DNA of 64,000 nucleotides. It comes from a virus. Lineage: Duplodnaviria; Heunggongvirae; Uroviricota; Caudoviricetes. Below the pieces are notes generated by a model. The model ran no database searches, was not told the DNA's origin, and saw nothing but the letters and a program-made list of their open reading frames with translations. A program made the translations under genes and the position numbers. Where the stretch lies: the IMG/VR virus record IMGVR_UViG_3300037067_027626. One strand, given 5' to 3'. Shown one piece after another: positions 1 to 64,000 of the stretch. Numbering within the stretch: the first letter of the stretch is position 1; the number at the start of each line of letters is the position of its first letter.

Positions 1-1011
1 CTAATACACAACTTGTTTAACTTCTTCTTTTGGTGTTTCTAGATTCATAACTGCTTTGTGATAATACATCCACTTGTTATTATATTCTCGGCATACATCA
101 AGACAGTTATTCTCGCATATTTTATCTAATTTGGTATCGTGAGTATTAAACCATATCTCTCTTTCTTTTCTCGTGTTCTCACCAATAACCCCTATCGGTT
201 TACCCATCTCTCGCATATAAATCACACAGGGATAATGGTACTTCCCACCAATGGCAATATCATCAAGAACCAACGGGCATCTATTCGTATCGGTTTCTCT
301 AATTCCTCTGACATGGATACCATTTTTAATATTCTGAATCCTATATTTTAATATCGGATGTTTATTAATTATTTCTTCAGGCAAACCAACAAGCATGTTT
401 AATGCTTTATTGTATTGTGCAGATGGAATTATTCTAATATCGGCTACACCTAAAGTATCTGCAAATATTACGGATTCAACACACTCATTAACATTTAGTT
501 CGGTGAATACCATACCAACCGTTACATAAGTTAATTGAGATAGGTATTTAATATTCTCAACTACTTTTTCCCAAAGCCCGTGTATTCCACCCGCCATAAT
601 ATTCCCCGTTGAGCAACAACCCCCATCAAGCGAAATAGAAAAATCATTAACACCACATGATATAAGATGTTTATAACAGTCTAAATCAGCCGTTCCGTTA
701 GTTGATAATGCAATTCGTTTAACCTTATTTTCTTTGCAGTAATATACTAACTCACCCAAAGAAGAATATAAAGTAGGTTCGCCACCAGTAAAACGAACAT
801 TTACCAAACCCTCATTAACCCATAATTTAAGTATCTTCATAGCAATAAAAGGGTTCATATCGCCTTTATGGATTGTTCCTCTACAATAAGGACACTTAAA
901 ATTACACCTGTCTGTAATGAGTAATTCACATCTTTGTAATGGGGATATAGTTGAAGATGTTCTTGCCCTAATTTCAGATAAAGTATAAAATCCTATATCT
1001 TCTAATTTCAT
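1..1011 (-). CDS. Radical SAM enzyme, MoaA/twitch-like (C-terminal extra Cys cluster)
   Basis: Has the CNFKCPYC (CX3CX2C) radical SAM motif near the N-terminus. A GGEPTL glycine-rich SAM-binding motif and an STNGT segment follow. Four to five C-terminal Cys suggest an auxiliary cluster. A stop codon sits at window positions 1-3. Confidence 0.6.
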   Translation of the reverse strand: MKLEDIGFYTLSEIRARTSSTISPLQRCELLITDRCNFKCPYCRGTIHKGDMNPFIAMKILKLWVNEGLVNVRFTGGEPTLYSSLGELVYYCKENKVKRIALSTNGTADLDCYKHLISCGVNDFSISLDGGCCSTGNIMAGGIHGLWEKVVENIKYLSQLTYVTVGMVFTELNVNECVESVIFADTLGVADIRIIPSAQYNKALNMLVGLPEEIINKHPILKYRIQNIKNGIHVRGIRETDTNRCPLVLDDIAIGGKYHYPCVIYMREMGKPIGVIGENTRKEREIWFNTHDTKLDKICENNCLDVCREYNNKWMYYHKAVMNLETPKEEVKQVVY

Positions 1012-1042
1012 TTTCTTATTCCTTAAAGATTCATCAGATTAT

Positions 1043-1414
1043 TTATATTCTCCCACCGCATGAAATACACATCTTTATGACCTTATCCTCTTTCCTCCAG
1101 ATTAAAGGACTCTCTAAATATTCTACGGGAAGTTTTTCTATATGAGGTTTTTTACATCTAGGGCAAAGGCATCGTGTGTTGTGAATTTCTCCCGAAAGTT
1201 GTACTTTCATTCTTGCCCTATTTCCATCTCCATACTCTGTCTTTTCTTTATCAGGGTCAGAACTAATATTCTTTGTTTGGGCAAATATCGTTCTGCCTGC
1301 TAGGTATTTAGCCGCCCACATCTTTCCTTTTCTGTGCGCTTTTTTCTGCGACATTATATGTTGAGCCAGAGTTTGATAATCAGGAAAGTCTTTATTACAA
1401 GAATGACAAAGCAT
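1043..1414 (-). CDS. Cys-rich zinc-ribbon protein, hypothetical
   Basis: Contains the pairs CHSC...CLCPRC...CISCGG. The ORF is compact and lies in the minus-strand operon. Confidence 0.4.
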   Translation of the reverse strand: MLCHSCNKDFPDYQTLAQHIMSQKKAHRKGKMWAAKYLAGRTIFAQTKNISSDPDKEKTEYGDGNRARMKVQLSGEIHNTRCLCPRCKKPHIEKLPVEYLESPLIWRKEDKVIKMCISCGGRI

Positions 1415-1428
1415 TTTTATCCTCTCTT

Positions 1429-1710
1429 TTAAGTATCTTGGTCTATCCAGACACCGATATTGTCTTCAGTATTCCACGCTTTTAGCCATTCATCTAAACA
1501 ATCCTCTATTTGCCATTTCTTTTTCATGGTATAAGCACCACTTATTTTATCTTTGGCTTTGCACATCATTGACCTTAAATATCTGAATATTGAAGCGTGA
1601 ACATCATCAGTAACTAATATTGCGTTGGTAGTTACGTATACAGGTATATATCCTGCATCTTTTTGATAACTTAATATAGGGAAAACTTTGCGTGATAACT
1701 TTAACTGCAT
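1429..1710 (-). CDS. hypothetical protein
   Basis: A 93-aa ORF packed in the minus-strand gene array. Confidence 0.35.
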   Translation of the reverse strand: MQLKLSRKVFPILSYQKDAGYIPVYVTTNAILVTDDVHASIFRYLRSMMCKAKDKISGAYTMKKKWQIEDCLDEWLKAWNTEDNIGVWIDQDT

Positions 1711-1884
1711 AGCCCCATTCCAAATTTGGCAAACACAAACCCCATTATCATCTTCGGCAAATGCGGGTTCAAGTGTATATTCAAACTCATATTAGCTTTC
1801 CTCACGCTTAGCACTTATCTGCCTTACTTTACCTAGAGGATAACCGCCATTGTCATTCATCGCTAAGTATAATTTAACAGTCAT

Positions 1885-2160
1885 TTAATATATCCTCATT
1901 CCTAATCTTCGCCTACGGTTTTCATCTTCCCGTTGCAATCTTTCGTGGCGAACTTGGGAAGCCGCCACTTCAGCATCATTCCTAGCACGTTGCACTTCTT
2001 GTTGGGCATAATATACTTTTTGGTGAGTTTGTTGCTCGATATATCTAATGTCATCGTTAACATCTTCAATTTGCTGTTGAAGTAATTCAATTACAGCGTC
2101 CTTTTCAGTATTAAGTTGGCGATAATATTTGAATCTCATTCTAATCTTTTCAACGTTCAT
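1885..2160 (-). CDS. hypothetical coiled-coil protein
   Basis: Charged, heptad-like sequence (QQQIEDVNDDIRYIEQQ). The overlapping 1902..2090 ORF is treated as spurious. Confidence 0.35.
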   Translation of the reverse strand: MNVEKIRMRFKYYRQLNTEKDAVIELLQQQIEDVNDDIRYIEQQTHQKVYYAQQEVQRARNDAEVAASQVRHERLQREDENRRRRLGMRIY

Positions 2161-2233
2161 TTAGCAACCTCCCTAAGTAATTCGGGGTTTTCTGTAATGT
2201 TACCAATAACCTCTACGAACATATCATTCTCAA

Positions 2234-2428
2234 TTATGTATTCTCCAATAGATTCTTATTGGCGATTATCTCTCCTTTGATAAGAGCAACACCTTCATAA
2301 AAACCATTGCCACTAGGCTTAACTTCTTTTAGGGTGATTTCATATTCCTTGCGTGCTTCTGATTCATTATCAAATTGATTTACCGATATACCATCGTAAC
2401 CCATATCTATAAGAACAAAGTATTTCAT
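2234..2428 (-). CDS. hypothetical protein
   Basis: A 64-aa ORF with an ATGA overlap to the upstream gene, suggesting translational coupling. Confidence 0.35.
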   Translation of the reverse strand: MKYFVLIDMGYDGISVNQFDNESEARKEYEITLKEVKPSGNGFYEGVALIKGEIIANKNLLENT

Positions 2429-2673
2429 TCTCTTTCAACCAAATGCCAAGTATTTTTATATTTTCCCCCAAATACAGATGGCTCTTTAAACTCTACATCT
2501 TGAGCAAAATAAACAGCATCATCTAAAAAGACTTGCCCATTAACTATCCCTTTTTGTTTATCTTTAACTCTAGTTATAATCATCGGGTATTCTTCTCCTT
2601 CTTGAATATTGTAATATTGGGCAATTTCCCCTACTACGTAATGTGCTATTCTGCCAGCGATTAAACCTTGCAT
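2425..2673 (-). CDS. hypothetical protein
   Basis: An 82-aa ORF that overlaps its neighbour by 4 nt. Confidence 0.35.
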   Translation of the reverse strand: MQGLIAGRIAHYVVGEIAQYYNIQEGEEYPMIITRVKDKQKGIVNGQVFLDDAVYFAQDVEFKEPSVFGGKYKNTWHLVERE

Positions 2674-2675
2674 AG

Positions 2676-2918
2676 TTATAAACCTCCAATACCGACTTTT
2701 CTATCGGGCATATAAGGTTCAAGGTGACTTTCGCACCGTTGCCCTTTTCTACACGGATGTAATTTACAGGAATGCCCCCAACCCTTACTTTCGTCTTCCC
2801 TAATTTCCTCATCAGTAAAGATATGCAAACATTCTTCACATACCCATATTCTATACTCATCTGGCGGTAAGTTTTCCACACCATGTGGATGTTTATGTTC
2901 TGGATAATTTATATTCAT
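2676..2918 (-). CDS. Cys/His-rich small protein
   Basis: Contains CEEC...HSC..HPC motifs. The alternative-frame ORF 2570..2884 is rejected. Confidence 0.4.
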   Translation of the reverse strand: MNINYPEHKHPHGVENLPPDEYRIWVCEECLHIFTDEEIREDESKGWGHSCKLHPCRKGQRCESHLEPYMPDRKVGIGGL

Positions 2919-3039
2919 TTTTAACCTCTTTAATAAAATCCTTAATAGACGGTAAACATTTCTTGCAATACAATTTCCAATTTGGGTTTTCTTCTCCTGT
3001 ATTTGGGATTTCTTTACCGCACTTACAACACTTAGCCAC

Positions 3040-3306
3040 TTAACTTCTATCCCATAACATCATACAATAATTAGCTACGTCTACTAATTCTTTTTTGACT
3101 GTTGCTTTATTTTTATCAATCCATTCTTGAGAATAATTATTGTGCCACGCAAAATATTCCCCCAGTTCTTCAATCAGGCGGTGCTCAAGAAAACTAATAG
3201 GGCAATCCTGCCACCCGCCTTTATGGTCATTCTTGCACAAAACTTCATCCATTGCTTTGGCGAACTCTATTACTTGGGGATGCTTTATACTATTTAATCC
3301 TTCCAT
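3040..3306 (-). CDS. MazG-like nucleotide pyrophosphohydrolase domain protein
   Basis: An 88-aa protein matching the pattern KHP..A....L.KN.KGG.W....L.RL.EELGE....ELVDVANY, which is typical of small phage MazG/DUF1599-like proteins. Confidence 0.4.
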   Translation of the reverse strand: MEGLNSIKHPQVIEFAKAMDEVLCKNDHKGGWQDCPISFLEHRLIEELGEYFAWHNNYSQEWIDKNKATVKKELVDVANYCMMLWDRS

Positions 3307-3319
3307 CGTTAATCTCCTT

Positions 3320-4087
3320 TTAATTTACCGCCATTTTACTTGACCCGAAGTATTTAAGGGCTTCTATAAGTTTTTCTTCTGTAGTTCCATTTGGTACTTT
3401 AGACTCTGCGATATTTGCCCCCTGCTTTGATTCTTTTGAATTATAACCAAGATTAGATAATGCCCCCACTACTTCGTTATAATTTGATTCCTCATCTATC
3501 GGAGATGAATCAGGATTGACCTTGTTGCCCAAATATGCTATGCTATCATTATAGCGATTCGGTAGGAGCACTCCCGTAGCGTCAAGGGACCTGCCAGCGT
3601 GGGTATCGCTACCCTTAAACGCTTTGGTGGCAGTCGCTAAGAATCCCTCGAAATTATTCGAGTGGAGTGTCAAGGGGTTTCTTACTTTGGGGATTTTTAA
3701 AGGCTTCTCTTTATACTCTTTAACTGTTTCAAACTCTATGCGGTCTGCAAGTGTCGGCTCATGTTTCCTTCTCCTGATTCTCCCCACATAATAGGCAACC
3801 ACTAAGACCAAGGCGAAGAACCCGCCCGTCTGCCAGAAGATATAGAACTGGTGCTTGAATATAGTTATCCTGCCCAAATAAAAGAGAACCACAAATAACA
3901 AGATAGCCCCGATTACATCCATAATAATCATGGCTTTCTGTTTTTTGAAGTTCTCTTTTATAGGTTTTGATGAACCAAGGAATTTCGCTAATCTGAATAT
4001 CGGGAATAATAAAGAGTCAAGAATAAAATAACCCTGTTTTTCTGTACTTGATTGTCTAGTAGACATCGTAGCACCCCCGTTAATCAT
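3320..4087 (-). CDS. membrane protein carrying the shared FLATATKAFKGSDTHAGRSLDATGV module
   Basis: The N-terminal half has two to three hydrophobic TM segments. The middle contains a 97-nt block identical to one in ORF 11348..12226. Confidence 0.4.
   Translation of the reverse strand: MINGGATMSTRQSSTEKQGYFILDSLLFPIFRLAKFLGSSKPIKENFKKQKAMIIMDVIGAILLFVVLFYLGRITIFKHQFYIFWQTGGFFALVLVVAYYVGRIRRRKHEPTLADRIEFETVKEYKEKPLKIPKVRNPLTLHSNNFEGFLATATKAFKGSDTHAGRSLDATGVLLPNRYNDSIAYLGNKVNPDSSPIDEESNYNEVVGALSNLGYNSKESKQGANIAESKVPNGTTEEKLIEALKYFGSSKMAVN
3550..3646. repeat. copy 1 of a 97-nt near-identical block (2 mismatches) shared with 12103-12199
   Basis: The block tatagcgattcggtagg[a/g]gcactcccgtagcgtcaag[g/a]gacctgccagcgtgggtatcgctacccttaaacgctttggtggcagtcgctaagaatcc occurs twice. 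Flanking DNA diverges, but the encoded peptides stay similar. Confidence 0.7.
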
Positions 4088-4304
4088 AATACTTTTTATG
4101 TTGCCAAGTTGGTAGAATAATAGTTTCCCTATGTATCTTCCTTTTCATATTAGCACTTAATTCACCGAATTGGTCAAATAAATCTTTCTGCAACACTGCG
4201 AAATTTCTTATGCCATTTTCGGGACAGTTCCCATTACATCCATTCGTATAATGGGAACAATGCCCCACATTGTCGAAGTCGATTATCCAGTGAGGAGTAC
4301 ACAA
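4080..4304 (-). CDS. hypothetical Cys-rich protein
   Basis: A 74-aa ORF containing CSHYTNGCNGNC. Confidence 0.3.
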   Translation of the reverse strand: MCTPHWIIDFDNVGHCSHYTNGCNGNCPENGIRNFAVLQKDLFDQFGELSANMKRKIHRETIILPTWQHKKYYD

Positions 4305-4306
4305 GG

Positions 4307-4732
4307 TTAGTCATCTCCTGTGTCCACCGCATTCCCATCTTCATCGACTAATTTTTCAGAGTCATCCCTAATAACTTTTTCCGCATCTACGGATTTGCCC
4401 GATAACCTTAACTGCTCATCTTTGGCCATGGGGCGTTTTTCTACGATTTCCCCATCATTGGGATTCGTGAAAATTATATCTTCTTTCTCATAAGTTATCA
4501 CGCAGTCTACTGGTCTCATCTCATATCCTGAACGAATCTTTTCTGCACAGGAATTAACCACTCCTTCTTTGGTGGCTATATCCGCTTTAATACTTGTCTG
4601 TGCGGATTTTAGTTGGTCGAGCTTCTCATTAATTTCCGCAGAGGCTCTTGCCATCTTCCTTGAAATGTCCAGTAACTCCTTGTCTGTAAACTCATGTTTT
4701 AAGAACCGTGTCTCCGTTAGAATGTTGTCCAT
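4307..4732 (-). CDS. hypothetical acidic protein
   Basis: A 141-aa ORF with a D/E-rich C-terminus. Confidence 0.4.
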   Translation of the reverse strand: MDNILTETRFLKHEFTDKELLDISRKMARASAEINEKLDQLKSAQTSIKADIATKEGVVNSCAEKIRSGYEMRPVDCVITYEKEDIIFTNPNDGEIVEKRPMAKDEQLRLSGKSVDAEKVIRDDSEKLVDEDGNAVDTGDD

Positions 4733-4756
4733 TACTTTTTTAAATCCTCTCCTTTT

Positions 4757-5116
4757 TTATTTATTATGCTTTGTGTGCATATGGCGTTCTACATTAACAA
4801 AGTGCCTATGACATTCAGGGCATACACCATTCATAATTCGCTTCTTTGTTTTAGATATTTGACTTAAAGCACCATTTAATTGTGTCTCTGTTTGAGTTAA
4901 TTTATTTTGTGTTTCTATTAATTGTTCCCTTAACTTTTCTGCTTCAGTCTTACTAATATAACTTTGAGGATGACCATTAGGGCAGTAGAATGTTCTATGG
5001 GTTTCCAATAATCCCTGCCTTAAAGAATTGGTTAATGCAAAAAGTACTCCACAATTACAACATTCCTCTGTTACAAAAGTAGTTTGTGTTTTTGTTGTTA
5101 TAGATTCTACTCCCAT
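4757..5116 (-). CDS. zinc-finger protein
   Basis: Contains the pairs CCNC...C.NGH and CPEC. Confidence 0.4.
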   Translation of the reverse strand: MGVESITTKTQTTFVTEECCNCGVLFALTNSLRQGLLETHRTFYCPNGHPQSYISKTEAEKLREQLIETQNKLTQTETQLNGALSQISKTKKRIMNGVCPECHRHFVNVERHMHTKHNK

Positions 5117-5242
5117 TTAATTTTCTCCTTTAAATTCTTTTCTTGCATTCAGGGCAGATATTTAGTTTTAATTTATTGTTGATTTCTGAGGGTACTACTT
5201 CTTTACCACAATTAGGACACATAATTTTTTTATTTAACATCT

Positions 5243-6343
5243 TTACCATCCATCATTATGACTTTCTATTTGAGGTTTATTATCTTTCTTTTGAAAGCCA
5301 GTATTATTGTTCTTGCGGTAACTCACACCCCCCATTTTTATAAAACCGTCTTTGCCACACATCTCTCTTAATCTGTCGGCACAAGCCCCACCTATATGTG
5401 CTTCCAGTTCATCGAGATTTAGATTAGTTGTTATAATAATAGGCAACCCATTTGTATACCGTGAATCTATTATGCGGAAATAAACACTCTGGACAAAACT
5501 CAAATCTTTAGGTTTAACCTTGCCTATATCGTCTATGATAAGTAGATTTACTTTTTCGTATTGTTGGTAAACCGATTCCTCATTCTCGCCACTTTGATTG
5601 AATGTTGCCCTAATCCTTGCAAATAATTGCGTTTCTGAAACATACAGAATGGGGCAACGGTAATAAATTATTCCACTGTTAGACACATATCCTATATCAC
5701 TCTTATTTATGATATTATTTATTACCGCACAGACTAAGTGCGTTTTGCCAATACCGTAAATATTAGGGGAATATAATAAGACGGATAAACTATCCTCATA
5801 CTTATATTGAGACAGATAATTATAGGCTTTTAACTGTAATTTACTTTCGTAGTTATCAAATGTTTTTTCTTTAAATAACGAGGGGATATTACTTGACTCA
5901 ATCCATTTCTTTTTCGTTTGCGGTGTTAAATATTGTAATTCTTTATCCCATCTTTCTTTATAGGATTTCTCTATCTCTTTTTGCTTTTCTTGTTCTTTTA
6001 ACTTTTCTGCCGCTATTTCTTTATCGAAATTACCTAACGCCAGTTTAACATCGCAATTTTGTTTGCCTAATAATTGATTAACTATCTTCACTGTGGCTTC
6101 TGTGTTCCCTTTTAATTTTTCTAAATGCAACGCATATCTAGCGGAAAGGACTACTTCTTTATCGTCTAAATAATCTAACCTAGTTCCTCTTAAACAAGCA
6201 ACTATCGGAGTAGTTTGTAATTCTTGAGAGGCATTATTCAAACATGTTTTCCAGTAAGATTGGAGATTATTGCTCGATGTCTGAGAATGCTCCATTTGGT
6301 CTTTGCCCTGCGATTTCTTTAGTATCTCGTTTATTGATTCCAT
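5243..6343 (-). CDS. DnaC/IstB-like AAA+ helicase loader
   Basis: Walker A motif GIGKTHL and Walker B motif LLIIDDIG are present. The start was moved from 6385 to the Met at 6343, which has AAAGGA 9 nt upstream. It still overlaps the upstream gene. Confidence 0.65.
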   Translation of the reverse strand: MESINEILKKSQGKDQMEHSQTSSNNLQSYWKTCLNNASQELQTTPIVACLRGTRLDYLDDKEVVLSARYALHLEKLKGNTEATVKIVNQLLGKQNCDVKLALGNFDKEIAAEKLKEQEKQKEIEKSYKERWDKELQYLTPQTKKKWIESSNIPSLFKEKTFDNYESKLQLKAYNYLSQYKYEDSLSVLLYSPNIYGIGKTHLVCAVINNIINKSDIGYVSNSGIIYYRCPILYVSETQLFARIRATFNQSGENEESVYQQYEKVNLLIIDDIGKVKPKDLSFVQSVYFRIIDSRYTNGLPIIITTNLNLDELEAHIGGACADRLREMCGKDGFIKMGGVSYRKNNNTGFQKKDNKPQIESHNDGW

Positions 6344-7118
6344 ATTTATCATTCCTTTGATTTTCTTCTTTAAATTTTTGTGCATTTTCTAGCCAATTTC
6401 GCCATGCTGTTTTAGGTAGTTTTAATATTTTTTTTGTTTTGTTTTCCCACCATTCTTTAAATAATATAAGTTCATTATTGCAATCTATTAATGGATACTT
6501 ATTTATTAAGTTATAAAAATAATTATAAAAATCATCATCTAATTTTAAGTGTTGTATGTATTCTATCTTTTGTATTCTATCTTTTGTAATATTTTCTTTA
6601 GTATCTTTTGTATCTGACATGGGTGTCACTATATTTACGCTTTGGGGAGTGACATTGGTGTCAGAGGGGGAGTGACAATCTTGGCACTGTTCTGTGTTAT
6701 TTTTGTCATTGATAGTAGTGTCATTGTCAATAGTATCACTGATAAGTGTGTCAATGTCATGTGTGTCAGTGTCAATAGTGTCATGGGGTAATTTATATTG
6801 GTAGCCAACCCATTGGGAATAATCTTTTTGTAATCCATATTCATTAATTCCACCGTTTTTATTTTTAGTGATGATATTGGCACTACATAGATTATTAAGA
6901 GAACGGCATATAACTCTTGGCGGTATCCCAGTTAATTGAGAAAATTGGGATATACTAATTTTGTCTGATTTTTTATGGTATCCATATGTTTTGCGAATTA
7001 GAACACACAATATAGGGAAGTCATATTTGGATGTTATTATATTCCATAATCTTCCAAATTGGTCTAATAATTCATTGGCTATAGATGTATAACCGTCTTC
7101 TAGTTGTGGGTTGGGCAT
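6267..7118 (-). CDS. phage replisome organizer / DnaD-like replication initiation protein
   Basis: The N-terminal winged-helix region (NGYTSIANELL...IRKTYGYHKKSDKISISQFSQLTGI..R.V.RSLNNL) matches the replisome organizer N-domain of Firmicutes phages. Confidence 0.55.
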   Translation of the reverse strand: MPNPQLEDGYTSIANELLDQFGRLWNIITSKYDFPILCVLIRKTYGYHKKSDKISISQFSQLTGIPPRVICRSLNNLCSANIITKNKNGGINEYGLQKDYSQWVGYQYKLPHDTIDTDTHDIDTLISDTIDNDTTINDKNNTEQCQDCHSPSDTNVTPQSVNIVTPMSDTKDTKENITKDRIQKIEYIQHLKLDDDFYNYFYNLINKYPLIDCNNELILFKEWWENKTKKILKLPKTAWRNWLENAQKFKEENQRNDKYGINKRDTKEIAGQRPNGAFSDIEQ

Positions 7119-7717
7119 ATCATATCCTCTGATAAGTAGTCTGTTACGTTATTTATGTGTTCTGTTGTTATTTTATAATGGCAATGCCGATGAGTTATTC
7201 TACAGTTGTTCATCGTGTTATTGTTGCGATTCCAGTCATTGTGGTGAGCATCTATTAAGGAGTTTGATATATGTTCGCTACAATATTCACAAGGTAGATA
7301 TTTATATTTAGCGAGGAGAGAACTGATACGCTGTTCTTTAATGAGACTCCATAATTTATTATTACTAATAGGGTAGGGGGTCTGTTTTATTTTTGGGTTA
7401 TAGTCTTTCCATTTTGTATAATCTTCTTGTAGCCCATAAATTGTTGTGTATGATTGTTTGTCTTTTGTGATTATATTACTTTCAAAGAGGTTATTGAGCG
7501 ACCTACAAACAAGGCGTTGATTAATACCTGTTATTTGAGCAAATTGCCCTAAACTAATTTTGTCTGATTTTTTATGATACCCATATGTTTTGCGAATTAA
7601 TGCTAATAAAACAGGCATATCATATATGGATTTAAGTATTGTCCATAGACGAGGGAATTGTTCCATTAATTCATTAGCGATAGAGGTGTAACCATCTTCT
7701 AGTTGTGGTTTTGGCAT
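7100..7717 (-). CDS. replisome-organizer N-domain paralog fused to an HNH-like C-terminal domain
   Basis: The first ~90 aa are about 65% identical to ORF 6267..7118. The C-terminus carries CEYC...DAHHNDWNRNNN...N...HRHCH, an HNH-type motif. Confidence 0.5.
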   Translation of the reverse strand: MPKPQLEDGYTSIANELMEQFPRLWTILKSIYDMPVLLALIRKTYGYHKKSDKISLGQFAQITGINQRLVCRSLNNLFESNIITKDKQSYTTIYGLQEDYTKWKDYNPKIKQTPYPISNNKLWSLIKEQRISSLLAKYKYLPCEYCSEHISNSLIDAHHNDWNRNNNTMNNCRITHRHCHYKITTEHINNVTDYLSEDMICPTHN

Positions 7718-7722
7718 GACAG

Positions 7723-7914
7723 TTATCCCTCTTTGTTTTTATTACTATTATGTAAGAGTAGTAGATATGCTTCCTCCTCAATCCTCACTACACCACCAAT
7801 TTTGAGGGCTTTTAGTTTACCCTCCTTTATCCAATCTCTTATACATTGGTCGGTTACTTTAAGTTTCTCGGCTATCTCGTTAATGGTAAATAATTCCCCC
7901 ATAAAATACCTCAC
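7723..7914 (-). CDS. excisionase-family (Xis/MerR-like) helix-turn-helix DNA-binding protein
   Basis: A 63-aa protein with FTINEIAEKLKVTDQCIRDWIKEGKLKALKIGGVVRI, which is the Xis HTH signature. Confidence 0.5.
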   Translation of the reverse strand: MRYFMGELFTINEIAEKLKVTDQCIRDWIKEGKLKALKIGGVVRIEEEAYLLLLHNSNKNKEG

Positions 7915-8016
7915 TAATCATAACTAATAACAACGTGTAGAAATATTTAACAATGATTCTATATAAAAGTATAGCACTAAATCAATCCTTGTCAATCCGT
8001 ATTTTCAAAAATATTT

Positions 8017-8850
8017 TTATTGTACTGAGGGAAATTCTTGACGTAGATTTCTCATTGGTTCGTTAGAATGTGGTTCAGGCGATGTTAATGAATGGTCGCC
8101 TGTAATAGCAAATTGTTTTCCTGCCCATTCAGGAAACGAATAAATATTATGGGTATTCTCTCTTAATAAAGTTGTTAAATTATTTTTGAGGAACACTGGT
8201 ACTTTTGCTTTATAGCAAGCGTCTACTATCTCTTTTATCCATTCATATCTTGGGGGATTTTTACCACTAGACCAACCACCAATTGCCACCCAATTAATCC
8301 CCATGCCTTTTAACGAAAAGACTAAGTCATCTTTGCTCATTCCCCAATTCGTTAAAGGTTCGATAGACAACCAAGCGTGTTTAGACCTTACATCTATCAT
8401 CGGTTTATAGGCTTCTGTTAACGCTACGTCATCACACACAGTTACGCCACAATAAGCATTGTCAGGGAATATTCCCCATTTCTGATAACCGTCAGGATTC
8501 TTTGTTAGAAAAAAGAATTGATGCCGATGGCAATCCTTAATAACATCGAAAACTTTTGTTTTTAAATCTTTACCATAAGGCGATTCTTTTGTAGCACACA
8601 TTGTTGTTGGTGAAACCCACTCTCCAAACAAATCCCCTGTAAAGCAAACACCTATTCGTGATGGTTTCTTTAGAGATAAAGGCTCTAATAACTTTTCAGG
8701 ATGTAAAGTTGGTTCAAAACTTTTCCCAAATCTATGAGCCATACTTCTCGCCCAACACTTATCAGCAACAGAGCAAACATCTAAGCCGTGACGGCATCCA
8801 CTGTAGAAATTCCAACAAGTGTCAAGATATTCGATTCCTGTTTTCTGCAT
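8017..8850 (-). CDS. phage Gp37/Gp68 family protein (DUF5131)
   Basis: The N-terminal WNFYSGCRHG..C..C.KCWA Cys motif and overall length match DUF5131. Confidence 0.55.
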   Translation of the reverse strand: MQKTGIEYLDTCWNFYSGCRHGLDVCSVADKCWARSMAHRFGKSFEPTLHPEKLLEPLSLKKPSRIGVCFTGDLFGEWVSPTTMCATKESPYGKDLKTKVFDVIKDCHRHQFFFLTKNPDGYQKWGIFPDNAYCGVTVCDDVALTEAYKPMIDVRSKHAWLSIEPLTNWGMSKDDLVFSLKGMGINWVAIGGWSSGKNPPRYEWIKEIVDACYKAKVPVFLKNNLTTLLRENTHNIYSFPEWAGKQFAITGDHSLTSPEPHSNEPMRNLRQEFPSVQ

Positions 8851-8851
8851 A

Positions 8852-9820
8852 CTATTTTCCTACATCACCAAGAGTAATATTCTGTCCTTGCGGAACTACC
8901 CATACCTTAACTTCATCACCCATTCTGTCTATAAAGATATACTGTAACACATTATCCGTTAATGTCTCCTCAATCTTTTTATTTGCGGAAACCTGTGCAT
9001 CGGTTACGATTTGAATAGACTGTGCTTCACCATTAGCTCTTGCAATTGCCGCATTAGCCTGTCCTACTGCCGCCGCTTCTACCTGTTGTGCCTCAATCTT
9101 AATCTGCTCTAGTTTGATTTGGGCTTGCAGCAAAGACTGTTGTTGTGAAACCTTTGCCTCAATAGCCTTGGTGAATTCATCAGAGAATTCAAAATTAGTA
9201 ATATTAACAACTTCCGTGATTATGCCACGTTCCAATAATCTTGATGATAGTGCGGTTGAAATTGCCTCTTTAACCTCAGCCCTGCGGGTTATCATATCCT
9301 CCGCATTAAACTTGGCGGTGATTTCTTTTACGATTTCCTGTATGGCAGGATGGGCAATAACTTCAATATAGTTCTTGCCAATTGTCCTGTATACCGTGAC
9401 CGATTCCGAAGGGCTTAATTTGTAGTTTATTGCTACCTTAGTCATTACATCTTGTAGGTCTTTACTGGCGGCGGTAGAGTCAGTTTCAAACTTCTGTGTT
9501 TGAATATTCATCAGGATTACTTTATCTATGGGGGATTTTGATTTTAACCCTTGCTCAAGATACGTTCCTGTAGTAGCACCAAAGCGAGTGACCACACCAA
9601 CATTACCCAGTGGCACGATGACTATAACGGTGAGCATTAGCCCGACAATACCGAGGGCTATTCCTCCGATACCTAATGATATTTTAACTCCCTTGCTTAT
9701 ACCGTCAGTTTCACTCACATTACCGTGTCTGTCCTCTTTAATTTTTTTAATGGGGATAAAAATACAACCTAATAATAAAATTAATCCTACTGTACCAATG
9801 AACCAACCTGTTAATGCCAT
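8852..9820 (-). CDS. SPFH/band-7 (prohibitin/HflC-like) membrane protein
   Basis: An N-terminal TM helix is followed by an SPFH core and a long Ala/Gln-rich coiled coil (EAKVSQQQSLLQAQIKLEQIKIEAQQVEAAA). Confidence 0.6.
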   Translation of the reverse strand: MALTGWFIGTVGLILLLGCIFIPIKKIKEDRHGNVSETDGISKGVKISLGIGGIALGIVGLMLTVIVIVPLGNVGVVTRFGATTGTYLEQGLKSKSPIDKVILMNIQTQKFETDSTAASKDLQDVMTKVAINYKLSPSESVTVYRTIGKNYIEVIAHPAIQEIVKEITAKFNAEDMITRRAEVKEAISTALSSRLLERGIITEVVNITNFEFSDEFTKAIEAKVSQQQSLLQAQIKLEQIKIEAQQVEAAAVGQANAAIARANGEAQSIQIVTDAQVSANKKIEETLTDNVLQYIFIDRMGDEVKVWVVPQGQNITLGDVGK

Positions 9821-9872
9821 TTTAATAAATCTCCTTTTGTTTATTTAACATTTAACTTTATTCCTTATTTGA

Positions 9873-10799
9873 TTAAGAATAACCGAGTCTTGCCTTTACT
9901 AATTTACGACATAATACATCAGCCTCTTTTCTATTCGGTGAATGTGGTAGTGACGACAGTATATCATTAAAGTTGGAATCTACATCTTCTCCTAACATAG
10001 TCATTAGTTCATCGTAGGAAAATTTGCCGTTGCGAATATCTCTTATAAATTGAGCGTCAGGTCTGGGGAAAGTTATTTTACCACAACTTAATAATTCCCG
10101 CCCTTCACTTATCAATCTGAATAAATGAGAGGCGTGTTTTGTATCATAACCATAATGAGCTTCTAAGTCTGCCCTGTCCTTATTGCGGTTTGTTTGCCAT
10201 TCCTTATATTTACCCCAATAAGTATTGGCGTTAATAAAAGCCTTTTCTTTGCGTAGTACTTCTAAAACAGGGACACTCAATTCGATATTTTCGCCGTGAG
10301 CCAACAACTCATCATAAGCACCTATTTGGTCTTTAGTAATGGTATTGGTATCAGGTAAACCAAACTCTTGCCGTGTGGGTTTATGTGTTGGCGGATGTAA
10401 TAGCCATTCTCTATGCTGTTTAATTCTATGAAGTTGTGAAACCGCATATCCTGAGAATGTATGCTTCGCTTTAGTAGATAAGAATAAGAAACGATTAGCG
10501 ATTATTTCCTCCCATTCAGGAGTAAAGATTTCTGTATAATCTGAATAGATAGGGATAAATAGCAACTCTAGTATATTGGGATTATTGTCCAAGCATAGTT
10601 GAAAGAATTTGGTAATTTCCCAAAATATTTCATCGGGCTTATAGGACTCTACCTGTTCTACCTTTTCTAAATAACCTAAGTAGAATTCCTCAGTAGGAAT
10701 AATAACTCCTCTAATATCTAAGTCAGACGATGGTGTGGCTGTCCCATATAAGTGAGAGCCAGTTATACATTTACAGATTACCTTAAAACGATTATCCAT
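9873..10799 (-). CDS. Pol-beta-superfamily nucleotidyltransferase
   Basis: Contains the GSHLYGTATPSSDLDIRGV motif (GS...D.D) near the N-terminus. Confidence 0.5.
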   Translation of the reverse strand: MDNRFKVICKCITGSHLYGTATPSSDLDIRGVIIPTEEFYLGYLEKVEQVESYKPDEIFWEITKFFQLCLDNNPNILELLFIPIYSDYTEIFTPEWEEIIANRFLFLSTKAKHTFSGYAVSQLHRIKQHREWLLHPPTHKPTRQEFGLPDTNTITKDQIGAYDELLAHGENIELSVPVLEVLRKEKAFINANTYWGKYKEWQTNRNKDRADLEAHYGYDTKHASHLFRLISEGRELLSCGKITFPRPDAQFIRDIRNGKFSYDELMTMLGEDVDSNFNDILSSLPHSPNRKEADVLCRKLVKARLGYS

Positions 10800-11417
10800 T
10801 TATTTAACTTCCTTATTCACTAACTGAAAGGAATTATCTCTACGTTTTCTTATTGGTATCCATTCTTTACCAACTATATGTGACCACCCTTCTCCCCTGG
10901 CGATACTTTCTATAGTGCTGTGATGTACTCCGAATACTTGTGAGGCATCTTTAGAATTCCATAAACCGCATGGTATTGATGCTCTTATAATACGGACAGC
11001 TTCATCAGTCAATTTAACTGAACCTTGTTTCTCGCCCATAGCAGTTCGTCCATGTTTTCTTTTATCCGCTTCATTGTCTGAGTAAGTCCCCCATAAAAGG
11101 TTATTAGGAATATTATTTAATTTGTTACCATCTAAATGACGAACTACGTATCCCTTTTGTGGTTTACTTCCATGAAAGTAATTACAAATTACTGAATGAA
11201 CTATCATACTAGTTCTTTTACTATCTATTATGAAACTAACAAAAGCATAACCATTACTACCAATACCTTCTTTTAGTCGAAAAGGCGATGGCTTTCTTGA
11301 CTGGTTCCTTGCGTTAGAATAACAATATATATGCCCATCGCTACCAGCTAAATATTTGTTGTTTGTGCCTTGTATAGGCAAAAGTTGTATATCCAAACCC
11401 ACGGATAATTCTTCCAT
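10800..11417 (-). CDS. HNH homing endonuclease (HNH_3/AP2-like)
   Basis: The motif HLDGNKLNNIPNNLLWGTYSDNEADKRKHG is present. The 5' end overlaps the upstream ORF. Confidence 0.55.
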   Translation of the reverse strand: MEELSVGLDIQLLPIQGTNNKYLAGSDGHIYCYSNARNQSRKPSPFRLKEGIGSNGYAFVSFIIDSKRTSMIVHSVICNYFHGSKPQKGYVVRHLDGNKLNNIPNNLLWGTYSDNEADKRKHGRTAMGEKQGSVKLTDEAVRIIRASIPCGLWNSKDASQVFGVHHSTIESIARGEGWSHIVGKEWIPIRKRRDNSFQLVNKEVK

Positions 11418-12226
11418 TGATAACCCTCTTTTTTATTAATATTATCCCAAAGTAATTTATATTCATTTAAGTTGTTACAACCCTCTTTATGGGCATCATC
11501 TTCTGTCATATTGTTCAAGTGTTGTACTTTTATATTTGTGATTTTAATGTGATAACGAGCTTCTTTCTCAAATATGAACATTGGGGAACGTAGATACCAG
11601 CCGCATTTTGTAGAATGTCCATTGATAACGATTAAGTCTTTTGGTTTGGTATCATTAAAATAAACAGGATATGCAGGTGTTTGTTGGTAACGGTGGAATG
11701 TCCATTCAGTTTTACCTGAATCGAAGTCCTTATAATTCCAAAAACCATAAGCATAATGAGGTTCTTTTATATATACAATTTCATTAAGGTGATAACGAGG
11801 CTTGATTAGAATTGGTTTATTATTTATATGGTCAAAAATAAAACTACCTAGATGTTCCCGTTGCTCAGATAAACAAGCAAAATGCCATTCATTAGGATTC
11901 TCATTTATTTCTTTTAATCCCGATAATCTACGAGTTTGAGTCTTCCTTTTCTCAACTATTGCTTTTATCATGTCGGGTTTAAATAAAATTCCGTTTATGC
12001 TTCTACCTTCCTTCCTTATAAAACATCCTGAGAAAACCTTATATTTTAATATTGGGGTTGAATCGGGATTGATTTTGCTATCCCAATATGCTACGCTATT
12101 AGTATAGCGATTCGGTAGGGGCACTCCCGTAGCGTCAAGAGACCTGCCAGCGTGGGTATCGCTACCCTTAAACGCTTTGGTGGCAGTCGCTAAGAATCCT
12201 CCTAATTCATTAGTGGGGAGTGTCAA
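11348..12226 (-). CDS. ASCH-domain protein with N-terminal shared module
   Basis: The internal MIKAIVEKRKTQTRR sequence is an ASCH signature. The N-terminal 60 aa are encoded by the second copy of the 97-nt block. The start is a TTG directly after the upstream stop codon. Confidence 0.45.
   Translation of the reverse strand: MTLPTNELGGFLATATKAFKGSDTHAGRSLDATGVPLPNRYTNSVAYWDSKINPDSTPILKYKVFSGCFIRKEGRSINGILFKPDMIKAIVEKRKTQTRRLSGLKEINENPNEWHFACLSEQREHLGSFIFDHINNKPILIKPRYHLNEIVYIKEPHYAYGFWNYKDFDSGKTEWTFHRYQQTPAYPVYFNDTKPKDLIVINGHSTKCGWYLRSPMFIFEKEARYHIKITNIKVQHLNNMTEDDAHKEGCNNLNEYKLLWDNINKKEGYQWKNYPWVWIYNFCLYKAQTTNI
12103..12199. repeat. copy 2 of 97-nt near-identical block
   Basis: Same block as at 3550-3646. 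Confidence 0.7.
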
Positions 12227-12502
12227 TTACTCTTTAAGGGATTGAACTAATTTATTAAAGAATCCCCATTGGCTATCGCCGATTACAACAACATCCCCAC
12301 TATCGGATGTACCTATATAACCCTCTCGTCTAGCCATATCTATGAGCTTTTGAATTTGAGCTTTGGCAGTATTGTGTGTCATACAAATAAGGCATTTTGT
12401 TGTTTGTGGATTATAAGCTGAACCATCAATACAATTCCCACCTTCGTTACACGGTAGTTTGATATTCTTTATTTCCTCATCTGTTAATAAATAATCACTC
12501 AT
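12227..12502 (-). CDS. hypothetical Cys-containing protein
   Basis: A 91-aa ORF. Confidence 0.4.
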   Translation of the reverse strand: MSDYLLTDEEIKNIKLPCNEGGNCIDGSAYNPQTTKCLICMTHNTAKAQIQKLIDMARREGYIGTSDSGDVVVIGDSQWGFFNKLVQSLKE

Positions 12503-12795
12503 AGAATTACTCTCCTGAATTTAGCTTTGAACATGTCTTTCTGAGCATTTCCCCATGCTTTACGAGGGTTTATATCTACCCAATCGGCAACGGGATTACT
12601 TGGTAAGCTCTGGTCTTTATCTAATTTCACATATCCAGATTCTTTAATGAGGGTGAGAATTTGGTTGGCTTTGCAGTCATCACAATCAACATATTTATTT
12701 ACACAGGTCACTATTTCTGCACCACCAACCATTTCAGTAGGACAAAAATTACCATAAACTATTTCTGCTATCTTTTCTTTTAATTCATCACTCAT
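12499..12795 (-). CDS. hypothetical protein
   Basis: A 98-aa ORF with a 4-nt overlap to its neighbour. Confidence 0.4.
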   Translation of the reverse strand: MSDELKEKIAEIVYGNFCPTEMVGGAEIVTCVNKYVDCDDCKANQILTLIKESGYVKLDKDQSLPSNPVADWVDINPRKAWGNAQKDMFKAKFRRVIL

Positions 12796-12971
12796 GTTTT
12801 ACCTCTATAAATACTTTATTTGCGGGGGTAATGCACCAGTAGATTGATTTAGGATAGTGGGGGGTAGCCCGTCAGGTATATAATGGTCTTCTTTTACATC
12901 TGGTCTATGAAGGCAGTTAGCACACATCACGCCTTCTGACTTACATCGCCCTGAATAAATACAATCTTTCA

Positions 12972-13967
12972 TTATTGTTTCACCTCATTGAGATATTTAG
13001 ATTTAAAGGCTTGCCACTCACCTTTTTCTACAAGGTATTGGCTATATTGCGTTTTATCTGAAATACCTTCATTATCTGGATTTAAAAGACTTTCGAATCT
13101 ATTAATCATCTCCCTAATCTTTTCTCGATAGAGAGAATCTATTTGCTTAGCTTTTACTAAATAGGTTTCTTTTCTAAATGGTGGTTCTAATTCCCAAGTT
13201 AGTTCATCTTGATTTCTGTATTTATTGAGATATATTATTTTTGCTACTTCTTTTTTAATATCCATTAGAGTCCTCACTTGGATTTGATAAACTTTAGGTT
13301 CAGGTATAAACATCCACTTCGCATTAGGATAAAATTCTTCGACAAACTGCTTAACTGGTATGGTTTCGCCTATTCTGTCGTATTGAATTTCTAAGCCTCT
13401 ATCGGGTCGTTGGTAGTCTATTACTGTTATAATGCGAGGATTTATATAATAGTTCTTATCGGCAATGAAGGCTGAAAGCCACCATTCTCCTCTTTTATCA
13501 GGTACATCAACCCATTTATTTTCCTCTAGTTGAGCTTTAAGATTAGAGATTTCAGTATTCTTTTTCTCAATTATGTCTAAACAAGAAGTAATTTCATTGA
13601 GTAGATTTTGTGAGTGTAGTCTGTGTTCCTTATCCTTTTCATCAATCTCAGAAACAAGTCTTACCTTGTCTATCTCTAATTGAAAGATATATTCGTTACG
13701 GTCAGTGAGAATTTTATCCTTTTCCTTAATAATTCTCTCTAATTTCAATTCCTGCCTGACTTCAGGTGCTTTAAAAGTCCCTCCGCATTCAGGTGGAGTA
13801 TTCTCGAATTCTACTTCTTCTATAGAAGTACCAACTGGTACTTTGCCTGTACCTTTACAATAAATACAATCTCTAGTCACCTTATTATCAAAAGCAGAGT
13901 GAGCAAAATACTCCTTACCCGTTCCACCACACTTTTTACAGATATTTTCTTGTGTCATTAATTCCAC
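12972..13967 (-). CDS. zinc-ribbon plus coiled-coil protein
   Basis: The N-terminus carries CKKCGGTG...CIYCKGTG, and the middle is a long coiled coil. Confidence 0.4.
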   Translation of the reverse strand: MELMTQENICKKCGGTGKEYFAHSAFDNKVTRDCIYCKGTGKVPVGTSIEEVEFENTPPECGGTFKAPEVRQELKLERIIKEKDKILTDRNEYIFQLEIDKVRLVSEIDEKDKEHRLHSQNLLNEITSCLDIIEKKNTEISNLKAQLEENKWVDVPDKRGEWWLSAFIADKNYYINPRIITVIDYQRPDRGLEIQYDRIGETIPVKQFVEEFYPNAKWMFIPEPKVYQIQVRTLMDIKKEVAKIIYLNKYRNQDELTWELEPPFRKETYLVKAKQIDSLYREKIREMINRFESLLNPDNEGISDKTQYSQYLVEKGEWQAFKSKYLNEVKQ

Positions 13968-14311
13968 CTCTCTATCTTTACTGGGAAAAACTTACATAGT
14001 ATCCAATACTTGAACCGATTAACAAGAGTACGCTTCACATTAAAAGGAAAGGTGAAATATACTCCTCCCTCTATATAAACGACTAAATTAGGTTGAGGTT
14101 GTTGTTCTTGTGTAACCTTCCAAGTAATTGCTTCTTGTTTATTTTCTGACATGTTATACCTCACTTAACTGAATAGGATACTTAACAACTGGATTCGCTT
14201 TATGTAGAAATCCATCTATCTCTAAGTAATACAGAACATAATACCAGTGAGTTCCATCAGTAGTATCATTTTCAACTTCGATTACCCAATACATTTTTCC
14301 ATCTCCATTTT

Positions 14312-15106
14312 TTATCCGAACATAGTGCATTGAGCATTATTTACTTTAGGTTCTCCTTTACGAGACAACCAAAATTGCCACATAGCCTCACCACTTTTAA
14401 ACTTATCCGTTCCTTCAGTGTGCTTATCCCAAAGCTTTAGAAATGCTCTATGCCAAGCCTCTGCGTATCGTGGGAATCTCTGTAATTCTATTTGAGTAAA
14501 ATCAGGTGTGTGCATTGGGCATAAGATACAACCTAATCGTCTGAATAACTTTTTACCGTTTGTTCCTTTTTCGTCATAAAGAGAGCAATATGGTACGTTA
14601 TATTTGCGGATAAATTCCCAAACTTCATATTCAGTCCAATCTATAATGGGATTAAGGAATCGTTTTGAATTATCATTTTCGCAAAGTTCAACCATCTTAC
14701 GGTTTTTACGTTGTGTAGATTCTTGCCATCTAATTCCAGTTACAATAGTATGCCCACTACCGTAAGATTCTTTCATCAATCGGCAACACCACCTAACTGT
14801 ACGAGTGGGAAAACCGTTGTGTTGGAACATATCCCAAAAGTTAGTTGATGGTCTATCCCAAATAACATCGGGATAAGATGTTTTAATCAATCTCATTAAC
14901 TCAGGAGGTTCTAATCCAGTGACATGAAAATGCCATTCAATCCGCATTTTAGATAATTTTCCTAAAGTATAAATAACTACACTATCTTTACCACCACTGA
15001 ATGTACCGTAATAAGGTAAAAAATCTAAAGGATGAAATTGTAGAAGCCTCATAATAGCGACTTCTACTTTATTCTTTCCATCAAAATTAAGTTTATTTAA
15101 TGACAT
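14312..15106 (-). CDS. PAPS-reductase family PP-loop protein
   Basis: Has the FSGGKDS PP-loop motif and C-terminal conserved Cys (RWCC...GCILCP) typical of phage PAPS reductase-like proteins. Confidence 0.65.
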   Translation of the reverse strand: MSLNKLNFDGKNKVEVAIMRLLQFHPLDFLPYYGTFSGGKDSVVIYTLGKLSKMRIEWHFHVTGLEPPELMRLIKTSYPDVIWDRPSTNFWDMFQHNGFPTRTVRWCCRLMKESYGSGHTIVTGIRWQESTQRKNRKMVELCENDNSKRFLNPIIDWTEYEVWEFIRKYNVPYCSLYDEKGTNGKKLFRRLGCILCPMHTPDFTQIELQRFPRYAEAWHRAFLKLWDKHTEGTDKFKSGEAMWQFWLSRKGEPKVNNAQCTMFG

Positions 15107-15109
15107 ATA

Positions 15110-15460
15110 TCTCCATTTTTATTAAGGGAGAAGGCTCGTTTTCACCACAGCTTCCTACTTTTATTCAGCAGACTAACGTCTCGTCAATGCTGTGTAACTT
15201 CTCCCACCCTTTGAGTAAGCCAGTAGACTGAGCGATTTCTACCATTGCACGTCCTTGATTAGTAAGGTCTTATCTCAACTATCTAACCATAACGCACTCT
15301 GCCCTTTTGGATGGCTTATCTCAAAGCTGCCTACTGTGAAGCTGAGGATTTGTTTTAATGTCACCTTAGATACGGATTTTGTTACTCTTTTCACCGCTTA
15401 CAAGTAACTATGTAAATGCGTCTACCTATTCCGCCACTTCACAGTAAGCTATTTAATTTG
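15110..15460 (-). ncRNA. candidate structured RNA (unclassified), about 340 nt ORF-free
   Basis: No ORF of 60 aa or more on either strand. Local GC is higher than surroundings. Several long-range complementary segments are present: cttactgtgaag/cttcacagtagg, gggagaag/cttctccc, gttact/agtaac. The strand is guessed from the flanking genes. Confidence 0.3.
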
Positions 15461-15655
15461 TTAAAGTCCTTTGATATTATTAATTTGCTCTTGGTTAACT
15501 TTTATATTAACATTTCTACAGGTTTTGGGATTTATAACTTTTGCTACATCCCATAAAGGAGAATGACAATGTGGGCATACCATTACGTCAGGTTTACGTG
15601 GGAACCAAATCCATCCACATCGTTTACAATTTAATTCCTTAATTTTTATCTTCAT
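15461..15655 (-). CDS. small zinc-ribbon protein
   Basis: Contains CKRCGW...CPHCHS. Confidence 0.35.
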   Translation of the reverse strand: MKIKIKELNCKRCGWIWFPRKPDVMVCPHCHSPLWDVAKVINPKTCRNVNIKVNQEQINNIKGL

Positions 15656-15706
15656 AATAATGATTATAAACTATAATATAGTCAATGTCAATACTATTTG
15701 CAATAT

Positions 15707-16066
15707 TTATTTAGTGCGTTTTTCTGGATGTTTTTCGTAAAGTTCATGGTCAGGGAAACATTCAAGAATACAATTTTCTCGGCAAGTTTTTCCGCCACGA
15801 CTTAAAGGAATTATATGTGAAAGTGTTATTCCCCTCCAATCCCTATTTTTATCTTTACATGTCATACAATGTTCACCGTGTTCTTTGATTAATTGTGCTT
15901 TTAATTCTGTGCGTTTTTGTAGTTCTGTTTTCTGTTTTGCGGATACTTTATTTATCGGCTTTTTTGCCAATCCATTGCCATAAGACAATAAATGTTTCTT
16001 ACTTCTTAGCGGAGTTTTTGTTCTGAGGGGCGTGTATTGGTTTAGGGTTGAATTAAAACGCCTCAT
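15707..16066 (-). CDS. small HNH-like nuclease
   Basis: Contains C..C...HIIPLSRGG..C..NC, an HNH-type motif. Confidence 0.4.
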   Translation of the reverse strand: MRRFNSTLNQYTPLRTKTPLRSKKHLLSYGNGLAKKPINKVSAKQKTELQKRTELKAQLIKEHGEHCMTCKDKNRDWRGITLSHIIPLSRGGKTCRENCILECFPDHELYEKHPEKRTK

Positions 16067-16285
16067 GCTTTTCTCTCATATCTTTTTAACATTATGGGTC
16101 TTAGTAATAAGTAAATGAACGCCAAAACCAACATTGAGGATAATAGCCATTCTCTTTTAGACATTAAATTACCACTCACCCAACCCATGAGTATATAAGG
16201 AAAATTCTCAATTATAGTTTTCATTTTTAACCCTCTCTTTAATTAACATATTCCATACCGAGATATTTATTTTGGGAATTATCCC

Positions 16286-16314
16286 TTGACATCGTGTATA
16301 AGGTGTGGTACAAT
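16286..16314 (+). promoter_or_regulatory. sigma70-type promoter TTGACA-N17-TACAAT for the transposase gene
   Basis: TTGACA lies at 16286-16291 and TACAAT at 16309-16314, with a 17-nt spacer. An AAGGGG ribosome-binding site follows before the ATG at 16338. Confidence 0.5.
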
Positions 16315-16337
16315 ACATGATGTAAGGGGTGAGAAAT

Positions 16338-17198
16338 ATGAACAAATACACAGTTAAAACTTTTGATAAAGAATTTCCGAATGATGATTCTTGTCTTGAG
16401 TGGATTAAGAATCATCGCTATCCTAACGGAATTGAATGCCCTATCTGTAAGAAAGTAACTAAACATCATAAGATGACTGGTCGTCCTGTTTATGAATGCG
16501 ATTATTGTGGGCATCAAATATCGCCAATGGCTAATACTATTTTTCACAAATCGCCTACTTCTTTGAGGACTTGGTTTCACGCTATCTTTTTGATGTCCAA
16601 TACAAGGTGTGGAATCTCTGCTAAACAACTTCAACGTGAGACTGGTGTTACTTATAAAACGGCTTGGAGAATGTTTAAACAGATTCGCACACTTCTCAAT
16701 GAAAGATATGGTATGTTTTCGGGAATGGTCGAAGTTGATGAAACATACGTTGGTGGTGCTAGGCAAGGCAAGCGTGGTCGTGGTGCAAGCGGTAAGACCA
16801 TCGTAGCGGGCATTGTAGAACGACAAGGCAAAGTTTCCGCTAGTGTCGTTTCTGATGTTAAATCTCACACCCTTATTCCCATGATTCAAGAAAAGGTTGC
16901 TCAAAATACCACTGTATTTACCGATGAAATGCCTAGTTATAATAGACTTGAGCAAGTTGGTTTTAACCATGAAGTCATTAACCATGCGAATAAGGTCTAT
17001 GTTGATGGTGAAATCCACACCAACACAATTGACGGCTTTTGGGCATTGGTTAAAGGTGGTATCAAGGGTGTTTATCATCATGTTAGTCCTGAATATTTAG
17101 ATTCCTATGTTAATGAATACGAATTTCGTTATAACCATCGCAAAGACGAAACACCTATGTTTCAGTCTTTTCTGAATCGGATTGAGCCTCACGCTTGA
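16338..17198 (+). CDS. IS1595-family (ISXO2-like) DDE transposase
   Basis: The N-terminus has the zinc ribbon CPICK...CDYCGH. Further motifs follow in the order expected for IS1595 transposases: SAKQLQRETGVTYKTAWRM, EVDETYVGG, HTNTIDGFWALVKGGIKGVYHHVS, and YVNEYEFRYNHR. An alternative GTG start lies at 16329. The antisense ORF 16239..17081 is rejected. Confidence 0.75.
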   Translation: MNKYTVKTFDKEFPNDDSCLEWIKNHRYPNGIECPICKKVTKHHKMTGRPVYECDYCGHQISPMANTIFHKSPTSLRTWFHAIFLMSNTRCGISAKQLQRETGVTYKTAWRMFKQIRTLLNERYGMFSGMVEVDETYVGGARQGKRGRGASGKTIVAGIVERQGKVSASVVSDVKSHTLIPMIQEKVAQNTTVFTDEMPSYNRLEQVGFNHEVINHANKVYVDGEIHTNTIDGFWALVKGGIKGVYHHVSPEYLDSYVNEYEFRYNHRKDETPMFQSFLNRIEPHA

Positions 17199-17215
17199 TA
17201 GGCTGTGAGGCTTTG
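17186..17215 (+). terminator. hairpin terminator after the transposase gene
   Basis: The stem gcctcac...gtgaggc is followed by tttg and overlaps the stop codon. Confidence 0.35.
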
Positions 17216-17257
17216 TCTAGTATGGCGTGAAAGTCTTTTTTGGTTATTCCAACATCT

Positions 17258-18142
17258 CTATTCCTTCTTTTTATTTTCTGCTTCGGGAATTGACTTAGAT
17301 TTTCCTTTTTTTGTTCCATATTTTTCACCTTTCGGTTCAACAATATCTCGCCAAGTTTTTATTTCTTTTTTTAAAGTGTCTAAATCTTCCATGAAGTGTA
17401 ATGAAAGTGGTGTATCATCTATAGCATATCGTTCTGCTTTTGTAAGTTCTATAATCTTTTTTGGAGAATCACTTTTTATGGCATAAACATCTAGACCTTC
17501 TACATCGTTATCAACTTCCCCTATCTTATGTATCAAACTAGCAATCATTAATCTTGCTTCGTAAATACTCATATTAGCATCATAGACATCATTGAGAACA
17601 AATTCAGCGTATGGGGCAGCAATACCAGTAGTAAAATATCGTTCAGTTCCTAATTCAGTTCCACCAGTGGTTGTTACATGACCTACAGTTGGTGTACTAT
17701 CTGCATCGATGGTTGCAAAAAGGATGGTAGTATCGAATTCTAAACCTTTACCAGTTATCTTGTCCGATAGTTTGCAAACATTAGTTTCAATAATATCTCT
17801 CCAATCATCACAACCCAAAGGAGACTCTATAATTTCAGGGTTTATTTCAACTAAAATTCTGTTTGCAAAATCATAATTCCCTGCGTAACAACATAATACT
17901 ATTCTCCCGTCTTTAAATTGGCTTGATACAATTTTTGTTTCAAGCGATTTTACGTGAGTACCTCTGTATCTAGTTACTTTCCTATCCGCTCCAATGACAA
18001 TACCATCTTTACAGGTCATGGCTATTCCGACAGTCACTCTTTTTAACCCCCTTTCTAGTTCGGTATCAGTTACTAATATGGGGCTTTGTTTATTTCTTGT
18101 CAATAATTTAGAATTATCGACAGCTTCATTGTAAGGTATCAT
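17258..18142 (-). CDS. proteasome beta-subunit-like / HslV-like Ntn-hydrolase with N-terminal propeptide
   Basis: The sequence TVGIAMTCKDGIVIGADRKVT places Thr1, Asp17 and about Lys33/34 at the catalytic-triad spacing of 20S beta subunits. Later motifs GNYDFANRIL and GIAAPYAEFVLND match the GxxADxxxxxxxL and GSGxxYAxGVLD signatures. Confidence 0.5.
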   Translation of the reverse strand: MIPYNEAVDNSKLLTRNKQSPILVTDTELERGLKRVTVGIAMTCKDGIVIGADRKVTRYRGTHVKSLETKIVSSQFKDGRIVLCCYAGNYDFANRILVEINPEIIESPLGCDDWRDIIETNVCKLSDKITGKGLEFDTTILFATIDADSTPTVGHVTTTGGTELGTERYFTTGIAAPYAEFVLNDVYDANMSIYEARLMIASLIHKIGEVDNDVEGLDVYAIKSDSPKKIIELTKAERYAIDDTPLSLHFMEDLDTLKKEIKTWRDIVEPKGEKYGTKKGKSKSIPEAENKKKE

Positions 18143-18477
18143 TTAGTTACCCCCTTTGAAGCTATACATGATATTAAGGGATAATTCCCTTTATTTTTAT
18201 TATATCCCAAAATTCTTGCAATGCTATTCGAAGGGATTGCGTCTTTATAATGGAATTTATAATATCCGCCCAATATTAACTCCGAATTGCCAGATAGAGT
18301 AACCATAGAACTGTTATCTAAATATACTTTTGTGGAAGTTGAGGTATGTTCAAATGCTATAACTTTGCCCTCTATAGTGTTATTAACATAGGTATAATCA
18401 GCAAAAGGATATAAGTATAATGGCGAGAAGAATAATAATAAACAACATGTGATGATTATATATTTAACCATTTTCAA
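18139..18477 (-). CDS. small secreted protein
   Basis: Has an N-terminal hydrophobic signal-like segment. Confidence 0.4.
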   Translation of the reverse strand: MKMVKYIIITCCLLLFFSPLYLYPFADYTYVNNTIEGKVIAFEHTSTSTKVYLDNSSMVTLSGNSELILGGYYKFHYKDAIPSNSIARILGYNKNKGNYPLISCIASKGVTK

Positions 18478-18625
18478 ACCTCACTTAATTCAAGTAGACT
18501 TTAATATTATCTTTTAAGTGTTGCCAACCTAGTATGAGGAAAAAGTATTCCTTAAATTCCTCATTTGAAAAAGGCTTTATTACTTTATATGGCTGTTTTA
18601 ATTGACGCTTAAATTTAAACATACT

Positions 18626-19006
18626 TTACTCCTTTAAAAGTTCTGGCGATTCGTAGATATTCCCGATAACTTCACCAGTAAATTTAATAAAGTAGTAAAT
18701 GTTACCCACATCTAACCTAAAACTGTGGTCGCCATAAAAGATTATCTTGCCTCTTACTAATTCACCATCTTGATATTGTTGATATATATTACCCTCATAA
18801 ACATCATTTTTGTTCTTATCCTTCCCCCCTATGTATTGTAATAATTCAATTTCATCGAAACTAAATAAATCGGGGGCAAACGAACTACCCCTTTCGACCC
18901 AAACCTCTCTAGTTGTAAAATTAATAGCTTTTACATCGTACATTCCAGAGTAATACTGTTTGCTATTCTCCTTTTTTACAAATGCTTTAAATTTAATTTC
19001 TCTCAT
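18626..19006 (-). CDS. YopX-family protein
   Basis: The MREIKFKAFVK...YYSGMYD start is the YopX N-terminal signature. The start is taken at the Met at 19006. Confidence 0.55.
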   Translation of the reverse strand: MREIKFKAFVKKENSKQYYSGMYDVKAINFTTREVWVERGSSFAPDLFSFDEIELLQYIGGKDKNKNDVYEGNIYQQYQDGELVRGKIIFYGDHSFRLDVGNIYYFIKFTGEVIGNIYESPELLKE

Positions 19007-19391
19007 TATTCTTTTCTCCTTCTTTAATGATTTCATAGATAGCCCAAAATAATGCTAGGGCAGGGTCTTTTGATTCACCTGCTCCAATAACATTATTTCC
19101 AAATATTACTTGAACCGTTTTAATTTCAGGACATGTCCTATCAAAACCGAAAACAATATTGTGGTATCTATTTTCTCGTTCTAACTTTGACACAGCATAC
19201 TTAAACAACTTATTGAGGTTTATTGGAGGTAACTCCATATATAATTCCTCTGTAAGGGAGTACCAAAAAGGTTTAAAATATTCCACTCCATTATCAGCAC
19301 CATGCGTTCCAGTTATTCCATCGTTATGAAATCCGCACCACTCCCAGAATTTCTTTATTTCTTCCTGTGTAGGCTGTTTAGTTTCTATCAT
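18993..19391 (-). CDS. hypothetical protein (paralog of 25894..26253)
   Basis: Shares PTQEEIKKFWEWCGF, LNKLFKYAV and DPALALFWAIYEI blocks with 25894..26253. Confidence 0.4.
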   Translation of the reverse strand: MIETKQPTQEEIKKFWEWCGFHNDGITGTHGADNGVEYFKPFWYSLTEELYMELPPINLNKLFKYAVSKLERENRYHNIVFGFDRTCPEIKTVQVIFGNNVIGAGESKDPALALFWAIYEIIKEGEKNNERN

Positions 19392-19396
19392 ATTCT

Positions 19397-19798
19397 TTAC
19401 TCCTCTTTAGGTAAGTATTTATCCGCTTGAGTATTTAATTCGGTATATATCTTTTCTGTAAATGAGAAAATTTCCTCCAATTTAACTTTATCTGCAATTA
19501 CTAAATCTTTAGCATAACTAAAAAAGACTGAGAGATTTTTTACTACATCATTCCTATTCGATACTTCTTTGAGGGCTTTTTGCTGAAAGATATTAACTAA
19601 TGGTGTTATCTTATGTATATCAGGAAATCCCTTTTCATTTGTAGTGTAAGTAAACAGGTAACTTTTGCCCACTAAGAATGTAACATCACTTCGGAAGATT
19701 GACCAAGCCTGATTATCCTGATCAGTGAGCTTTGTGTATTGCTTACCATTACGGTCTAGTGGTGTTTCTAGTGTTTTAGCATAAACAAACTTATCCAT
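19397..19798 (-). CDS. hypothetical protein
   Basis: A 133-aa ORF. Confidence 0.4.
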   Translation of the reverse strand: MDKFVYAKTLETPLDRNGKQYTKLTDQDNQAWSIFRSDVTFLVGKSYLFTYTTNEKGFPDIHKITPLVNIFQQKALKEVSNRNDVVKNLSVFFSYAKDLVIADKVKLEEIFSFTEKIYTELNTQADKYLPKEE

Positions 19799-20098
19799 TT
19801 TTGATTTCCTTTCCTAATATTGCTTTATACACTTTATCTATTGAGGGTGTTAAATTGGTGCTTCCACATGAAATACATTTTACTGCGTTTTTCCAGTTCC
19901 ATTTACCGCAATCTAAACATTGTATTACACTGCTACCCATTATTGTTCTCCTTACTTATCAAAGAATTTTACGTCTTTCAAACTAAAGTTCCAATCAAGG
20001 TAATGTAGTTTCTGCGGTTCTTTCTTTGGTGTTTTTACCTTGTTGTTTTTGTTTGTCTTTTTCATTTTAAATTCTCCTTCTTGCGACATTCCTTAATA

Positions 20099-20479
20099 TT
20101 ATGCTTTCGGGTCTACGTAAATATATTCATCTTCACGGTAACAATCCAAAACTTTAATAGGTGATTGCATCCAAGGTGGTTCTTGGTTAATAGATACCTT
20201 CTTTTTTATGACGAGTTTGGCTTTATCTAATGACCAACATCTTTTAATATTCAAATCGTTATTGCCGTTATAAAAATTACAATGACAGCCCACGCAATAT
20301 TTTAACTTTTCGGATTCAGTTGGTTTAGTTGTTTTTACCCGTTTGTAGTAACCAGATTTTTCAGTTGCCTTTAATAGTTGGTTAGTAATGTCCGCAACAT
20401 TAAATAACCCACCTGAATTCGGTAGCAGTATTTCTACGATATTTTTAAATAGTTCTTTGTCTTGTGTTGGTAACATCAT
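20099..20479 (-). CDS. hypothetical protein
   Basis: A 126-aa ORF with a Cys cluster CVGCHC. Confidence 0.35.
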   Translation of the reverse strand: MMLPTQDKELFKNIVEILLPNSGGLFNVADITNQLLKATEKSGYYKRVKTTKPTESEKLKYCVGCHCNFYNGNNDLNIKRCWSLDKAKLVIKKKVSINQEPPWMQSPIKVLDCYREDEYIYVDPKA

Positions 20480-20481
20480 AA

Positions 20482-20676
20482 TTATTTTCTCCTATATCTT
20501 ATTTGGTATAAACACGGTAGATAAGCTGTTTGGTTGGATATTAAATCTCCTAAAACATTAGTCACGTAAGTTACGTGATGGCAGTAGTAGTGATAAGAAT
20601 TATCAGGTCTTGCGTGAGGACATTTAGTGCCATTTTTGAAACTCTTTGTTGCCCCACATCTAAAAGGATATGGCAT
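20482..20676 (-). CDS. hypothetical small Cys/His protein
   Basis: A 64-aa ORF. Confidence 0.3.
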   Translation of the reverse strand: MPYPFRCGATKSFKNGTKCPHARPDNSYHYYCHHVTYVTNVLGDLISNQTAYLPCLYQIRYRRK

Positions 20677-20692
20677 TTTTAATCCCCCTTAT

Positions 20693-21070
20693 TCATCGGC
20701 TTATTTTTATTGTGGCTTCGGGATATTTTTTGCAGGCTTCTAAATAATTTTCCACGAAAGATACAAGTCCATCATAATCTCCCCAACCATTTGCAGGATT
20801 ATATCTCATAAAATGTTCAGGTCGGGATTTTAAATTAATCAGCCCTCCTTCAAGAGGCACTATCAATTCTTTGGCTTTAGTAATATTAAGTTCTTCAGGT
20901 CGCCATAAGTGCTTATATATTCCAGCCTCTTTAGCCATCGTGTTTAGGTTATGGGTAATATTTGCTTGATAGTAAGTTTCATGTTCTTCTTTGGTATGCG
21001 AGTTAGAACAAATTGGACATACGCAATTTACTTCTTTATTATCACTGATTAAATAAACATCTAAAGACAT
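20693..21070 (-). CDS. hypothetical protein
   Basis: A 125-aa ORF containing CVCPIC. Confidence 0.35.
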   Translation of the reverse strand: MSLDVYLISDNKEVNCVCPICSNSHTKEEHETYYQANITHNLNTMAKEAGIYKHLWRPEELNITKAKELIVPLEGGLINLKSRPEHFMRYNPANGWGDYDGLVSFVENYLEACKKYPEATIKISR

Positions 21071-21082
21071 TTTTAATTTCCT

Positions 21083-21499
21083 TTATTTAAGACTCCTACT
21101 TATATTCTGGCGTTTTCTTTCCGCATCAACTATTGCCTCTTTAGGTAGTCTTATGCGGTCTACTTCACTAGAAAGATACCTTACTGCTCTTGTAATATTA
21201 TCAGGTGGTATAAACCTATCTGTCTGCATCCAATCAGCCAGTTTCTCAATATATTCCTGTGGAATTACTTGGTTTAATCCGTTGTCTTTCCAGACCTCAA
21301 TTATGATTTGATTGTAGATTTGCTTCATTGTTTTCCCGTTGATTAGTTCGGGGTTATGACTCACTAAATCAAGAATATGATTACAGACTTTTTCCAAAGT
21401 TACATTACCGCTTATGTGTACTCTTTCAGGTTCGCCAAACAAATCATCCATAATATTCTCCTTACTTTTTAGAATGGACATTCCAATTCTGGATGACAT
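21083..21499 (-). CDS. hypothetical protein
   Basis: A 138-aa ORF. Confidence 0.35.
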   Translation of the reverse strand: MSSRIGMSILKSKENIMDDLFGEPERVHISGNVTLEKVCNHILDLVSHNPELINGKTMKQIYNQIIIEVWKDNGLNQVIPQEYIEKLADWMQTDRFIPPDNITRAVRYLSSEVDRIRLPKEAIVDAERKRQNISRSLK

Positions 21500-21756
21500 A
21501 GTTCACATAAATCTTCTTTAAAGTGTTCTATATTATGTGTGGGGCAAATTACTGTTTCAATAGGTTCATATAAAGGACATTCAGAATTTTCCTCACAAGT
21601 ATCGGGTATTTCTTTATCACCATCATACGAACATTCAAAGCATGGCATAGAACAGTTACCACTACCAAAGGGCATTGGTACTGACTCGTACCAGTGGTCT
21701 GCGAATTTACAGCCTATGTGTTGCTTGGGTATTCGGTAGCCTTTATCTTTACTCAT
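21469..21756 (-). CDS. hypothetical Cys-rich protein
   Basis: A 95-aa ORF with many Cys residues. Confidence 0.35.
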   Translation of the reverse strand: MSKDKGYRIPKQHIGCKFADHWYESVPMPFGSGNCSMPCFECSYDGDKEIPDTCEENSECPLYEPIETVICPTHNIEHFKEDLCELCHPELECPF

Positions 21757-21759
21757 ATA

Positions 21760-21951
21760 TCAAACTCCGTAATTATTAATATTAGAAGCAACTTCAGTAA
21801 TTTTGTTTTCTTTAACACCAATCATAACATCCATGCCAATTGGAGTAAGCCATTCATGTCGACTGTTTTGCTTAGTGTAATTATAAGTATCGCCCTTTAC
21901 TTCAAGCCATTCATGTTTTATAGCCCAATCAACAAAGTCTTTATATTCCAT
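21760..21951 (-). CDS. hypothetical protein
   Basis: A 63-aa ORF. Confidence 0.3.
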   Translation of the reverse strand: MEYKDFVDWAIKHEWLEVKGDTYNYTKQNSRHEWLTPIGMDVMIGVKENKITEVASNINNYGV

Positions 21952-21953
21952 TT

Positions 21954-22646
21954 CTATTCTCCTTTACCATTTTGGATTTGTTTAATCTCTGTTACTTCAG
22001 TTAGTTGTGGAGCTTGCTTTCTAATGGCTTCAATGCCATAACTATGTACCATGTGATTAACAAACGCTTCAACTTCTCCTTTTGCCTCTTTTACGGTATG
22101 TTCCATCTGTTCTGAAAATTGCTCATTTACAAATGGGATATTATTTACAAAGTGCATTTTAAGCATTTCGATTTCTTTGATAAGGCGTTTTTGGGCGTGT
22201 GTTTCATTAGCCATTTGAAGTACTGAATCAAAGCGTTTTCCTAGATTTTTAATATCTCTCTCAAATTCCTTATTGAATTGCTCTACTTTATTTTGATAAG
22301 GAGGGTCTACATGAGAGAGGTCTTCCCCTTTAGACGGGCTTATCATCCTTATTGTTACTGGTGTTCCACTACCAACATTAAGGCTTGTAATCGCATCAGC
22401 AAATTGAGTAGGAGACATATCTACTTCGACAATACTGTTTCTTTCAAAAATACTATCCCTGTTTAAGCCACGACATAATTCTGCGTGGCTTATAGTTAAA
22501 CGGATTGTGTTGTTATGTATAATACTACTACCGAATAAAGGTATACCAGTACCTTGAGTACGTGCAAAACTCATTATTCCAAATGTAGGGTGTTGGTAAT
22601 AATCACCTAAACAATCATCGTGTTTATAAGGTTTAAATTCTTCCAT
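21954..22646 (-). CDS. hypothetical protein
   Basis: A 230-aa ORF. Confidence 0.4.
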   Translation of the reverse strand: MEEFKPYKHDDCLGDYYQHPTFGIMSFARTQGTGIPLFGSSIIHNNTIRLTISHAELCRGLNRDSIFERNSIVEVDMSPTQFADAITSLNVGSGTPVTIRMISPSKGEDLSHVDPPYQNKVEQFNKEFERDIKNLGKRFDSVLQMANETHAQKRLIKEIEMLKMHFVNNIPFVNEQFSEQMEHTVKEAKGEVEAFVNHMVHSYGIEAIRKQAPQLTEVTEIKQIQNGKGE

Positions 22647-22651
22647 CTTAT

Positions 22652-23119
22652 TTATTCTCCTGTTAATTCGGTTAGGGTATAAGCATCGGCTAACCTGTTC
22701 GCTAGTGTGTTGTTTGTGTTAGCAATATCTTGTACTAGTTGACTATTATTTTTATATTCTTTCATGATTAAGATATTCGCTTCGGTAGGTTTATAAAATC
22801 CAACAGCTCCAACCTTTTCCCTTTTCAGTTTTCCATCTGAATCGGCAAACGAAAACCATACATCCCCGTTTTCTGCTACGCTGGTAATTTTGCCCATGAT
22901 GGGTATTGAGAATCCATAAGCCTTATAGATTGCTTCAATAGGAAAATTTCTTTTTGCATCTGCCTTTTCTTTACGTTTAATTGTGGCATCAATACGCTCT
23001 TGTAATTTGGGTAATGAATAATCGCTCATAGAATTTTCACCGTTATCAGCATTGAATAAACCATATCCCTCATTGTCTAATGTGATTGTGTACCCTTTAT
23101 ATATTTTTACTTGCAACAT
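22652..23119 (-). CDS. hypothetical protein
   Basis: A 155-aa ORF. Confidence 0.4.
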   Translation of the reverse strand: MLQVKIYKGYTITLDNEGYGLFNADNGENSMSDYSLPKLQERIDATIKRKEKADAKRNFPIEAIYKAYGFSIPIMGKITSVAENGDVWFSFADSDGKLKREKVGAVGFYKPTEANILIMKEYKNNSQLVQDIANTNNTLANRLADAYTLTELTGE

Positions 23120-23133
23120 ATTACTTTTTCTCC

Positions 23134-23370
23134 TTATACTTCTTTACCAGTTTCAGAACAGATAGCTCTTAATTTTTTCGTTGGTGTTTTAGTCTCAGGT
23201 GTTTCTTCGTATTCTTCGATTATACATTGTGGCGGTTTTGGCGGATGCCCACCTGAGAATTCATAATGCTTTTCGTCAATTTCTAATATACCGTTATGCC
23301 ACATCCATTTATCAGGTTCGCAGAGATACCCACCAACAAAACAGGTCTTAAAACCTTGTATGCCAAGCAT
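23134..23370 (-). CDS. hypothetical protein
   Basis: A 78-aa ORF. Confidence 0.3.
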   Translation of the reverse strand: MLGIQGFKTCFVGGYLCEPDKWMWHNGILEIDEKHYEFSGGHPPKPPQCIIEEYEETPETKTPTKKLRAICSETGKEV

Positions 23371-23372
23371 CT

Positions 23373-23594
23373 TTAATTTGGCAATTGATTCATCTGATTC
23401 AAAGTGAATAGATAGGCTTTGTAGTTACTAGAGGGCGATACATAACCATAAGCATAATTACAATCATTTAGGGATTTTATCTCATCAGGCAGTTCTTCGC
23501 ACATCTCTATTCCTTGATTCAATACATTAACTTTTTCTTGGTATTCCTTTGTTAACCGATTAATACGTTCTTGCAATTGTTCTTTGATATTCAT
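23373..23594 (-). CDS. hypothetical protein
   Basis: A 73-aa ORF. Confidence 0.3.
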   Translation of the reverse strand: MNIKEQLQERINRLTKEYQEKVNVLNQGIEMCEELPDEIKSLNDCNYAYGYVSPSSNYKAYLFTLNQMNQLPN

Positions 23595-23888
23595 TTATTC
23601 TTCTCCTTTATGTGGCTCAATTACTACGTAGAATTTAGTTACTCCTGAATTCCTTGCAAATAAACTATTGAGGGCTTTTACCCTAGAGGAATGTCTACTC
23701 ATAGATAAAGAGGGAATTGAAGTGCTTCCTGCTTTTAATTCTACACGCCATTTTAATTCGCCAGTATTTTGCTTAGTAACTTGGTAGATGATAAAATGTG
23801 TGCCAAATTCTTTATCTTCGGGATAGATGCTTCTTAATATACTATCTATCTGGTCTATTGCGTTTTGATTTAATTCATTACTTGTCAT
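23595..23888 (-). CDS. hypothetical protein
   Basis: A 97-aa ORF. Confidence 0.35.
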   Translation of the reverse strand: MTSNELNQNAIDQIDSILRSIYPEDKEFGTHFIIYQVTKQNTGELKWRVELKAGSTSIPSLSMSRHSSRVKALNSLFARNSGVTKFYVVIEPHKGEE

Positions 23889-24313
23889 TAAGATTTCTCC
23901 TCTACTTTAGCAATTGTCTGTCTTGCTATACGGTCTACCTCATCAATATTATAGATCTCACGTATTGGTTTACTGGATTGCAATAAACAGCGTGTTCCTT
24001 CATCAACTATCTTTTTAAGTGCCTCATATAACATCATAGAAGTAGCCGATAACCGTTTTTGCTTTTTAGTAATGGGCTTTAATTTGAGAAGATTTTCAAA
24101 CACATAACTCGATAATTCACGCCTTAACTCCTTGCGTTTTCCTTTGTGTTCGTGCGACCAAAATACTATCCCATGACCACTATCCGAGAATTGTATTTTG
24201 GGGATTTTATTAAATAAATCCGCCCTTGTTTTGCTTGTAGTATATTCTCGATAGCGAATATCATTGGGGTATCTTGAATCAGTGTTGTACGCTTCTAATA
24301 CATAAACTGTCAT
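23888..24313 (-). CDS. hypothetical protein
   Basis: A 141-aa ORF. Confidence 0.4.
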   Translation of the reverse strand: MTVYVLEAYNTDSRYPNDIRYREYTTSKTRADLFNKIPKIQFSDSGHGIVFWSHEHKGKRKELRRELSSYVFENLLKLKPITKKQKRLSATSMMLYEALKKIVDEGTRCLLQSSKPIREIYNIDEVDRIARQTIAKVEEKS

Positions 24314-24574
24314 TTAATTTTTCTCCTTCCCTTCTGCTTTATTGAGTGCTTTTTGTATTGTGTCTATGATACCATCACCCCAAGATTTGTCTTTGATTCC
24401 TAATACAGTTAAAGAGCCTAACGCAGAAAGAAGTGCTTCGTACATATTCTCAGAAGCAACAAACTTTAAAGCGAGTTGCTTATCAAATGCCATGCCTACA
24501 TCATTACCTTGCTCATCACGGATGTAATACTGTATTTGCCCACCGATTCTTACTTCTTTAATTGTGTAATTCAT
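24314..24574 (-). CDS. hypothetical protein
   Basis: An 86-aa ORF. Confidence 0.35.
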   Translation of the reverse strand: MNYTIKEVRIGGQIQYYIRDEQGNDVGMAFDKQLALKFVASENMYEALLSALGSLTVLGIKDKSWGDGIIDTIQKALNKAEGKEKN

Positions 24575-24595
24575 TTTCTCTTATCTCCTATAAAA

Positions 24596-24901
24596 TTATT
24601 TAATTGGTTTACGATTATTATATTCCTGCGCACATTCCTCACATAGTTCATATCCAGCCCAATCAGGGTTAGTACTGTGAGTAGTTGCGGGAGTTTTAAT
24701 ACTAGCTACCAGGCATGATTCACATAGGGATTCAATCCAAATAATTTTATATGGATTGTTATCATCTTCGCCTTGTATCCAGGCATCGAGCATCGTGCCA
24801 GTATTTTTTAACTCAAGTAATTTTTTATCTCGCTCAATACCTGTAATGATATTACCCTCGCAATCCACTAAGATGATGTCGTTTGAATTAATTGTTTTCA
24901 T
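24596..24901 (-). CDS. hypothetical protein
   Basis: A 101-aa ORF. Confidence 0.35.
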   Translation of the reverse strand: MKTINSNDIILVDCEGNIITGIERDKKLLELKNTGTMLDAWIQGEDDNNPYKIIWIESLCESCLVASIKTPATTHSTNPDWAGYELCEECAQEYNNRKPIK

Positions 24902-25134
24902 TTCTTATCTCCTATAATTTATTTTACTTAGTATATCCGCAATCATCCGCTTATCACCGTTTTTTATTTTCATTTTCTCTTATCCCCTTTACTCTTACAT
25001 AGAATTTACATCTAGTCCTATTATCACTAGGATAGAATTCCATTATACAGAACCTTATTGACGGGCTTACCATAGTACAATGCTTACAGGAATCACATAA
25101 TGAGGTTTTGTTTTTTATATCCGTACTACCCATA

Positions 25135-25320
25135 TTAATTCATTCCTTTTTCCGCTTGGTATCTTTGTTCCATGTCATCTACATTACTAAAGACTAATTT
25201 GTATAACCGTACTGGTATGTGTGGAGTCCTTTCCCGATTGAATGTATAATTGCGATACATAAGTTCATCTACTATCATCTTCTCATGTTCTTTGGTGAGG
25301 TTTTTTGCGTCTATTTCCAT
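25135..25320 (-). CDS. hypothetical protein
   Basis: A 61-aa ORF. Confidence 0.3.
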   Translation of the reverse strand: MEIDAKNLTKEHEKMIVDELMYRNYTFNRERTPHIPVRLYKLVFSNVDDMEQRYQAEKGMN

Positions 25321-25442
25321 TTTAATTTTCTCCTTTATTTTAATATTAGTATTACACTCTTATAACAACAACACTGCTTACATAAGTTTATGGGCATTTA
25401 TCTTATTGCTTTACTCTTGTGAACTTTCAATATCTCACGCTT

Positions 25443-25643
25443 TCACATCTTTTCTATTTCCTTTATTTTGTGTTTTGCCCATTTTATAAAATGTTTCCAT
25501 TCTTGTCCATAGAATCCTTTTTCTTGACCTAATGCCAATTCATATTGTGCAAATTCTATACAATCTTTCAAATCACCGATGTCATATCCGTGTAAATCCT
25601 CATTGAATATAAATGATAATATTGCCAATTTACATACTACCAT
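25443..25643 (-). CDS. hypothetical protein
   Basis: A 66-aa ORF. Confidence 0.3.
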   Translation of the reverse strand: MVVCKLAILSFIFNEDLHGYDIGDLKDCIEFAQYELALGQEKGFYGQEWKHFIKWAKHKIKEIEKM

Positions 25644-25907
25644 TTAATTTTTCCTCATATATTCTTTGGCGAATTTGTCTGCTTCATTTCCATAGCCACC
25701 GCCAATAAGATTCACATTACCTGTTTTGGGATTTTGTAGGTACACATTAATATAACCTTCGTCTTCATCTTCATCGGGTTCAATCACGATTTCCCAATCA
25801 CCACGCTTCCACACTTCAATATATCCCCGATAGCCTAATTGGTTTTCCCATCCGTTAATACTCGGTTCGGCAATGTCAAACAAGAGCATACCTTTATAGA
25901 CTGTCAT
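25644..25907 (-). CDS. hypothetical protein
   Basis: An 87-aa ORF. Confidence 0.35.
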   Translation of the reverse strand: MTVYKGMLLFDIAEPSINGWENQLGYRGYIEVWKRGDWEIVIEPDEDEDEGYINVYLQNPKTGNVNLIGGGYGNEADKFAKEYMRKN

Positions 25908-26253
25908 ATTTTAACTCCTCTAAACATATAAGTTCATTGATAGCCCAAAATAAAGCTAAGGCTAAATCAGATTCACAGGTATTGATAGCTTTATGGATTG
26001 TATTATCTGTGCACTCAATTAAAGTTACATCATAGAGTGATATGCCGAAATCTATATATAATTGATACCTATTCATGAGTCTTGGCACAGCGTATTTGAA
26101 GATATTATTTAGGTCTAAAATGGGTGTTCCGTAGAACCAATCACCTTTAAGTTTATGGCTTAAACCTTCACCTTGAATATATCTATGTTCTATTCCACAC
26201 CATCCCCAAAACCTTTGTATTTGTTCTTGTGTTGGATGTTTTATTATTATCAT
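25894..26253 (-). CDS. hypothetical protein (paralog of 18993..19391)
   Basis: Carries PTQEQIQRFWGWCGI, LNNIFKYAV and DLALALFWAINELI. Confidence 0.4.
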   Translation of the reverse strand: MIIIKHPTQEQIQRFWGWCGIEHRYIQGEGLSHKLKGDWFYGTPILDLNNIFKYAVPRLMNRYQLYIDFGISLYDVTLIECTDNTIHKAINTCESDLALALFWAINELICLEELKYDSL

Positions 26254-26555
26254 TCTAATTCCTCCTCTGTTCCTTGATTGAATAAGTCGTGTTTTGCCTG
26301 TTCCATAAGAAAGATAAAGTTTGCGTCTGTTACATCATCAGTAGCGATTGTTCCCCATGTACCATCCTTATTAACGTGCAACACTATGAGACTTTTAATA
26401 TGCGTTTTTCTTTGACAGAGTATATTGATTGCATCGTTCACATCACTACTGGTCAATAAGTCATCTACTGTTACCTTTTTCTTTTTAGTAATTAATGATG
26501 ATGGTGGTAGTCCATATTTTTTCTCAAAATTGGTTATACGTTTTTGTCTAGTCAT
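26250..26555 (-). CDS. hypothetical protein
   Basis: A 101-aa ORF. Confidence 0.35.
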   Translation of the reverse strand: MTRQKRITNFEKKYGLPPSSLITKKKKVTVDDLLTSSDVNDAINILCQRKTHIKSLIVLHVNKDGTWGTIATDDVTDANFIFLMEQAKHDLFNQGTEEELE

Positions 26556-26802
26556 CGTTATAATTTTACCTCCTCATATTCCTGTGTGCTTAATACTGTT
26601 ATCTTCTTGTGAAGTTTTAGGAAGTCATTCGGTAGATGGTATTATTCCATTATGCGTTTTAGATATTCGCCATTTTTGAAAACGAGTTTATCCACATAGA
26701 AAGCACAAATATCCTCAATGGATTTATCCTTTAGTGTTTCAGTCAGGTATTTAAAAACATAGTGGTCAAAGCATCCTACTTTTTGTTTCGTTGCTGTCGG
26801 CA

Positions 26803-27024
26803 TTATTTAATTACCTTCCTGCATAATGGGCAACAATCACATTCTTTACTGTGTTTATAATGCTTGTCAGAATCGAATGGATACTCAGGTATAGATTCAC
26901 GGAAATAATGTTGTAAACCATAAACTACCTCTTGTAAATTTCTTGCGTGGAATATTTTACCCACTCCAAGACTAATATCATATCCTTCTGGTATGTGTGG
27001 TGTTATTTGAAATATTGTTCTCAT
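26803..27024 (-). CDS. hypothetical Cys-containing protein
   Basis: A 73-aa ORF with C-terminal CDCCPLC. Confidence 0.3.
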   Translation of the reverse strand: MRTIFQITPHIPEGYDISLGVGKIFHARNLQEVVYGLQHYFRESIPEYPFDSDKHYKHSKECDCCPLCRKVIK

Positions 27025-27026
27025 TT

Positions 27027-27476
27027 TTAATCCTCCTTTTTAGTGGCATATAGTTTTCTTAAATAGCACCACAAATGGGAACGAGCATCTTTAGTAAGGG
27101 GTATTTTATATTTATCGAGTTGCCTAAGACACATATCAAAAAGACCATGTACTTTTAATACTTTTAAATCAATAGCATTATCAAAGTTTGATATAGCCTT
27201 AGATAGTATATTAACATCTAGTCGTTTACTTATGCTTTTATAAACAAATACCTCAGCCTCTACCTCAAAAGAAAATATATCATAATAGGTTGTATTGGCG
27301 GTATGTATATGATTATTTAAAGCGTGACCTAATTCGTGTAAGCGTACTTTTGTGTTAGAGTGATAAGGTAAGTCTATAACATGAATACCATTTGACGTGT
27401 AGTGCATTCCTATTGCATCTTTTACGTCTAAATGTTTAATACGGAATTGCTTATGTGTTAGATAGTTAATAATCAA
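27027..27476 (-). CDS. putative HEXXH zinc metallopeptidase (ImmA/IrrE-like)
   Basis: Contains the LHELGHALNNH motif. Confidence 0.4.
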   Translation of the reverse strand: MIINYLTHKQFRIKHLDVKDAIGMHYTSNGIHVIDLPYHSNTKVRLHELGHALNNHIHTANTTYYDIFSFEVEAEVFVYKSISKRLDVNILSKAISNFDNAIDLKVLKVHGLFDMCLRQLDKYKIPLTKDARSHLWCYLRKLYATKKED

Positions 27477-27690
27477 TTCTGCCCTCCTTACTTTTTATTA
27501 TTGGTAATGGTGAATTCCTCAATTATCTTTTCATTGGGTTCTTGCGGTGTCACAGTACCATATAGAGATTGGGTAATTTCTTCACCACAGGGTAAGCGGA
27601 TTCGTAAAAAATCCGTTTCAGCCAAGAGCCACAAGAAAAAAATCGCCACGATAATGAGCATAATGAACATCGTTAATTCCTCCTATACTT

Positions 27691-27984
27691 TTATTTGCAA
27701 TGAGGACAATTTTTACTTGGGTTGCAATGTGATATATAGCCCATCCCATCAACGGGGTTTTCGGATTTTGAATCAACGCAAACATGGAGAACATAATCAG
27801 TTTTCCTCTTAGTATTTTCTTTAAACATATTATTGATGGCTTCCTGTTGTGTCTTTCCTTTGCCCCATACATACTCTCCGATAGCTACGATAACATGATT
27901 ATCAGGTGCATTTTCTGGAATCTGTAGTTCAGGATTTAGTCGATTCATTGTACGTCTTTTTGCCACAATAACTCTCCTTTTCAT
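27691..27984 (-). CDS. hypothetical protein
   Basis: A 97-aa ORF with C-terminal CNPSKNCPHC. Confidence 0.35.
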   Translation of the reverse strand: MKRRVIVAKRRTMNRLNPELQIPENAPDNHVIVAIGEYVWGKGKTQQEAINNMFKENTKRKTDYVLHVCVDSKSENPVDGMGYISHCNPSKNCPHCK

Positions 27985-29046
27985 TTAATCCTTATCATTA
28001 TAGTTATGGACATAAACCCGATATGTGCCAGAGGGTAATTCGACTTTTTGGTGTGTTGGATGTTCAATAACTATCGGATTAACAGAACGGAAATAATCAT
28101 CATCATGTTCTAAACCTTGTGATTCTACACAATGCTGTGGTCGGATTTGCCAATCACCATCAGATATCATTTTCACGGATTCAGGTATTGGTTCTGAGTG
28201 AAATAAAATCTCACCTTGCCTTTGTGATTCTGAAATTAGTTTTAAATCTACATCCCAAACGATAGCCATTGCTTCTTCAACTGTAGAGTCGTAATCCCAA
28301 TTCGGTCTTTGATTATAATAACTATCTCTTGGTTGCTGAACTCTAAATCCCCATTGTTCACCATTATTATCAATCCCACAGAGATAAGCTCGGTCTGTTG
28401 GGCGGATTTCCTTATAATTGCCTTCGCCCGACCAATCTGTAACGCACTCAACAAATAAAGCGGCTCTATGTTGTTCAGATACCGATACTAGTTTCCTTTT
28501 ATCGAAAGGCACACTGAAAAATCGTTTGAGTGTATCTTCAGAACATTTCCAAAACTCACCTTCAGTGAGGGCTTTCTGTTCTGCCTCACGTTTCATTGTA
28601 GCGTTCTTCTTTTGTTTTAATAAACAGGATGCGTTCCACCTTCTAAGAGAAAGAATAAATTTCTGCTGTTCTTTCTGCAATAGTCTAATCATACTGAGAT
28701 TATGTTTTTTATTAACGTTAAATTCCTTTGTCATTTTATTGCAGATTATCAGTTGTTCTTTTAACCAAGTCTGTCTTTTCGTTTGACTCGTAGAGTTGAA
28801 ACGAGCAGTAAATAGACGTTCTTGTGTAGTTGATTCGCCAGTGTGTACACGGATTGTTTCTTGTAGAGATAGCCACATTTTGTGGTCTGGTTCACCCTCT
28901 CCGTGTTCTACGTAATTTTGCAAGTGCAAGTGGTCAATTTCGAGAGTGGGGACATACTCGATTGATATGTATGATTTTCTTTCTGTAATAGTTGGCTTAT
29001 TCATTTTACATTCCTTTTTTCTTCCCGCATGGCTGGACTCGCTCAT
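27985..29046 (-). CDS. hypothetical protein
   Basis: A 353-aa ORF. The true start may be the internal Met near 29004. Confidence 0.4.
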   Translation of the reverse strand: MSESSHAGRKKECKMNKPTITERKSYISIEYVPTLEIDHLHLQNYVEHGEGEPDHKMWLSLQETIRVHTGESTTQERLFTARFNSTSQTKRQTWLKEQLIICNKMTKEFNVNKKHNLSMIRLLQKEQQKFILSLRRWNASCLLKQKKNATMKREAEQKALTEGEFWKCSEDTLKRFFSVPFDKRKLVSVSEQHRAALFVECVTDWSGEGNYKEIRPTDRAYLCGIDNNGEQWGFRVQQPRDSYYNQRPNWDYDSTVEEAMAIVWDVDLKLISESQRQGEILFHSEPIPESVKMISDGDWQIRPQHCVESQGLEHDDDYFRSVNPIVIEHPTHQKVELPSGTYRVYVHNYNDKD

Positions 29047-29074
29047 GGCTTACGGATAGATTGCTCTTTACTTT

Positions 29075-29428
29075 TTACTTATTGAAGTGTTCCATCCATA
29101 GACTTTCGTTATTAATGATTCGGGAATTATAACCTCTGCGTTCTTTTGTAAATTCAGCCAGTGTTGTTTTGGGTAATAAATAAAGTTCAAGTTCGGATAA
29201 GGTTAGAGTGATTTGTTTGTTAGAAATACACTCAATAGAAAATCCACTATTTGCTTGTTTGGTCTTTTTATATAGGCGGAGTATTACTTCTTTTTTGACA
29301 TCACTACCAATAAATTCCTCATCCAGTATTGATTGTTTTGGCGACTTTACTAAAGCGTATTCTCTCAGGAATTCATAAGATACATTTTGGGGTGAATCAG
29401 TGTTGGCAAGTTTATGAAGTTTCGCCAC
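29075..29428 (-). CDS. hypothetical protein
   Basis: A 117-aa ORF. Confidence 0.35.
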   Translation of the reverse strand: MAKLHKLANTDSPQNVSYEFLREYALVKSPKQSILDEEFIGSDVKKEVILRLYKKTKQANSGFSIECISNKQITLTLSELELYLLPKTTLAEFTKERRGYNSRIINNESLWMEHFNK

Positions 29429-29817
29429 TTATCGAATGATGTGCCAGTTGTATGACTTCTACTGATTGATAGAGAGGCATAATATCCGTATCGCTTGCGG
29501 ATATTATCAGGGGTATCGTCATCTGAGCGATATTGGGATTTTGTATTGCCATCTATCTTTTCTATTAGTTCTCGGTCTATTTTGTTCAAAATCTCCTCTG
29601 GTTTACTACTGAGTTTCCCATCGGTGTAGTAACTCATATTAAACCAGTTGCGTTCTCGCCTACCTGTTCCCCCATTCCTTCCTATTTCGTAGCAATTATT
29701 AGAGCCAGCTAATACCATTGGCATTACTTCTTCAGTTTGATTTAACTTAACAAATTGCTTTCCATAAAATATTTCGTAACTCATTATTTTCTCTCCTTTA
29801 TGTGTTCTTTGCCACAT
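29365..29817 (-). CDS. hypothetical protein
   Basis: A 150-aa ORF. Confidence 0.35.
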   Translation of the reverse strand: MWQRTHKGEKIMSYEIFYGKQFVKLNQTEEVMPMVLAGSNNCYEIGRNGGTGRRERNWFNMSYYTDGKLSSKPEEILNKIDRELIEKIDGNTKSQYRSDDDTPDNIRKRYGYYASLSISRSHTTGTSFDKWRNFINLPTLIHPKMYLMNS

Positions 29818-30161
29818 TCATTACAGACATAAGTATAATTTTCTAATTCCGAAATTCCTCCTAGTTCATTAATTAATCTTTCAGTATCAGCACACGTTTG
29901 GCATTTTGGTTTTTCCCATTCCTCATATTCTTGTGTCGTTTCAAAGCCATCACTTCCTATGCAATCCGAACATCGCAAGTATCCCGACTTAGATGGATAA
30001 GCATTGTACGCTCCAATAGTAGCTCCGCAATATTCACAACCGCCCATAATAGGTAGCCCAAGACGATTAAATTCATCACCGCTTATCCGCCCATCAACTT
30101 CTTTCGCTCCTCTACTTAGTGCCAAGTCCAGAATTGTAATGTAGTTTAGTTCATCCGACAT
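29784..30161 (-). CDS. Cys-rich zinc-finger protein
   Basis: Contains CEYC...CSDC...CQTC...CNEC. Confidence 0.4.
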   Translation of the reverse strand: MSDELNYITILDLALSRGAKEVDGRISGDEFNRLGLPIMGGCEYCGATIGAYNAYPSKSGYLRCSDCIGSDGFETTQEYEEWEKPKCQTCADTERLINELGGISELENYTYVCNECGKEHIKERK

Positions 30162-30175
30162 TGTATTTCACCTCC

Positions 30176-30523
30176 TTATTTAATTTGTCTTACACTGAAA
30201 GTATCTTGCCAGTCATAAGCGTAATTGATACCAACGAATTTCATGTTACGCCAAGTGAACCATACATATTGCCTGCGGTTATTAATCCAATTTGAATCAA
30301 ACACTTGTCCAAAATAAGCCTCTACTTTTACCGAGCCATCCCATGTACCAACCTTGCCTTCTTTTTGATAGCCATATACGATTCCCTCATACTTGTTTGT
30401 CTGGATATTCTTGGCTATGAATGAGCCACCACTTGTGAATGATTTACCGTCTATTGTGATTGTTGAGGTTTCGATACATTGATTATTACTGTCTCTTACG
30501 AATTCGCTTTTAGCTTCAAACAT
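30176..30523 (-). CDS. hypothetical protein
   Basis: A 115-aa ORF. Confidence 0.35.
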   Translation of the reverse strand: MFEAKSEFVRDSNNQCIETSTITIDGKSFTSGGSFIAKNIQTNKYEGIVYGYQKEGKVGTWDGSVKVEAYFGQVFDSNWINNRRQYVWFTWRNMKFVGINYAYDWQDTFSVRQIK

Positions 30524-30524
30524 T

Positions 30525-31130
30525 TTATTTTGCCTCCTTATGAAACAATGTTACGTATCCCTCAAGTCCTCCGATTGCCATACTCTCATAACCGATGATT
30601 ACTTTTTGCCCATTATCTATATAGTCCAATGCGATTTTACATACTTCTTTCCCATCAACTACACGTTTGTTATGTACTCTCTCATCAACTACATAGCCAG
30701 CCTCTAACGGTTCGGGATTGCCACTATTAAAGAACATTCCTTCAAGGTGTCCTTCTTCAAAGCCTTCTCTACCGACACCGTTCTCCAATATTTCTTCCCT
30801 ATAACATTTGAGGCAAAATTGTTTACCGCCAATTGTCCTATATTGAACTTGCCAACCATTGCTAGGATTTTGCTCACAAACAATTCTTTCACATCCAGTA
30901 CAAACAAAGTAATTAAAATCACCACGTTCATAGATTAATTCATCACATGACTCATGCCATTTATAAGGCGATTCACCCTTGAGTTTTGCAGGAATTTTCT
31001 TGTGGAAATATGCAATACGTGGACTTTCATCAAATGGTCTATCCCATAATTCCACCTTATACATATTCCCGATTGCTCCCTCCTCATCACATTCATCGCA
31101 CCTTACTTTTTCCTGTGTTTTAATTGCCAT
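30525..31130 (-). CDS. Cys-rich zinc-finger protein
   Basis: Contains CDECDEE...CTGC...CLKC. Confidence 0.4.
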   Translation of the reverse strand: MAIKTQEKVRCDECDEEGAIGNMYKVELWDRPFDESPRIAYFHKKIPAKLKGESPYKWHESCDELIYERGDFNYFVCTGCERIVCEQNPSNGWQVQYRTIGGKQFCLKCYREEILENGVGREGFEEGHLEGMFFNSGNPEPLEAGYVVDERVHNKRVVDGKEVCKIALDYIDNGQKVIIGYESMAIGGLEGYVTLFHKEAK

Positions 31131-31131
31131 T

Positions 31132-31653
31132 TTAACCCTCCTTATAGTTCTGTAATTGCTTAGGTAATGAACTTCCGTATATAAATGACTGTTTAATTTC
31201 AGGTAATTTCACCAAGTCATAAAAATTATTATTTTCATCCTGTTCTTTTATTTGTATTAAACCCATGTGGCTAATCATAACGGAAATTAATTCTTCGATA
31301 GTTAACGATTCCTCCTTTAAATGATAAGCAAGAATTGGCGAATAAATACTTTTAAATACGCTTGCTATCATATGTTTGTTGTCGCAACTTTCCACAAATG
31401 AATCCACTACAATGTTATAAATTTCTCTAGGTGTAAAGTAACATTTTGGTGTCCAACTCCATCGCCACATGAAGTCAACTAATCTTTCATAGACGCTTAC
31501 ATTTTCGGGTTGCCCATAATGTCCTTTAGCAAAGAGAATCAAGTGTCCTGTTAAATCATACTCACCATAAACTACGGTATCTTTCATTTGTTTTCCTCCT
31601 TTAATTCTCTTGTCATTACATCTATATATTGTTCCATTACATCTATATACCAT
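31132..31653 (-). CDS. hypothetical protein
   Basis: A 173-aa ORF. Confidence 0.35.
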   Translation of the reverse strand: MVYRCNGTIYRCNDKRIKGGKQMKDTVVYGEYDLTGHLILFAKGHYGQPENVSVYERLVDFMWRWSWTPKCYFTPREIYNIVVDSFVESCDNKHMIASVFKSIYSPILAYHLKEESLTIEELISVMISHMGLIQIKEQDENNNFYDLVKLPEIKQSFIYGSSLPKQLQNYKEG

Positions 31654-32078
31654 TGATTAGCGGTCTTTATTAAGGCTTTAAAATCGTCAGGTCTAATGCC
31701 CTTGTCTACAATCGCATATTTTACGAAGTAAGGAATAACATTATCTTCACACATATTCCCTTGAATAAATTCCGCCTTGCAATCACAATCGTTATCTGTG
31801 AAAATTCCGCCAAATACTTTGGCTATATCCTTGAATATCTTGTGGCTTTGGTCGTCTGCACCCATTGATAATAAAGTGGCTGTACCGATTGGTGTGTGTA
31901 TATTAGAAAATACGTGTATCATTCTACCTAGTTTCTCTAATATGAAATTGAAGTAGCCGATAGAAGTATCGTGGTTTGATATTACTGTTACCTTTATGCC
32001 TTGTGTTCGCTCGATAACCTTTTTAATTTCATTCAATTTCCATTTACTGTTGAGATATAATTGTGTATCTACGCCCAT
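31584..32078 (-). CDS. hypothetical protein
   Basis: A 164-aa ORF. Confidence 0.35.
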   Translation of the reverse strand: MGVDTQLYLNSKWKLNEIKKVIERTQGIKVTVISNHDTSIGYFNFILEKLGRMIHVFSNIHTPIGTATLLSMGADDQSHKIFKDIAKVFGGIFTDNDCDCKAEFIQGNMCEDNVIPYFVKYAIVDKGIRPDDFKALIKTANQWYIDVMEQYIDVMTRELKEENK

Positions 32079-32092
32079 TTTTAATTCCTCCT

Positions 32093-32536
32093 TTAATTAT
32101 TTTCTGCGGTTTCTATTCGTGAAATTAAATCATGTATCGCTGTTTTAACTATGCCACTGTGTATCATCTGCTCTGATAGTGCTAAAGAGTTAAGTATAAT
32201 TGCCACTTCTTGCGAATTTAAGTTTATGTTTAAATTGCTTAATTGTTTTGCGTCATTGATTAAATTGTTGGTTTCATAATTGATTTGTTGTCTCTTGCGG
32301 TTGATTAAATGATTCTTTACGCTATCAAGATACCAAACGTACCATACAGAGCCTTCAGTATGTAATTTCTCTTTAATGGATTTCCAAGATTCGTTACCCC
32401 ATAATTTGCGGAGATAGGCTCTTGCGGATGTTCCCTTGAATTTCATTGCCTCACCGATTATAAGTCCTAAATCCTCACTAGCCCATTCCTCATCGCCAGT
32501 TTCCAGTGTCCAGACATCACTCATTTGTTGTGCCAT
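32093..32536 (-). CDS. hypothetical protein
   Basis: A 147-aa ORF. Confidence 0.35.
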   Translation of the reverse strand: MAQQMSDVWTLETGDEEWASEDLGLIIGEAMKFKGTSARAYLRKLWGNESWKSIKEKLHTEGSVWYVWYLDSVKNHLINRKRQQINYETNNLINDAKQLSNLNINLNSQEVAIILNSLALSEQMIHSGIVKTAIHDLISRIETAENN

Positions 32537-32747
32537 TTCTTTTAGCCTCCTTTGTTTTTAATTCAGTTAATTCATACCGAGCAATACGTTCTAATTGTTG
32601 TGAAACTTTTAGTTGTTCTTTTAGGTCTTTGAATCCCGAAATTAATTCGGTATAAGCATCACGGTATGATTCATAAAAGAAGTGGTCAGCCTTGAGAGTT
32701 TCATATTGTTTTCTATTTATAATTACGAATGGCAATTTAATTTTCAT
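32517..32747 (-). CDS. hypothetical protein
   Basis: A 76-aa ORF. Confidence 0.3.
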   Translation of the reverse strand: MKIKLPFVIINRKQYETLKADHFFYESYRDAYTELISGFKDLKEQLKVSQQLERIARYELTELKTKEAKRNGTTNE

Positions 32748-32854
32748 ATATCATACCTCATTTGTTTTAATGTGATAGTTCGTCTACTTCGGCTATGGCT
32801 TCACAATTAGTATTGTCATTAAAGATTGAAATGCGAGAGATATAGTAAATTTTT

Positions 32855-33010
32855 TCAGTCATTAAACGCCTTCTCACATACTATATAATTATGTTCAGTT
32901 ATAGACGGCGAAAACATACAAGTGCCGATTGATTCCCTCCATCCTTTAGGGATGTAATTTTTAATAAATTCCTGAAGTTCTATCGCTTTTTGGTATTTTT
33001 TATCATTCAT
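32855..33010 (-). CDS. small protein (51 aa)
   Basis: GGAGGCAAAAATAAT lies immediately upstream of the ATG. Hand-translated, so coordinates are approximate. Confidence 0.3.
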   Translation of the reverse strand: MNDKKYQKAIELQEFIKNYIPKGWRESIGTCMFSPSITEHNYIVCEKAFND

Positions 33011-33171
33011 ATTATTTTTGCCTCCTAGATTTCTTATTTTTACCTTTTACAATGATTCTTACTTCGGAATTCTTATTGGTGTTTTTATCATGGTGTCTAG
33101 TATAGGGTGTCAAAGATGGTGGCAACATTGTTAAACTTGATTTCATAAAACGCATAATTCAAAATCTCCTG

Positions 33172-33285
33172 TTAATTTTTATTAGCTCTTATCCAATCCG
33201 CCCAATCCCAAAAACTGATATTATAGAGTATACAGGATTGTAATATGAAATTGAGGAATTCCGCTTGAGTCTTAAATGCTATCAT
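33172..33285 (-). CDS. tiny hydrophobic peptide (37 aa)
   Basis: AGGAGGCAAAAATG ribosome-binding site. Translates to MIAFKTQAEFLNFILQSCILYNISFWDWADWIRANKN. Confidence 0.3.
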   Translation of the reverse strand: MIAFKTQAEFLNFILQSCILYNISFWDWADWIRANKN

Positions 33286-33295
33286 TTTTGCCTCC

Positions 33296-33388
33296 TTATA
33301 TTAATGAATTAATTAAAAATCCGAGTCCAATTAAAACTAAAGTAAAAATAGACCATGCTGTAAATTCAGTTAAAATCACTTTTACCAT
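33296..33388 (-). CDS. tiny TM peptide (30 aa)
   Basis: AGGAGGCGTAAATG ribosome-binding site. Translates to MVKVILTEFTAWSIFTLVLIGLGFLINSLI. Confidence 0.3.
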   Translation of the reverse strand: MVKVILTEFTAWSIFTLVLIGLGFLINSLI

Positions 33389-33397
33389 TTACGCCTC

Positions 33398-33481
33398 CTA
33401 TATAGGCTTATAATTATGGCAGTCATACCAAGTCATAAAGATAACTAGAAAAAAGATGATGCCAATGGTAAATAGAATCAT
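33398..33481 (-). CDS. tiny TM peptide (27 aa)
   Basis: AGGAGGCTCTATG ribosome-binding site. Translates to MILFTIGIIFFLVIFMTWYDCHNYKPI. Confidence 0.3.
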   Translation of the reverse strand: MILFTIGIIFFLVIFMTWYDCHNYKPI

Positions 33482-33500
33482 AGAGCCTCCTATTAGTAGA

Positions 33501-33839
33501 TTAATTTATGGGTAGCATTTGATTAATGCGGATAGATTGCACTAATCTGCTTTGATATAATTTTGCCTCATTATCCGAGATAACCACAGCTAAAAGTAGT
33601 GGCTCTATATTGTGTTTTTCCGCAAATTCCAATTTTCTCCTGAAACTGGAGTCCGAGATGTGTATTTTTTTATCTTTACTATTAGCAGATATGGCTTTTA
33701 CCTCAAAGCCATAATTATCCGTAATTACATCAAACGGAGACTTGAAACTTTGCCTTTGTTTAGCCTTGAGGAGAGTTAGAGCCTTACGGACTCCGACTCT
33801 CTCTAATTTGCACTTTGTACTTTGCCGACAACAGACCAT
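33501..33839 (-). CDS. PD-(D/E)xK-fold nuclease, possible Holliday-junction resolvase-like
   Basis: DVITDNYGFEVKAI is a D...ExK motif. The protein is basic and 112 aa long. Confidence 0.35.
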   Translation of the reverse strand: MVCCRQSTKCKLERVGVRKALTLLKAKQRQSFKSPFDVITDNYGFEVKAISANSKDKKIHISDSSFRRKLEFAEKHNIEPLLLAVVISDNEAKLYQSRLVQSIRINQMLPIN

Positions 33840-33876
33840 AGGCTATTTACTCCGATTCAGATTTGCCATTAGGGGA

Positions 33877-34038
33877 CTATTTAGCCTTGAGTAGTTTCGA
33901 GATTCGCTTTGAGGCTTCGGACTTTGAGATTTTTTCGCCATAGTTAGTTCTGTGTTCAAGTCGAGCTAATAAAGCTCGTTGTGAATCGGTAGCCTTGCCA
34001 GTTAGAACTTTGCCATTGAATTTAACTACTCTTACCAC
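33877..34038 (-). CDS. small basic protein (53 aa)
   Basis: AAGGAG lies 8 nt upstream of a GTG start. Hand-translated to VRVVKFNGKVLTGKATDSQRALLARLEHRTNYGEKISKSEASKRISKLLKAK. Confidence 0.3.
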   Translation of the reverse strand: MVRVVKFNGKVLTGKATDSQRALLARLEHRTNYGEKISKSEASKRISKLLKAK

Positions 34039-34084
34039 TTTTTTCTCCTTTTTTCTGCTATTAGCAGTGTTTATTAGAGCTTTC

Positions 34085-34220
34085 TACGCTCTCATTAGCA
34101 CAGGAAACCTCTTATTAGTAGTTAGGGATTTCCCTTTTAAACTTCTTAATAGGAGAATATCGAGCGCCTAAATTTTGTAAAAATAGGCGCATTTGTTCCT
34201 ATGCTAATGAGAGCGCACAA
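34085..34220. repeat. large inverted repeat (gctctcattagca / tgctaatgagagc) enclosing a gcgccta...taggcgc hairpin
   Basis: Perfect 13-bp inverted arms lie about 105 bp apart, and an inner 7-bp stem has an AT-rich loop. Confidence 0.5.
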
Positions 34221-35093
34221 GTTCATAATTCTTGTACGCTCTCAAATGGATTATGTTAAATTCTTCTGAACTTATCTATCAATTACCTTGCATGGTTAAA
34301 TAAAAGCATTTTAACCATAATCTATCATTCAATATAATCAGTATTGAACAATACCATGATTAATTTTAGTTGATAAGATTTCAACGTTAACATCATCAAG
34401 ACGTTTAAAACGTATTACTGCGATAATTTAACTACATAGATTAGTTGATTAGACTAACGTCTGAAATAATTCAATTCGGTAAAGCTGGTATAATGTTAAC
34501 CTTAAGTACAATATTTATTTTGGCGCATTATAAAATATTCGAGTGCTAAATATATATTGTCGTCATGGCTGTGACTATACTTAAAAGCATAATCAACGCA
34601 TAGCTATTTTCTTATATATTAGTGATGCGTAATTTTATAGCGCATAAATTGTACGATTTATTCAACGAATAATTTACAAACAAACGTTTAATAACTAACC
34701 TTAATAGAATCAAGTTTAGTAGCTTTTATTCGTTTGTCTGTAGCACTAACCACTCTAGGGAATTTATCCGTAGGTTGAGGTATCTCACAATTTAGTCTCA
34801 ACTATTCCGTGTTTCGTAATCATCCCTATTACATTGGTTTATCAACCCCGTCTGTGGTATCCTATTACGGTCTTGGTCTGGTATTGATTTGCTTTGAATA
34901 GTTAATATTCAGTGACTTGTTTCACTTTCGGTATCTAGTGCTATTCACTTGGAGAATTTGAGGGAGTGCGGGAAGGATTTCAACCTAGTTGAATCTATAT
35001 TCAATTACACTCAATATATAGTAGTAATTATTTTCTGTAAATATTCATGCCACATTTAAACTGTTATGGAATTATTACGGAATTTAGATACAA

Positions 35094-35196
35094 AATTCCA
35101 CATCTTAAAAATTCCACATCTTAAATTCTATAAAAATTTGCTTCAAAATAGGCTCAATTTAAAAATATTGGACTTTTTATATCAATTCCACATCTT
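35094..35196. repeat. 3 direct copies of aattccacatctt
   Basis: Copies at about 35094, 35110 and 35184. Confidence 0.5.
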
Positions 35197-35542
35197 TAGA
35201 ATTATGGCATTAGAATTTTGAGGTTATTTTGTGGCACATTCAACGATTTTATATCGGATAGTGTAAAGCATTACGCAATAATGAAAATAGTCTAAAATCG
35301 CAAAATAATGCCATTACAAACGATTTAAGATAATAGTTTTACTGGATTAATTGAGGGAATAATAACGGATTAAAATAATGAATAATGTTACCATCTTAAA
35401 ATTACTGGATAGTTTAACGGATATATTACGGATGATATAACGCAATTTTTAAAAATCTCATATATTCATAAATGAAGTAATACTACCCTATTTTAACAAA
35501 AAGCGAAAATCGGTATTTTAGCCTATATTTTCAATATGGCAT

Positions 35543-35700
35543 AAATACGCCTAATACGACTAGGCGTATCTAATACGACTAGGCGTATTAGGCGTATACT
35601 AGGCGTATCTTGTCTTATTCCCTATTCCCTCAAATATCGCAATTCCCTATTATCTCAATTTGTATCAATTCCCTATTGTTAAAATTCCCTATTCCCTATC
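35543..35700. repeat. iteron cluster: 2 copies of taatacgactaggcgtat, 4-5 copies of aggcgtat, then 6 copies of attccctat
   Basis: Dense short direct repeats in the pattern typical of iteron-type origins. Confidence 0.55.
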
Positions 35701-35790
35701 CGTTATATTAATGATGATATACCGCATCAGCCCGACTATCATTTTAGTTTGCTTCAATAAAAAATTATTTTCCGTAAATTTTTTGGAAGT

Positions 35791-35907
35791 CGCAAAAAGC
35801 ATCGTGCCTCCTATTTAGAGGTCGCCGTATGTTTTTGAACACTTTTTGAAGAAGATTTTAAGGAATTTTTAGAGACATCGCAAAGGCATCGTGTCTGCTA
35901 TTAAGAG
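35791..35907. repeat. two copies of a ~29-bp repeat cgcaaa[a/g]gcatcgtg[c/t]ct[c/g]ctatt[t/a]agag
   Basis: Copies at 35791-35820 and 35879-35907. Confidence 0.5.
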
Positions 35908-36136
35908 ATTTTTAAATAAATAATAAAATGATGAACATATAACTTATAATACTGGAATATTAAATATAAACCGCCATAGAGTTGTATAATATATGAATAA
36001 CAGCCATCGGATTGGATGGGTGATGATATATGAATACTTTACTTTTCTCCTATTAAGAAATACTTGACATTACCCATAATATAGTGCTACGTATTAATTA
36101 ATAGTTCTGTTAATAAGAGAATTATAGGGGAATAAT

Positions 36137-36307
36137 ATGACTGCAAAACAAAAGAAGCCTTGGATTCTAACAAGGGCACGTTCCGAAGCATTAAAAAAGG
36201 CACAGCTCACCCATGTAATTTTGATAAATATCGGCAAGAAGTATCGCAATAAAGAAATCAATAAGTTCCAATTCTTGAAGAAGAATAGACCTAATAAATC
36301 AAAATAA
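36137..36307 (+). CDS. tiny basic protein (56 aa)
   Basis: ATAGGGGAATAAT lies upstream of the ATG. The protein is Lys/Arg-rich. Confidence 0.4.
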   Translation: MTAKQKKPWILTRARSEALKKAQLTHVILINIGKKYRNKEINKFQFLKKNRPNKSK

Positions 36308-36321
36308 GGAGGATTGCTAAT

Positions 36322-36414
36322 ATGGCTTATACTAAAGCAGAGCGTAAAAAGGCGGCAAAGAAAGCCGTTGCCACTAAGCGTAAGAGATACGGCAAGAACT
36401 TAAAGAAGGGATAA
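36322..36414 (+). CDS. tiny basic protein (30 aa)
   Basis: AAGGAGG ribosome-binding site. Translates to MAYTKAERKKAAKKAVATKRKRYGKNLKKG. Confidence 0.4.
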   Translation: MAYTKAERKKAAKKAVATKRKRYGKNLKKG

Positions 36415-36452
36415 ATAAGTATTTCGGATAAATTATTAAAAAGGGAGAATGA

Positions 36453-36548
36453 ATGCCGAAAAGAAAACCAAACAATATGTCAAAGGAACAATGGGCAAAG
36501 GAAAAGACTCAGTGGTATACAGGGAAAGATAAAAAGAAGAAAAAATAA
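36453..36548 (+). CDS. tiny basic protein (31 aa)
   Basis: AAGGGAG ribosome-binding site. Translates to MPKRKPNNMSKEQWAKEKTQWYTGKDKKKKK. Confidence 0.4.
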   Translation: MPKRKPNNMSKEQWAKEKTQWYTGKDKKKKK

Positions 36549-36623
36549 CTTACTGAGCGTCATCAAATAAAATAAGCAAGATTCCTACGAAGCCCAAGGG
36601 CGACAGGAATATAGGGAGAATGA

Positions 36624-36761
36624 ATGCAAGCGTATTGTGTAAAATGTAAACACAAGAGGGAAATGAAAGCCCCAAAAGCCGTTAAAATGAAAAATGGAAG
36701 AAAGGCTACAAAGGGTAAGTGCCCTGTATGCGGAACGGGTATGTACCGTATAGGCGGATAA
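36624..36761 (+). CDS. small basic zinc-ribbon protein (45 aa, DUF5679-like)
   Basis: AGGGAGA ribosome-binding site. Has CVKC...CPVCG pairs separated by a K-rich linker. Confidence 0.45.
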   Translation: MQAYCVKCKHKREMKAPKAVKMKNGRKATKGKCPVCGTGMYRIGG

Positions 36762-36793
36762 TTCTGAGGGAAAATTTGTTCATTTATAAATAA

Positions 36794-36830
36794 GCCCCAT
36801 GATAATTAGTCGTGGGGTTTGTTTATTTTA
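36794..36830 (+). terminator. rho-independent terminator
   Basis: The stem gcccca...tgggg is followed by tttgtttatttta. Confidence 0.45.
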
Positions 36831-37254
36831 GTTGGATTTTTTAGTGAGACTGTCTAGTAAAATCATTCTGCAATAGGTGGTTAACTGCATACCCTTCTTC
36901 TCGGCTTCTACCTTCAATAACCCCTTTTCTCTCAAGGGCATACGTATGAAAACTACGGGCATGTCTTTCTTTCTATAGACCAATATAACACACCTCTATA
37001 TTTATACTGTGAAAAAACTAGCACATATTTAGCGTGTTGTCAAGTGGTCGTGCGTAAATATTTTTGCCCCAAAATACAATACTATATCACTTTGCTATTG
37101 TATTATTATTTTACTGTGTTATCCTACTACTTAAAAGGTACTACACTTGAATCTAAAGTTGGAGGTCTATTATTTTAAGAATATATGAAGGCTATTTTTG
37201 CATTAATCCTTGCGGCAATCGGACTTTACATAAATAAAATTGTGTCTTTGGGTA

Positions 37255-38566
37255 GTAATATCCATCGAATAACCACCCTAACTCTGGAAAAGCTAAACTC
37301 AATATTGAGCAAGCTAATCACAGAACTAAACACGAAAATGAATCGTGAAATGCGTGGAGGTCATATAGGTGGAATCCTTAAATGGGATTATGAGATGACC
37401 CGATACTCCAATAAAAATTGGAGATTAACAGATGAGGAGTCAACTTACTGCCAGGTCTTAATACAACTATAGCTACAATCACTACCCCCACGTGCATAAG
37501 TGCGTCTTTATAGAGTAATCTATATCGAAATTGCCCTAATTCGGTGAAGCCTAAAACGAGAGTCATGGTAATGCCGAGCCAAGCAGAATAGAAATATTCG
37601 GGCGTGTGTAGAGAACATAGAGGCAACCCCTAGTAATAGGGTGAAAACATGTTCCGTCACTCCGTGAAAGCGGAGATTACAGATAGATTCCACAGGGGTA
37701 AGATAATTTGCCCACTCATATAGTAATATGTGAGTTAAATTGCTCCAAATAGGGGGAAGCTAAAAACCGTAAGGTTCATGCTAATCGCCTAACTAAACTA
37801 GAGAATGAATCTAGGAAACTGATGACAGACTAGACGGAGCAAGTCCTGAATAGGACTAAGGTATAGTCGGACACTCCGAATAAATTCGGAGACTAACAAG
37901 TGAAGTGGCATGGTGGGTGTTACGTAATGAAAGATTTGCGTCTTTATAGAGTAATCTATATTGAAAAGAACCACAAATTCGGGGAAAGCTAAAACGAAAG
38001 TCATGCTAACCGCCGAACTAAACTGCTGAATGAAGGCAGGATAAGCGTAGAGAGTAGATGTGGTTGCCCTTTAATTAGGGATAAGGTGTACTCCGACACT
38101 CTAAAGAAATTTGGAGATTAACAAGTGTAATCGTATAATAAGCGAATGCGACCTTTAATAGTGATATTAATTGAATAACCGCCCTAACTCTGGGAAAGCT
38201 AAAATGAAAGTCATGCTAACCGCAGAACTAAATTACCGAATGAAGGTATAAATGCGTAGAGAACATATAGGCGGGGTCTTACGAAAGACCGTGAGATGTT
38301 CCGATACTCATACGAAAGTAAGAGATTAACAAAAAATTCGCAGCCATGTTGGTAGTCCTGAGAACAATCGGGACTTTGAACAGTAATGTTCATCGAATAA
38401 CGCATCAAATTCGGGGAAGCCTAAACTCAATAATGAGCATGGTAATCGCCGAGCTAAACCAAGGAATGAACTTGGGAAACTGTGGACAGACTAGATGGTG
38501 CGAATCCCTATAAATGGGATTGTGGTATAGTCGGGCACTTAACGAAAGTTAAGATTACAGAATCGG
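37255..38566 (+). ncRNA. array of 6 tandem ~180-245-nt structured RNA-like units (unclassified)
   Basis: Unit spans are approximately 37261-37430, 37501-37683, 37722-37900, 37935-38125, 38152-38335 and 38375-38566. Conserved blocks are ggRaagcYuaaa, RgYCAUGSUAAYCGCCGARCUAAA, a hairpin with loop GAAUGAA, and a 3' GAGAUUAACA. Hairpin stems covary between units: ctgc/gcag, tacc/ggta, ccaag/cttgg, ctaga/tctag, cacg/cgtg. A second hairpin covaries as ctcaa-tat-ttgag, aacc-gtaa-ggtt and ctca-ataa-tgag. Two subtypes exist (units 3 and 6 versus units 2, 4 and 5). Confidence 0.55.
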
Positions 38567-38627
38567 ATTGTAGCCGCCATGAGAGAGTCATTCTCCATGT
38601 AAAGTTGTATCCATTTGTGGTGGTAAA

Positions 38628-38665
38628 AGAGAGCGAGTAGAAATATTCGCTCTCTTTTTATTTAT
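38628..38665 (+). terminator. rho-independent terminator closing the RNA array
   Basis: The stem agagagcga-gtagaaatat-tcgctctct is followed by ttttatttat. Confidence 0.55.
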
Positions 38666-39020
38666 AGAAGTATTCCTTAATTCTATTGGCTATTTCTGAT
38701 ATTGGGTGTTTTTTAACTTCGTGTTCCCATAATATCAATGTTTTATAACCACGCTCTAATAAGAATTTCATTCTACCATTATATTTTTGATGTTCTTTTA
38801 GGCGAGGGTTATTATCGTTGTGATGATAATCTCCAAAATGTTCTATGAGCCAATTATGTTGTTTATGTTTGAAATCGGGTAATTTACCATCTATATCTTC
38901 TTCTGGGTTATAACCAATAAATTCCCACTCATTAGGGAAGTATGCGCCATTGATAACCACAATTATCACAGAGATATGCTTGGAGATATTGTTTTTTACC
39001 TTTACTCCATTTTGTTCTTT
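38658..39020 (-). CDS. DUF559/Vsr-like endonuclease domain protein
   Basis: DFKHKQHNWLIEHFGDYHH...RMKFLLERGYKTLILWEHEV matches the DUF559 C-terminal signature. The start is taken at the internal Met. This ORF overlaps 38932..39681 in another frame. Confidence 0.4.
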   Translation of the reverse strand, partial: KEQNGVKVKNNISKHISVIIVVINGAYFPNEWEFIGYNPEEDIDGKLPDFKHKQHNWLIEHFGDYHHNDNNPRLKEHQKYNGRMKFLLERGYKTLILWEHEVKKHPISEIANRIKEYFYK

Positions 39021-39681
39021 TCCCATATTTATAGATTTTATCGCTTGTTTGGCATTTAGGACATATTTTTGTAGGCAATTCTTCTGATAGGCTTTCATAT
39101 TCGTCTTTTGGAATATACGTATCGCCATCCAATTTAACGTGTTCCATGGGATATAGTTTATCGGTTTCATAGTTATATTCAGACACATTTTTATATTTGC
39201 CACGTTTATAATCCGACGGCATATAGAATGTTTTACCAGTCGATGTGTCCATATAGCGCTGAACTTTACCACCCCTGCGGGGAATTTCTCCGACTTTACG
39301 ATACCGTTTCAGTTCTGTATTTATTGGTTCGGTTATTTCTACTTTTGGATTTTTTTTAAAAGCATTCGGGTTATATTGTGGTTTCATTGGTAATTCTGGA
39401 ACATTATTAACTATCGAATTATTTTGTGTAAATAGATTAGAATTAATCAAACTTCGGTTAGAAAGTTGCCATTTTATAGCCTCCTCAATTGTTTTATGGC
39501 GTGGTTTAGATAGATTGCATTTATGGTGCATGACTGCTAAATTATTAGCTTCAAACTCGCCCCCGTTGCATCTATCTATAATATGCCCTAAATCATAAGA
39601 ATCATAATCCACTTCTGCGTTACACACCCAACAGATTCCTTTATCACGTCTGTAAATACCTATCCTTAAATTATCACTCAT
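38932..39681 (-). CDS. HNH endonuclease with C-terminal InsA/IS1595-like zinc ribbon
   Basis: The N-terminus has CWVC...DLGHIIDRCNGG...NL.VMHHKCN. The C-terminus has CPKCQTSDKIYKYGKRTKWSKGKKQYLQAYLCDNCGYQW. Confidence 0.45.
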   Translation of the reverse strand: MSDNLRIGIYRRDKGICWVCNAEVDYDSYDLGHIIDRCNGGEFEANNLAVMHHKCNLSKPRHKTIEEAIKWQLSNRSLINSNLFTQNNSIVNNVPELPMKPQYNPNAFKKNPKVEITEPINTELKRYRKVGEIPRRGGKVQRYMDTSTGKTFYMPSDYKRGKYKNVSEYNYETDKLYPMEHVKLDGDTYIPKDEYESLSEELPTKICPKCQTSDKIYKYGKRTKWSKGKKQYLQAYLCDNCGYQWRILP

Positions 39682-39993
39682 TTTTATTTATCACCACTAT
39701 CATCTTTTATTGATTTTTCTATTGCTTTAGTAATTAAATATTTTAGATATTCTAATTCAGTTAAATTTAATTTTTTGGCTAACATAGAAAGATTTTCATA
39801 CATTTTTTCGGATATGGTTAGAATGATTCTTTTGCTCATAATTTATTACCTCCTGATATATTAATAGTATATACTAGGTTACTAAATATGTCAATAGGGT
39901 GACTTATTATATATTTGACAAGACTCATTACCTGTGCTTTAGTGTAATTAAATACATAAATAAATAAATGAAATTAAGTATGTGGAAGATACA

Positions 39994-40128
39994 ATGTTAA
40001 TATGTCCGAAGTGCGGTAGTTCAAGAGTAGTCAAACTAGGTTTTATCCCTACTATTCATGGGGAAAAACAGAGATATAGATGTCATAAAGGGCATACATT
40101 TTATGCGAAAAAAGACTATAAAAGATAA
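39994..40128 (+). CDS. small InsA/IS1595-like zinc-ribbon protein (44 aa)
   Basis: Translates to MLICPKCGSSRVVKLGFIPTIHGEKQRYRCHKGHTFYAKKDYKR. Confidence 0.35.
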   Translation: MLICPKCGSSRVVKLGFIPTIHGEKQRYRCHKGHTFYAKKDYKR

Positions 40129-40143
40129 TGAGGAATTTTATAA

Positions 40144-40446
40144 TTGTTTAAGATAGTTAAGAAATACTATAAGAAACCAAGACGGGGCGAACCTATTATA
40201 AGATATAAAGCTAAGGATTCTAATGAGAATTTCAGATTAGATAAGGGCGATAAAATAATAATAAGAATAGACCCTGCATTAAAAAAGAGACGGGATATTG
40301 AGCGTTCCTTAATGAAGCATGAGAAAACCGAATTAATGCTCAGGGCAAAGGGGGTAAAACTGAATAAAGCCCACAGGATTGCTAGAAGCAAAGAACCTAA
40401 ACTTACCCGTAATAAAAGTTTAAATGACATCTGGAAAATGCTCTAA
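40144..40446 (+). CDS. small basic protein (100 aa)
   Basis: K/R-rich sequence with a TTG start per the ORF track. Confidence 0.4.
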   Translation: MFKIVKKYYKKPRRGEPIIRYKAKDSNENFRLDKGDKIIIRIDPALKKRRDIERSLMKHEKTELMLRAKGVKLNKAHRIARSKEPKLTRNKSLNDIWKML

Positions 40447-40466
40447 TAAATTAGGAGGCAAATTTT

Positions 40467-40652
40467 ATGCCGATAACCGATGAACTGGACATAGACAACA
40501 TATTCAGTGGGAAAAAGAAAGTTCCTTTAGAGGGAGAAATTAACAGTACCGATAACTACCCTAGATTAGACATAATGGGCTTGGCGAGAAAAAAGAGAAA
40601 GAAAACCACTGTAAGACGCAGGACTGTAAAAAGACACTGCAAACGAAAATAA
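40467..40652 (+). CDS. small basic protein (61 aa)
   Basis: TAGGAGGCAAATTTTATG start context. The C-terminus reads KKRKKTTVRRRTVKRHCKRK. Confidence 0.45.
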   Translation: MPITDELDIDNIFSGKKKVPLEGEINSTDNYPRLDIMGLARKKRKKTTVRRRTVKRHCKRK

Positions 40653-40673
40653 AAATAATTAGGAGGAATTTCA

Positions 40674-40823
40674 ATGGCTAAAAAGAAACAAAAGGCAACT
40701 AAACAAAAGGCAATTTTTGCGGATTCAATATTTGCAAAACTGGATGCAAAAGACAAGCAGATGACAGCATCTATAGGTAAAATGGATAATGCCTTTAAAA
40801 TGCACAAGAAAAAGGGGGATTAA
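40674..40823 (+). CDS. tiny basic protein (49 aa)
   Basis: TTAGGAGGAATTTCAATG start context. Begins MAKKKQKATKQK. Confidence 0.4.
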   Translation: MAKKKQKATKQKAIFADSIFAKLDAKDKQMTASIGKMDNAFKMHKKKGD

Positions 40824-40825
40824 TA

Positions 40826-40939
40826 ATGGCGAACAAAAAGAACAGTTATTTCGGCAATTTTCTCAAGTCCATAGAGAAAAAAGAAAAGAGAATCAACACT
40901 AAACTTAATGCAACTACCAAGAAACTCTTGAGGAAATAA
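40826..40939 (+). CDS. tiny basic protein (37 aa)
   Basis: AAGGGGGATTAATAATG start context. Confidence 0.4.
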   Translation: MANKKNSYFGNFLKSIEKKEKRINTKLNATTKKLLRK

Positions 40940-40956
40940 TTTTAAGAAGGTGCTGT

Positions 40957-41160
40957 ATGAGTATATACGCTTTACCGAGAAAGAAGAAATTTCCTTTAGG
41001 GAGCAAAAAACAGGCGATTTCTGCTGTAGCCTATGCGGTTAAATTAGCTAGACCTGAATATAAGAAAATTACACCGCAAGAACGAGATATTGTGTTACGG
41101 AAGGTTCATTCTCGCTATCCTAGTATAAATATTAGTCCAATAAGAAGAAGGAAAAAATAA
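40957..41160 (+). CDS. small basic protein (67 aa)
   Basis: K/R-rich and ends RRRKK. Confidence 0.4.
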   Translation: MSIYALPRKKKFPLGSKKQAISAVAYAVKLARPEYKKITPQERDIVLRKVHSRYPSINISPIRRRKK

Positions 41161-41748
41161 TTGAAGTGCGGTAGGTGTTCGTCAGTTAATATAGGTAAAG
41201 GGGGGGAAGACCGTTTTCATCGGCAGTTATGGTTATGCAGGGATTGTGGTTTTAGGTCAACTAATGTTGAAAATTATAACCATGTAAATTCAGTTATTGC
41301 TAAGATGCCACCATTAAAGAAGTTGTGGTCAAGAATAACGATAGATGAAAATAAGGGGTGTTGGAATTGGCAAGGTAAGCCTGATACGGAAGGATATGGA
41401 GAAGTAAGGATTTCTAGTCAACTTTATAAAGCCCATGTTTATTATTACCAAATATTTGAAGGAGTTATTCCAGAGGGTTTGGAGTTAGACCATCTATGCC
41501 GAAATCGTATTTGTGTAAATCCGAAACATTTAGAACCCGTGACGCATCAAGTGAATGTTTTACGAGGGAAAAGTCCTCAATCAATTAATGCTCTTAAAAC
41601 GCATTGTATTCATGGGCATATATTATCAGTAGAAAATACATATGAATCTAGTAGAAATAATTTCAAGTATAGGCAATGTAAAATATGTACTAGGGAAAGG
41701 GCTAAAAGATATTTGTTGGATAAAAAGCAATTAATACTAACAGTTTAA
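41161..41748 (+). CDS. HNH endonuclease with N-terminal zinc ribbon
   Basis: Contains GCWNWQGKPDTEGYGEVRI...LELDHLCRNRICVNPKHLEPVTHQVN, the classic HNH motif. The N-terminus has CGRC...CRDCG. Confidence 0.6.
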   Translation: MKCGRCSSVNIGKGGEDRFHRQLWLCRDCGFRSTNVENYNHVNSVIAKMPPLKKLWSRITIDENKGCWNWQGKPDTEGYGEVRISSQLYKAHVYYYQIFEGVIPEGLELDHLCRNRICVNPKHLEPVTHQVNVLRGKSPQSINALKTHCIHGHILSVENTYESSRNNFKYRQCKICTRERAKRYLLDKKQLILTV

Positions 41749-41777
41749 TAATAACGAGCAAAATAGTTGGAGGCAAA

Positions 41778-41885
41778 ATGAAAAGGGCTGGTGGCAGTTC
41801 ATACAAGAATACTAAAGAAAGAAAATGGTTGGCGGAATACGATAAAAAACACCCCAAAGATAAAGAGATAAGAGGGAAGAAATAA
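41778..41885 (+). CDS. tiny basic protein (35 aa)
   Basis: TTGGAGGCAAAATG start context. Confidence 0.35.
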   Translation: MKRAGGSSYKNTKERKWLAEYDKKHPKDKEIRGKK

Positions 41886-41888
41886 TAA

Positions 41889-42296
41889 ATGCCAACAATG
41901 ATACCTAAATATACTGTTAGAGAATCTTATTATAAGCGTTCTCGACCTGACGAGTCGCCAATGAAGAATAGTGTAGAGGTGAGATGGTATACGCAAAAAC
42001 CCTCTCGGTCTAATAAACTATCTAAACCTAAAAAGGTGTGGTTGCCCCAAGTAAAGATGACTGTCAAGAAAGACCCTATATTAAAGAAATATCCTAAGAT
42101 AGAAAAAGAGGGCATGAAGCACGAACTTAGAGAAATGAAGGCGATATGGAAATATCGCCATCTGAATAAAACTGAGAGGGGCGATAAGGCTCATAAAGAA
42201 GCTAAGGCAAAAAATCCTTCATGGTTAAGTCCTGCTATCAATAAAATGAGGGAAGAACAGAAGAACCCTAATTGGCGTAAAAGTAGGTGGGGATAA
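41889..42296 (+). CDS. basic protein (135 aa)
   Basis: K/R-rich throughout. Confidence 0.4.
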   Translation: MPTMIPKYTVRESYYKRSRPDESPMKNSVEVRWYTQKPSRSNKLSKPKKVWLPQVKMTVKKDPILKKYPKIEKEGMKHELREMKAIWKYRHLNKTERGDKAHKEAKAKNPSWLSPAINKMREEQKNPNWRKSRWG

Positions 42297-42313
42297 AAAT
42301 AAGGAGCAAATAA

Positions 42314-42487
42314 ATGGGCAATAAAAAGAAAACAGGCAAGAGGAAAATAGATGTAAAGAACCTTCATTTGGGTGAGCAGTGGTCGCCTAAAAGCAAAGAC
42401 CCGATATACAGACAACTATCTAATAAGGATAAGAAGATGAAAAGCTCCTTAACAAAATTAGATAGAATTGGAAGAATTAAAAAATAG
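42314..42487 (+). CDS. tiny basic protein (57 aa)
   Basis: AAGGAGCAAATAAATG start context. Confidence 0.4.
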   Translation: MGNKKKTGKRKIDVKNLHLGEQWSPKSKDPIYRQLSNKDKKMKSSLTKLDRIGRIKK

Positions 42488-42497
42488 GAGCAAAATT

Positions 42498-42614
42498 ATG
42501 GGATTCAAGGAAAATTTAGAAGCGAGTTTTAAGGGAGCAGACAAACTTGGTAGTGACCTTATTAAGGATGGTAAAAATCTAGGCAAAAAGAAGAACAAAC
42601 GTAAGGGGAAATAA
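42498..42614 (+). CDS. tiny basic protein (38 aa)
   Basis: ATAGGAGCAAAATTATG start context. Confidence 0.4.
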   Translation: MGFKENLEASFKGADKLGSDLIKDGKNLGKKKNKRKGK

Positions 42615-42615
42615 A

Positions 42616-42723
42616 ATGGCTAAAGGGAAGTATAAAGACTATGGGCGTTCTAGGGTATATGAGCCGAAACGTAAGAAAGAAAGAACACTCAGTAGTAAGG
42701 TAAAAACTTATAAATCAAAATAA
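42616..42723 (+). CDS. tiny basic protein (35 aa)
   Basis: TAAGGGGAAATAAAATG start context. Confidence 0.4.
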   Translation: MAKGKYKDYGRSRVYEPKRKKERTLSSKVKTYKSK

Positions 42724-42735
42724 GGAAGCAAAATT

Positions 42736-43221
42736 ATGGCAAAGAGATTATCTGATACTATGAAACGCCAACGGGCTGAAGCAAAAAGAATGAAGGCTGA
42801 AATGCGTCAGCGTGAGAAAGCAAGAAAACAAGATGCGGTTAAGCGTCAGAGAGCCGAAGATAGATTAATAAAGTTACAGGAAAAGATTAGAATAAAGAGG
42901 GAAAAGGATAGATTACGACAGGCTGAGAGAGAAGCAAAAAATAGACAGAAACAGATTGAAAGAGAAGCAAAAAAACGACAAAAGCAAGAAGAAGAAGGGC
43001 GGAGAAAAGCCCTTACAGCCTTTACTAAACAACAGGAAGCAAATAGAAAACGTGCAAGACAAGAAGCCGAGAGAAAAAAGTTAAACGAAAGACACAGTAA
43101 GGCAACCTCAGTGTTATGGGGTTCTCCACGTTCTGAAAAGGAACGTAGGACTAATATCACAAAGAATAAAGCAGTAGTAAGAAAAGTAATGCACAAACTA
43201 AAGAGGAAATTAATCTGGTAG
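42736..43221 (+). CDS. highly basic K/R/E coiled-coil protein (161 aa)
   Basis: TAAGGAAGCAAAATTATG start context. Contains an RQRAEAKRMKAEMRQREKARK-type repeat. Confidence 0.5.
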   Translation: MAKRLSDTMKRQRAEAKRMKAEMRQREKARKQDAVKRQRAEDRLIKLQEKIRIKREKDRLRQAEREAKNRQKQIEREAKKRQKQEEEGRRKALTAFTKQQEANRKRARQEAERKKLNERHSKATSVLWGSPRSEKERRTNITKNKAVVRKVMHKLKRKLIW

Positions 43222-43225
43222 GTAT

Positions 43226-46200
43226 ATGATAAAAAAACTCCATTACAATAAATATTTGAGGATTTTACTAACCGCCTTTATATTGGCGGTTTTATGTATT
43301 CCCTCTTTACCTTTATTCCATATAAATCTGTTTGATGTGCCAGTTGGTGCGGCTACAAGGGATTTATATTGGATTGGCGGTAGTGGTGATTGGAGCGATA
43401 CGGCAAATTGGTCATTAACATCAGGAAATTCTGATAATAGTTCACCTCAAGTTGTACCAGATTCAGATGATAATGTGTATTTTGACGCTAATTCAGGGTT
43501 TACGGGGATTAGTAGGACAGTAACAATGAATAGTTCTCCTGGTTATTGTCTTGATATGGACTGGACAGGTGCGCCGAATAATCCAATATTTAATAGACAA
43601 AATAATGCGGATTTATATATTTATGGCTCGCTGACCTTGATTGCGAGTATGACATTTGATGCTGTAGCGGCTAATGGTCGAATTGGTTTTCTGTCTACCT
43701 CTGCGGGCGAAACAGTAACCACCGCAGGAGTAAATCTCAACAATGTGTTATACGGTATGGAATTTGCTGGTAATGGTGGTGAGTGGACATTACAGGATGA
43801 GCTGACTGTTTCTAGTATCACACATACTAAAGGCATTTTAGATACCAATGACCAAACAATCAACTGCAAGGGTTTTTTTACTACTGGCAGTAATGCTAGA
43901 GAGTTAATACTAGGTAATTCCACAATAAATATATCGAATACTGGGTACTTTCAATATACTGGTTCTAATTTAACATTGGGTGAGGGAACTTCAAGTATTA
44001 TAACAGATGGTACGTCTGGAACTTGTAAGTTTTATGGTAATGGCGAAACTTATTATGATGTTCAATTAATCAATGTCCACTCATTATCAACTACCGACAA
44101 TAGTCTCATCAGTGGGGCAAATACTTTTACAACTCTAAGTATTAGCGGGGATGCTTCCACTGGATATACTACTAACATAGATGCAAATCAAATCATCACA
44201 GGTACTCTAACTATTGCAGGTGATTCTGCTGTAAACCGTTTATTAATTCGTTCAGATACCATCGGAACGGCACGTACTTTAACAGCCGCAACCGTAACGG
44301 TATCTAATGCGGATTTTCAGGATATAACGGGTGCTGGTACTGCTTCTTGGAATTTATCTGCAATAACGGGGAAATCAGGCGACTGCGGAGGTAATTCAGG
44401 AATTACCTTTACTACTGCCGATAATATGTATTGGAGCAAAAATAACGGGGCATGGACAGACCCCGCTAATTGGTTCTTAGCGACTAACGGCGGCGGTGGT
44501 GCTGGCAGAGTTCCATTACCTCAAGATACTGCAATATTTGACGCAAATTCCTTTGATGACACGGGTAAAATAGTTACCATAGTTGATAATTATAGAGTTG
44601 GAGATATTGACGCTTCGGGTGCTACGTTTGCACCTACATTCGGTAGTGGCGATTTTAATGTATTAGTCTATGGTTCGATAACATGGGGTGCTATGGATAT
44701 TCACGCCAGTATAGATTGGTTCTTTTATAGCAGGTATAGTGAAACATTAACCTCAGCGAGTAAGACTTTCCCTGATATTACAATCGGTAGCACAAGCGGT
44801 GATGGTATAAGCGGTACATTAACCTTGCAAGATGCCCTTACGTCAAGCGGTATCGTAACTTTGAATAGAGGCACACTAGATTTCAACGACCAGAATGTAA
44901 CTATGGCAACATTCGATTCATCTACTAATACCTATACACGTACTTTATCAATGGGTGATGGCGAAATTACAGTAAACTCAACTGCCGCAGTAAATAAATG
45001 GAATATAGCAACAGGGAGTTTCACGCTTAATAAAGATAACTCGACTTTAATCCTAACTAACTCAGGGACTAACGCACAATCAATTACAGGCGGTGGCAAA
45101 ACATATGATGGTTTAACAATCAAAGGTGCTGGTGTTTATACACTAACATTCAATGATGCGAATACATGGAATACAATGTTAATTGACCGTTCTGAAGCAG
45201 CAAAGACAATCGCTGGCAATGTTATTCAAACTGTTACAAATTTAACAATACCAGTTTCAGGAACAACACAAGTAACTATTACTAATGTTGATTTTGTTAA
45301 ATCTTCTGGAACTGTTGCTTTGGGTTATGTGACAATATCAGGTTCAGTTGTCGATGGTGTCGGTAGTGGTGCAGCGTTTTATGCAGGTGCAACTCCACCA
45401 TCGGTTAATGGTGGTTCTAACTCAGGTTGGAACTTTACAGAACCTTCTGACCCTATCTTAACTACTTTAGGGGCAAGTGAAGTATCATTTTACACTGCAA
45501 AATTAAATGGTGTTCTGGATAGTATGGCAGGACAACCTAATGGTTATATTTCTTTTCAATATAGTACAGACCCCGCATATCCTAGTGATTCTACAGTAGT
45601 ATCAAGCGGAGAATATACAACACTCCCAGGTGAGTTCTTTTATAATATTACATCAGGACTTTCCGCAGGAACTACATATTACTTTCGCATAAGATTCTAC
45701 TATGGTACTACTTATGCTTATGGTTCTACGGTGTTTTTTACGACAGCAGGCGGTACTGGTGTACCTACTGTAATAACGGGTTCAGCCACTAATCCCACAT
45801 CAAGCACAATAACTTTACAAGGTGTAGTAACGGATATGGGTGGCTATACTACCGTGAATCTGTACTTTGATTATGGGGTTACTGCTTCTTATGGCGATAA
45901 TATTACTGCTACCGTACCTACGGCAACTGACATAGGTGCTTTCTCTGTTAAATTAACGAATTTACAAATGAAAACCACTTATCATTTCAGGGCAAAAATC
46001 GGTTATATTGTATCAGGTGTAGAAATATTCGCTTATGGTGCTGATGGTACTTTTACAACTACCATAACAAGCGGAACGGATAGTGGTGGTCAGCCTTTAC
46101 CTAATCTTATATCACAGATATTCAATGGAGGAGTATTTAGTTCCTTTCTTGAAAGTAATGATTTATTATTTATAGCGGAAATTGCTAATACTTATGCAGA

Positions 46201-47011
46201 TAACACTACTAATAAATATTATCCTAACGGCAACATTTCTAAATTATTTGTATTACAGTTAGTCAATACCGATGGCAGTACGGTTTTAGCCCAAGTACCC
46301 TTGAGAGATTGGGGCTTAAAACCCATTTCTATATACATGAATGCCTCAACATCAAGTAATATGACTTTGGGCGAAAATTATATATTAAGACTACACGCTT
46401 TATTCACTGCCTCACCACCTACCGATGTAGATTATACACTTCAGGATGACGATTGGTATGGTAATGATATGAACTCCCTTGATTTCTGGTGTGTATCAGT
46501 AGCAGGAGAGATGAATACCTACTATAGTTTATGGGGCAAAACGGGTTCAATGCTCACTAATACCATAGATAAAGGGGCAATCATCAGTCAGGATGGTACG
46601 GGATACTTCGTTGAGGGAATTCCCGAAATAGATTATGTCAGACCCGATTTATTCTATGCGGTTTCCTCTAAACCTATCTTTACTACAGGAACAGGCACAA
46701 ACGCTTTTGCGGCAAACCATATCTGGACTTCACAGGTAGGTACAAAAATTGCCGCAGACTTTACAACATTCGGGGGATTGTTTGATGTAAACGGCTCAGA
46801 AATGATGGGATGGCTAATTGGTCTGATTATCATATTTATCGTGATATTCTGTGTATCGCAGGGAAGCGGTGCTTTGGGCGGTCTTGTGCTGTGCGTTCCT
46901 TTCCTGATTGCGGGCAATCTATTGGGTGCTATAGGTATACAGATAACGGTAGTCGGCTGTATTCTTTGCTCATTTTTCTTTATAAGGCAGTTTATAATTA
47001 AAACGCTATGA
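43226..47011 (+). CDS. giant surface protein (1261 aa) with N-terminal signal/anchor, beta-helix-like G/T/S-rich repeats and C-terminal TM helices
   Basis: WSDTANW and WTDPANW motifs are typical of right-handed beta-helix (PbH1) repeats. The C-terminal ~70 aa form two hydrophobic helices. Confidence 0.45.
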   Translation: MIKKLHYNKYLRILLTAFILAVLCIPSLPLFHINLFDVPVGAATRDLYWIGGSGDWSDTANWSLTSGNSDNSSPQVVPDSDDNVYFDANSGFTGISRTVTMNSSPGYCLDMDWTGAPNNPIFNRQNNADLYIYGSLTLIASMTFDAVAANGRIGFLSTSAGETVTTAGVNLNNVLYGMEFAGNGGEWTLQDELTVSSITHTKGILDTNDQTINCKGFFTTGSNARELILGNSTINISNTGYFQYTGSNLTLGEGTSSIITDGTSGTCKFYGNGETYYDVQLINVHSLSTTDNSLISGANTFTTLSISGDASTGYTTNIDANQIITGTLTIAGDSAVNRLLIRSDTIGTARTLTAATVTVSNADFQDITGAGTASWNLSAITGKSGDCGGNSGITFTTADNMYWSKNNGAWTDPANWFLATNGGGGAGRVPLPQDTAIFDANSFDDTGKIVTIVDNYRVGDIDASGATFAPTFGSGDFNVLVYGSITWGAMDIHASIDWFFYSRYSETLTSASKTFPDITIGSTSGDGISGTLTLQDALTSSGIVTLNRGTLDFNDQNVTMATFDSSTNTYTRTLSMGDGEITVNSTAAVNKWNIATGSFTLNKDNSTLILTNSGTNAQSITGGGKTYDGLTIKGAGVYTLTFNDANTWNTMLIDRSEAAKTIAGNVIQTVTNLTIPVSGTTQVTITNVDFVKSSGTVALGYVTISGSVVDGVGSGAAFYAGATPPSVNGGSNSGWNFTEPSDPILTTLGASEVSFYTAKLNGVLDSMAGQPNGYISFQYSTDPAYPSDSTVVSSGEYTTLPGEFFYNITSGLSAGTTYYFRIRFYYGTTYAYGSTVFFTTAGGTGVPTVITGSATNPTSSTITLQGVVTDMGGYTTVNLYFDYGVTASYGDNITATVPTATDIGAFSVKLTNLQMKTTYHFRAKIGYIVSGVEIFAYGADGTFTTTITSGTDSGGQPLPNLISQIFNGGVFSSFLESNDLLFIAEIANTYADNTTNKYYPNGNISKLFVLQLVNTDGSTVLAQVPLRDWGLKPISIYMNASTSSNMTLGENYILRLHALFTASPPTDVDYTLQDDDWYGNDMNSLDFWCVSVAGEMNTYYSLWGKTGSMLTNTIDKGAIISQDGTGYFVEGIPEIDYVRPDLFYAVSSKPIFTTGTGTNAFAANHIWTSQVGTKIAADFTTFGGLFDVNGSEMMGWLIGLIIIFIVIFCVSQGSGALGGLVLCVPFLIAGNLLGAIGIQITVVGCILCSFFFIRQFIIKTL

Positions 47012-47727
47012 AAAGATTTATACGTGGTTTTGTATTATTACTCATAATCTTGATTGCCTCTGTACCTGTTTTAGCCGCACCAGGGGATGTATCGGGTGTT
47101 ACCGCTATACCTACGGATGATGAAGTTTCCTTAACATGGATTCGTGGCTCATCGTCAAATACTACAATAATAAGATATCTAAAGACAAACTATCCCACAG
47201 ACCCAACAGGTGCTACCGATGCCAGTGTTTCCGCTTATTCAGGTGTCTTGTTCTTTCATACCGAAACAGGACTGACAGGCGGTACGACCTACTTCTTTAC
47301 ATTATGGGCTTATGACGGAACAGACTATAGTGCCAATGCCACTGCCGCACATATGATGGTCACAACTTACGGTACGGTAAGCGAGGGCGATTCTTTCCCC
47401 TCACCAACTTTCCCTGCTTCTTTTAATCAGACCGCCGATTCTTCAGGATGGTTTAATAAGTTACAGCCTTTTACAGGTGCGATAGATTATTTTGCTACCG
47501 ATTGGGCAATGAATAAAGATATTGCAATGAGCTTGGCGGTATGCGTGGTTATCGTGGTGCTCTCCGTTATCTTATATGTAAGATGGAAGAACATTTTTGC
47601 CGCCTATGGCTTGTCTTTTATCTTAGTATTAGGGGCAACCCAGTTGACTTTACTGCCTTTTTGGGCGATATTTGTTATGCTTGGTTTCGGCTTGGGAATA
47701 TGGGGCATAGAACGAGCATATCAATAA
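47008..47727 (+). CDS. signal peptide + FN3-like domain + C-terminal multi-TM protein
   Basis: Has a cleavable-looking signal (VLAAPGD). PGDVSGVTAIPTDDEVSLTW...GTTYFFTLWAYDG is FN3-like. Three C-terminal TM helices follow. Confidence 0.45.
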   Translation: MKRFIRGFVLLLIILIASVPVLAAPGDVSGVTAIPTDDEVSLTWIRGSSSNTTIIRYLKTNYPTDPTGATDASVSAYSGVLFFHTETGLTGGTTYFFTLWAYDGTDYSANATAAHMMVTTYGTVSEGDSFPSPTFPASFNQTADSSGWFNKLQPFTGAIDYFATDWAMNKDIAMSLAVCVVIVVLSVILYVRWKNIFAAYGLSFILVLGATQLTLLPFWAIFVMLGFGLGIWGIERAYQ

Positions 47728-47747
47728 AATGGAGTATATTTAATTAA

Positions 47748-48089
47748 ATGAAAACTTCATGGATTATCGGTGTTATGATGCTCTACATATCTATTTTCTT
47801 CTATGGCAGTATAATGACAAATGCAAATACTTTAAGTGGCGAAATGGGGCATATATTTAATTTAGCACAACCTACTGGTCTTGACTTGAGCAATCTCATA
47901 ACTGCGGCGTATTCAGTTTCGACTGAGGTTTGGTACTATATGGTAATATTTATTGAAGCTATATTTTTGTGGTTTCCAGGGCTATGGACAGGCAACTGGT
48001 TCTTTGTATGGCTATTTTTATGTGTACCTATTTGCATAGGTATGATATTTGGTATTATTACTATGTTAAGGGGGTCAAGTAGCGTGTAG
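47748..48089 (+). CDS. small multi-TM membrane protein
   Basis: A 113-aa protein with three to four hydrophobic helices. Confidence 0.4.
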   Translation: MKTSWIIGVMMLYISIFFYGSIMTNANTLSGEMGHIFNLAQPTGLDLSNLITAAYSVSTEVWYYMVIFIEAIFLWFPGLWTGNWFFVWLFLCVPICIGMIFGIITMLRGSSSV

Positions 48090-48305
48090 ATGCCTCAACT
48101 ATTAATGGCTCTTATAATTGCTCTCGTATTTGCGATGTTCGGCTTGTTATTTTTCCCTAGCCTGCATACGATGTTGCTTGGAATTGATACTACGGGCATG
48201 GGATATTTATTAACGGCAGGGATTACCTCTATGCCTTATGTCGTGGTATTCGCTATCGTATATGGTGTAATCCTGATAATCAGCAACCGTAATAATAAAA
48301 TCTAG
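48090..48305 (+). CDS. small 2-TM membrane protein
   Basis: A 71-aa protein. Confidence 0.4.
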   Translation: MPQLLMALIIALVFAMFGLLFFPSLHTMLLGIDTTGMGYLLTAGITSMPYVVVFAIVYGVILIISNRNNKI

Positions 48306-48317
48306 GTGTGAAAATAT

Positions 48318-51300
48318 TTGGATGCGTTAGAATATTTTAAATCTCAAGAATTGAAATCGCCCGATGCTCCGAAGCCTTTGGTCTATACGGGTGCTCCCAA
48401 TGTCAGCACACCCATAGGTTATTCTCAACCTATGATGGGCGACCAAACACTAGAGCAGTTTCAACAAGATAATGTGCAACTTCAAGACGGTTCGTGGGTT
48501 ACAAAGGAAGAATACGATAAACTATCCGAGGAAGACAAGGCTTATATTCTGGCGAATGGTATAGAAGCCTATAATAAATACAAACAGGAACAACTTGAGA
48601 TATTTGAGGCGGCTCACGTTAAACTCAATGATGAGTCATGGGTATCGAAAGAAGAATATGATAAATTAAGCGAAGAAGATAAAGCCTACTTAATGCAAAA
48701 CGGTATTGAGGCGTTCAATACCTATAAGAATACACAACTTACGGAATTCAAAACTACTCACATTCAACTTGGTGATGAATCATGGGTTTCTAAAGAAGAA
48801 TTCGATAAACTTTCCGAGGAAGATAAAGCCTATTTAACCGCTAATGGGATTGAGGCTTTCAACATCTACAGACAGGCACAATTACAAGAGTTTGAATCTA
48901 CTCATGTGAAATTAAATGACGGTACATGGGTAACGAAAACAGAATACGACAAACTCTCTGAAGAAGATAAGTTATATCTGATAAATAATGGCGTTACCTC
49001 TTACACCGCTATGGTAACGGAACGGTATAATACCGCTAAATCAACACTACAGAATTTTATCAATCCAGACGGAACTCTTAGATTGAATGAAGCGGTTAAT
49101 GCAGGGATAACGGATTTAAGCGTATATAAGAATGCGGGCTATAACGTAACACAGATAGATGTTGATAATATTAAAAATATACCGCAATATGAAGAACCGA
49201 CACCATTACCAACTCCGATTGAACCTCATCCATTTGACCCGACATACGGGAATTACGTATTAACCAAGCCTGATGAAAATGACCCTACTACTTGGATATT
49301 TACCGACCCGATGACAGGCGAGCAGTATGATTATAACGGGAATTACATTGGGAGTATTCCGCCACCAACCCCACCAGCAAATCAGCCGACTGTTGTATCG
49401 CCAACGGAAGTCGCACCTATTCCAGAGACAGAAGCACATCCGTTTGACCCGACATTCGGTAATTATGATTATGACTCTGAAACTGGAATTTATACCGACC
49501 CGATTACAGGGGAACAGTATGATACTAACGGGAAATATCTAGGTAATGTTGCCCCACAAACACTGCCGAATTATACTCCGCAGTTAGTTAATATTTCACC
49601 GACAGCACCTAATGTAGTAGAGGCTTATAATCCCGATAATAATATGGGGCTTACTACCGCACCGTCTTACGGGGCAATAGACATATCTTCGGGAATGATT
49701 TGGGATGGCACAAAATGGATAACCTCTGCCGAAGCAAAAGAGAGAGGGATAGAGTCAAGGGGATATTATGACCCGATGCAACGCAGTGAAGGTGGTCAAT
49801 TAACGGGCGGAAATTACATAATCTCAAACGGTATTTTAATCCCGACTACTTTCGACCCGACTAAAATTGCCCCAAGCAATATTACGATAGAAGGCGATTT
49901 AGGAACAGGTTATGTCATAAAAATAGACGGGAATGTTTTGAGTACCCAAGGTATGACACCCGACCAGGTTACCAGATGGATAGCAGACATGGGCGGAAAT
50001 CAAATGGCAATTATGCAGTGGGTAATGACCGATGTAGGTATGAGAGGCGGTATGGCGGGTGCGGATAATCTTGCTTTAAAGGCTTCGGAAACTTATCAGT
50101 ATCTAACAAATACCTATAATAACTCAACAGGGCAATTACAATATCAGACTGGCGTTACTCTAGGACTGTTTAAAGATACCGATATACCGATATTTAATGA
50201 CGAAGGGAAAATATCAGGGATAATTACATCGGAAATGCAGAAAGATATGTCCTCAGAAATACTAGACATATTAAGGTCGGCAGACAGAAACAGTATTGAC
50301 TCAGTCAATAAAGCCATAGAAATCGCCAATAACTTATATAAAGGCAACGAAATCAACATGGATGATATGTCTTTCCTTGTTGATGTTTTAGGGCAAGAAA
50401 AAGCCGACCAGTGGGTTGCCAATATTAGGGCGAAACTTGCAGAACAACAGGCTATCGCAGATTATAACAACGATTTAGTTACCACTCTTTCAACGAGTAT
50501 ATATAATGATATTTCTAACGGCAGAGAGCCTAACTTCCAATATGTAGCACTCTTAAAGACTCTCTTAGGTGAAGAAGGGGAAAAGATTGTCAATGAGTGG
50601 ATAGATAAAATTACCACTCAGGGCATTAAAATAAAGGCATTATCGAGTAGTATATTAAACGCTATAGAAAACAGTGGTAAGGCAAATCCCGATGATGTGG
50701 CGGAATTAGAGAAATTATTAGACCCACAGGCGGTTGCGGAATGGATAGATAATTTAAAATCCGATAAATTTACTAAGGGATTAAAAGGCACTACACTACA
50801 GCAAGCCTCACAAAATATTTCACAGGTACTTGCCGAAAATCCTGATGCAGAACTGGATGCCAATGATGTTTCGGGTCTTATATGGGGAATGGGGCAAGAT
50901 GAGGCTAATGATTGGATAGAAAAAGTAAGGCAACAGAACAGGGATATAAATATACTATCCGAGAAAATACAGAACGATATTTGGAACGGTAAAGCACCTA
51001 ATCCCGAAGATGTTGCTCAATTGTCTGATTTAGTTACACCTCAAACCGCACAGGCTTGGATAACTACATTATCAGATAAACAAAAAGGTTTTGCAGATAG
51101 TCTAAAAGCCTTACCTCAAGAATTACAGGATGCCTATGCTATGGGCGGAATGGAAGGGTATCTACAGGCGGTAGATGCTTACAATAAAAATCTTGAGGAA
51201 AATTTCACCATAGTAGGGCGAGATGGAAACGGGAATCCTTTATATCTATCCAATACTGAACATGTCGCATTAATGGATAGGTTATCCAAAGACCCTGATG

Positions 51301-54300
51301 GGTTTAATATTTATCAAGAAAGAGGGCTTCAGGGATATTATCAATATGTAGTAGATAGAGAGAAATTACTTGGGGAATACGGAATAATACAAGATGGTAA
51401 AATCAATATAAATAATCTCACTAATAGTGTCAAAGGTGGGCTTGTAACTGCGAGTTTTGTGGCAGGTGGTACAGGATTATCGGTAGATGATATTAATAAA
51501 ACAGTTAATGCTGTAGATAAACTTAGACTTGATGGCTATATGTCTATGGATGGTAGTTCCATAAATGTCTATAAAATTATTATGGATGGTGGCAAAGATA
51601 TAAATTACGCCAAGGCATTACTTGGTGAGGATATAATTAATCAATACGAAGCTGACATTCAAAACCAATATTCTGCACAAAGAAGCCTAACTTATAGCCT
51701 ATTACCCTTTGCGACTAACAATATTGAATTGAGTTCTTTGGGTGTTGAACCAAAACTTACCGATTTAAAACTTACTAATCAAGGCTTAACTAATTTCCTT
51801 GTGGCAAATAATAACTCTCAAGAAGCACGACAAAAGTTAAAAGATGCAGGATTTACCGAAGAAGACATAAAAGATGTCTCTATAAAAGCCCAAACAACTA
51901 TTGATTCTTTAAATAATATTCAAACAAAATTAAATAATAAAACATTGGCTCGCACAGAACATGAAGCATTAACAAATGCTATGAAACTCAATGGTGCGGA
52001 GTTAGAGTTTAAAGGTGGTATTTATTACGCAAACGGTCAGGAATTACCGCAGAATGTTTATGACTATTTAGACCGCACAATTCAAATATGGAATACCTTA
52101 TCGGATGAACAAAAGGCTTTAGTATCGCAGACATACGATGCTGATGAATTTAAGGGTAATCCATTTGCTGAGTTTATTAATACTACTAATATAGCGTCTG
52201 CAAATAATATTCCTTTACAGTTAATCACATCACCTATATCAATAATTGGTACTCCCATAGCTAAAGTTACAACAGGGCAAAATACTACACCTTTGGAATG
52301 GGCTGAAGCGGGTGCTATGGCAGTTATTATCGCCTTGAGTTTGGGTGGCGGTGTTGTACTGGGAACTGCCAGAGGTGCGGTAGTAGCCAGTGGGGATATT
52401 ATAGGTGGATTAGGTAGTAAAGTCGGGTTAGGAACAGCAGGGAAAGTAATAACTTACGGATTAGAAACTGGTGCAACTAGCATATTTGTTGCACCTACTA
52501 TTCCTGTAATACTAGACCCGAAAACATCGGCGTTAGATAGAAATGTGGCGATTGCCTTTGATGTATTAATGATAGGCGGTTTATTGTTAGGGGGTCATAG
52601 CCTTGCTAAATCCATTACCGAAAGTGTTAAAAAAGGAAAGGCTATCCCTGTTAATATCGCTAAAGAAGCAGAAACACAAAACAAAATATTAAATACTGTT
52701 ATTCAGGCAAATAAGGATTTCATTAGTAAGGAATTAATTAAAGACCCTATACAGGCACAAAAACTAGAGATTGCCTATAATAACATGGCAAAAGCCATAG
52801 ATGATTATTCTAAAACTTCACTAGAGTTAAAGCAAACACAAAAAGCTATAAGTGATATAGAGTTTGCTAAAAATCCAGCAGAATTAGACCTGCTTAATAA
52901 ATTAAAAGCGAAAGCAGATGATTTAACCATAAAGTTAAATGGGTTACAAAAACCCTTGGATAGTTCAGTAAAATATTATAATGATTTGTTGGGCAAAAAT
53001 TTAATCGGTGCACCACCAGAAGTAATTTCCGCATTAGATGAAATGCCTAAAACAATCAGGACACAAGTAGATGCCGTAACAACTGAAATAGTAGCACCAA
53101 GAAATATGGAATCTATAGCTAGAGATATTACTGATGTATCAAATCAAAAGGATTATATCAGTGATTATCTAAAGAATAATAAAGTTACCACACAAGAACT
53201 GATGGATTACAATAGAATATTAGACGACTTACAATCGCAACTTGCTTCGTTAGAGAAAGAGTCAAGATTAAAATTCTTGGAAACTGGTGAAATAATAAAA
53301 ACCACAGAAGGCGGATATGAGATAGAAGCCAAATCATTACAACAAAGATTGCTTGATATAAATAAAGATATTGAAACATTAAAGAAAACATCAACCTCTA
53401 CATTAAATCCACCGTTAGAAATGGCAATCGGTAAGGTTACTATAGAAAGGGATATATTTGAGGGGATTCAACGGACTACCGAGACAGTAGATAAAACTGG
53501 TAGAAAAAGTTATGGTTATATCCTAGAACAGTTAAATCAAAATCTTAATGATTTAATAAAAATATTAGATGATTCGGGGTTGCCTAAAGAAAGGTATGTC
53601 GATGTTATCTTGGATTTCTCTAAAGGTATAAGACTGAAAGACGTAAAACTCTTGAATTCAGCTATTGCTAAATTACAACTAGAGGCAGGGAAATTACCAC
53701 CGCAAGCAAAATTACTTACAGACGCTAAAATAAAATTATTAGGTACTTACGCTGATGATGTTTTGAGCCGTTTTAAGGGTGTTGATACTTTTACAAATCC
53801 CATAAAAAGTAGTACGGGTGATATATTCAGGGCTGTTAAAGATGTTGACTACGACAGAATAATTAATGAAAACATTAAAGCACAAGCCGAGAGAATAGTT
53901 TACGATAGGATTAGTAAATTAGTTGAAAGATTACCGTCTAATATAGGTAGGCGGAAGATGGCAGAGATATTGGATTATCTTAAAAAAACAACTTATGATG
54001 ATAAATATTTTACGGAAAATTATGGTGGGAAATATAAGAATTTAGACGAATTCTTGGATATAGAGAAAATAGAGGCTGAACTGAGGGAAGAATTAAAAAG
54101 ACGCAAAGAAATAGAGGAAATGAAAGCGGATATAGCTTCGCATGAGGCAGAAAAGGCTAACGCTGATAGATTTAAGGATAGTGTTAGTAATCCTGATTTG
54201 AAAAAGAAGTTGGAAGATTACTCCAATAACTTTAAAAAAATAATAGAAGAAAAGAAGAAACAAGTACAAACAGCCGAAGCCAATAAGACAATACAAACAA

Positions 54301-56759
54301 TTAGGGTTATTACACCTGAAGAAGAAGCAAATTTACCTAAACCAACCGTTATGGAAAAGGCTGGAGAATTATCTAAAGTAGAAGAAAAAGAGAAAACATT
54401 ACAAGAAAAATTAGATGAGGCTAAGGCTAAAGAAGAAGCAGAAAGAAAAGTAAAGGAAGCCAAGAGAAAATTAGAAGAAGAAAAAGCCGCTACGGAAAAC
54501 CATGAGGATATAAGAAAGAAATATGGTCTATCATCTAGTTATATTCCGAGAAGATGGGAAGAAACTCCTGTTACAGTACAGCCAAAGACGACCTTTACAC
54601 CTAGTGAAACTCCGTCTACTGAACCGAGTATAACTCCATTAATAATACCTGAACCAGAAGTAGAACCTACGGAAGTTCCTTCTACTGAACCCGTACCTAC
54701 CAGAGAACCTAATCCATTTGAAATTCCCGATAACCCCTTTGATTTTCCAGAGGTTATACCTACGACTACACCTGTTACTACCCCTGAAACAGAGCCAGTA
54801 GAAATACCCGCCGAAAAACCATCACCCAAAGAAACTCCCGTAGAAATTCCTACGGTAACACCAATTAAAACACCAGAGGGGATACCTGCTGAATCTCCAG
54901 TAGTAACTCCAGTAGAAACACCAATAGAGTTACCCGCAGAAACGCCGATTGAAACCCCAGTAGTTACTCCTATAGAGTCTCCTGTAGAAACACCTATTGT
55001 AACTCCTGAGATTACACCAATAGAAGTAACCGCAGAAGTACCGCTAGAGATTCCTGTTGTCAGTGAGGAAATAGAAACAAAAACTCCTACTGAAGTTATT
55101 ACAGAGACTACTACTGAGAATAAAGTAATTGAAGAAACAGTTAAAAAACTACCGAAACCGCCTTTTATTATGCCTACTATTGAGGAAGGCGGCTTACCCA
55201 AGGATAAACAAGGACTAAAAGGCACTTTCCAGTGGCGGCAAGGAATTTACTATGAAGTCATTCCGCCACCATATGATAAAATATACCATTTAACACGACC
55301 TCTACCTGGGACTACGAAATTTGCAACTGGTCGTGGGAGTGCATATAAAACACTTGAATGTCTCTATGGCAAGCCCGAAAAAGATGTTGATTTGGATTTA
55401 GGATGGGCAAAAGTTTCTATAAAAACTAAAGGCGGTCAATTACATATGTCCTTTGGCGGTGGTAAGGAAGCTATAGAATCAAGATGGGCAGGAGAAAAAG
55501 CCAGAGATATAGAACGTAATATAGATAAAGGCATAGAACCTTATGAGGAATTAAAAGAAAGAGTTGAAGCACTAGAAAGTGGCGGTGCTCCACCTGTTCC
55601 ACCCGAAGAACCACCTATTACTGCGGTTAGCCCTGAAGAACCCGAAGAAATAGCGTCTAGCATAGAACCGCAAGAAGAAGTTAAAGAAGGATATGTACGT
55701 CTTTATAGAGTAGAAAGAAAAGGTGAACATAGAACTAATTTACCTTTTGGGACACCTGAAGAACTAAGCGGGCGTTGGTTTACTGATGACCCCGAATTAG
55801 CCAGTTGGTATTATGAAAGATTACCTGCTGGTAGAAATTTGATGTTTGTAGATGTTCCAATCGAAGTAGCAGAAAAAAATAAAATAGTTAATTTACCTGC
55901 TACTCACAAAGCACAGATTTCTAAATCGCCAAATAAGGAATATATATTACCGCAAGAGTTAGTTGATAAATCCAAAAAGATGAGTGCTTACAATTTACCG
56001 ATAGAAACACCTGAAGAAGAAATTACCGAAGAATCAGAAATTGATAATCTATTTAAAGGGCAAGAAAACTTGTGGGAAGGAACAGCAAGATATAAAAATC
56101 TATCAGACCACGAAAAAGACTCTTATGATTTTAGTGAAATTCCAGAGGGAGAAATTAGTGAGAAAATTCCAAGAGGTTTAAGTAAGAAACAAGAACCCCC
56201 AAGAGGCTTACAGAAAATGGAATTGCCCCAATATAAAAGTGGTAGAATAAAGGTCTATTTAGTAAATGGGGATTATGTAAGAAGCGTAATGAGCAAAGAA
56301 AATCCAGAGGCGATTGATTTTACCCAAGGGAACAATTTCATGGTGGGAAGCTACGTTCCTAATTTGGAGATATGGATTGATAAGGCTAACTCATTAACAG
56401 ATAGAAAAGCAACCTTATTACATGAATTTAGGGAAGTCCGTGATATGCAGGAAGGTACGGAATATGAGGATGCTCACAGTGATGCCGCTAACCCACTAGA
56501 ATTGGAAGCAAGACATAATGTAAGTAAATTAGATGAGATGCTTAAAGATGAGATAAGCCGAGCCTATGTTTCGCCCAAGAAAAAACAGAGAATCAAGATA
56601 CCTGATGAAAACGGTAATGAGGAAGAATATATTCCAGTATCTTATTTAAGAAGGGTGGGCGGAAAACCCAAGATAGTAGAAGATAATAAAGATAGAATCG
56701 CCACACGGTATTATTTAGGGAAACCGATTAAACCTGTAATTGAGGATGTAAATTTATAA
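48318..56759 (+). CDS. giant 2813-aa protein, tape-measure-like
   Basis: The N-terminus carries four 43-aa repeats (WVTKEEYDKLSEEDKAYL.NGIEA.N.Y). The centre has glycine-zipper TM segments and long coiled coils. A proline-rich TP[IV]ETP repeat region lies near the C-terminus. The C-terminal globular part contains HEFRE. Confidence 0.4.
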   Translation: MDALEYFKSQELKSPDAPKPLVYTGAPNVSTPIGYSQPMMGDQTLEQFQQDNVQLQDGSWVTKEEYDKLSEEDKAYILANGIEAYNKYKQEQLEIFEAAHVKLNDESWVSKEEYDKLSEEDKAYLMQNGIEAFNTYKNTQLTEFKTTHIQLGDESWVSKEEFDKLSEEDKAYLTANGIEAFNIYRQAQLQEFESTHVKLNDGTWVTKTEYDKLSEEDKLYLINNGVTSYTAMVTERYNTAKSTLQNFINPDGTLRLNEAVNAGITDLSVYKNAGYNVTQIDVDNIKNIPQYEEPTPLPTPIEPHPFDPTYGNYVLTKPDENDPTTWIFTDPMTGEQYDYNGNYIGSIPPPTPPANQPTVVSPTEVAPIPETEAHPFDPTFGNYDYDSETGIYTDPITGEQYDTNGKYLGNVAPQTLPNYTPQLVNISPTAPNVVEAYNPDNNMGLTTAPSYGAIDISSGMIWDGTKWITSAEAKERGIESRGYYDPMQRSEGGQLTGGNYIISNGILIPTTFDPTKIAPSNITIEGDLGTGYVIKIDGNVLSTQGMTPDQVTRWIADMGGNQMAIMQWVMTDVGMRGGMAGADNLALKASETYQYLTNTYNNSTGQLQYQTGVTLGLFKDTDIPIFNDEGKISGIITSEMQKDMSSEILDILRSADRNSIDSVNKAIEIANNLYKGNEINMDDMSFLVDVLGQEKADQWVANIRAKLAEQQAIADYNNDLVTTLSTSIYNDISNGREPNFQYVALLKTLLGEEGEKIVNEWIDKITTQGIKIKALSSSILNAIENSGKANPDDVAELEKLLDPQAVAEWIDNLKSDKFTKGLKGTTLQQASQNISQVLAENPDAELDANDVSGLIWGMGQDEANDWIEKVRQQNRDINILSEKIQNDIWNGKAPNPEDVAQLSDLVTPQTAQAWITTLSDKQKGFADSLKALPQELQDAYAMGGMEGYLQAVDAYNKNLEENFTIVGRDGNGNPLYLSNTEHVALMDRLSKDPDGFNIYQERGLQGYYQYVVDREKLLGEYGIIQDGKININNLTNSVKGGLVTASFVAGGTGLSVDDINKTVNAVDKLRLDGYMSMDGSSINVYKIIMDGGKDINYAKALLGEDIINQYEADIQNQYSAQRSLTYSLLPFATNNIELSSLGVEPKLTDLKLTNQGLTNFLVANNNSQEARQKLKDAGFTEEDIKDVSIKAQTTIDSLNNIQTKLNNKTLARTEHEALTNAMKLNGAELEFKGGIYYANGQELPQNVYDYLDRTIQIWNTLSDEQKALVSQTYDADEFKGNPFAEFINTTNIASANNIPLQLITSPISIIGTPIAKVTTGQNTTPLEWAEAGAMAVIIALSLGGGVVLGTARGAVVASGDIIGGLGSKVGLGTAGKVITYGLETGATSIFVAPTIPVILDPKTSALDRNVAIAFDVLMIGGLLLGGHSLAKSITESVKKGKAIPVNIAKEAETQNKILNTVIQANKDFISKELIKDPIQAQKLEIAYNNMAKAIDDYSKTSLELKQTQKAISDIEFAKNPAELDLLNKLKAKADDLTIKLNGLQKPLDSSVKYYNDLLGKNLIGAPPEVISALDEMPKTIRTQVDAVTTEIVAPRNMESIARDITDVSNQKDYISDYLKNNKVTTQELMDYNRILDDLQSQLASLEKESRLKFLETGEIIKTTEGGYEIEAKSLQQRLLDINKDIETLKKTSTSTLNPPLEMAIGKVTIERDIFEGIQRTTETVDKTGRKSYGYILEQLNQNLNDLIKILDDSGLPKERYVDVILDFSKGIRLKDVKLLNSAIAKLQLEAGKLPPQAKLLTDAKIKLLGTYADDVLSRFKGVDTFTNPIKSSTGDIFRAVKDVDYDRIINENIKAQAERIVYDRISKLVERLPSNIGRRKMAEILDYLKKTTYDDKYFTENYGGKYKNLDEFLDIEKIEAELREELKRRKEIEEMKADIASHEAEKANADRFKDSVSNPDLKKKLEDYSNNFKKIIEEKKKQVQTAEANKTIQTIRVITPEEEANLPKPTVMEKAGELSKVEEKEKTLQEKLDEAKAKEEAERKVKEAKRKLEEEKAATENHEDIRKKYGLSSSYIPRRWEETPVTVQPKTTFTPSETPSTEPSITPLIIPEPEVEPTEVPSTEPVPTREPNPFEIPDNPFDFPEVIPTTTPVTTPETEPVEIPAEKPSPKETPVEIPTVTPIKTPEGIPAESPVVTPVETPIELPAETPIETPVVTPIESPVETPIVTPEITPIEVTAEVPLEIPVVSEEIETKTPTEVITETTTENKVIEETVKKLPKPPFIMPTIEEGGLPKDKQGLKGTFQWRQGIYYEVIPPPYDKIYHLTRPLPGTTKFATGRGSAYKTLECLYGKPEKDVDLDLGWAKVSIKTKGGQLHMSFGGGKEAIESRWAGEKARDIERNIDKGIEPYEELKERVEALESGGAPPVPPEEPPITAVSPEEPEEIASSIEPQEEVKEGYVRLYRVERKGEHRTNLPFGTPEELSGRWFTDDPELASWYYERLPAGRNLMFVDVPIEVAEKNKIVNLPATHKAQISKSPNKEYILPQELVDKSKKMSAYNLPIETPEEEITEESEIDNLFKGQENLWEGTARYKNLSDHEKDSYDFSEIPEGEISEKIPRGLSKKQEPPRGLQKMELPQYKSGRIKVYLVNGDYVRSVMSKENPEAIDFTQGNNFMVGSYVPNLEIWIDKANSLTDRKATLLHEFREVRDMQEGTEYEDAHSDAANPLELEARHNVSKLDEMLKDEISRAYVSPKKKQRIKIPDENGNEEEYIPVSYLRRVGGKPKIVEDNKDRIATRYYLGKPIKPVIEDVNL

Positions 56760-56968
56760 AAAGGCTATTGACAAAGAGGTGAAAATGTAGTAGTTTAATC
56801 AAAATACAATATATATTAATATACTATGAAATCTATATTATTGACCCTAGATGATGATGTGAAGCAAGCCCTGAAAGCGGAAGCTGATAAATTGGGCATG
56901 AAACTTGTGACTTATATACGTATGATACTTATTAAAAGTCTTAAAACCAAACAAGGGGGATATTAAAG

Positions 56969-57508
56969 TTGAGTGCGGAAAATGTAATTTTAGTATTTGC
57001 TGTGTTATTTGTCTGTTTTATATGGTACTCCATTAATAATCTCAAGAATAAAGTATTGGTGATTTATACCCGTAATACAGGACAGGAAATATCCAAGTTA
57101 GTAAGGCTTCAAGACCGCTACGTAGATTTCGATAATAAACAGTTTACCTTAGTACCCGACAGACATAGATTACATTGGAAATCAGTTTTAGGATTATTCG
57201 GTACATGGATAATTTGCTATCATATTTACTGGTATTCACGTTATCCGTCAGACCCACGCAGATTTGAAGTAACAGTGGATAGTCCCTCCGCCGCACATTA
57301 TATGAATGAGGAGCAATCCTATACCGCTTATAATAAATCAGAAGCCGCCAGAGATACATTAAAGAAACGTGGCGGATTTATGCAGTATCTACCTTATATT
57401 ATAATAGGTATAGTTTTAGTGGTCATTATATATATAGTGTGGACTCAGGGTAAAGATATGACCATTATTAAAGGTGCTTTACAAGATATAATAAACGGAA
57501 CGACTTAA
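56969..57508 (+). CDS. membrane protein with N- and C-terminal TM helices
   Basis: A 179-aa protein. Confidence 0.4.
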   Translation: MSAENVILVFAVLFVCFIWYSINNLKNKVLVIYTRNTGQEISKLVRLQDRYVDFDNKQFTLVPDRHRLHWKSVLGLFGTWIICYHIYWYSRYPSDPRRFEVTVDSPSAAHYMNEEQSYTAYNKSEAARDTLKKRGGFMQYLPYIIIGIVLVVIIYIVWTQGKDMTIIKGALQDIINGTT

Positions 57509-57521
57509 AGGATAAGATAAA

Positions 57522-58001
57522 ATGGAAGATGAATTAGAACAAGAAAAACGTGATTTAGAAGAAGCTACAGAGATATTTAATGCAAGTTCTGTGGGGAAGC
57601 CCCATTTGAAAGTGGATATGCCCGCAGGTATAAGTAGCGGTAAATCATATTCAGAGAGGGAAGAAGAAACAGGGCAAGCCTCTGATTTAGTGGTGACAAT
57701 GAGGAAACTTTTCCCTAAATTCCCGTACAGGAAATTAGAGGAAGTTTGTTCTGCAATTATGGTAGGTAGGATTCTCCACGATTCTATGTTGCCTAGAGTT
57801 AGATTAACCGTGAATTCCATTGTAAGGGGATGGGATGATAAAGAAGACGGAAGAATGCCGCCCTTCTCTACTATATTAAATCTTGTGACTACGGCTTATG
57901 AGATAGGATTAGGCTCAAAAGGTAGGGAAGATGCGATAGTTTTACATGGTAGTCAAGCTGAAGAAGACCGATTAGAGAAATTAGCTAATACCATGATTTA
58001 A
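57522..58001 (+). CDS. hypothetical acidic protein
   Basis: A 159-aa protein with an AAGGATAAGATAAAATG start context. Confidence 0.4.
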   Translation: MEDELEQEKRDLEEATEIFNASSVGKPHLKVDMPAGISSGKSYSEREEETGQASDLVVTMRKLFPKFPYRKLEEVCSAIMVGRILHDSMLPRVRLTVNSIVRGWDDKEDGRMPPFSTILNLVTTAYEIGLGSKGREDAIVLHGSQAEEDRLEKLANTMI

Positions 58002-58017
58002 AGTTTGAGGGATTTTC

Positions 58018-58839
58018 ATGTCAGAGATAGATGTTGAAGAAAGATTAGAAGAAATAGAAGAACTGCAAGAGCACGAACCGATAGAGAATGCAAAGCAACC
58101 ATTTACAAGTGCCAAGTTGACTATGATTGTCGGTGAGCAGGGTTCGGGTAAATCAACTATTCTGGCGGCAAAGGCAGTAGACGCTACTTATAAAGGTCTG
58201 ACAAGAATTAGGGTATTTTTACCCGATAGGGGTGATGGTCAAGAGCATTACTACGATGTGAAAGCCTCACCTGCTTTAAACGAAGAAGGGAAACCGATAA
58301 TAGGCTATGCCACAATCTATCTACCTAATAAAGAACCTTTTATTGCTCAAGTTCCTGTAAATGCTTATGCTATAGCTGATGGAGTGAGGATTTTTTATAA
58401 CGGGCATTATTACGGAATAAGATATATGCACGTAGAAACCGCCGATATAATTCAGTATATAAATACCGCATTATTCATGGATGGCATCATCAACTATGAT
58501 GAAGGCTATATAGGGGCGAGCAACAGAAGCAGTATGAGTTCGTTGGGGCAGACTATAACGGATTCTATGAACCAAATACGCAAGAGAAGGATACATTTTA
58601 ATATTGCTTCACCGCAAGACGGTCAATTAGACAGAAGATTCAGATTAACCAGAACAGAACGTATTATATGTTCTTATGATGAAGTTAAGGGTGAAGTCAC
58701 CGCAAAAATACAGAAGGCTAAAAAAAGAGAGAAAATAATTTCTTTTGATGCCACATTATATAGACCGTATTTTAATACTAATGAAAGATATAAACTATTG
58801 GAAAGTAAAGTAAGTAAGGCTTACCAAGAAGCTATGTAA
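58018..58839 (+). CDS. P-loop NTPase (FtsK-HerA/Zot-like small ATPase)
   Basis: Walker A GEQGSGKST is at residues ~39-47. A candidate Walker B is GIINYDEGY. At 273 aa it lacks any nuclease domain. Confidence 0.5.
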   Translation: MSEIDVEERLEEIEELQEHEPIENAKQPFTSAKLTMIVGEQGSGKSTILAAKAVDATYKGLTRIRVFLPDRGDGQEHYYDVKASPALNEEGKPIIGYATIYLPNKEPFIAQVPVNAYAIADGVRIFYNGHYYGIRYMHVETADIIQYINTALFMDGIINYDEGYIGASNRSSMSSLGQTITDSMNQIRKRRIHFNIASPQDGQLDRRFRLTRTERIICSYDEVKGEVTAKIQKAKKREKIISFDATLYRPYFNTNERYKLLESKVSKAYQEAM

Positions 58840-58840
58840 G

Positions 58841-61800
58841 ATGAGATTTTTTAAGAATAATAAAAAGATAGTCTGCTCAGGCTTAGTTGCTTTATTAATA
58901 GCCGTTACAGTTTTTGTGTCCTCTGCTTCTGTAGGCGTTTCTATTACTTCAAAGGGCGAATATATCTCTTTTTCTGTTAGTCAATTAGCGGTTCAAGCCG
59001 AAATTAAGAATGAATTACCTGCTAAAACTCCAGAACAAATAAAAGCAGCCGCTCTTGATGAATATAAAGGTTCAACATTAACAACTAAATCTACGAATCA
59101 ATACGAAATATCCTATTCTGGAACTGGCTCTAAAATAGAAATAGGCGATTCTGCGAAATCTGCTGATTTTAGACCAGACTTAACTATATCACAGTGGAAT
59201 GGCGAGGCGAGTTTTAAATTAATTGCTCCTATTGATATTGAGGGAAAATCTCAATTATCAGCATCATTTAATTCAATTAATAAATCCATTTCTGCCTCAA
59301 ATGGCGAATGGATATTCGAATATAAAGCCACTGAACCAAAAGAAGGATTTAACGATTATGGCGGACTTGATATATTCATTACCGCTAAATCTAAACCACC
59401 TTCAAACAAAATTTACTTTACATATGATTCCAGTACGGTTACGCCTTATTTACAACCGTCATTAACTCAAGAATATAAAAATGGCTATTCTGAGGAATTT
59501 CAAACAGATATCAAAGTTACTGATACCGAAGTGACTAACTCAAAAACTGGAGATGTTTTAACTTCTCGCCCTGATTATGTGGTTAATTCAATCGCTTTTT
59601 ACGCTGATGGAAAATCCAATTACGTAATAGGCGGAATTAATTATCAGACAGGAAAAGTCGGGCATTTGTATAGAATGCAGATTAATGGGGAATGGTGCGA
59701 TTGGAGTATTGTAGGAAATTACATTGTACTAAACATACCTCAAAAAATACTTGATACAACTACATATCCTATCACCATACAACCGCTAGGAGATACGTTT
59801 GGATATACCAGTGCGGGGGGGACTGCTTTAGAAAAATATACAAATAACTTTATAGGGGGGTTATTTACATCCCCAGCAGATATTTCTACTGCTACAGTTA
59901 ATTCTATTACTGCATGGGTAAAGGAAGGTTATTCGGAAACAGCCTACTTTAAGGGTATGATGGTACTCCAGTCAAATCTTAATATAGTTAGTAACGGGAC
60001 TGGGAGTGCCTCATCCGCCATAACTGGAGTTATGGGTAGTCCAGCCGAAAGAACCAGTGATTTTGCAACTCCACCTACACTCTCTAATTCTACTGCATAT
60101 GTTATAGGGGCAGTATGTACTGCACCAACTGGTGTTAATTTCTATGGTGATACTGTAACTGGGCAAACAAGATACCAACAAATAACAAATAGTTATTCTT
60201 CACCTTCAAACCCAACAACAGCAACTACAACGTCTAACAGGCGAGTTTCCATCTACTGTACCTATACGTCAAGTGCAAGTGTAACAGTAACCTCAATTTC
60301 TCCTGATTATGGTTCAACGTCAGGGGGGGCTTCAGTTAATATTACTGGTACTGGTTTTACTGATGCGACAGGGGCAACCATAGGGGGAGGTGCAGTAACC
60401 AGTTTTTCTGTAGTTAGTGATACTGCTATTACAGGGGTGTCACCATCTGGAACGGCTGGGGCTAAAGATGTTGTTGTTAATGCAACATCAGGTAATGGGA
60501 CTCTAGTAAATGGATTCTATTACGTGCAAGCAGTTACTAATGTTTCAACGGTTGCTGAATGGAAGACTAATAGTTCTGTTCAGTCGGTACGTATTCCATT
60601 TCAAAGTAAAATATTTACAGCCTCTGGAAGAACATGGGTATTCCATTGCGTAGATAATTCGATGTATTTCACATCGTCAACAGACGGGGTAATTTGGAAC
60701 GCAGCCACGTTAATTGCCTCAACTTATTTTGATTATGAATTTGCTTCGCATTGGGATGGTACTCACGTAACAATAGTTTACGCCAAACAGACTGCCAACG
60801 CTCATATGTTTTTTCGCAGAGGATCTCCGCAATCTGATGGAACAATAACATGGGATACCGTAGCTACGGATATTTACACTCCTACAAGTGGATATAGTTG
60901 TGCTGACCCTACGTTGTGTGTAAATTCCAATGGATATGCCTTTATCGGTTTCTGTATGTACGATGGTTCTAAGGGTAATCCTCGTGTTCTGAAAAATGCA
61001 GATAATGATGGTACATGGACTCAGGATACTGATACGGAATTAGATACTAGAGGTATAACAGCATCAAAACCCGAAATGGTTTCTCTCGTGGCGCTCACTT
61101 CGGGTAAAGTTTATGGCATATATGCAATAATATATGCCAGTTCCAACCAAAGAATATATGGTAAACTTTGGGATTCTGGATGGGGTGCTGAGGAAACAAC
61201 CACCACTTCCTATCTCGACCAAGCATATTATGATATGTGGACAGCAATATCTATCGGTGATGATGTCCACCTAGTTTTTAATGAGGATACGACCTCAGAT
61301 TTAATTTATGCAAAAAGGACTTATGGAGCTGGCACGCCCTGGGGAAACGAAGTCACAATTCAGTCAGCGACAACAGACCATACTTGTCCTGCAATTTCAA
61401 CTAACGGCTCTAACTTAACAGTATTCTGGCTAAGTATCTCAACCGATATAGTATATGTAAAAAATTGTATCTCTGATTCTTGGGATGCTGACCCGATAAC
61501 AGTTGCCGATGAATCGACTAACGGAATATTGGGTGCAAGCATTATAAATGTTACCCAAAATGCAACAAATGATATCTTTGGAATTGTTTATGATATTTGT
61601 GTTGCATCTCCGTATTTTACCAGGTATGCAAAGTATGGACTAAGTATTTCAAATACACCGTCTTCAAAAGACCTTGGTGTAGTTGCTGAAAACACAACCT
61701 ATTATGCTTATGGTACTGCCCCCCACAATCCTGTAGTTGATGGGGATTGTACTTTTAGTATATCAAATAACGGGACTACATCTATAGATATTGATATTCA

Positions 61801-62026
61801 TGGTCATTCATGTACTGGTGGAGTAGGTTGGACATTAAATAGTACGCCAGGGTCGGATAATATTACGATTACAACCTATACTACAGGGGATAATCCTACT
61901 ACAGATGGCGTTATAGTAACTACAAGCGACCAAGAGTTTATTTCTAATTTGGCATCAGAAAACCATACTCATTGGGATTTTAAATTTCAGACGGGGCAAT
62001 TTACTGATGCGGCAACTAAAACTTGA
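58841..62026 (+). CDS. giant secreted/anchored protein (1061 aa) with IPT/TIG and BNR/sialidase-like repeats
   Basis: Has an N-terminal TM/signal. The IPT/TIG-like segment reads VTVTSISPDYGSTSGGASVNITGTGF. BNR-like S.DGV.W motifs are present. The C-terminal IHGH domain is shared with 62098..62679. Confidence 0.45.
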   Translation: MRFFKNNKKIVCSGLVALLIAVTVFVSSASVGVSITSKGEYISFSVSQLAVQAEIKNELPAKTPEQIKAAALDEYKGSTLTTKSTNQYEISYSGTGSKIEIGDSAKSADFRPDLTISQWNGEASFKLIAPIDIEGKSQLSASFNSINKSISASNGEWIFEYKATEPKEGFNDYGGLDIFITAKSKPPSNKIYFTYDSSTVTPYLQPSLTQEYKNGYSEEFQTDIKVTDTEVTNSKTGDVLTSRPDYVVNSIAFYADGKSNYVIGGINYQTGKVGHLYRMQINGEWCDWSIVGNYIVLNIPQKILDTTTYPITIQPLGDTFGYTSAGGTALEKYTNNFIGGLFTSPADISTATVNSITAWVKEGYSETAYFKGMMVLQSNLNIVSNGTGSASSAITGVMGSPAERTSDFATPPTLSNSTAYVIGAVCTAPTGVNFYGDTVTGQTRYQQITNSYSSPSNPTTATTTSNRRVSIYCTYTSSASVTVTSISPDYGSTSGGASVNITGTGFTDATGATIGGGAVTSFSVVSDTAITGVSPSGTAGAKDVVVNATSGNGTLVNGFYYVQAVTNVSTVAEWKTNSSVQSVRIPFQSKIFTASGRTWVFHCVDNSMYFTSSTDGVIWNAATLIASTYFDYEFASHWDGTHVTIVYAKQTANAHMFFRRGSPQSDGTITWDTVATDIYTPTSGYSCADPTLCVNSNGYAFIGFCMYDGSKGNPRVLKNADNDGTWTQDTDTELDTRGITASKPEMVSLVALTSGKVYGIYAIIYASSNQRIYGKLWDSGWGAEETTTTSYLDQAYYDMWTAISIGDDVHLVFNEDTTSDLIYAKRTYGAGTPWGNEVTIQSATTDHTCPAISTNGSNLTVFWLSISTDIVYVKNCISDSWDADPITVADESTNGILGASIINVTQNATNDIFGIVYDICVASPYFTRYAKYGLSISNTPSSKDLGVVAENTTYYAYGTAPHNPVVDGDCTFSISNNGTTSIDIDIHGHSCTGGVGWTLNSTPGSDNITITTYTTGDNPTTDGVIVTTSDQEFISNLASENHTHWDFKFQTGQFTDAATKT

Positions 62027-62097
62027 GTTATTACACTGACTGCGAGGGCTGTCACGTAAAGGTCGAAATCTTGAATACAAAAGGAGGTGAGAAAAAC

Positions 62098-62679
62098 ATG
62101 AAGCATAAAAAAAGATTAAATATTAAAGTATTAAGCGTATTAATAGCATTAACGATGGCAATTTCTCTTACCTTTGGGTTGGGTGTACCCGCAATGGCTT
62201 CGACCAATGCGGAAGTAACAATCACGGCAACGCCAGAATATCTTGCCATGACAAATAGCGAGGATAACTGGACATTGGGTATGGTAGCGGCATCCACTAC
62301 ATATTGGTGGACACCTACTGGTGTCGCACCTGCTGGTGCAATAGATGATGCTGAGTGTAATAGTACTCTTACTAATACAGGAACGGTTACATCGGATATA
62401 AAGATTCATGGGCATAACTTTGCCGCAGCAGCAGGGGCTTGGGCATTAGATGTTAATGGTTCACCTGCGGCAGATAACGTAACTATAAAGTATGGCTGGT
62501 CTGGACTGGGTGATGTCGGTTCTATGCAATTCCTGACTTTATCCGATACTTTTGTTACTACGTTAGCACCATCATCAGCCAATACAAGCAAATGGTTAAT
62601 GAGCCTTGAAACAGGTACATTTACTGCGGGCGATGATGAAACTGGTATTGTAACATTAACTGTATTTAAGCATGTTTAA
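62098..62679 (+). CDS. secreted protein with IHGH domain
   Basis: AAAGGAGGTGAGAAAAACATG start context. Signal peptide ...GVPAMA/STN. Carries an IKIHGHNF motif paralogous to the C-terminus of the upstream gene. Confidence 0.45.
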   Translation: MKHKKRLNIKVLSVLIALTMAISLTFGLGVPAMASTNAEVTITATPEYLAMTNSEDNWTLGMVAASTTYWWTPTGVAPAGAIDDAECNSTLTNTGTVTSDIKIHGHNFAAAAGAWALDVNGSPAADNVTIKYGWSGLGDVGSMQFLTLSDTFVTTLAPSSANTSKWLMSLETGTFTAGDDETGIVTLTVFKHV

Positions 62680-62753
62680 AATAGATAGAAGCGGTGCGAA
62701 GCCGTCATGAGACTGAAAGATATTAACTAGACCTCAAATTGGAGAATTTTAAC

Positions 62754-63551
62754 GTGAGATTAAAGGTAATAAACTTAATGGCAATAGGAGTGATATTGTT
62801 GAGTAGTTGTGCTTCAGTAGCAAATACGGAAACTGATGTTATCGAAACTGTAATTGCTACTGAAACCACAACAGAAATGGTAGTGGAAACTATAACAGGA
62901 AATGTACCTACAGAAACAACAACTACCACTATACCTACTGCTACAACCACTAAAATAACTCCGATTAACGAAACAAGTATAACAACAACGTCTACGACAA
63001 CCACTACCACGATGATTACTACTACTAAAAGTACACCAAATCCCGATATACCGATTAAAATAGATTTCTATGAGGAAATTAACGAATACGGGGCAGGGTC
63101 AATAGATGGGACAAAATGGTTTGCCCAAATATTTACTGCTCAAATAGATTATGTATTAACGAGTGTCAATTTATACGGTTGGTGTACTGGCTCACCGAAT
63201 ACGGTAAGTGTTCGTATACGGGCAATTAACGGGAACATACCTATGGGGAATGACTTGGCAGTAGGAGTAGCCGATGCTAAATTATGGGGAATTGGTGAAA
63301 GTGCAAGGGATTGGTACGAAGTAGCATTTCTCCAGTCTTTCAGATTAAATAAAAATACTCAGTACGCTTTGATAAGTAGTGCTGAAGGCGATATTAATAG
63401 TAATTTTAATTGGGTTTACATAAATTCTGGTAAGTATGAAGGCGGTAACGCCAGTATTTCTACGAATGGGGGAAAAACATTCGGTGATGGCGGAACTTTT
63501 GAGAGGGATTTTGCATTTCAGATATTTGGTAAACCCGTAGGGGTTAGTTAG
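62754..63551 (+). CDS. lipoprotein with Thr-rich linker
   Basis: GTG start with GGAGA 8 nt upstream. The lipobox is LLSSC. A long T-rich linker is followed by a globular domain. Confidence 0.4.
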   Translation: MRLKVINLMAIGVILLSSCASVANTETDVIETVIATETTTEMVVETITGNVPTETTTTTIPTATTTKITPINETSITTTSTTTTTTMITTTKSTPNPDIPIKIDFYEEINEYGAGSIDGTKWFAQIFTAQIDYVLTSVNLYGWCTGSPNTVSVRIRAINGNIPMGNDLAVGVADAKLWGIGESARDWYEVAFLQSFRLNKNTQYALISSAEGDINSNFNWVYINSGKYEGGNASISTNGGKTFGDGGTFERDFAFQIFGKPVGVS

Positions 63552-64000
63552 GTGTTTAAACGATTAACGATAGTAAATCTGATTATAGTGAGTATATTAA
63601 TGGTAGGATGTAGCCCTTCGATAGCAATAACAACACCAAAGAAATTGACTACGATTACATCGAAGGTTACGGAAACGTCTAAATCTACAACCTATATACC
63701 CGCAGTTACTTCTACCTCAGAAATAGAGGCAAGACTGATGAATGATACTTGGGTATCACCTGCCGAAGTCAATATCTCTAAGTTTTATGCGGGAGCAAGG
63801 GCGGAATGGACAATAAAAATACACAACGGCAATGATTTGCTTACACGTACCGAGAAGTATTCGGTTACAACCGAGCCGTTGGAAACTAAAGTTCCCATAA
63901 AAATCAAGAAACCACTGGCTAATGGGGATTTTAGCGGTGTTATAGTAACAAGTGATAGTTCTAAGGATAATTTAAAAGCGGTTGCGTATAATATTGCGAC
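63552..64000 (+). CDS. lipoprotein (3' partial at window end)
   Basis: GTG start with lipobox LMVGC. The ORF runs off the window. Confidence 0.35.
   Translation, partial: MFKRLTIVNLIIVSILMVGCSPSIAITTPKKLTTITSKVTETSKSTTYIPAVTSTSEIEARLMNDTWVSPAEVNISKFYAGARAEWTIKIHNGNDLLTRTEKYSVTTEPLETKVPIKIKKPLANGDFSGVIVTSDSSKDNLKAVAYNIA

Follow-up and report, generated by a model that had tools for sequence, protein, structure and literature searches.

A 177-nt in-frame repeat with a near-identical core in two unrelated genes of an uncultivated phage

In an uncultivated phage with a genome of about 125 kb, a 177-nt repeat is present twice in the early/replication region, once in each of two unrelated genes, and the central 97 nt of the two copies are nearly identical. 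The repeat is real, but we regard it as a modest curiosity, and two copies do not suffice to settle its cause. The conservation in the core is on the nucleic acid (DNA or RNA) and not on the peptide, and gene conversion between the two copies may well be what keeps the core near-identical; this is our tentative preference, held at a little below even confidence. All positions (Table 1) refer to the window, by which we mean the whole 64,000-nt stretch of DNA that was analysed.

Table 1. Positions of the repeat copies, their cores and hairpins, and the neighbouring genes in the window
Feature	Position	Strand	Description
Host gene 1	3320–4087	minus	255 aa; three predicted N-terminal helices (membrane-like), module, C-terminal tail
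Repeat copy 1	3497–3673	minus	177 nt = 59 codons, in frame, in the middle of ORF 3320–4087, residues 139–197
Core, copy 1	3550–3646	minus	97 nt, 56% GC, GC flat across the three codon positions
Hairpin B, copy 1	3592–3633	minus	CUGCCA/GCGU/GGGUA stems, GCGA (GNRA) loop, bulges CCAAA and UUAA
HNH_3 endonuclease gene	10800–11417	minus	overlaps the ASCH-like ORF at the 3' end of the latter; 633 nt separate it from copy 2
Host ORF 2	11348–12226	minus	292 aa; module, 17-codon linker and ASCH-like protein (phrog_874)
ATA codon	11996–11998	minus	position where homologues have an ATG or GTG start
Repeat copy 2	12050–12226	minus	first 59 codons of ORF 11348–12226, immediately 3' of the TAA of gene 12227–12502
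Core, copy 2	12103–12199	minus	97 nt, near-identical to the copy 1 core
Hairpin B, copy 2	12145–12186	minus	same sequence as hairpin B of copy 1
Upstream gene	12227–12502	minus	91 aa; its TAA directly abuts the TTG opening copy 2 (TAA|TTG)

The two copies lie in direct orientation, 8,553 nt apart, and align without gaps at 87% identity over 177 nt. Within the core the alignment bore out the 2 mismatches in 97 nt (3587/12140 and 3567/12120) reported in the earlier note, and the longest perfect run was 59 nt. The DNA around the core is diverged, as had also been described, with identities of 70% in the left flank (27 nt) and 76% in the right flank (54 nt). The contrast between core (2/96 differences) and flanks (21/81) was significant (Fisher p = 1.7e-6). 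The differences were balanced in direction (10 GC>AT, 10 AT>GC, and 3 A/T swaps). At the outer edges, which are sharp, similarity ends abruptly on either side, and the outermost 10 nt (TTGACACTCC) are perfectly kept, past an 18-nt stretch with 44% divergence. No other 100 nt of the region are as rich in GC as the core (56% vs 36% for the genome), whose GC3 was 0.56 compared with a gene mean of 0.29 ± 0.05. A nhmmer search found no copy in the window beyond these two, and none in the 7.2 kb to the left and 8 kb to the right of it, which were recovered from another sample; the count of two applies to the ~79 kb examined of the ~125-kb genome. Neither the repeat DNA nor the module peptide was found outside this phage in the databases searched, and the DNA had no homologue in any of the collections of other genomes and metagenomes.

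In both genes the repeat forms an in-frame module of 59 codons, which agrees with the earlier description of a block common to two unrelated genes, and the peptides quoted there are correct on translation. In host gene 1 the module lies between the helical N-terminal part and the small C-terminal tail. The tail gave a weak, sub-threshold RuvA_C-like match, and no homologues were found for the gene outside the module. Copy 2 had been described as the N-terminus of an ASCH protein; it does supply the first codons of the ORF, but the ASCH Pfam match of the protein was only sub-threshold (E = 0.054), with 7 of 13 family members matching ASCH (best 8e-4). Homologues of the ASCH-like protein aligned from residue 77 onward only, and 0 of >200 matches covered the module. 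Those inspected begin M-K/N-G-I-L-F exactly at the position of the ATA codon, upstream of which a Shine-Dalgarno-like AAGGAAGGAAGG is present at 12006–12017. In two relatives, the ASCH-like gene is packed onto its upstream neighbour and the element is absent. By this comparison of sequences, the module at the ASCH-like gene is a lineage-specific 5' graft before the ancestral start, whose ATG has mutated to ATA. The 228-nt leader of the ASCH-like gene is open in frame, which has a chance probability of only ~1% and argues that the leader is translated. The TAA|TTG junction could permit translational coupling to the upstream gene. The TTGACA that opens copy 2 belongs to no detectable promoter: no minus-strand sigma-70 site (−35/−10, 16–18 nt spacing) was detected at 3673 or 12226; the total count of sigma-70 promoters did not exceed that of shuffles.

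The divergence pattern has the form that gene conversion leaves, namely a contiguous tract of near-zero divergence, synonymous sites included, within diverged homologous sequence. Conversion predicts synonymous identity, and pS was 0.04 in the core vs 0.40 in the flanks, in support of the homogenised core proposed in the earlier note. Selection on a structured RNA does not usually produce a run as uniform as the perfect 59 nt. Repeats dispersed within one genome are known more generally to evolve in concert through gene conversion, for example in duplicated bacterial genes. The present tract is similar in being contiguous, identical at synonymous sites too, and placed amid homologous diverged sequence of one genome. 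It differs from the usual cases in that it spans ~100 nt, lies inside two unrelated phage genes and coincides with a GC-rich hairpin, and orthologues are not at hand. Several points count against gene conversion: no related genome found carries the element, and no gene for a recombinase was recognised. From conversion alone one would not expect the homogenised tract to be so GC-rich, or to be among the most stable local folds of the 64 kb, and simple edge erosion would not be expected to spare the outermost decamer.

Conversion driven by the HNH endonuclease, as had been suggested, found no support. The HNH gene does not abut copy 2 but the 3' end of the ASCH-like ORF, so that the ASCH-like gene lies between the two. 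The window holds at least 4 HNH genes, which are scattered, and none is near copy 1. Moreover, a cut inside the identical core could not distinguish donor and recipient.

The core may instead be a functional structured nucleic acid, most likely a sense-strand RNA carried in frame within two early transcripts, which we consider possible but rather doubtful. Here a GNRA-capped, bulged 15-bp hairpin would be part of a multi-stem domain closed by CACUCC/GGAGUG, and the core would be recognised by a protein or a nuclease, with the peptide as a by-product; gene conversion may additionally be active. Possible roles are nut/put-like antitermination, control of processing or stability, and autoregulation by the ASCH-like protein, a putative RNA binder. 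The GNRA-capped hairpin (GGGUAGCGAUACCC) and the CUGCCA/UGGCAG stem noticed earlier are both present on the sense strand. Hairpin B was predicted in all folds of either copy, and the conserved 5' decamer is complementary to GGAGUG in the core, giving the closing stem. The GC content of 0.56 at every codon position, vs the phage GC3 of 0.29, marks the core as a GC island. The z-scores of domain 1 were −2.6/−3.0 relative to shuffles, −3.6/−4.2 relative to recodings of the peptide in phage codon usage (0/300 as stable) and −1.7/−2.7 relative to composition-preserving codon permutation; of all distinct 115-nt folds in the window, both copies were among the ~10 most stable. Unpaired consensus positions account for both differences in the core and for 18 of the 21 in the flanks; the remaining 3 keep the pairing, 2 of them being double changes.

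However, the covariation between the copies, which are two sequences only, was not significant: 43 of 46 pairs were invariant, 2 showed double changes, and 122 of 500 shuffles reached the observed score. The cis-acting element offered as an alternative in the earlier note has support from the GC island and the fold. The core alone gave a codon-permutation z of just −0.6, and most of its stability thus comes from GC-rich codon choice. The antisense strand folded equally well, leaving the strand ambiguous, and Rfam returned no match at gathering score, nor at E ≤ 10 around either copy. Both copies lie within reading frames that are translated, and passing ribosomes would unfold such a structure. 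The invariance of 95/97 positions, loops too, exceeds the uniformity that structural selection usually gives, and the absence of homologues from all DNA collections searched also weighs against a functional RNA. The nut (boxA/boxB) sites of lambda and the put sites of HK022 lie near early promoters, are shorter than the repeat and are not translated. The repeat may be likened to them for its two similar copies in the same orientation, its place in early transcription units and its GNRA-type hairpin loop. It differs from them in that the copies lie inside reading frames, the boxA consensus is absent, and there is no known antiterminator.

That the repeat is a true protein module shared by the two genes, for example a short peptide that both proteins need for interaction or targeting, with its DNA identity left by a recent inter-gene transfer, is improbable. 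The 59 codons are open in both copies in the sense frame only, the flanks contain many conservative replacements (S/T, I/V, D/N), and the loss of the ancestral ATG implies a translated extension. Against this, flank omega was 0.46 and the differences were spread 6:6:9 over codon positions, lacking the third-position excess of two Rep_O paralogues of the window used as a control (omega 0.13, 20:12:40). One of the two core differences changes Leu to Pro, the codon usage of the core is foreign to the phage, and a recent transfer leaves the 26% flank divergence unexplained. Searches for the peptide among 5.8 billion clusters and 1.84 billion representative proteins gave no homologue, only repeat-protein noise, and Pfam, PHROGs and PDB gave no match. 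AlphaFold pLDDT was <40 for the module in either context, which is weak evidence since alignment depth was absent. The conserved ~50-aa protein module of the earlier note finds no support in these results. As the flanks drift almost neutrally while the core is frozen at all three codon positions, synonymous sites included, and as the peptide is without homologue, the conservation is assigned to the nucleic acid.

A reading as a small selfish element, mobile in the manner of MITEs or Rickettsia palindromic elements and inserting in frame at permissive sites, is likewise improbable. Rickettsia palindromic elements behave as in-frame inserting elements (PMC10969869): they are palindromic, ~150 nt long, and are found in frame in unrelated ORFs at permissive sites, where they add an orphan peptide. 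The repeat likewise adds an orphan peptide in frame to two unrelated genes, in one case in a linker between domains and in the other at the N-terminus, both of them permissive positions. It has sharp boundaries, is palindromic and structured, and is foreign to the phage in composition. The phage also encodes a transposase of the IS1595 family. However, Rickettsia elements occur in dozens of copies on a bacterial chromosome, whereas this repeat occurs in a phage, twice in ~79 kb and zero times in the other genomes and metagenomes searched, with no family elsewhere. Terminal inverted repeats and target-site duplications common to both copies were not found at the boundaries, and the repeat ends are unlike the 27-nt inverted repeats of the IS.

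The repeats might also be recombination sites that bracket an 8.5-kb replication module for excision, amplification or cassette exchange, which we judge very improbable. The direct repeats do flank the replication genes exactly, with ASCH-like, HNH, RlaP, Band_7, DUF5131, HTH_17, two Rep_O and DnaC-like genes between them, and the combination of identical core and diverged arms is reminiscent of hybrid att sites. One relative, moreover, has the ASCH-like gene beside the MazG-like/zinc-ribbon cluster that here is beside copy 1. But no integrase or recombinase was found between or beside the repeats, the arms are homologous rather than unrelated, and no deletion or circle junction was seen among the contigs, whose breaks in the repeat are expected for k = 31.

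The probability that the repeat is an assembly or chimera artefact is negligible. Mis-joins are possible at repeats and one ENA contig has an unrelated GC-rich tail, but the same sequences were recovered in four independent datasets, with 100% identity in the flanks that distinguish the copies, on either side of each. The contigs of the three other samples (SRR6484325, SRR18595300, and ERZ27247358; Logan/ENA) were 99.95–100% identical to the window and represent the same clone (≥99.95%). Two contigs traverse and reproduce copy 1. Four contigs end within the 59-nt perfect stretch, yet carry copy-2-specific flanks from both sides, and such breaks match the expectation for k = 31. An artefact, which the earlier note had named as a point that could overturn its reading, is excluded because the other samples reproduce both copies with their specific flanks.

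Other element classes were also considered. Six tandem group I intron-like ribozymes (RF00028 matches) are present at 37222–38554. Like these introns, the repeat would be a structured RNA of higher GC in a phage that is AT-rich and has several HNH genes, and its 177 nt are divisible by 3. It differs in that copy 2 precedes the ancestral gene start, where an intron makes no sense. It was rejected as a group I intron, with no RF00028 match at E ≤ 10 in 3300–3800 or 11900–12300 in the same search mode that recovers the six. A template/variable repeat pair (TR/VR) of a diversity-generating retroelement was rejected as well, as the mismatches are of all types and not confined to adenines. Reverse transcriptase gave no match among the ~30 window ORFs scanned (Pfam/PHROGs), nor in the precomputed Pfam annotations of contigs that cover 3.6–22.5 kb. 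The plus strand, CUGCCA...UGGCAG-UCG-CUAAGAAU, may resemble the type I-F CRISPR repeat, CUGCC-GUAUA-GGCAG-CUAAGAAA. However, the loop is 32 nt too long and the handle is shifted by 3 nt, and Rfam CRISPR-DR families gave no match around either copy. CRISPR-repeat mimics acting as RNA anti-CRISPRs have high similarity to the host CRISPR repeat, their own promoter, and a non-coding location (PMC10651486).

Under gene conversion, the preferred reading, illegitimate recombination would have placed an ectopic copy of the cassette in the ASCH-like gene, whose protein would now be translated from the TTG directly after the preceding stop codon; the probable source is the membrane-protein gene or one related to it. 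Non-reciprocal homologous recombination between the copies during phage replication would then maintain the core, for which the 59–97-nt perfect stretch should be a sufficient substrate, while the diverged flanks could no longer be included in the conversion tracts. Crossovers of the reciprocal kind would be purged, since they would cost the phage its 8.5-kb replication module. Breakage and repair may be promoted by the core itself, GC-rich and hairpin-forming as it is, and the HNH gene has no demonstrated role. The encoded peptide would be a tolerated passenger that acts as a linker or N-terminal extension.

The two copies formed a direct repeat of 177 nt (59 codons) with 87% identity and zero gaps, in a region whose genes are all carried by the minus strand. 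In the codon-by-codon comparison, repeat positions 1–9 (TTGACACTC) showed no difference, positions 10–27 held 8 differences, positions 28–86 formed a perfect 59-nt run, positions 87 and 107 were isolated single differences, and positions 122–171 differed frequently. The near-identical 97-nt block described in the earlier note was confirmed with exactly 2 differences; it is called the core here, and the rest of the repeat the flanks. Core and flanks diverged to different extents (Fisher p = 1.7e-6). No similarity remained outside either repeat end, and a possible ~20-nt upstream extension with indels (AATCCC..AAAG..TAA) was too weak for use. A profile search found only these two copies in the window. 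None was present in the 7.2 kb to the left and 8 kb to the right of it, available from another sample, and nhmmer with a two-copy profile gave no extra copy in any of the loci fetched.

Contigs from Logan SRR6484325, Logan SRR18595300, and ENA ERZ27247358 were 99.95–100% identical to the window. Contigs L001 and L008 spanned copy 1 uninterrupted, L011 and L012 ran from the upstream gene into copy 2 with its copy-specific left flank, L013 began within copy 2 and ended within copy 1 (window 12170 to 3617), and L014 started inside copy 2. The Logan contigs L011 and L013 end at window 12170 and 3617, within the 59-nt perfect stretch, as expected because an assembler with k = 31, presumably the value used for Logan, would stop there. 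An assembly artefact, raised earlier as an objection, is ruled out by the three other datasets, which reproduce both copies. L008 (ENA ERZ27247358 k141_1111810) equals the window up to position 1544 and carries an unrelated GC-rich, bacterial-gene-like sequence at its own positions 5060–5251. This tail probably reflects chimeric assembly, and less likely a true junction to other DNA.

Ordinary paralogue divergence was represented by the N-terminal regions of two Rep_O paralogues in the same window. The flanks gave dN/dS of 0.46 with differences of 6:6:9 over the three codon positions, compared with 0.13 and 20:12:40 for the Rep_O pair. One of the two core differences was a Leu/Pro replacement. 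Synonymous sites differed at 1 of 25 in the core and at 7 of 17.5 in the flanks. The core was also the GC-richest 100 nt of the region (55–56% GC versus 36% in the window), with GC of 0.56/0.56/0.56 by codon position, while GC3 of 31 phage genes was 0.29 ± 0.05. The flank dN/dS, the Leu/Pro replacement, the frozen synonymous sites, and the GC content therefore place the constraint or homogenisation at the level of the nucleic acid, not of the protein.

The module peptide had no homologue in Pfam, PHROGs, or PDB, none in 5.8 billion protein clusters, and no true homologue among 1.84 billion representatives by exhaustive HMMER. The protein searches otherwise returned self matches only, and four extra HMMER matches were tandem-repeat proteins summing many ~9-bit stretches. 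Together with the flank dN/dS and the Leu/Pro change, these results do not support the conserved ~50-aa protein module proposed earlier, and a functional protein module is improbable. The repeat is thus genuine: an in-frame cassette in two copies that was grafted onto an unrelated gene and whose conservation is that of a nucleic acid. We class it with a known kind of sequence, the dispersed intragenic repeats, here with a concerted core.

Copy 2 made up codons 1–59 of a 292-aa ORF, and its opening TTG directly abutted the TAA of the preceding gene. The remainder of the ORF belonged to a family of ~200-aa phage proteins (phrog_874, E = 1.7e-23). The assignment to ASCH in the earlier note survives only as a likeness, the Pfam match lying below threshold. 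The first ~76 residues were covered by 0 of 209 homologues. All homologues inspected started with M-K/N-G-I-L-F-K-P-D-M, aligned to residue 77, and where they have an ATG or GTG start the window has an ATA (11998–11996), with AAGGAAGGAAGG, a strong Shine-Dalgarno-like sequence, 7 nt upstream. In the two closest relatives the ASCH-like gene lay tight against its upstream neighbour without an insert. Given the homologue starts and the insert-free relatives, the element is an addition of 228 nt (177 + 51 nt) specific to this lineage, placed before an ancestral start that was lost. The leader was open in frame, which had a chance probability of only about 1%, and the ASCH-like part retained the invariant residues of the family. 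Translation of the extension is inferred to begin at the TTG, perhaps through coupling to the upstream stop. The ASCH-like gene may have a weak or non-canonical start at the ATA; alternatively, its start moved 76 codons upstream. The 292-aa 'ASCH' ORF is a chimera whose first 76 residues are outside the family, which is a warning for annotators under either reading of the core.

Copy 1 occupied residues 139–197, in frame, of a 255-aa ORF arranged as three predicted N-terminal helices, the module, and a tail whose RuvA_C-like match is weak and below threshold. This protein had no homologue except itself. AlphaFold gave low confidence across the whole module in both host proteins and was uninformative.

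No DNA homologue of the element turned up in 50,697 phage records by blastn or megablast, and tblastn of the module peptide against phages was empty. The exact or degenerate core pattern was absent from IMG/VR, JGI metagenome contigs, and 185,579 GTDB genomes, and peptide-guided scans of these three collections were empty as well. For the neighbouring genes, IMG/VR gave either no close relative or only distant ones with 33–39% identity. A 9-kb relative (L003) had several genes in common with the window at 50–70% identity, and the element was absent from it. Its ASCH-like gene adjoins a zinc-ribbon/MazG-like cluster; in the window that cluster adjoins copy 1.

On the sense strand of both copies, a domain closed by CACUCC/GGAGUG was predicted, containing a variable hairpin A, a short UAGC/GCUA stem, and a 42-nt hairpin B. 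The predicted hairpin B had stems CUGCCA, GCGU, and GGGUA, a GCGA tetraloop, and CCAAA and UUAA bulges. The domain fold gave z = −2.6/−3.0 against shuffles (antisense strand −1.9/−3.0) and −3.6/−4.2 when the control was an identical peptide encoded in the codon usage of the phage. Composition-preserving codon permutation gave −1.7/−2.7; for the core by itself the value was just −0.6. Both copies ranked in the top ~10 distinct loci among all 115-nt windows on both strands. Consensus pairs were broken by 0 of 23 differences, and two pairs changed on both sides. The two-sequence covariation was not significant, being equalled by 122 of 500 shuffles, and 43 of the 46 pairs were invariant. Rfam gave no match at either copy, at the gathering score or at E ≤ 10. 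The evidence for the predicted fold is mixed. The cis-acting element with a GNRA hairpin suggested previously has support from the stability against shuffles. No tRNA or tmRNA was found, and a group I intron identity was rejected, with no match at either copy though the same phage has six.

The plus strand of the core, at 3592–3646 and 12145–12199, read CUGCCA...UGGCAG-UCG-CUAAGAAU, which may resemble the type I-F CRISPR repeat, CUGCC-GUAUA-GGCAG-CUAAGAAA. The core loop is 32 nt longer and the handle is displaced by 3 nt, and Rfam CRISPR-DR did not match the core. The promoter scan detected no promoter at the TTGACA of copy 2. A candidate antisense promoter at 3516–3544 (+) was a consensus match only, and such matches were not enriched in the region. 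The region's best sigma-70-like promoter (TTGACA, 16 nt, TATACT, upstream TG; 11 of 12 positions) lay between the repeat copies, ahead of an HTH_17 (excisionase-like) gene and replication genes.

Gene conversion between the copies may well have produced the near-identity of the core, and our confidence in it falls somewhat short of even. It needs the fewest assumptions to account for the perfect 59-nt run and for the frozen synonymous sites, and any identical repeat of ~100 nt should undergo it while a phage genome replicates; the repeat behaves like a short gene-conversion tract. Homogenisation driven by the HNH endonuclease, as first proposed, is not upheld: the HNH gene lies 633 nt from copy 2, beyond the ASCH-like gene, and at least four HNH genes or domains occur in 64 kb, so adjacency to one carries little weight. 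However, conversion alone does not predict that the tract coincides with a GC-rich, unusually stable hairpin, nor that a conserved 5′ decamer pairs with the core. Both features would be accounted for by a selected structured RNA or DNA element, a reading we hold tentatively; it has non-significant covariation, no known family, and an awkward position within translated frames.

In a more specific and rather doubtful form, the core would be a new kind of cis-acting structured RNA or ssDNA signal, tolerated inside reading frames, which a factor of the phage or of its host would recognise on two early transcripts; that the core is a novel functional RNA is equally doubtful. The signal would be a GNRA-capped, doubly bulged hairpin within a multi-stem domain. 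It could act in antitermination, processing, or stability control, or in autoregulation by the ASCH-like putative RNA-binding protein, and on the other strand it could be a decoy for a Cas6f-type nuclease. Rfam has no family for it, none of the collections searched contained a homologue, and it is like nut/put sites only in its two same-sense copies and GNRA-type hairpin.

The other readings are less likely than conversion or an RNA/DNA element. The repeat looks like an in-frame RPE-type stowaway (PMC10969869), but with only two copies and without terminal inverted repeats or target-site duplications it does not qualify as a MITE, and an RPE/MITE-like mobile element is as improbable as the protein module. 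Recombination sites bracketing a cassette are very improbable. A MITE of the resident IS1595 is ruled out because terminal inverted repeats and likeness to the IS ends are absent, and a DGR TR/VR pair because the mismatches are not adenine-specific.

Features of the window with their coordinates
Feature	Coordinates	Strand	Remark
Repeat, copy 1	3497-3673	-	core 3550-3646
Repeat, copy 2	12050-12226	-	core 12103-12199
ORF with copy 1	3320-4087	-	255 aa
ASCH-like ORF with copy 2	11348-12226	-	292 aa
Two adjacent Phage_rep_O paralogues	6267-7717	-	N-terminal regions 6858-7118 / 7457-7717
Sigma-70-like promoter	7968-7995	-
HNH-type gene or domain	7100-7717	-
HNH-type gene or domain	10800-11417	-
HNH-type gene or domain	38932-39681	-
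HNH-type gene or domain	41161-41748	+
IS1595-family DDE transposase gene	16329-17198	+	Pfam match on identical Logan contig
Transposase segment	16274-18189		inverted repeats 16274-16300 / 18163-18189
Palindrome	35545-35597
Array of group I intron-like matches	37222-38554	+
RF00028 match 1	37222-37423	+	20.9 bits
RF00028 match 2	37484-37676	+	34.4 bits
RF00028 match 3	37690-37891	+	54.4 bits
RF00028 match 4	37919-38116	+	39.7 bits
RF00028 match 5	38125-38324	+	19.4 bits
RF00028 match 6	38350-38554	+	66.6 bits
Tandem repeats	49221-49561	+	in 2813-aa ORF 48318-56759

The Rep_O paralogues have a common 261-nt N-terminal region with 72% DNA identity, and the second carries an HNH-like motif at its end. 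The transposase segment is bounded by 27-nt inverted repeats (89% complementary), also contains a minus-strand gene of 294 aa that weakly matches a proteasome subunit, and resembles an insertion sequence residing in the phage genome. The near-perfect palindrome (25 + 25 nt, 92% complementary, 3-nt spacer) was the most stable 50-nt fold of the whole window on both strands and could act as a bidirectional terminator or as a site for protein binding. The tandem ~200-nt repeats (74–86% identical) probably code for domains that recur within a large structural protein. The Rfam group I intron model RF00028 (gathering score 50) matched over its full length six times in tandem, each match being ~200 nt, with spacers of only 8–60 nt and no obvious interrupted gene; the whole-window run at the gathering score was without them. 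Six compact group I-like ribozymes in one array, separated by tiny 'exons', seem a more unusual feature than the 177-nt repeat.

If only gene conversion is at work, the repeat is a clean small example of coding-fragment grafting onto unrelated genes, here replacing a start codon, and of concerted evolution of about 100-nt repeats in phages, which helps the understanding of mosaicism, though it is unsurprising. Should the core instead be an RNA or DNA signal under selection, a structured element would unusually have survived within two translated frames, and it would offer a way into early-gene regulation in a phage lineage of which hardly any relatives are characterised.

Follow-up and report, generated by a model that had tools for sequence, protein, structure and literature searches.

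How does a phage-like genome come to hold a gene for a proteasome-like hydrolase, and in which form is the protein made? Both questions are raised by the open reading frame at 17258-18142 (minus strand) of a 64,000-nucleotide stretch of viral DNA, hereafter the window, in which a sequence-only reading had seen a proteasome beta-subunit-like protease that carries a propeptide and serves a phage as an accessory function. Stand-alone proteasome homologues are numerous and functionally opaque, and their scattered distribution is unexplained. Taking all evidence together, we consider it probable that the gene encodes a propeptide-free Ntn hydrolase of the Thr1 type, present in a phage-like genome as the cargo of an IS1595-type insertion sequence.

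Proteasome-like protein and its family

As annotated, i.e. as the longest open reading frame, the gene encodes 294 aa, and the segment TVGIAMTCKDGIVIGADRKVT starts at residue 37 (Thr37); numbered from this residue, Asp53 is mature position 17 and Lys70 mature position 34. The protein scored 29.7 bits against Pfam PF00227 (Proteasome), the gathering cutoff being 22.4. In NCBIfam, archaeal beta and alpha subunits were both matched, all below threshold (28 bits for TIGR03634, archaeal 20S beta, vs an equivalog cutoff of 224 bits), and phmmer against PDB chains gave weak matches to alpha and beta subunits alike: the family of the window protein resembles alpha subunits almost as much as beta.

A search of 5.8 billion proteins recovered 41 homologues at 42-53 % identity, all metagenomic; PF00227 was present in the 40 full-length ones (40/40) and missing in one fragment. 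The exhaustive HMM search of 1.84 billion representatives returned 176 proteins at E<=1e-3. The family is rare, since its tight core collapses to essentially one cluster at 50 % identity. Across the 39 aligned sequences T37, D53, K70 and G88 never vary, and the blocks G-[IV]-[AG]-APYAE and VDNDVEG are likewise invariant. The family profile found 20S beta chains in the PDB at E about 1e-7, and in the register on the mature A. fulgidus beta subunit (1j2q_H) T37 falls on Thr1, D53 on Glu17 and K70 on Lys33; the Thr1/Asp17/Lys33 triad and the Gly47 of the oxyanion hole (G88) are all present. Other active-site surroundings differ: Ser129 is Ile or Val throughout the family, the GSG motif being replaced by G-I/V-A/G, and the RD166xxS169GG loop has become the invariant VDNDVEG, in which the acidic residue is kept and the Ser169 equivalent is gone. 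The window copy is the most divergent member (mean identity 48 % vs 54-65 % for the others); it retains the triad, Gly47 and 45 invariant family columns, and alters two otherwise invariant positions (R63H and G168R).

The placement of Thr, Asp and Lys as in 20S beta, HslV and Anbu subunits, which the sequence-only reading had proposed, was borne out by the profile alignment, by the family-wide invariance of the three residues and by the Pfam score above the curated threshold. Sequence comparison confirms the predicted product as a stand-alone proteasome-beta-like Ntn hydrolase (PF00227; MEROPS T1). Judged by its alignments, it is a member of a rare, uncharacterised bacterial 20S/Anbu-like clade known only from metagenomes.

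No match to the protein was found by tblastn in 50,697 phage genomes, and a scan of IMG/VR with the family profile gave no relative. GTDB species genomes held one match, on a 7-kb MAG contig, and the sole binned family member comes from a Thermodesulfovibrionia MAG. PHROGs yielded a weak, irrelevant match only; PADLOC yielded none, so that the protein is not a catalogued defence component.

The other members are single genes in ordinary bacterial chromosome neighbourhoods, on contigs whose GC content ranges from 38 % to 68 %: one adjoins rplKAJL-nusG-secE (locus L004) and two lie among metabolic genes (L006 and L008). At no homologue locus did we find an alpha subunit, an AAA+ unfoldase or a conserved neighbour, nor an alpha subunit within +/-10 kb of the window gene; the earlier observation that no alpha subunit or HslU partner is nearby extends in this way to the homologue loci. 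The Anbu operon genes (ATP-grasp, transglutaminase, Alpha-E) were found at none of the family loci, and the inverted repeats and small ORF described below at none of the other ones. In L011 (1244-4190) the family member has excisionase-like HTH_17 genes on one side and an AriA/NsnB/OLD-type ATPase (PADLOC NsnB, E 5e-54) on the other, and a transposase is close by; this single case looks like a defence island. The transposases beside the L009 and L011 homologues were considered as vehicles and rejected: they are of other families and no inverted repeats bracket them together with the gene, so their adjacency is treated as coincidental.

Predicted structure

The AlphaFold2 (AF2) model has a confident core, in which strands S1-S11 and helices H1-H4 form an alpha-beta-beta-alpha Ntn fold. 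The best match of the model was to the proteasome fold and not to an unrelated one. The tabulated values of the structural comparison with the window protein were 16.7-21.4 for 20S alpha/beta subunits, 20.6 for Anbu, 16.7 for HslV, 14.3-15.8 for BPH and 11-12.9 for Connectase; on the models, the predicted fold is as near to 20S alpha/beta and to Anbu as those are to each other, HslV and BPH being further away. The C-terminal helical extension is the counterpart of the Anbu-type H5 helix (with Anbu, Foldseek aligned about 255 columns), and its LSxAER...PLSFxF...W motif is conserved in the family alignment. All family members have a K/E-rich tail, of variable sequence.

Translation start and the putative propeptide

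According to a published survey, propeptides occur only in 20S beta and HslV (PMC8665760). BPH has none, and for Anbu experiments showed that methionine aminopeptidase takes off the initiator Met. In the window's family, residue -1 is Met or Val and never Gly. Among the 13 independent loci with DNA, the codon before the Thr is ATG in seven and GTG in six, Val codons other than GTG never being used there. In two of these loci (L001 and L008) an in-frame stop closes the frame 8-9 codons before the -1 codon, and a third (L015) has an open upstream stretch without any in-frame start codon, which leaves the -1 codon as the sole possible start in all three. At 9/13 loci a Shine-Dalgarno-like motif (matching AGGAGG in at least 5/6 positions) stands before that codon, vs 6.9 % at background positions, and its spacer to the start is 9 nt in eight of these nine; the "ERRF/ERG" conservation at -6 to -3 is the in-frame reading of GAAAGGAGG. 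L001 and L019 are 98.7 % identical in the coding region, but a TAA interrupts the would-be leader of L001. Most of the distant relatives likewise start exactly at this -1 Met. Leader residues 12-33 have an AF2 pLDDT below 50 and are predicted to be disordered. The promoter-like site between the annotated ATG and the GTG (Table 1) is suggestive only, the total of such sites in the region equalling the shuffled expectation.

Several observations count against a start at the GTG: the annotated ATG (18140-18142) has a good Shine-Dalgarno sequence of its own and overlaps, as ATGA, the stop codon of the ORF before it, the L001/L019 pair has a better Shine-Dalgarno sequence before the upstream ATG, and about 25 of the 39 gene calls have an open upstream extension with weak similarity. 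Given the Shine-Dalgarno sequence and the ATGA overlap of the ATG, a long form could be made and then process itself. We judge that the short form is probably the main product, and this counter-evidence is the reason for going no further. The 36-aa "propeptide", which the sequence-only reading had taken as real, most likely arises from calling the longest ORF: ATG or GTG stands at the -1 codon in each of the 13 loci, mostly preceded by a Shine-Dalgarno sequence, three loci bar an upstream start, and the published survey points the same way. The DNA evidence favours a short form in which Met removal would expose Thr1 as a free N-terminus, as in Anbu and BPH. The locus is a clean example of longest-ORF calling inventing a "propeptide".

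Insertion sequence around the gene

The gene lies within an element of 1916 bp that consists of a left inverted repeat, a transposase gene, a small ORF, the passenger and a right inverted repeat (Table 1). The inverted repeats bracket both the transposase and the proteasome-like gene, which are convergent, and end exactly at GGGAATTAT...; the small ORF runs opposite to the transposase gene, overlapping its 3' end, and also covers the final 62 nt of the proteasome-like gene. The element belongs to the IS1595 family by its transposase domains, by inverted repeats that enclose the cargo together with an 8-bp duplication, and by independent copies elsewhere; 8-bp duplications at the flanks are usual for members of this family (PMC8101967). 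Relatives of the transposase number more than 8000 (62-87 % identity among those listed), and the only named ones come from Chloroflexota MAGs. Reconstruction of the empty site gives the small phage ORF at the right border a different C-terminus of 11 codons. A second copy of the inverted repeat was sought in IMG/VR and none was found, nor did we find an uninterrupted close relative of the phage backbone (i.e. the empty site), or an Rfam element in or near the proteasome-like gene.

The gene is the cargo of an IS1595-type element inserted in a phage-like genome, and its presence in this genome is due to its being a passenger of that element. An evolved phage accessory function, as first proposed, is at odds with a gene that lies between inverted repeats with an 8-bp target-site duplication and whose family is otherwise chromosomal in bacteria.

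Table 1 Features of the window and of the sister elements (L, other loci; TSD, target-site duplication; IRL and IRR, left and right terminal inverted repeats; SD, Shine-Dalgarno)
Sequence	Feature	Position	Strand	Evidence or remarks
Window	Left 8-bp TSD, TTTATTTT	16266..16273		Identical 8-mers abut both inverted-repeat ends
Window	IRL, GGGAATTATCCCTTGACATCGTGTATA, 27 nt	16274..16300	+	24/27 complementary to 18163-18189
Window	Promoter-like TTGACA-17-TACAAT (11/12, with TG), into IRL, facing transposase	16286..16314	+	Consensus match only
Window	IS1595-family transposase, 286 aa, Zn-ribbon + DDE_Tnp_IS1595	16338..17198	+	PF12762 E 7e-43, PF12760 E 3e-11
Window	Small conserved ORF, 54 aa, ...TKKDFHAILDKASQPIKREAQSDS...	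17155..17319	-	Gene call in L002; tblastn
Window	Probable true CDS, 259 aa, GTG start 18035-18037, Thr1 codon 18032-18034	17258..18037	-	PF00227, fold, family alignment, start-codon analysis
Window	Lys/Glu-rich disordered tail, residues 269-294	17261..17338	-	pLDDT about 51
Window	C-terminal helical extension, residues 235-243 + 250-268	17339..17440	-	AF2 secondary structure, pLDDT about 90
Window	35 in-frame codons before GTG, earlier read as 'propeptide', probably 5' leader	18038..18142	-	
Window	SD sequence AAAGGGGG, 9 nt 5' of GTG	18047..18054	-	
Window	Promoter-like TTGACA-17-CATATT (10/12), between annotated ATG and GTG	18075..18103	-	Second-best in region
Window	Small phage ORF, 112 aa, predicted membrane-like, 3' end replaced by IS sequence	18139..18477	-	
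Window	IRR, reverse complement GGGAATTATCCCTTAATATCATGTATA	18163..18189	-	27-nt inverted-repeat pair
Window	Right 8-bp TSD, TTTATTTT	18190..18197		Matches left copy
Window	Whole element, 1916 bp; cargo: proteasome-like protein of window's family	16274-18189		TSD TTTATTTT
L023	Element, 2454 bp; cargo: different PF00227 protein + 163-aa protein	3926-6379		TSD TTATATTT; small ORF 4818-4997
L026-L029	Element, 2789 bp; cargo: lipoprotein-like + membrane proteins	3926-6714 in L026		TSD TTTTATAA; small ORF 4818-5000 in L026
L035	Element; cargo: 202-aa membrane-anchored protein	3780-5595		TSD TAACATAA; small ORF 4662-4868
L036	Element; cargo: lipoprotein-like + membrane proteins	4-2886		Left flank beyond end of stretch; small ORF 897-1067
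L037-L038	Element; cargo: 109-aa membrane protein	3095-5551 in L037		TSD AAATCTTT; small ORF 3976-4299 in L037
L021	Element; cargo: membrane proteins	336-2556		Flanking 8-mers differ; small ORF 1768-1950

Sister elements and their cargo

Loci with transposases 74-87 % identical to that of the window have the same architecture, and the inverted-repeat consensus GG[TC]GATTATCCCTT... flanks the related transposases in L023, L026-29, L035, L036 and L037. The elements of L023, L026-29, L035 and L037-38 have perfect 8-bp duplications of their own and different flanks. Proteasome-like cargo occurs in two of the seven distinct elements, in very different lineages, and the other five carry unrelated cargo. 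The second proteasome-like passenger stands in L023, beside a transposase 77 % identical to the window's: it is PF00227-positive (35.3 bits), 232-255 aa long, has the first strand only in common with the window's family and, by its sequence, probably uses Ser1 from a Met-Ser start.

The small ORF is present in every sister element, 69-74 % identical to the window's by tblastn, and usually overlaps the 3' end of the transposase gene on the opposite strand. It encodes a basic protein of 54-107 aa with the C-terminal motif TKK[DE]F.AIL[DN]KASQPIK.E..SDS; a Pfam search of it gave no match. Its conservation marks the predicted ORF as a core gene of this IS1595 clade, which may act as a transposition regulator.

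The same IS clade was observed in other phage-like contigs (L035 and L037-39), with small membrane-protein cargo in L035 and L037-L038: the L037-39 elements adjoin genes for a capsid protein, a serine recombinase and a D5 primase, and the L035 element sits within an array of small ORFs. Phage genomes may be a preferred target of this IS lineage.

Phage-like backbone of the window

The minus-strand block of the window encodes O/DnaD-like initiators, a DnaC-like helicase loader, HNH endonucleases, a nucleotidyltransferase, YopX, PAPS reductase and a radical-SAM enzyme, together with long runs of small unannotated ORFs. The best phage matches of the replication proteins have about 32 % identity (Bacillus, Listeria and Pseudomonas phages). 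None of the genes in the 64-kb window was recognised as a terminase, portal or capsid gene, and the large plus-strand ORFs had no PHROG or PDB match; with no virion hallmark gene confirmed in the window, the "phage" label rests on the replication and early-gene module. That the backbone is a phage-like mobile element is well supported, and the sequence-only reading was right to place the gene in such a genome. Its Firmicutes host does not follow from these matches, the named transposase relatives being Chloroflexota MAGs and the phage matches, at about 32 %, being spread over Bacillus, Listeria and Pseudomonas phages.

Other features of the backbone were noted. Between the divergent gene blocks, about 4.5 kb (34000-38600) hold no ORF >95 aa; the AT-richest part (35090-35690, GC 0.285) has the iterons AATTCCACATCTTA (three copies), the palindromic CTAATACGACTAGGCGTAT (two copies) and ATTCCCTATT... 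(three copies), with a sign change of the GC skew nearby. The region, and especially 35090-35690, is a candidate replication origin. At 37241-38560 (+) lie six tandem divergent units of about 195-200 nt (57 % mean column identity), which a permissive Rfam scan matched to group I catalytic introns (RF00028) and which the whole-window scan at gathering threshold had missed. Two units exceed the gathering score of 50 (38350-38554 at 66.6 bits and 37690-37891 at 54.4 bits) and three further ones score 19-40 bits, below it; RNAalifold found compensatory changes in 20/37 pairs. The gaps between matches are only 8-27 nt, which leaves hardly any exon; minimal group I ribozymes placed back to back like this, in a region poor in ORFs, look unusual. 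The window has at least four HNH endonuclease genes (10800-11417, 15707-16066, 38932-39681 (-) and 41161-41748 (+)), two of which flank the group I intron-like array. The adjacent overlapping ORFs 6267-7118 and 7100-7717 (-) match the same O-like/DnaD-like initiator PHROGs by their N-termini and could reflect a tandem duplication, or else a single gene that is split or frameshifted. Three giant plus-strand ORFs (43226-47011, 48318-56759 and 58841-62026, i.e. 1261, 2813 and 1061 aa), with weak fn3 or TIG Ig-like domain signals only, may encode tail-fibre/adhesin-like virion proteins of an unsampled phage lineage.

Possible role of the passenger

Under the explanation that we prefer, translation most likely begins at the internal GTG, methionine aminopeptidase would take off the initiator Met, and the exposed Thr1 would act with Lys33 (K70), Asp17 (D53) and the Gly47 oxyanion hole (G88). 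The product would be an ATP-independent peptidase that probably assembles into rings, stabilised by the extra C-terminal helix; peptidase activity stays a prediction, because Anbu and BPH themselves show little or no activity on model substrates. The IS1595 element would have transposed into the early-gene region of the phage-like genome, generating the 8-bp duplication.

Three other explanations were weighed. The gene could encode a phage accessory protease, made as a 294-aa precursor whose 36-aa propeptide is cut autocatalytically at Val36|Thr37, for host proteolysis takeover or virion maturation. The long ORF is indeed open, its ATG has a Shine-Dalgarno sequence and translational coupling to the ORF before it, open extensions of 12-30 aa with weak similarity occur in many homologues, and the backbone is phage-like; yet residue -1 is encoded by a start codon in every case and is never Gly, the extension is excluded in three loci, disorder is predicted for the leader, IS ends with a target-site duplication enclose the gene, the family is absent from the phage genomes and IMG/VR, and no capsid or portal gene is near the proteasome-like gene. 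We consider this quite unlikely. A decaying or inert pseudo-enzyme, without function in phage or IS, would agree with the divergence of the window copy, its changes at R63 and G168, the missing Ser129 and Ser169 equivalents and a tail that overlaps another ORF. The ORF is nevertheless intact, with triad, Gly47, the 45 invariant columns and a confident AF2 core, and the loss of Ser129 is family-wide and no lesion of this copy; we consider decay quite unlikely too.

The passenger may also be selected cargo, the IS clade recruiting proteasome-like hydrolases and membrane or lipoprotein genes for the benefit of the element or its carrier, e.g. in anti-defence, superinfection exclusion or the turnover of a transposition regulator, with an enzyme that may be a specific peptidase, amidase or ligase and not a protease for bulk degradation. 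The two unrelated PF00227 passengers, the recurrence of the elements in phage contexts (L037-39 and L035), the family member beside an AriA/NsnB-like defence ATPase in L011 and the precedent of Connectase as a specific ligase of this fold (PMC8665760) speak for such a role; against it stand the unrelated cargo of the five other elements, the lack of a conserved partner gene and of a PADLOC match, and a tiny, non-random sample. We regard it as rather unlikely. Its sharper form, in which a phage-frequenting IS1595 clade recruited PF00227 cargo at least twice from unrelated lineages, with a function open to selection, e.g. the breakdown of a protein of host defence or regulation, is likewise tentative and rather improbable. 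If it were true, small IS elements would be an unrecognised route for patchy spread across bacteria and phages.

The window holds the first case found of a stand-alone proteasome homologue as IS cargo, with unrelated PF00227 cargo in a sister element. If the association of cargo and element is systematic, it provides a mechanism of horizontal spread and a system for finding function, made tractable by the small size of the element (1.9 kb, three genes in all); otherwise, transposition has simply brought one more uncharacterised proteasome-like gene to a phage.

Comparison with known systems

That a phage should carry a proteasome homologue at all is less unusual than first thought. Fuchs, Alva and Lupas (2021) described 22 new proteasome-like families, without AAA+ partners or functional clues, among them the phage-borne PPH, AAH and CPH; occurrence in phages is indicated for PMI-4 and DAH too (PMC8665760). 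BFVD holds about 12 phage proteins with this fold (e.g. from Vibrio phage phi 3 and Gordonia phage Daredevil), matched at E 5e-7 or worse, i.e. more weakly than Anbu and 20S. On both counts the concept of phage-borne proteasome homologues was already known.

The window protein shares with PPH, AAH and CPH a phage-encoded proteasome fold without an unfoldase. Those group I proteins are HslV/BPH-like and compact (about 140-220 aa), without S12/H5, and PPH, at about 140 aa, is without H2 (PMC8665760); the window protein, in contrast, would have 259 aa, has H1-H4 and extra C-terminal helices, is nearer to 20S/Anbu and is IS cargo. Assignment to these families was rejected, the published descriptions setting it apart from their compact architecture. 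By description, it is more like WPH and group II: it resembles both alpha and beta, has a predicted C-terminal H5 (which the paper gives as a coiled-coil), comes from a family with few representatives, and lacks a conserved genomic partner and probably a propeptide. For WPH and for most group II clusters, the paper lists no phage occurrence (PMC8665760). Members of the window's family, all on anonymous metagenome contigs, may have been absent from nr in 2021.

Among the classic families, Anbu (PDB 5NYW, 5NYG, 5NYJ and 5LOY) has a real structural resemblance, including the C-terminal helix, but its identity to the window protein is only 13-17 %, and the window's family differs by the replaced Ser129 and the long K/E-rich tail. 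Assignment to Anbu was rejected, as the family profile picks up no Anbu chain at E<=1 and no family locus has the Anbu operon. Compared with 20S beta, the window protein is without an alpha subunit, a Gly-1 propeptide and the conserved Ser129/Ser169, and has an extra C-terminal helix and a tail; this assignment was rejected on the missing alpha partner, Met/Val at -1, the low TIGR03634 score and the absent second-shell serines. HslV was rejected too, there being no HslU partner and HslV not being the closest in similarity.

The vehicle fits the IS1595 family, the window transposase likewise having a Zn-ribbon and DDE_Tnp_IS1595, with inverted repeats that start with GG and an 8-bp duplication. 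Its end GGGAATTAT fits ggnnatTAT, which we take to be the ISNwi1-group consensus of ISfinder. Passenger-carrying variants of the family are known, and Siguier, Gagnevin and Chandler (2009) reportedly deal with IS1595-family insertion sequences with passenger genes. A literature search for proteasome-like IS cargo, or for a conserved small ORF in IS1595 elements, returned nothing. What is new here is the rare 20S/Anbu-like clade together with its IS vehicle.

Follow-up and report, generated by a model that had tools for sequence, protein, structure and literature searches.

In phages lambda and P22 replication starts from an origin inside the O gene. The gene encodes an O-type N-terminal domain and carries the iterons (four of 19 bp in lambda). 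In the direction of transcription these are followed by an AT-rich stretch and then by a helicase-loader gene (P in lambda). Lambda also has a control region with two outward early operons, near-palindromic operator sites by each promoter (OL/PL and OR/PR) and the oriented sites nutL and nutR in the leaders. In some other phages, like the lactococcal phage c2, an intergenic origin is located between divergent early and late promoters. Plasmid and phage iteron origins such as pSC101, R6K and P1 oriR contain a cluster of direct repeats, an AT-rich stretch, an adjacent rep gene and DnaA boxes. In the partition systems R1 parC/ParR and the omega heptads of pSM19035, direct repeats of 7-11 bp, some of them contiguous, are found at or upstream of a promoter. 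The untranslated repeat region 3 of T5 (injection stop signal, iss) is kept across the T5-like phages and does not serve as an origin; it lies in the long terminal repeat, contains eight paired DnaA boxes, and its layout is better conserved than the adjoining genes (bioRxiv 10.1101/866236).

We analyzed a gene-free stretch in a window of 64 kb from a phage genome of about 125 kb. This phage belongs to a lineage for which INPHARED, IMG/VR, PLSDB and the GTDB genomes contain no close match, so that locating the start of replication and the control of early transcription is the first step of its annotation. A sequence-only reading had described positions 33840-36130 as free of ORFs of at least 60 aa on either strand, which holds, since the longest ones have 58 aa (33995-34171, plus strand), 53 aa (33877-34038, minus strand), 52 aa and 51 aa. 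The 53-aa ORF is the first gene of the leftward operon. It has an AGGAG site and a GTG start, it was also called in an independent assembly (Logan contig L001), and homologues occupy the same position in the related fragments L003 and L004; a weak match to Pfam DUF3072 (E = 2e-4) is below the curated cut-off. As this gene fills 33877-34038, the real gap is 34039-36136 (2098 nt), with a GC content of 30.3% compared to 36.0% for the window. The strand switch stated in the same reading is found at these borders, with genes running leftward below 34038 and rightward from 36137, where a gene for a basic 56-aa protein (36137-36307, plus strand; homologues with 57-76% identity) opens the rightward operon. 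The genes flanking the gap encode proteins of 53, 112 and 56 aa without assigned function. Within the gap the longest ORF has 52 aa, a length within the range of composition-matched shuffles (63 +/- 14 aa), and the gap thus behaves as non-coding sequence. Its anomaly is the drop in gene density and not the length of the ORFs. With moderate confidence, we regard the gap as a cis-acting control region from which both genome arms would be transcribed outward, and not as the primary replication origin.

The comparison set consisted of five short, low-coverage fragments (L002, L003, L004, L018 and L019), none of which spans the gap. For the right half, where aligning all three sequences globally proved unreliable, local comparisons were used. 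Searches of the gap against INPHARED phages and PLSDB plasmids by megablast and blastn gave no match, and scans of IMG/VR with DNA patterns and with the flanking proteins returned nothing. Three hits of a metagenome pattern scan were rejected as chance matches without similarity to the window. Scans of the GTDB genomes found no relative either; the only hit was an AAA+ match in a Nitrospirae MAG, with 25% identity. A 353-aa protein encoded 5 kb left of the gap has homologues in unrelated phage contexts and is therefore of no use for comparing the gap.

The left edge of the gap has a very strong, conserved fold (34078-34246) in a leader of about 200 nt. The nested inverted repeat described earlier was confirmed here. 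Its arms (34082-34106 and 34196-34220) are 25 nt long and 88% complementary, with 14 nt perfect, and they enclose the hairpin GCGCCTA...TAGGCGC at 34164-34190. On the minus strand this gives helix P2 (34082-34220), a long stem which encloses two hairpins, the second of them carrying two copies of a 13-bp motif (34109-34121 and 34143-34155). A 21-bp helix of P2 is kept in L003 and L002, where eight pairs have changed in both partners. Counted over the 29 pairs in total, 90.8% of the cells pair, compared to 38-52% with the partners slid; 12 pairs are changed on both sides, compared to 5.0 +/- 1.5 in shuffles, and none of 500 shuffles reached 12. Judged from these counts, the P2 pairing is maintained by compensatory changes. 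Folding of the window and the relatives further gave hairpin P1 (34208-34244, minus strand) with a stem of 13-14 bp and a conserved TTATGA loop. In each relative P1 is formed independently, by an unrelated stem sequence but with the identical loop. The fold z-scores of the leader are -9.1, -4.3 and -6.1 in three lineages, and the architecture is common to all of them. The folding energies of P1 and P2 are compatible with either strand, and with RNA or single-stranded DNA. A switch by alternative pairing of P1 and P2 was considered and rejected, because the common arm sequence is missing in L002.

Directly upstream of P1, a sigma-70-like leftward promoter is predicted by consensus scan only (34250-34282, minus strand). 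It reads TAGATA-17-CATAAT or TTGATA-18-TAACAT and ends a few nucleotides before P1, and the aligned position in L003 reads TTAATA-17-TATAGT. The promoter scan yielded 24 sites compared to 21.7 in shuffles, which is no excess, and this site may be regarded as a candidate promoter. A further hairpin, P0 (ATGGTTAAA / TTTAACCAT, 34292-34318), is kept in L003; its loop is TAAAAGCAT on the plus strand and ATGCTTTTA on the minus strand of the leader. At the other end of the leader, just upstream of the ribosome-binding site, a variant of the 13-bp motif forms the perfect palindrome CTGCTAATAGCAG (34055-34067, minus strand).

This 13-bp near-palindrome, CTsyTAwTAAGAG, is present in 3-4 copies at each edge of the gap and always reads outward. 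Eight of its nine matches in the window fall into 33487-36119, those of the left edge on the minus strand and those of the right edge on the plus strand. The motif is also present in each of the five related fragments, upstream of the flanking gene and co-oriented with it. At the right edge, two copies (35808-35820 and 35895-35907, plus strand) close two modules of about 30 nt, GCAAArGCATCGTGyCTsCTATTwAGAG (35791-35909, plus strand). The modules correspond to a 29-bp repeat reported before in two copies, which is a 26-32-nt unit at 35795 and 35882 with 85% identity, and they align with positions 720-749 of L018 at 81% identity. The predicted rightward promoter region (36047-36119, plus strand) contains a copy of the motif at 36047-36059, a TTGACA -35 element at 36065-36070, which lies 45-70 nt before the first rightward gene and is conserved in three lineages, a weak -10 element (TACGTA, 36089-36094), which is poor in the window itself, and a copy in the leader just before the ribosome-binding site (36107-36119). 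The right edge reads TTGACA-17-TACAAT followed by CTTAATAAGAG in L019, and TTGACA-16-TATATG followed by TCTCTTATCTGGAGATT in L018. In the three lineages the motif is located just 3' of the -10 element. The start of rightward transcription in this region is inferred from the sequence. The divergent promoters proposed in the sequence-only reading are thus supported at the sequence level: the genes point outward, TTGACA is present in three lineages, and near-palindromic sites, conserved in the relatives, lie by both predicted promoters, as expected for a divergent control region.

Taken as a control region, the left edge would begin with the promoter-like site (about 34250-34282), followed by the leader of about 200 nt with P1 and with P2 closing a branched domain, and then by the ribosome-binding site and the first leftward gene. 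At the right edge the duplicated 30-nt module and the TTGACA promoter would precede the first rightward gene. The 13-bp motif, of which one copy would overlie the start of the rightward leader, would most likely be the operator for a dimeric phage regulator which co-ordinates both operons. Alternatively it may be a signal in the RNA of both leaders, as the nut sites are in lambda. The likeness to lambda extends to the two outward operons with near-palindromic 13-bp sites by each promoter and to an oriented motif copy in each leader. Unlike in lambda, the roughly 2 kb between the operator sets contain no repressor gene but only non-coding arrays, and lambda has no counterpart of the conserved 200-nt folded domain of the left leader. 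Early gene control may be tested through the folded, conserved leader and the outward 13-bp motif.

Between the two edges, the gap starts with a variable, repeat-free spacer (34330-35060). It shows no detectable conservation with L003 over about 700 nt, and significant folding is limited to a second structured patch at 34630-34780 (z about -3.8, minus strand). The direct repeats follow to the right. All families named in the sequence-only reading were found, and each motif is absent elsewhere in the 64 kb. AATTCCACATCTT occurs three times (35094-35196, plus strand), with copies at 35094, 35110 and 35184. In L019 the counterpart is ATTCCACAATTCCATAG, and the TTATGGCA..TTTTGAG block comes after it as in the window. 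The TAGGCGTAT array (35545-35608, plus strand) consists of four forward copies and one reverse copy, which form the imperfect palindromes ATACGaCTAGGCGTAT; it includes a perfect tandem 19-mer, CTAATACGACTAGGCGTAT x2, at 35551-35588, and has a fold z of about -4.9 on both strands. At the corresponding positions L018 carries 5-7 copies of CCGCCGTAT and L019 three copies of GACGCCAATAAG. The ATTCCCTAT direct-repeat array (35617-35699, plus strand) comprises five exact copies and one degenerate copy and includes two back-to-back pairs of the heptad ATTCCCT; in the same relative position L019 has TTATGTAA x4. Clusters of exact 8-mers (at least three copies within 150 nt) are essentially restricted to the gap and to 5866-6600, with 24 found compared to about one expected. 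The spacings within the three families are irregular (16/74, 19/9/11 and 7/18/26/16/7 nt). In the relatives the arrays persist as arrays, with a sequence particular to each lineage, at 190-590 nt before the first rightward gene. In L018 and L019 they have a spacing of 11-12 nt, about one helical turn. Two stretches are particularly AT-rich, with a GC content of about 24%: 34981-35220 and 35281-35520. The latter contains scattered ACGGAT and ATATAACGCAA motifs, and ATATAACGCAA is shared with L018.

The AATTCCACATCTT, TAGGCGTAT and ATTCCCTAT arrays would most simply be bound co-operatively by at least one further protein that recognizes specific DNA sequences. Candidate binders are two small putative ribbon-helix-helix (RHH) genes nearby (36828-36983 and 39684-39839, both on the minus strand), whose matches are below the Pfam thresholds. 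A HTH_17 protein is also present among the 103 ORFs scanned. A resemblance to the T7 promoter had been pointed out in the region. The 10-nt match, TAATACGACT, is real but was judged coincidental, because the arrays of the relatives read CCGCCGTAT (L018) and GACGCCAATAAG (L019) and no RNA-polymerase family matched any of the 103 ORFs; a T7-like promoter was rejected on these grounds. The 1261-aa and 2813-aa proteins, scanned separately, gave no RNA-polymerase match, and PDB sequence searches with the 2813-aa and 1061-aa proteins, testing for a virion RNA polymerase, returned nothing. AATTCCACATCTT was also considered as a DnaA box and rejected on the E. coli consensus, which may not be that of the host.

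A candidate lambda-type origin was identified elsewhere in the window. Two Rep_O genes (PF04492, E = 7e-21 and 4e-20) are located at 6267-7717, about 27-28 kb from the gap, and residues 5-103 are 33-37% identical to P22 gene 18 and lambdoid O proteins by tblastn. Unlike lambda and P22, this phage has two O paralogues in tandem. They are 65% identical across the DNA-binding domain, and only one has an iteron set within the gene; the second, of 205 aa, has its own gene without iterons. The origin signature (6401-6800, minus strand) contains a TGACAC cluster at 6609-6800, directly after the region coding for the Rep_O N-terminal domain (codon about 112). Compared to the four 19-bp iterons of lambda, it has about 10-12 short TGACAC-centred repeats; 7 of the 20 TGACAC copies in the window lie at 6623-6783 and recur about every 15 nt. 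Repeats of ATCTTTTGTA follow at 6551-6612, and the adjoining 6401-6620 is the DNA with the lowest GC content of the window (18.5-22%). Immediately downstream lies a helicase-loader gene (5243-6385, minus strand) with matches to IstB_IS21 and Bac_DnaA and to a PHROG DnaC-like helicase loader, a DnaC/IstB-like protein in place of lambda P. An O-family initiator, iterons with an AT-rich stretch and a loader gene downstream are thus combined at one site, as in lambda and P22, and replication most likely starts here, at about 6.4-6.8 kb.

This bears directly on the proposal in the sequence-only reading that the gap itself is an iteron-type origin, which the present analysis does not support. Either as the main or as a second origin, an initiator, perhaps the 205-aa Rep_O paralogue, would bind the arrays and melt the AT-rich neighbour. 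The density and locus specificity of the direct repeats fit such a role, as do the AT-rich stretch at 35281-35520 beside them, the helical-turn spacing in L018 and L019, and the presence of two similar Rep_O paralogues. The persistence of arrays with lineage-specific sequence is also expected when sites co-evolve with their binding protein. However, instead of at least four helically phased copies of one 17-22-bp repeat, the gap contains at least three unrelated families of 7-13 bp, spaced by 7-26 and 74 nt, and the stretch of the window richest in AT lies in the Rep_O gene together with its own iterons. In contrast to pSC101, R6K and P1 oriR, no initiator gene adjoins the repeats, and no DnaA box (TTATCCACA with at most one mismatch, a consensus which may not be that of the host) was found in 31274-42288; TGACAC is absent from the gap. 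The cumulative GC skew, suggested earlier as a check, does have its minimum at 35-36 kb, but this coincides with the switch in gene orientation and is therefore not independent evidence. In the only opposite-strand gene block of the right arm (39-40 kb), the skew follows its own coding strand. We therefore consider an iteron-type origin in the gap unlikely. Where the initiator gene has its own iterons, a repeat-rich strand switch without genes should not be taken for an origin. At a slightly lower probability, the gap may be a landing pad for several DNA-binding proteins of a kind not yet described for this clade of roughly 125-kb phages, with the fast-evolving arrays as a second origin for the extra Rep_O paralogue or as a site of DNA entry or segregation, and the P1/P2 leader as a new cis-acting RNA, for example one for processive antitermination in the leftward operon (34 kb, more than 75 genes).

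The arrays next to DNA of 24% GC resemble not only an origin but also a partition site. For a centromere-like site of a plasmid-prophage, with an RHH protein on arrays overlapping a promoter, the contiguous heptads ATTCCCTATTCCCT and the direct repeats of 9-13 bp upstream of the promoter would be suitable, and the two putative RHH genes lie within 4 kb. Yet the RHH matches are sub-threshold, neither ParA, ParM nor ParB was matched among the 103 ORFs, in contrast to the ATPase-containing systems of R1 and pSM19035, integrase or plasmid-type functions were not seen in the window, and PLSDB plasmids show no similarity; this is the least probable of the readings and very improbable. A cis site for physical genome ends or DNA entry, be it a terminal-repeat boundary, a packaging region or a site like T5 iss, seems doubtful. 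Transcription of both arms leads away from the gap, which is expected at the end of a linear genome, and all five related contigs end within it, although short contigs are expected to end nearby by chance and the Logan assembly is continuous across the gap. The paired DnaA boxes of T5 are absent, no sign of a terminal repeat was seen, proteins similar to those of T5-like phages were not found, and no terminase gene is nearby, the sole match being a weak small-terminase at 58 kb. It is quite improbable that free-standing non-coding RNAs, in addition to the 5' leader, are the main content of the gap. The conserved fold at 34078-34246, the patch at 34630-34780 and an array of structured RNAs just to the right (37180-38570) would agree with it. 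On the other hand, fold z-scores are near 0 over most of the gap, no convincing terminator was found in it, and Rfam covariance models gave no match in 33840-36136 at the gathering score or at E <= 1; a tRNA scan found none. Moreover, the strongest structure is placed between a promoter-like site and a ribosome-binding site, as for a leader.

Just outside the gap, 37180-38570 contains six tandem group I intron-like ribozymes. This array seems more unusual than the gap and merits a separate study.

The element is phage-like and encodes two Rep_O paralogues (O-type replication initiators), a DnaC-like loader, YopX, HNH endonucleases, DUF5131 and a PAPS reductase. The GC content of the window is 36%. 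About 80 genes are read leftward from 34038, and another gene set is read rightward from 36137. No close relatives were found in INPHARED, IMG/VR, PLSDB or GTDB genomes. A protein flanking the gap between the two gene sets is also encoded on two contigs, one from JGI (124,964 nt) and one from Logan (25 kb); the Logan contig is continuous across the region.

As the sequence-only reading had described, no ORF of at least 60 aa is present within 33840-36130. The longest ORF of the gap has 52 aa, compared with 63 ± 14 aa in composition-matched shuffles, and the gap thus looks truly non-coding. Its left limit was corrected, since a 53-aa ORF at 33877-34038 (minus strand) has a ribosome-binding site, is a gene call in a second, independent assembly and has conserved counterparts in relatives; the true gap is therefore 34039-36136. 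The reported inverted repeat was found again, with 25-nt arms (14 nt perfect) enclosing a second hairpin, as were all four direct-repeat families, and each repeat motif is confined to this locus within the 64 kb searched. Exact 8-mer clusters, of which about one is expected by chance, occur almost exclusively at 35094-35700 and at 5866-6600, the second place lying within the 283-aa Rep_O gene. The arrays in the gap follow the order TAGGCGTAT (with a perfect 19-nt duplication), then ATTCCCTAT. About 700 nt in the middle of the gap (34330-35060) are variable and unstructured.

For the left edge, three short contigs (L002, L003, L004) were available, found through homologues (53-88% protein identity) of the 112-aa gene on the left flank. 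These relatives keep about 330 nt of the sequence ahead of the first leftward gene. Three lineages, folded independently, show one architecture, which consists of a hairpin (P1, 34208-34244 in the window), a branched domain closed by a long helix (P2, 34082-34220) and the ribosome-binding site. The P1 stems (12-14 bp) are unrelated in sequence among lineages, but the TTATGA loop is identical and P1 abuts P2. The fold z-scores of the leader are -9.1, -4.3 and -6.1. In a three-way alignment with 29 predicted pairs, 90.8% of cells are paired, compared with 38-52% when the partners are slid, and pair changes on both sides number 12; shuffles give 5.0 ± 1.5, and none of 500 reaches 12. This evidence for pairing conserved through compensatory change comes from three sequences and is supportive, not conclusive. 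Pairing that is kept despite sequence drift suggests a structure formed within one strand; the comparison of folding energies does not decide which strand carries it. Given the location between a promoter-like element and a ribosome-binding site, an RNA leader would be the simplest reading.

For the right edge, two contigs (L018, L019) each contain a homologue (74-76% identity) of the 56-aa gene on the right flank. Both carry a TTGACA -35 element 45-70 nt before the gene, followed by a better -10 than that of the window. The divergent promoters proposed earlier are plausible at the sequence level, with TTGACA kept in relatives on the right and a promoter-like element on the left; the window's own -10 is poorer. 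At 190-330 nt upstream, each of the two contigs carries repeat arrays of its own: CCGCCGTAT (5-7 copies, spacing 12-16 nt) in L018, and in L019 GACGCCAATAAG (3 copies) inside a perfect 24-nt duplication, then TTATGTAA (4 copies). They mirror the order of the arrays in the window. The arrays are thus conserved as a feature in all three lineages, but have lineage-specific sequence and grow by local duplication.

Both edges share a 13-bp near-palindrome, CTsyTAwTAAGAG, which the sequence-only reading did not mention. Eight of its nine window matches are located in 33487-36119, those of the left edge on the minus strand and those of the right edge on the plus strand. The motif is present in all five related fragments in the orientation of the flanking gene. 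One copy lies just past the rightward -10 and just ahead of the ribosome-binding site in the window and L019; at this position L018 has the variant TCTCTTATCTGGAGATT. The palindromic form suggests binding by a dimeric protein, and the constant outward orientation would also allow a role in RNA leaders. Two small 51-aa ORFs (36828-36983 and 39684-39839, both minus strand) give sub-threshold ribbon-helix-helix matches (NikA-like, DUF6290, RHH_5), and their putative products might bind the repeat arrays or the motif.

Replication most likely starts not in the gap but inside the 283-aa Rep_O gene (6267-7118, minus strand), judging from its sequence features. In phage lambda, iterons lie in the linker-coding part of O and are followed by an AT-rich stretch. 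The Rep_O gene matches this layout. The encoded protein shares 33-37% identity with O proteins of P22 and lambdoid phages over its N-terminal 103 residues, and the origin signature (6401-6800, minus strand) begins directly after this DNA-binding domain. It comprises 10-12 TGACAC-centred repeats from codon ~112 with a period of ~15 nt (7 of the window's 20 exact TGACAC copies fall in 6623-6783), then ATCTTTTGTA repeats, then the AT-richest 200 nt of the window (GC of 6401-6620 is 18.5-22%, the lowest in the window), and adjoins the DnaC-like loader gene. The two Rep_O paralogues are arranged in tandem (6267-7118 and 7100-7717, both minus strand) and are 65% identical over the first 110 residues. 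Only the downstream copy contains the iteron cluster; the upstream copy has 205 aa.

A primary or secondary origin in the gap itself, the iteron-type origin of the sequence-only reading, is unlikely. It is favoured by the repeat arrays, by a neighbouring 24%-GC stretch and by the additional Rep_O paralogue, but the gap contains no TGACAC copy and no DnaA box (≤1 mismatch), no initiator gene adjoins it, and the Rep_O gene holds its own lambda-type signature. The cumulative GC skew does have its minimum at 35-36 kb, but at the same place the gene orientation flips, and the sole opposite-strand gene block of the right arm (39-40 kb) tracks its own coding strand; the skew is therefore no separate evidence on replication. 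We see about an even chance that the gap is a control region. Its edges would then form a divergent promoter/operator region, the left one including a folded leader that is conserved, and the arrays in its centre-right part would be putative binding sites for further proteins. A genome-end or DNA-entry site, for which the injection-stop region of phage T5 is the best precedent, seems quite improbable. That region is 1662 bp long, untranslated, repeat-rich and not an origin (bioRxiv 10.1101/866236), and the gap looks similar. Smaller weight is given to a partition site and to free-standing RNA genes.

To the right of the gap, very small, extremely Lys/Arg-rich ORFs (30-160 aa) with ribosome-binding sites are located at 36137-36550 and 40144-43221 (plus strand), and a DUF5679 zinc-ribbon protein is encoded at 36624-36761. 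Two large proteins of 1261 aa (43226-47011) and 2813 aa (48318-56759), both on the plus strand, have no Pfam or PHROG match; a PDB sequence search, restricted to the larger one, gave no significant match. An ORF of 2802 aa is found as well on L014, an unrelated phage contig.

One kb right of the gap, six tandem diverged units of ~190-250 nt (60-80% identity) occupy 37180-38570 (plus strand). The Rfam group I intron model RF00028 matches five of them (66.6, 54.4, 39.7, 34.4 and 19.4 bits), two above the gathering score of 50; default Rfam filters on the full window overlooked the array. The first unit gives no Rfam hit at E ≤ 1; its assignment is based on its in-register alignment with the five others. 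Terminal (P9-like) hairpins co-vary across all six units. The inter-unit segments have only ~9-60 nt, and the longest contains stops in all three frames, so the array does not split a single ORF; removal of the first unit would leave an ORF of 32 aa. The Logan contig of the same phage (L001) ends within the array (window ~37352), and all five flank relatives end within the equivalent of the gap; the cause may lie in repeats or low coverage and not in biology. Phage records in INPHARED contained no similar DNA, and a literature search found no report of such tandem group I arrays. The array may be more unusual than the gap. It is followed by a strong terminator (38630-38665). HNH-type endonuclease genes are located at 10800-11417 (minus), 38658-39681 (minus) and 41161-41748 (plus), and one HNH pair lies directly downstream of the array on the opposite strand.
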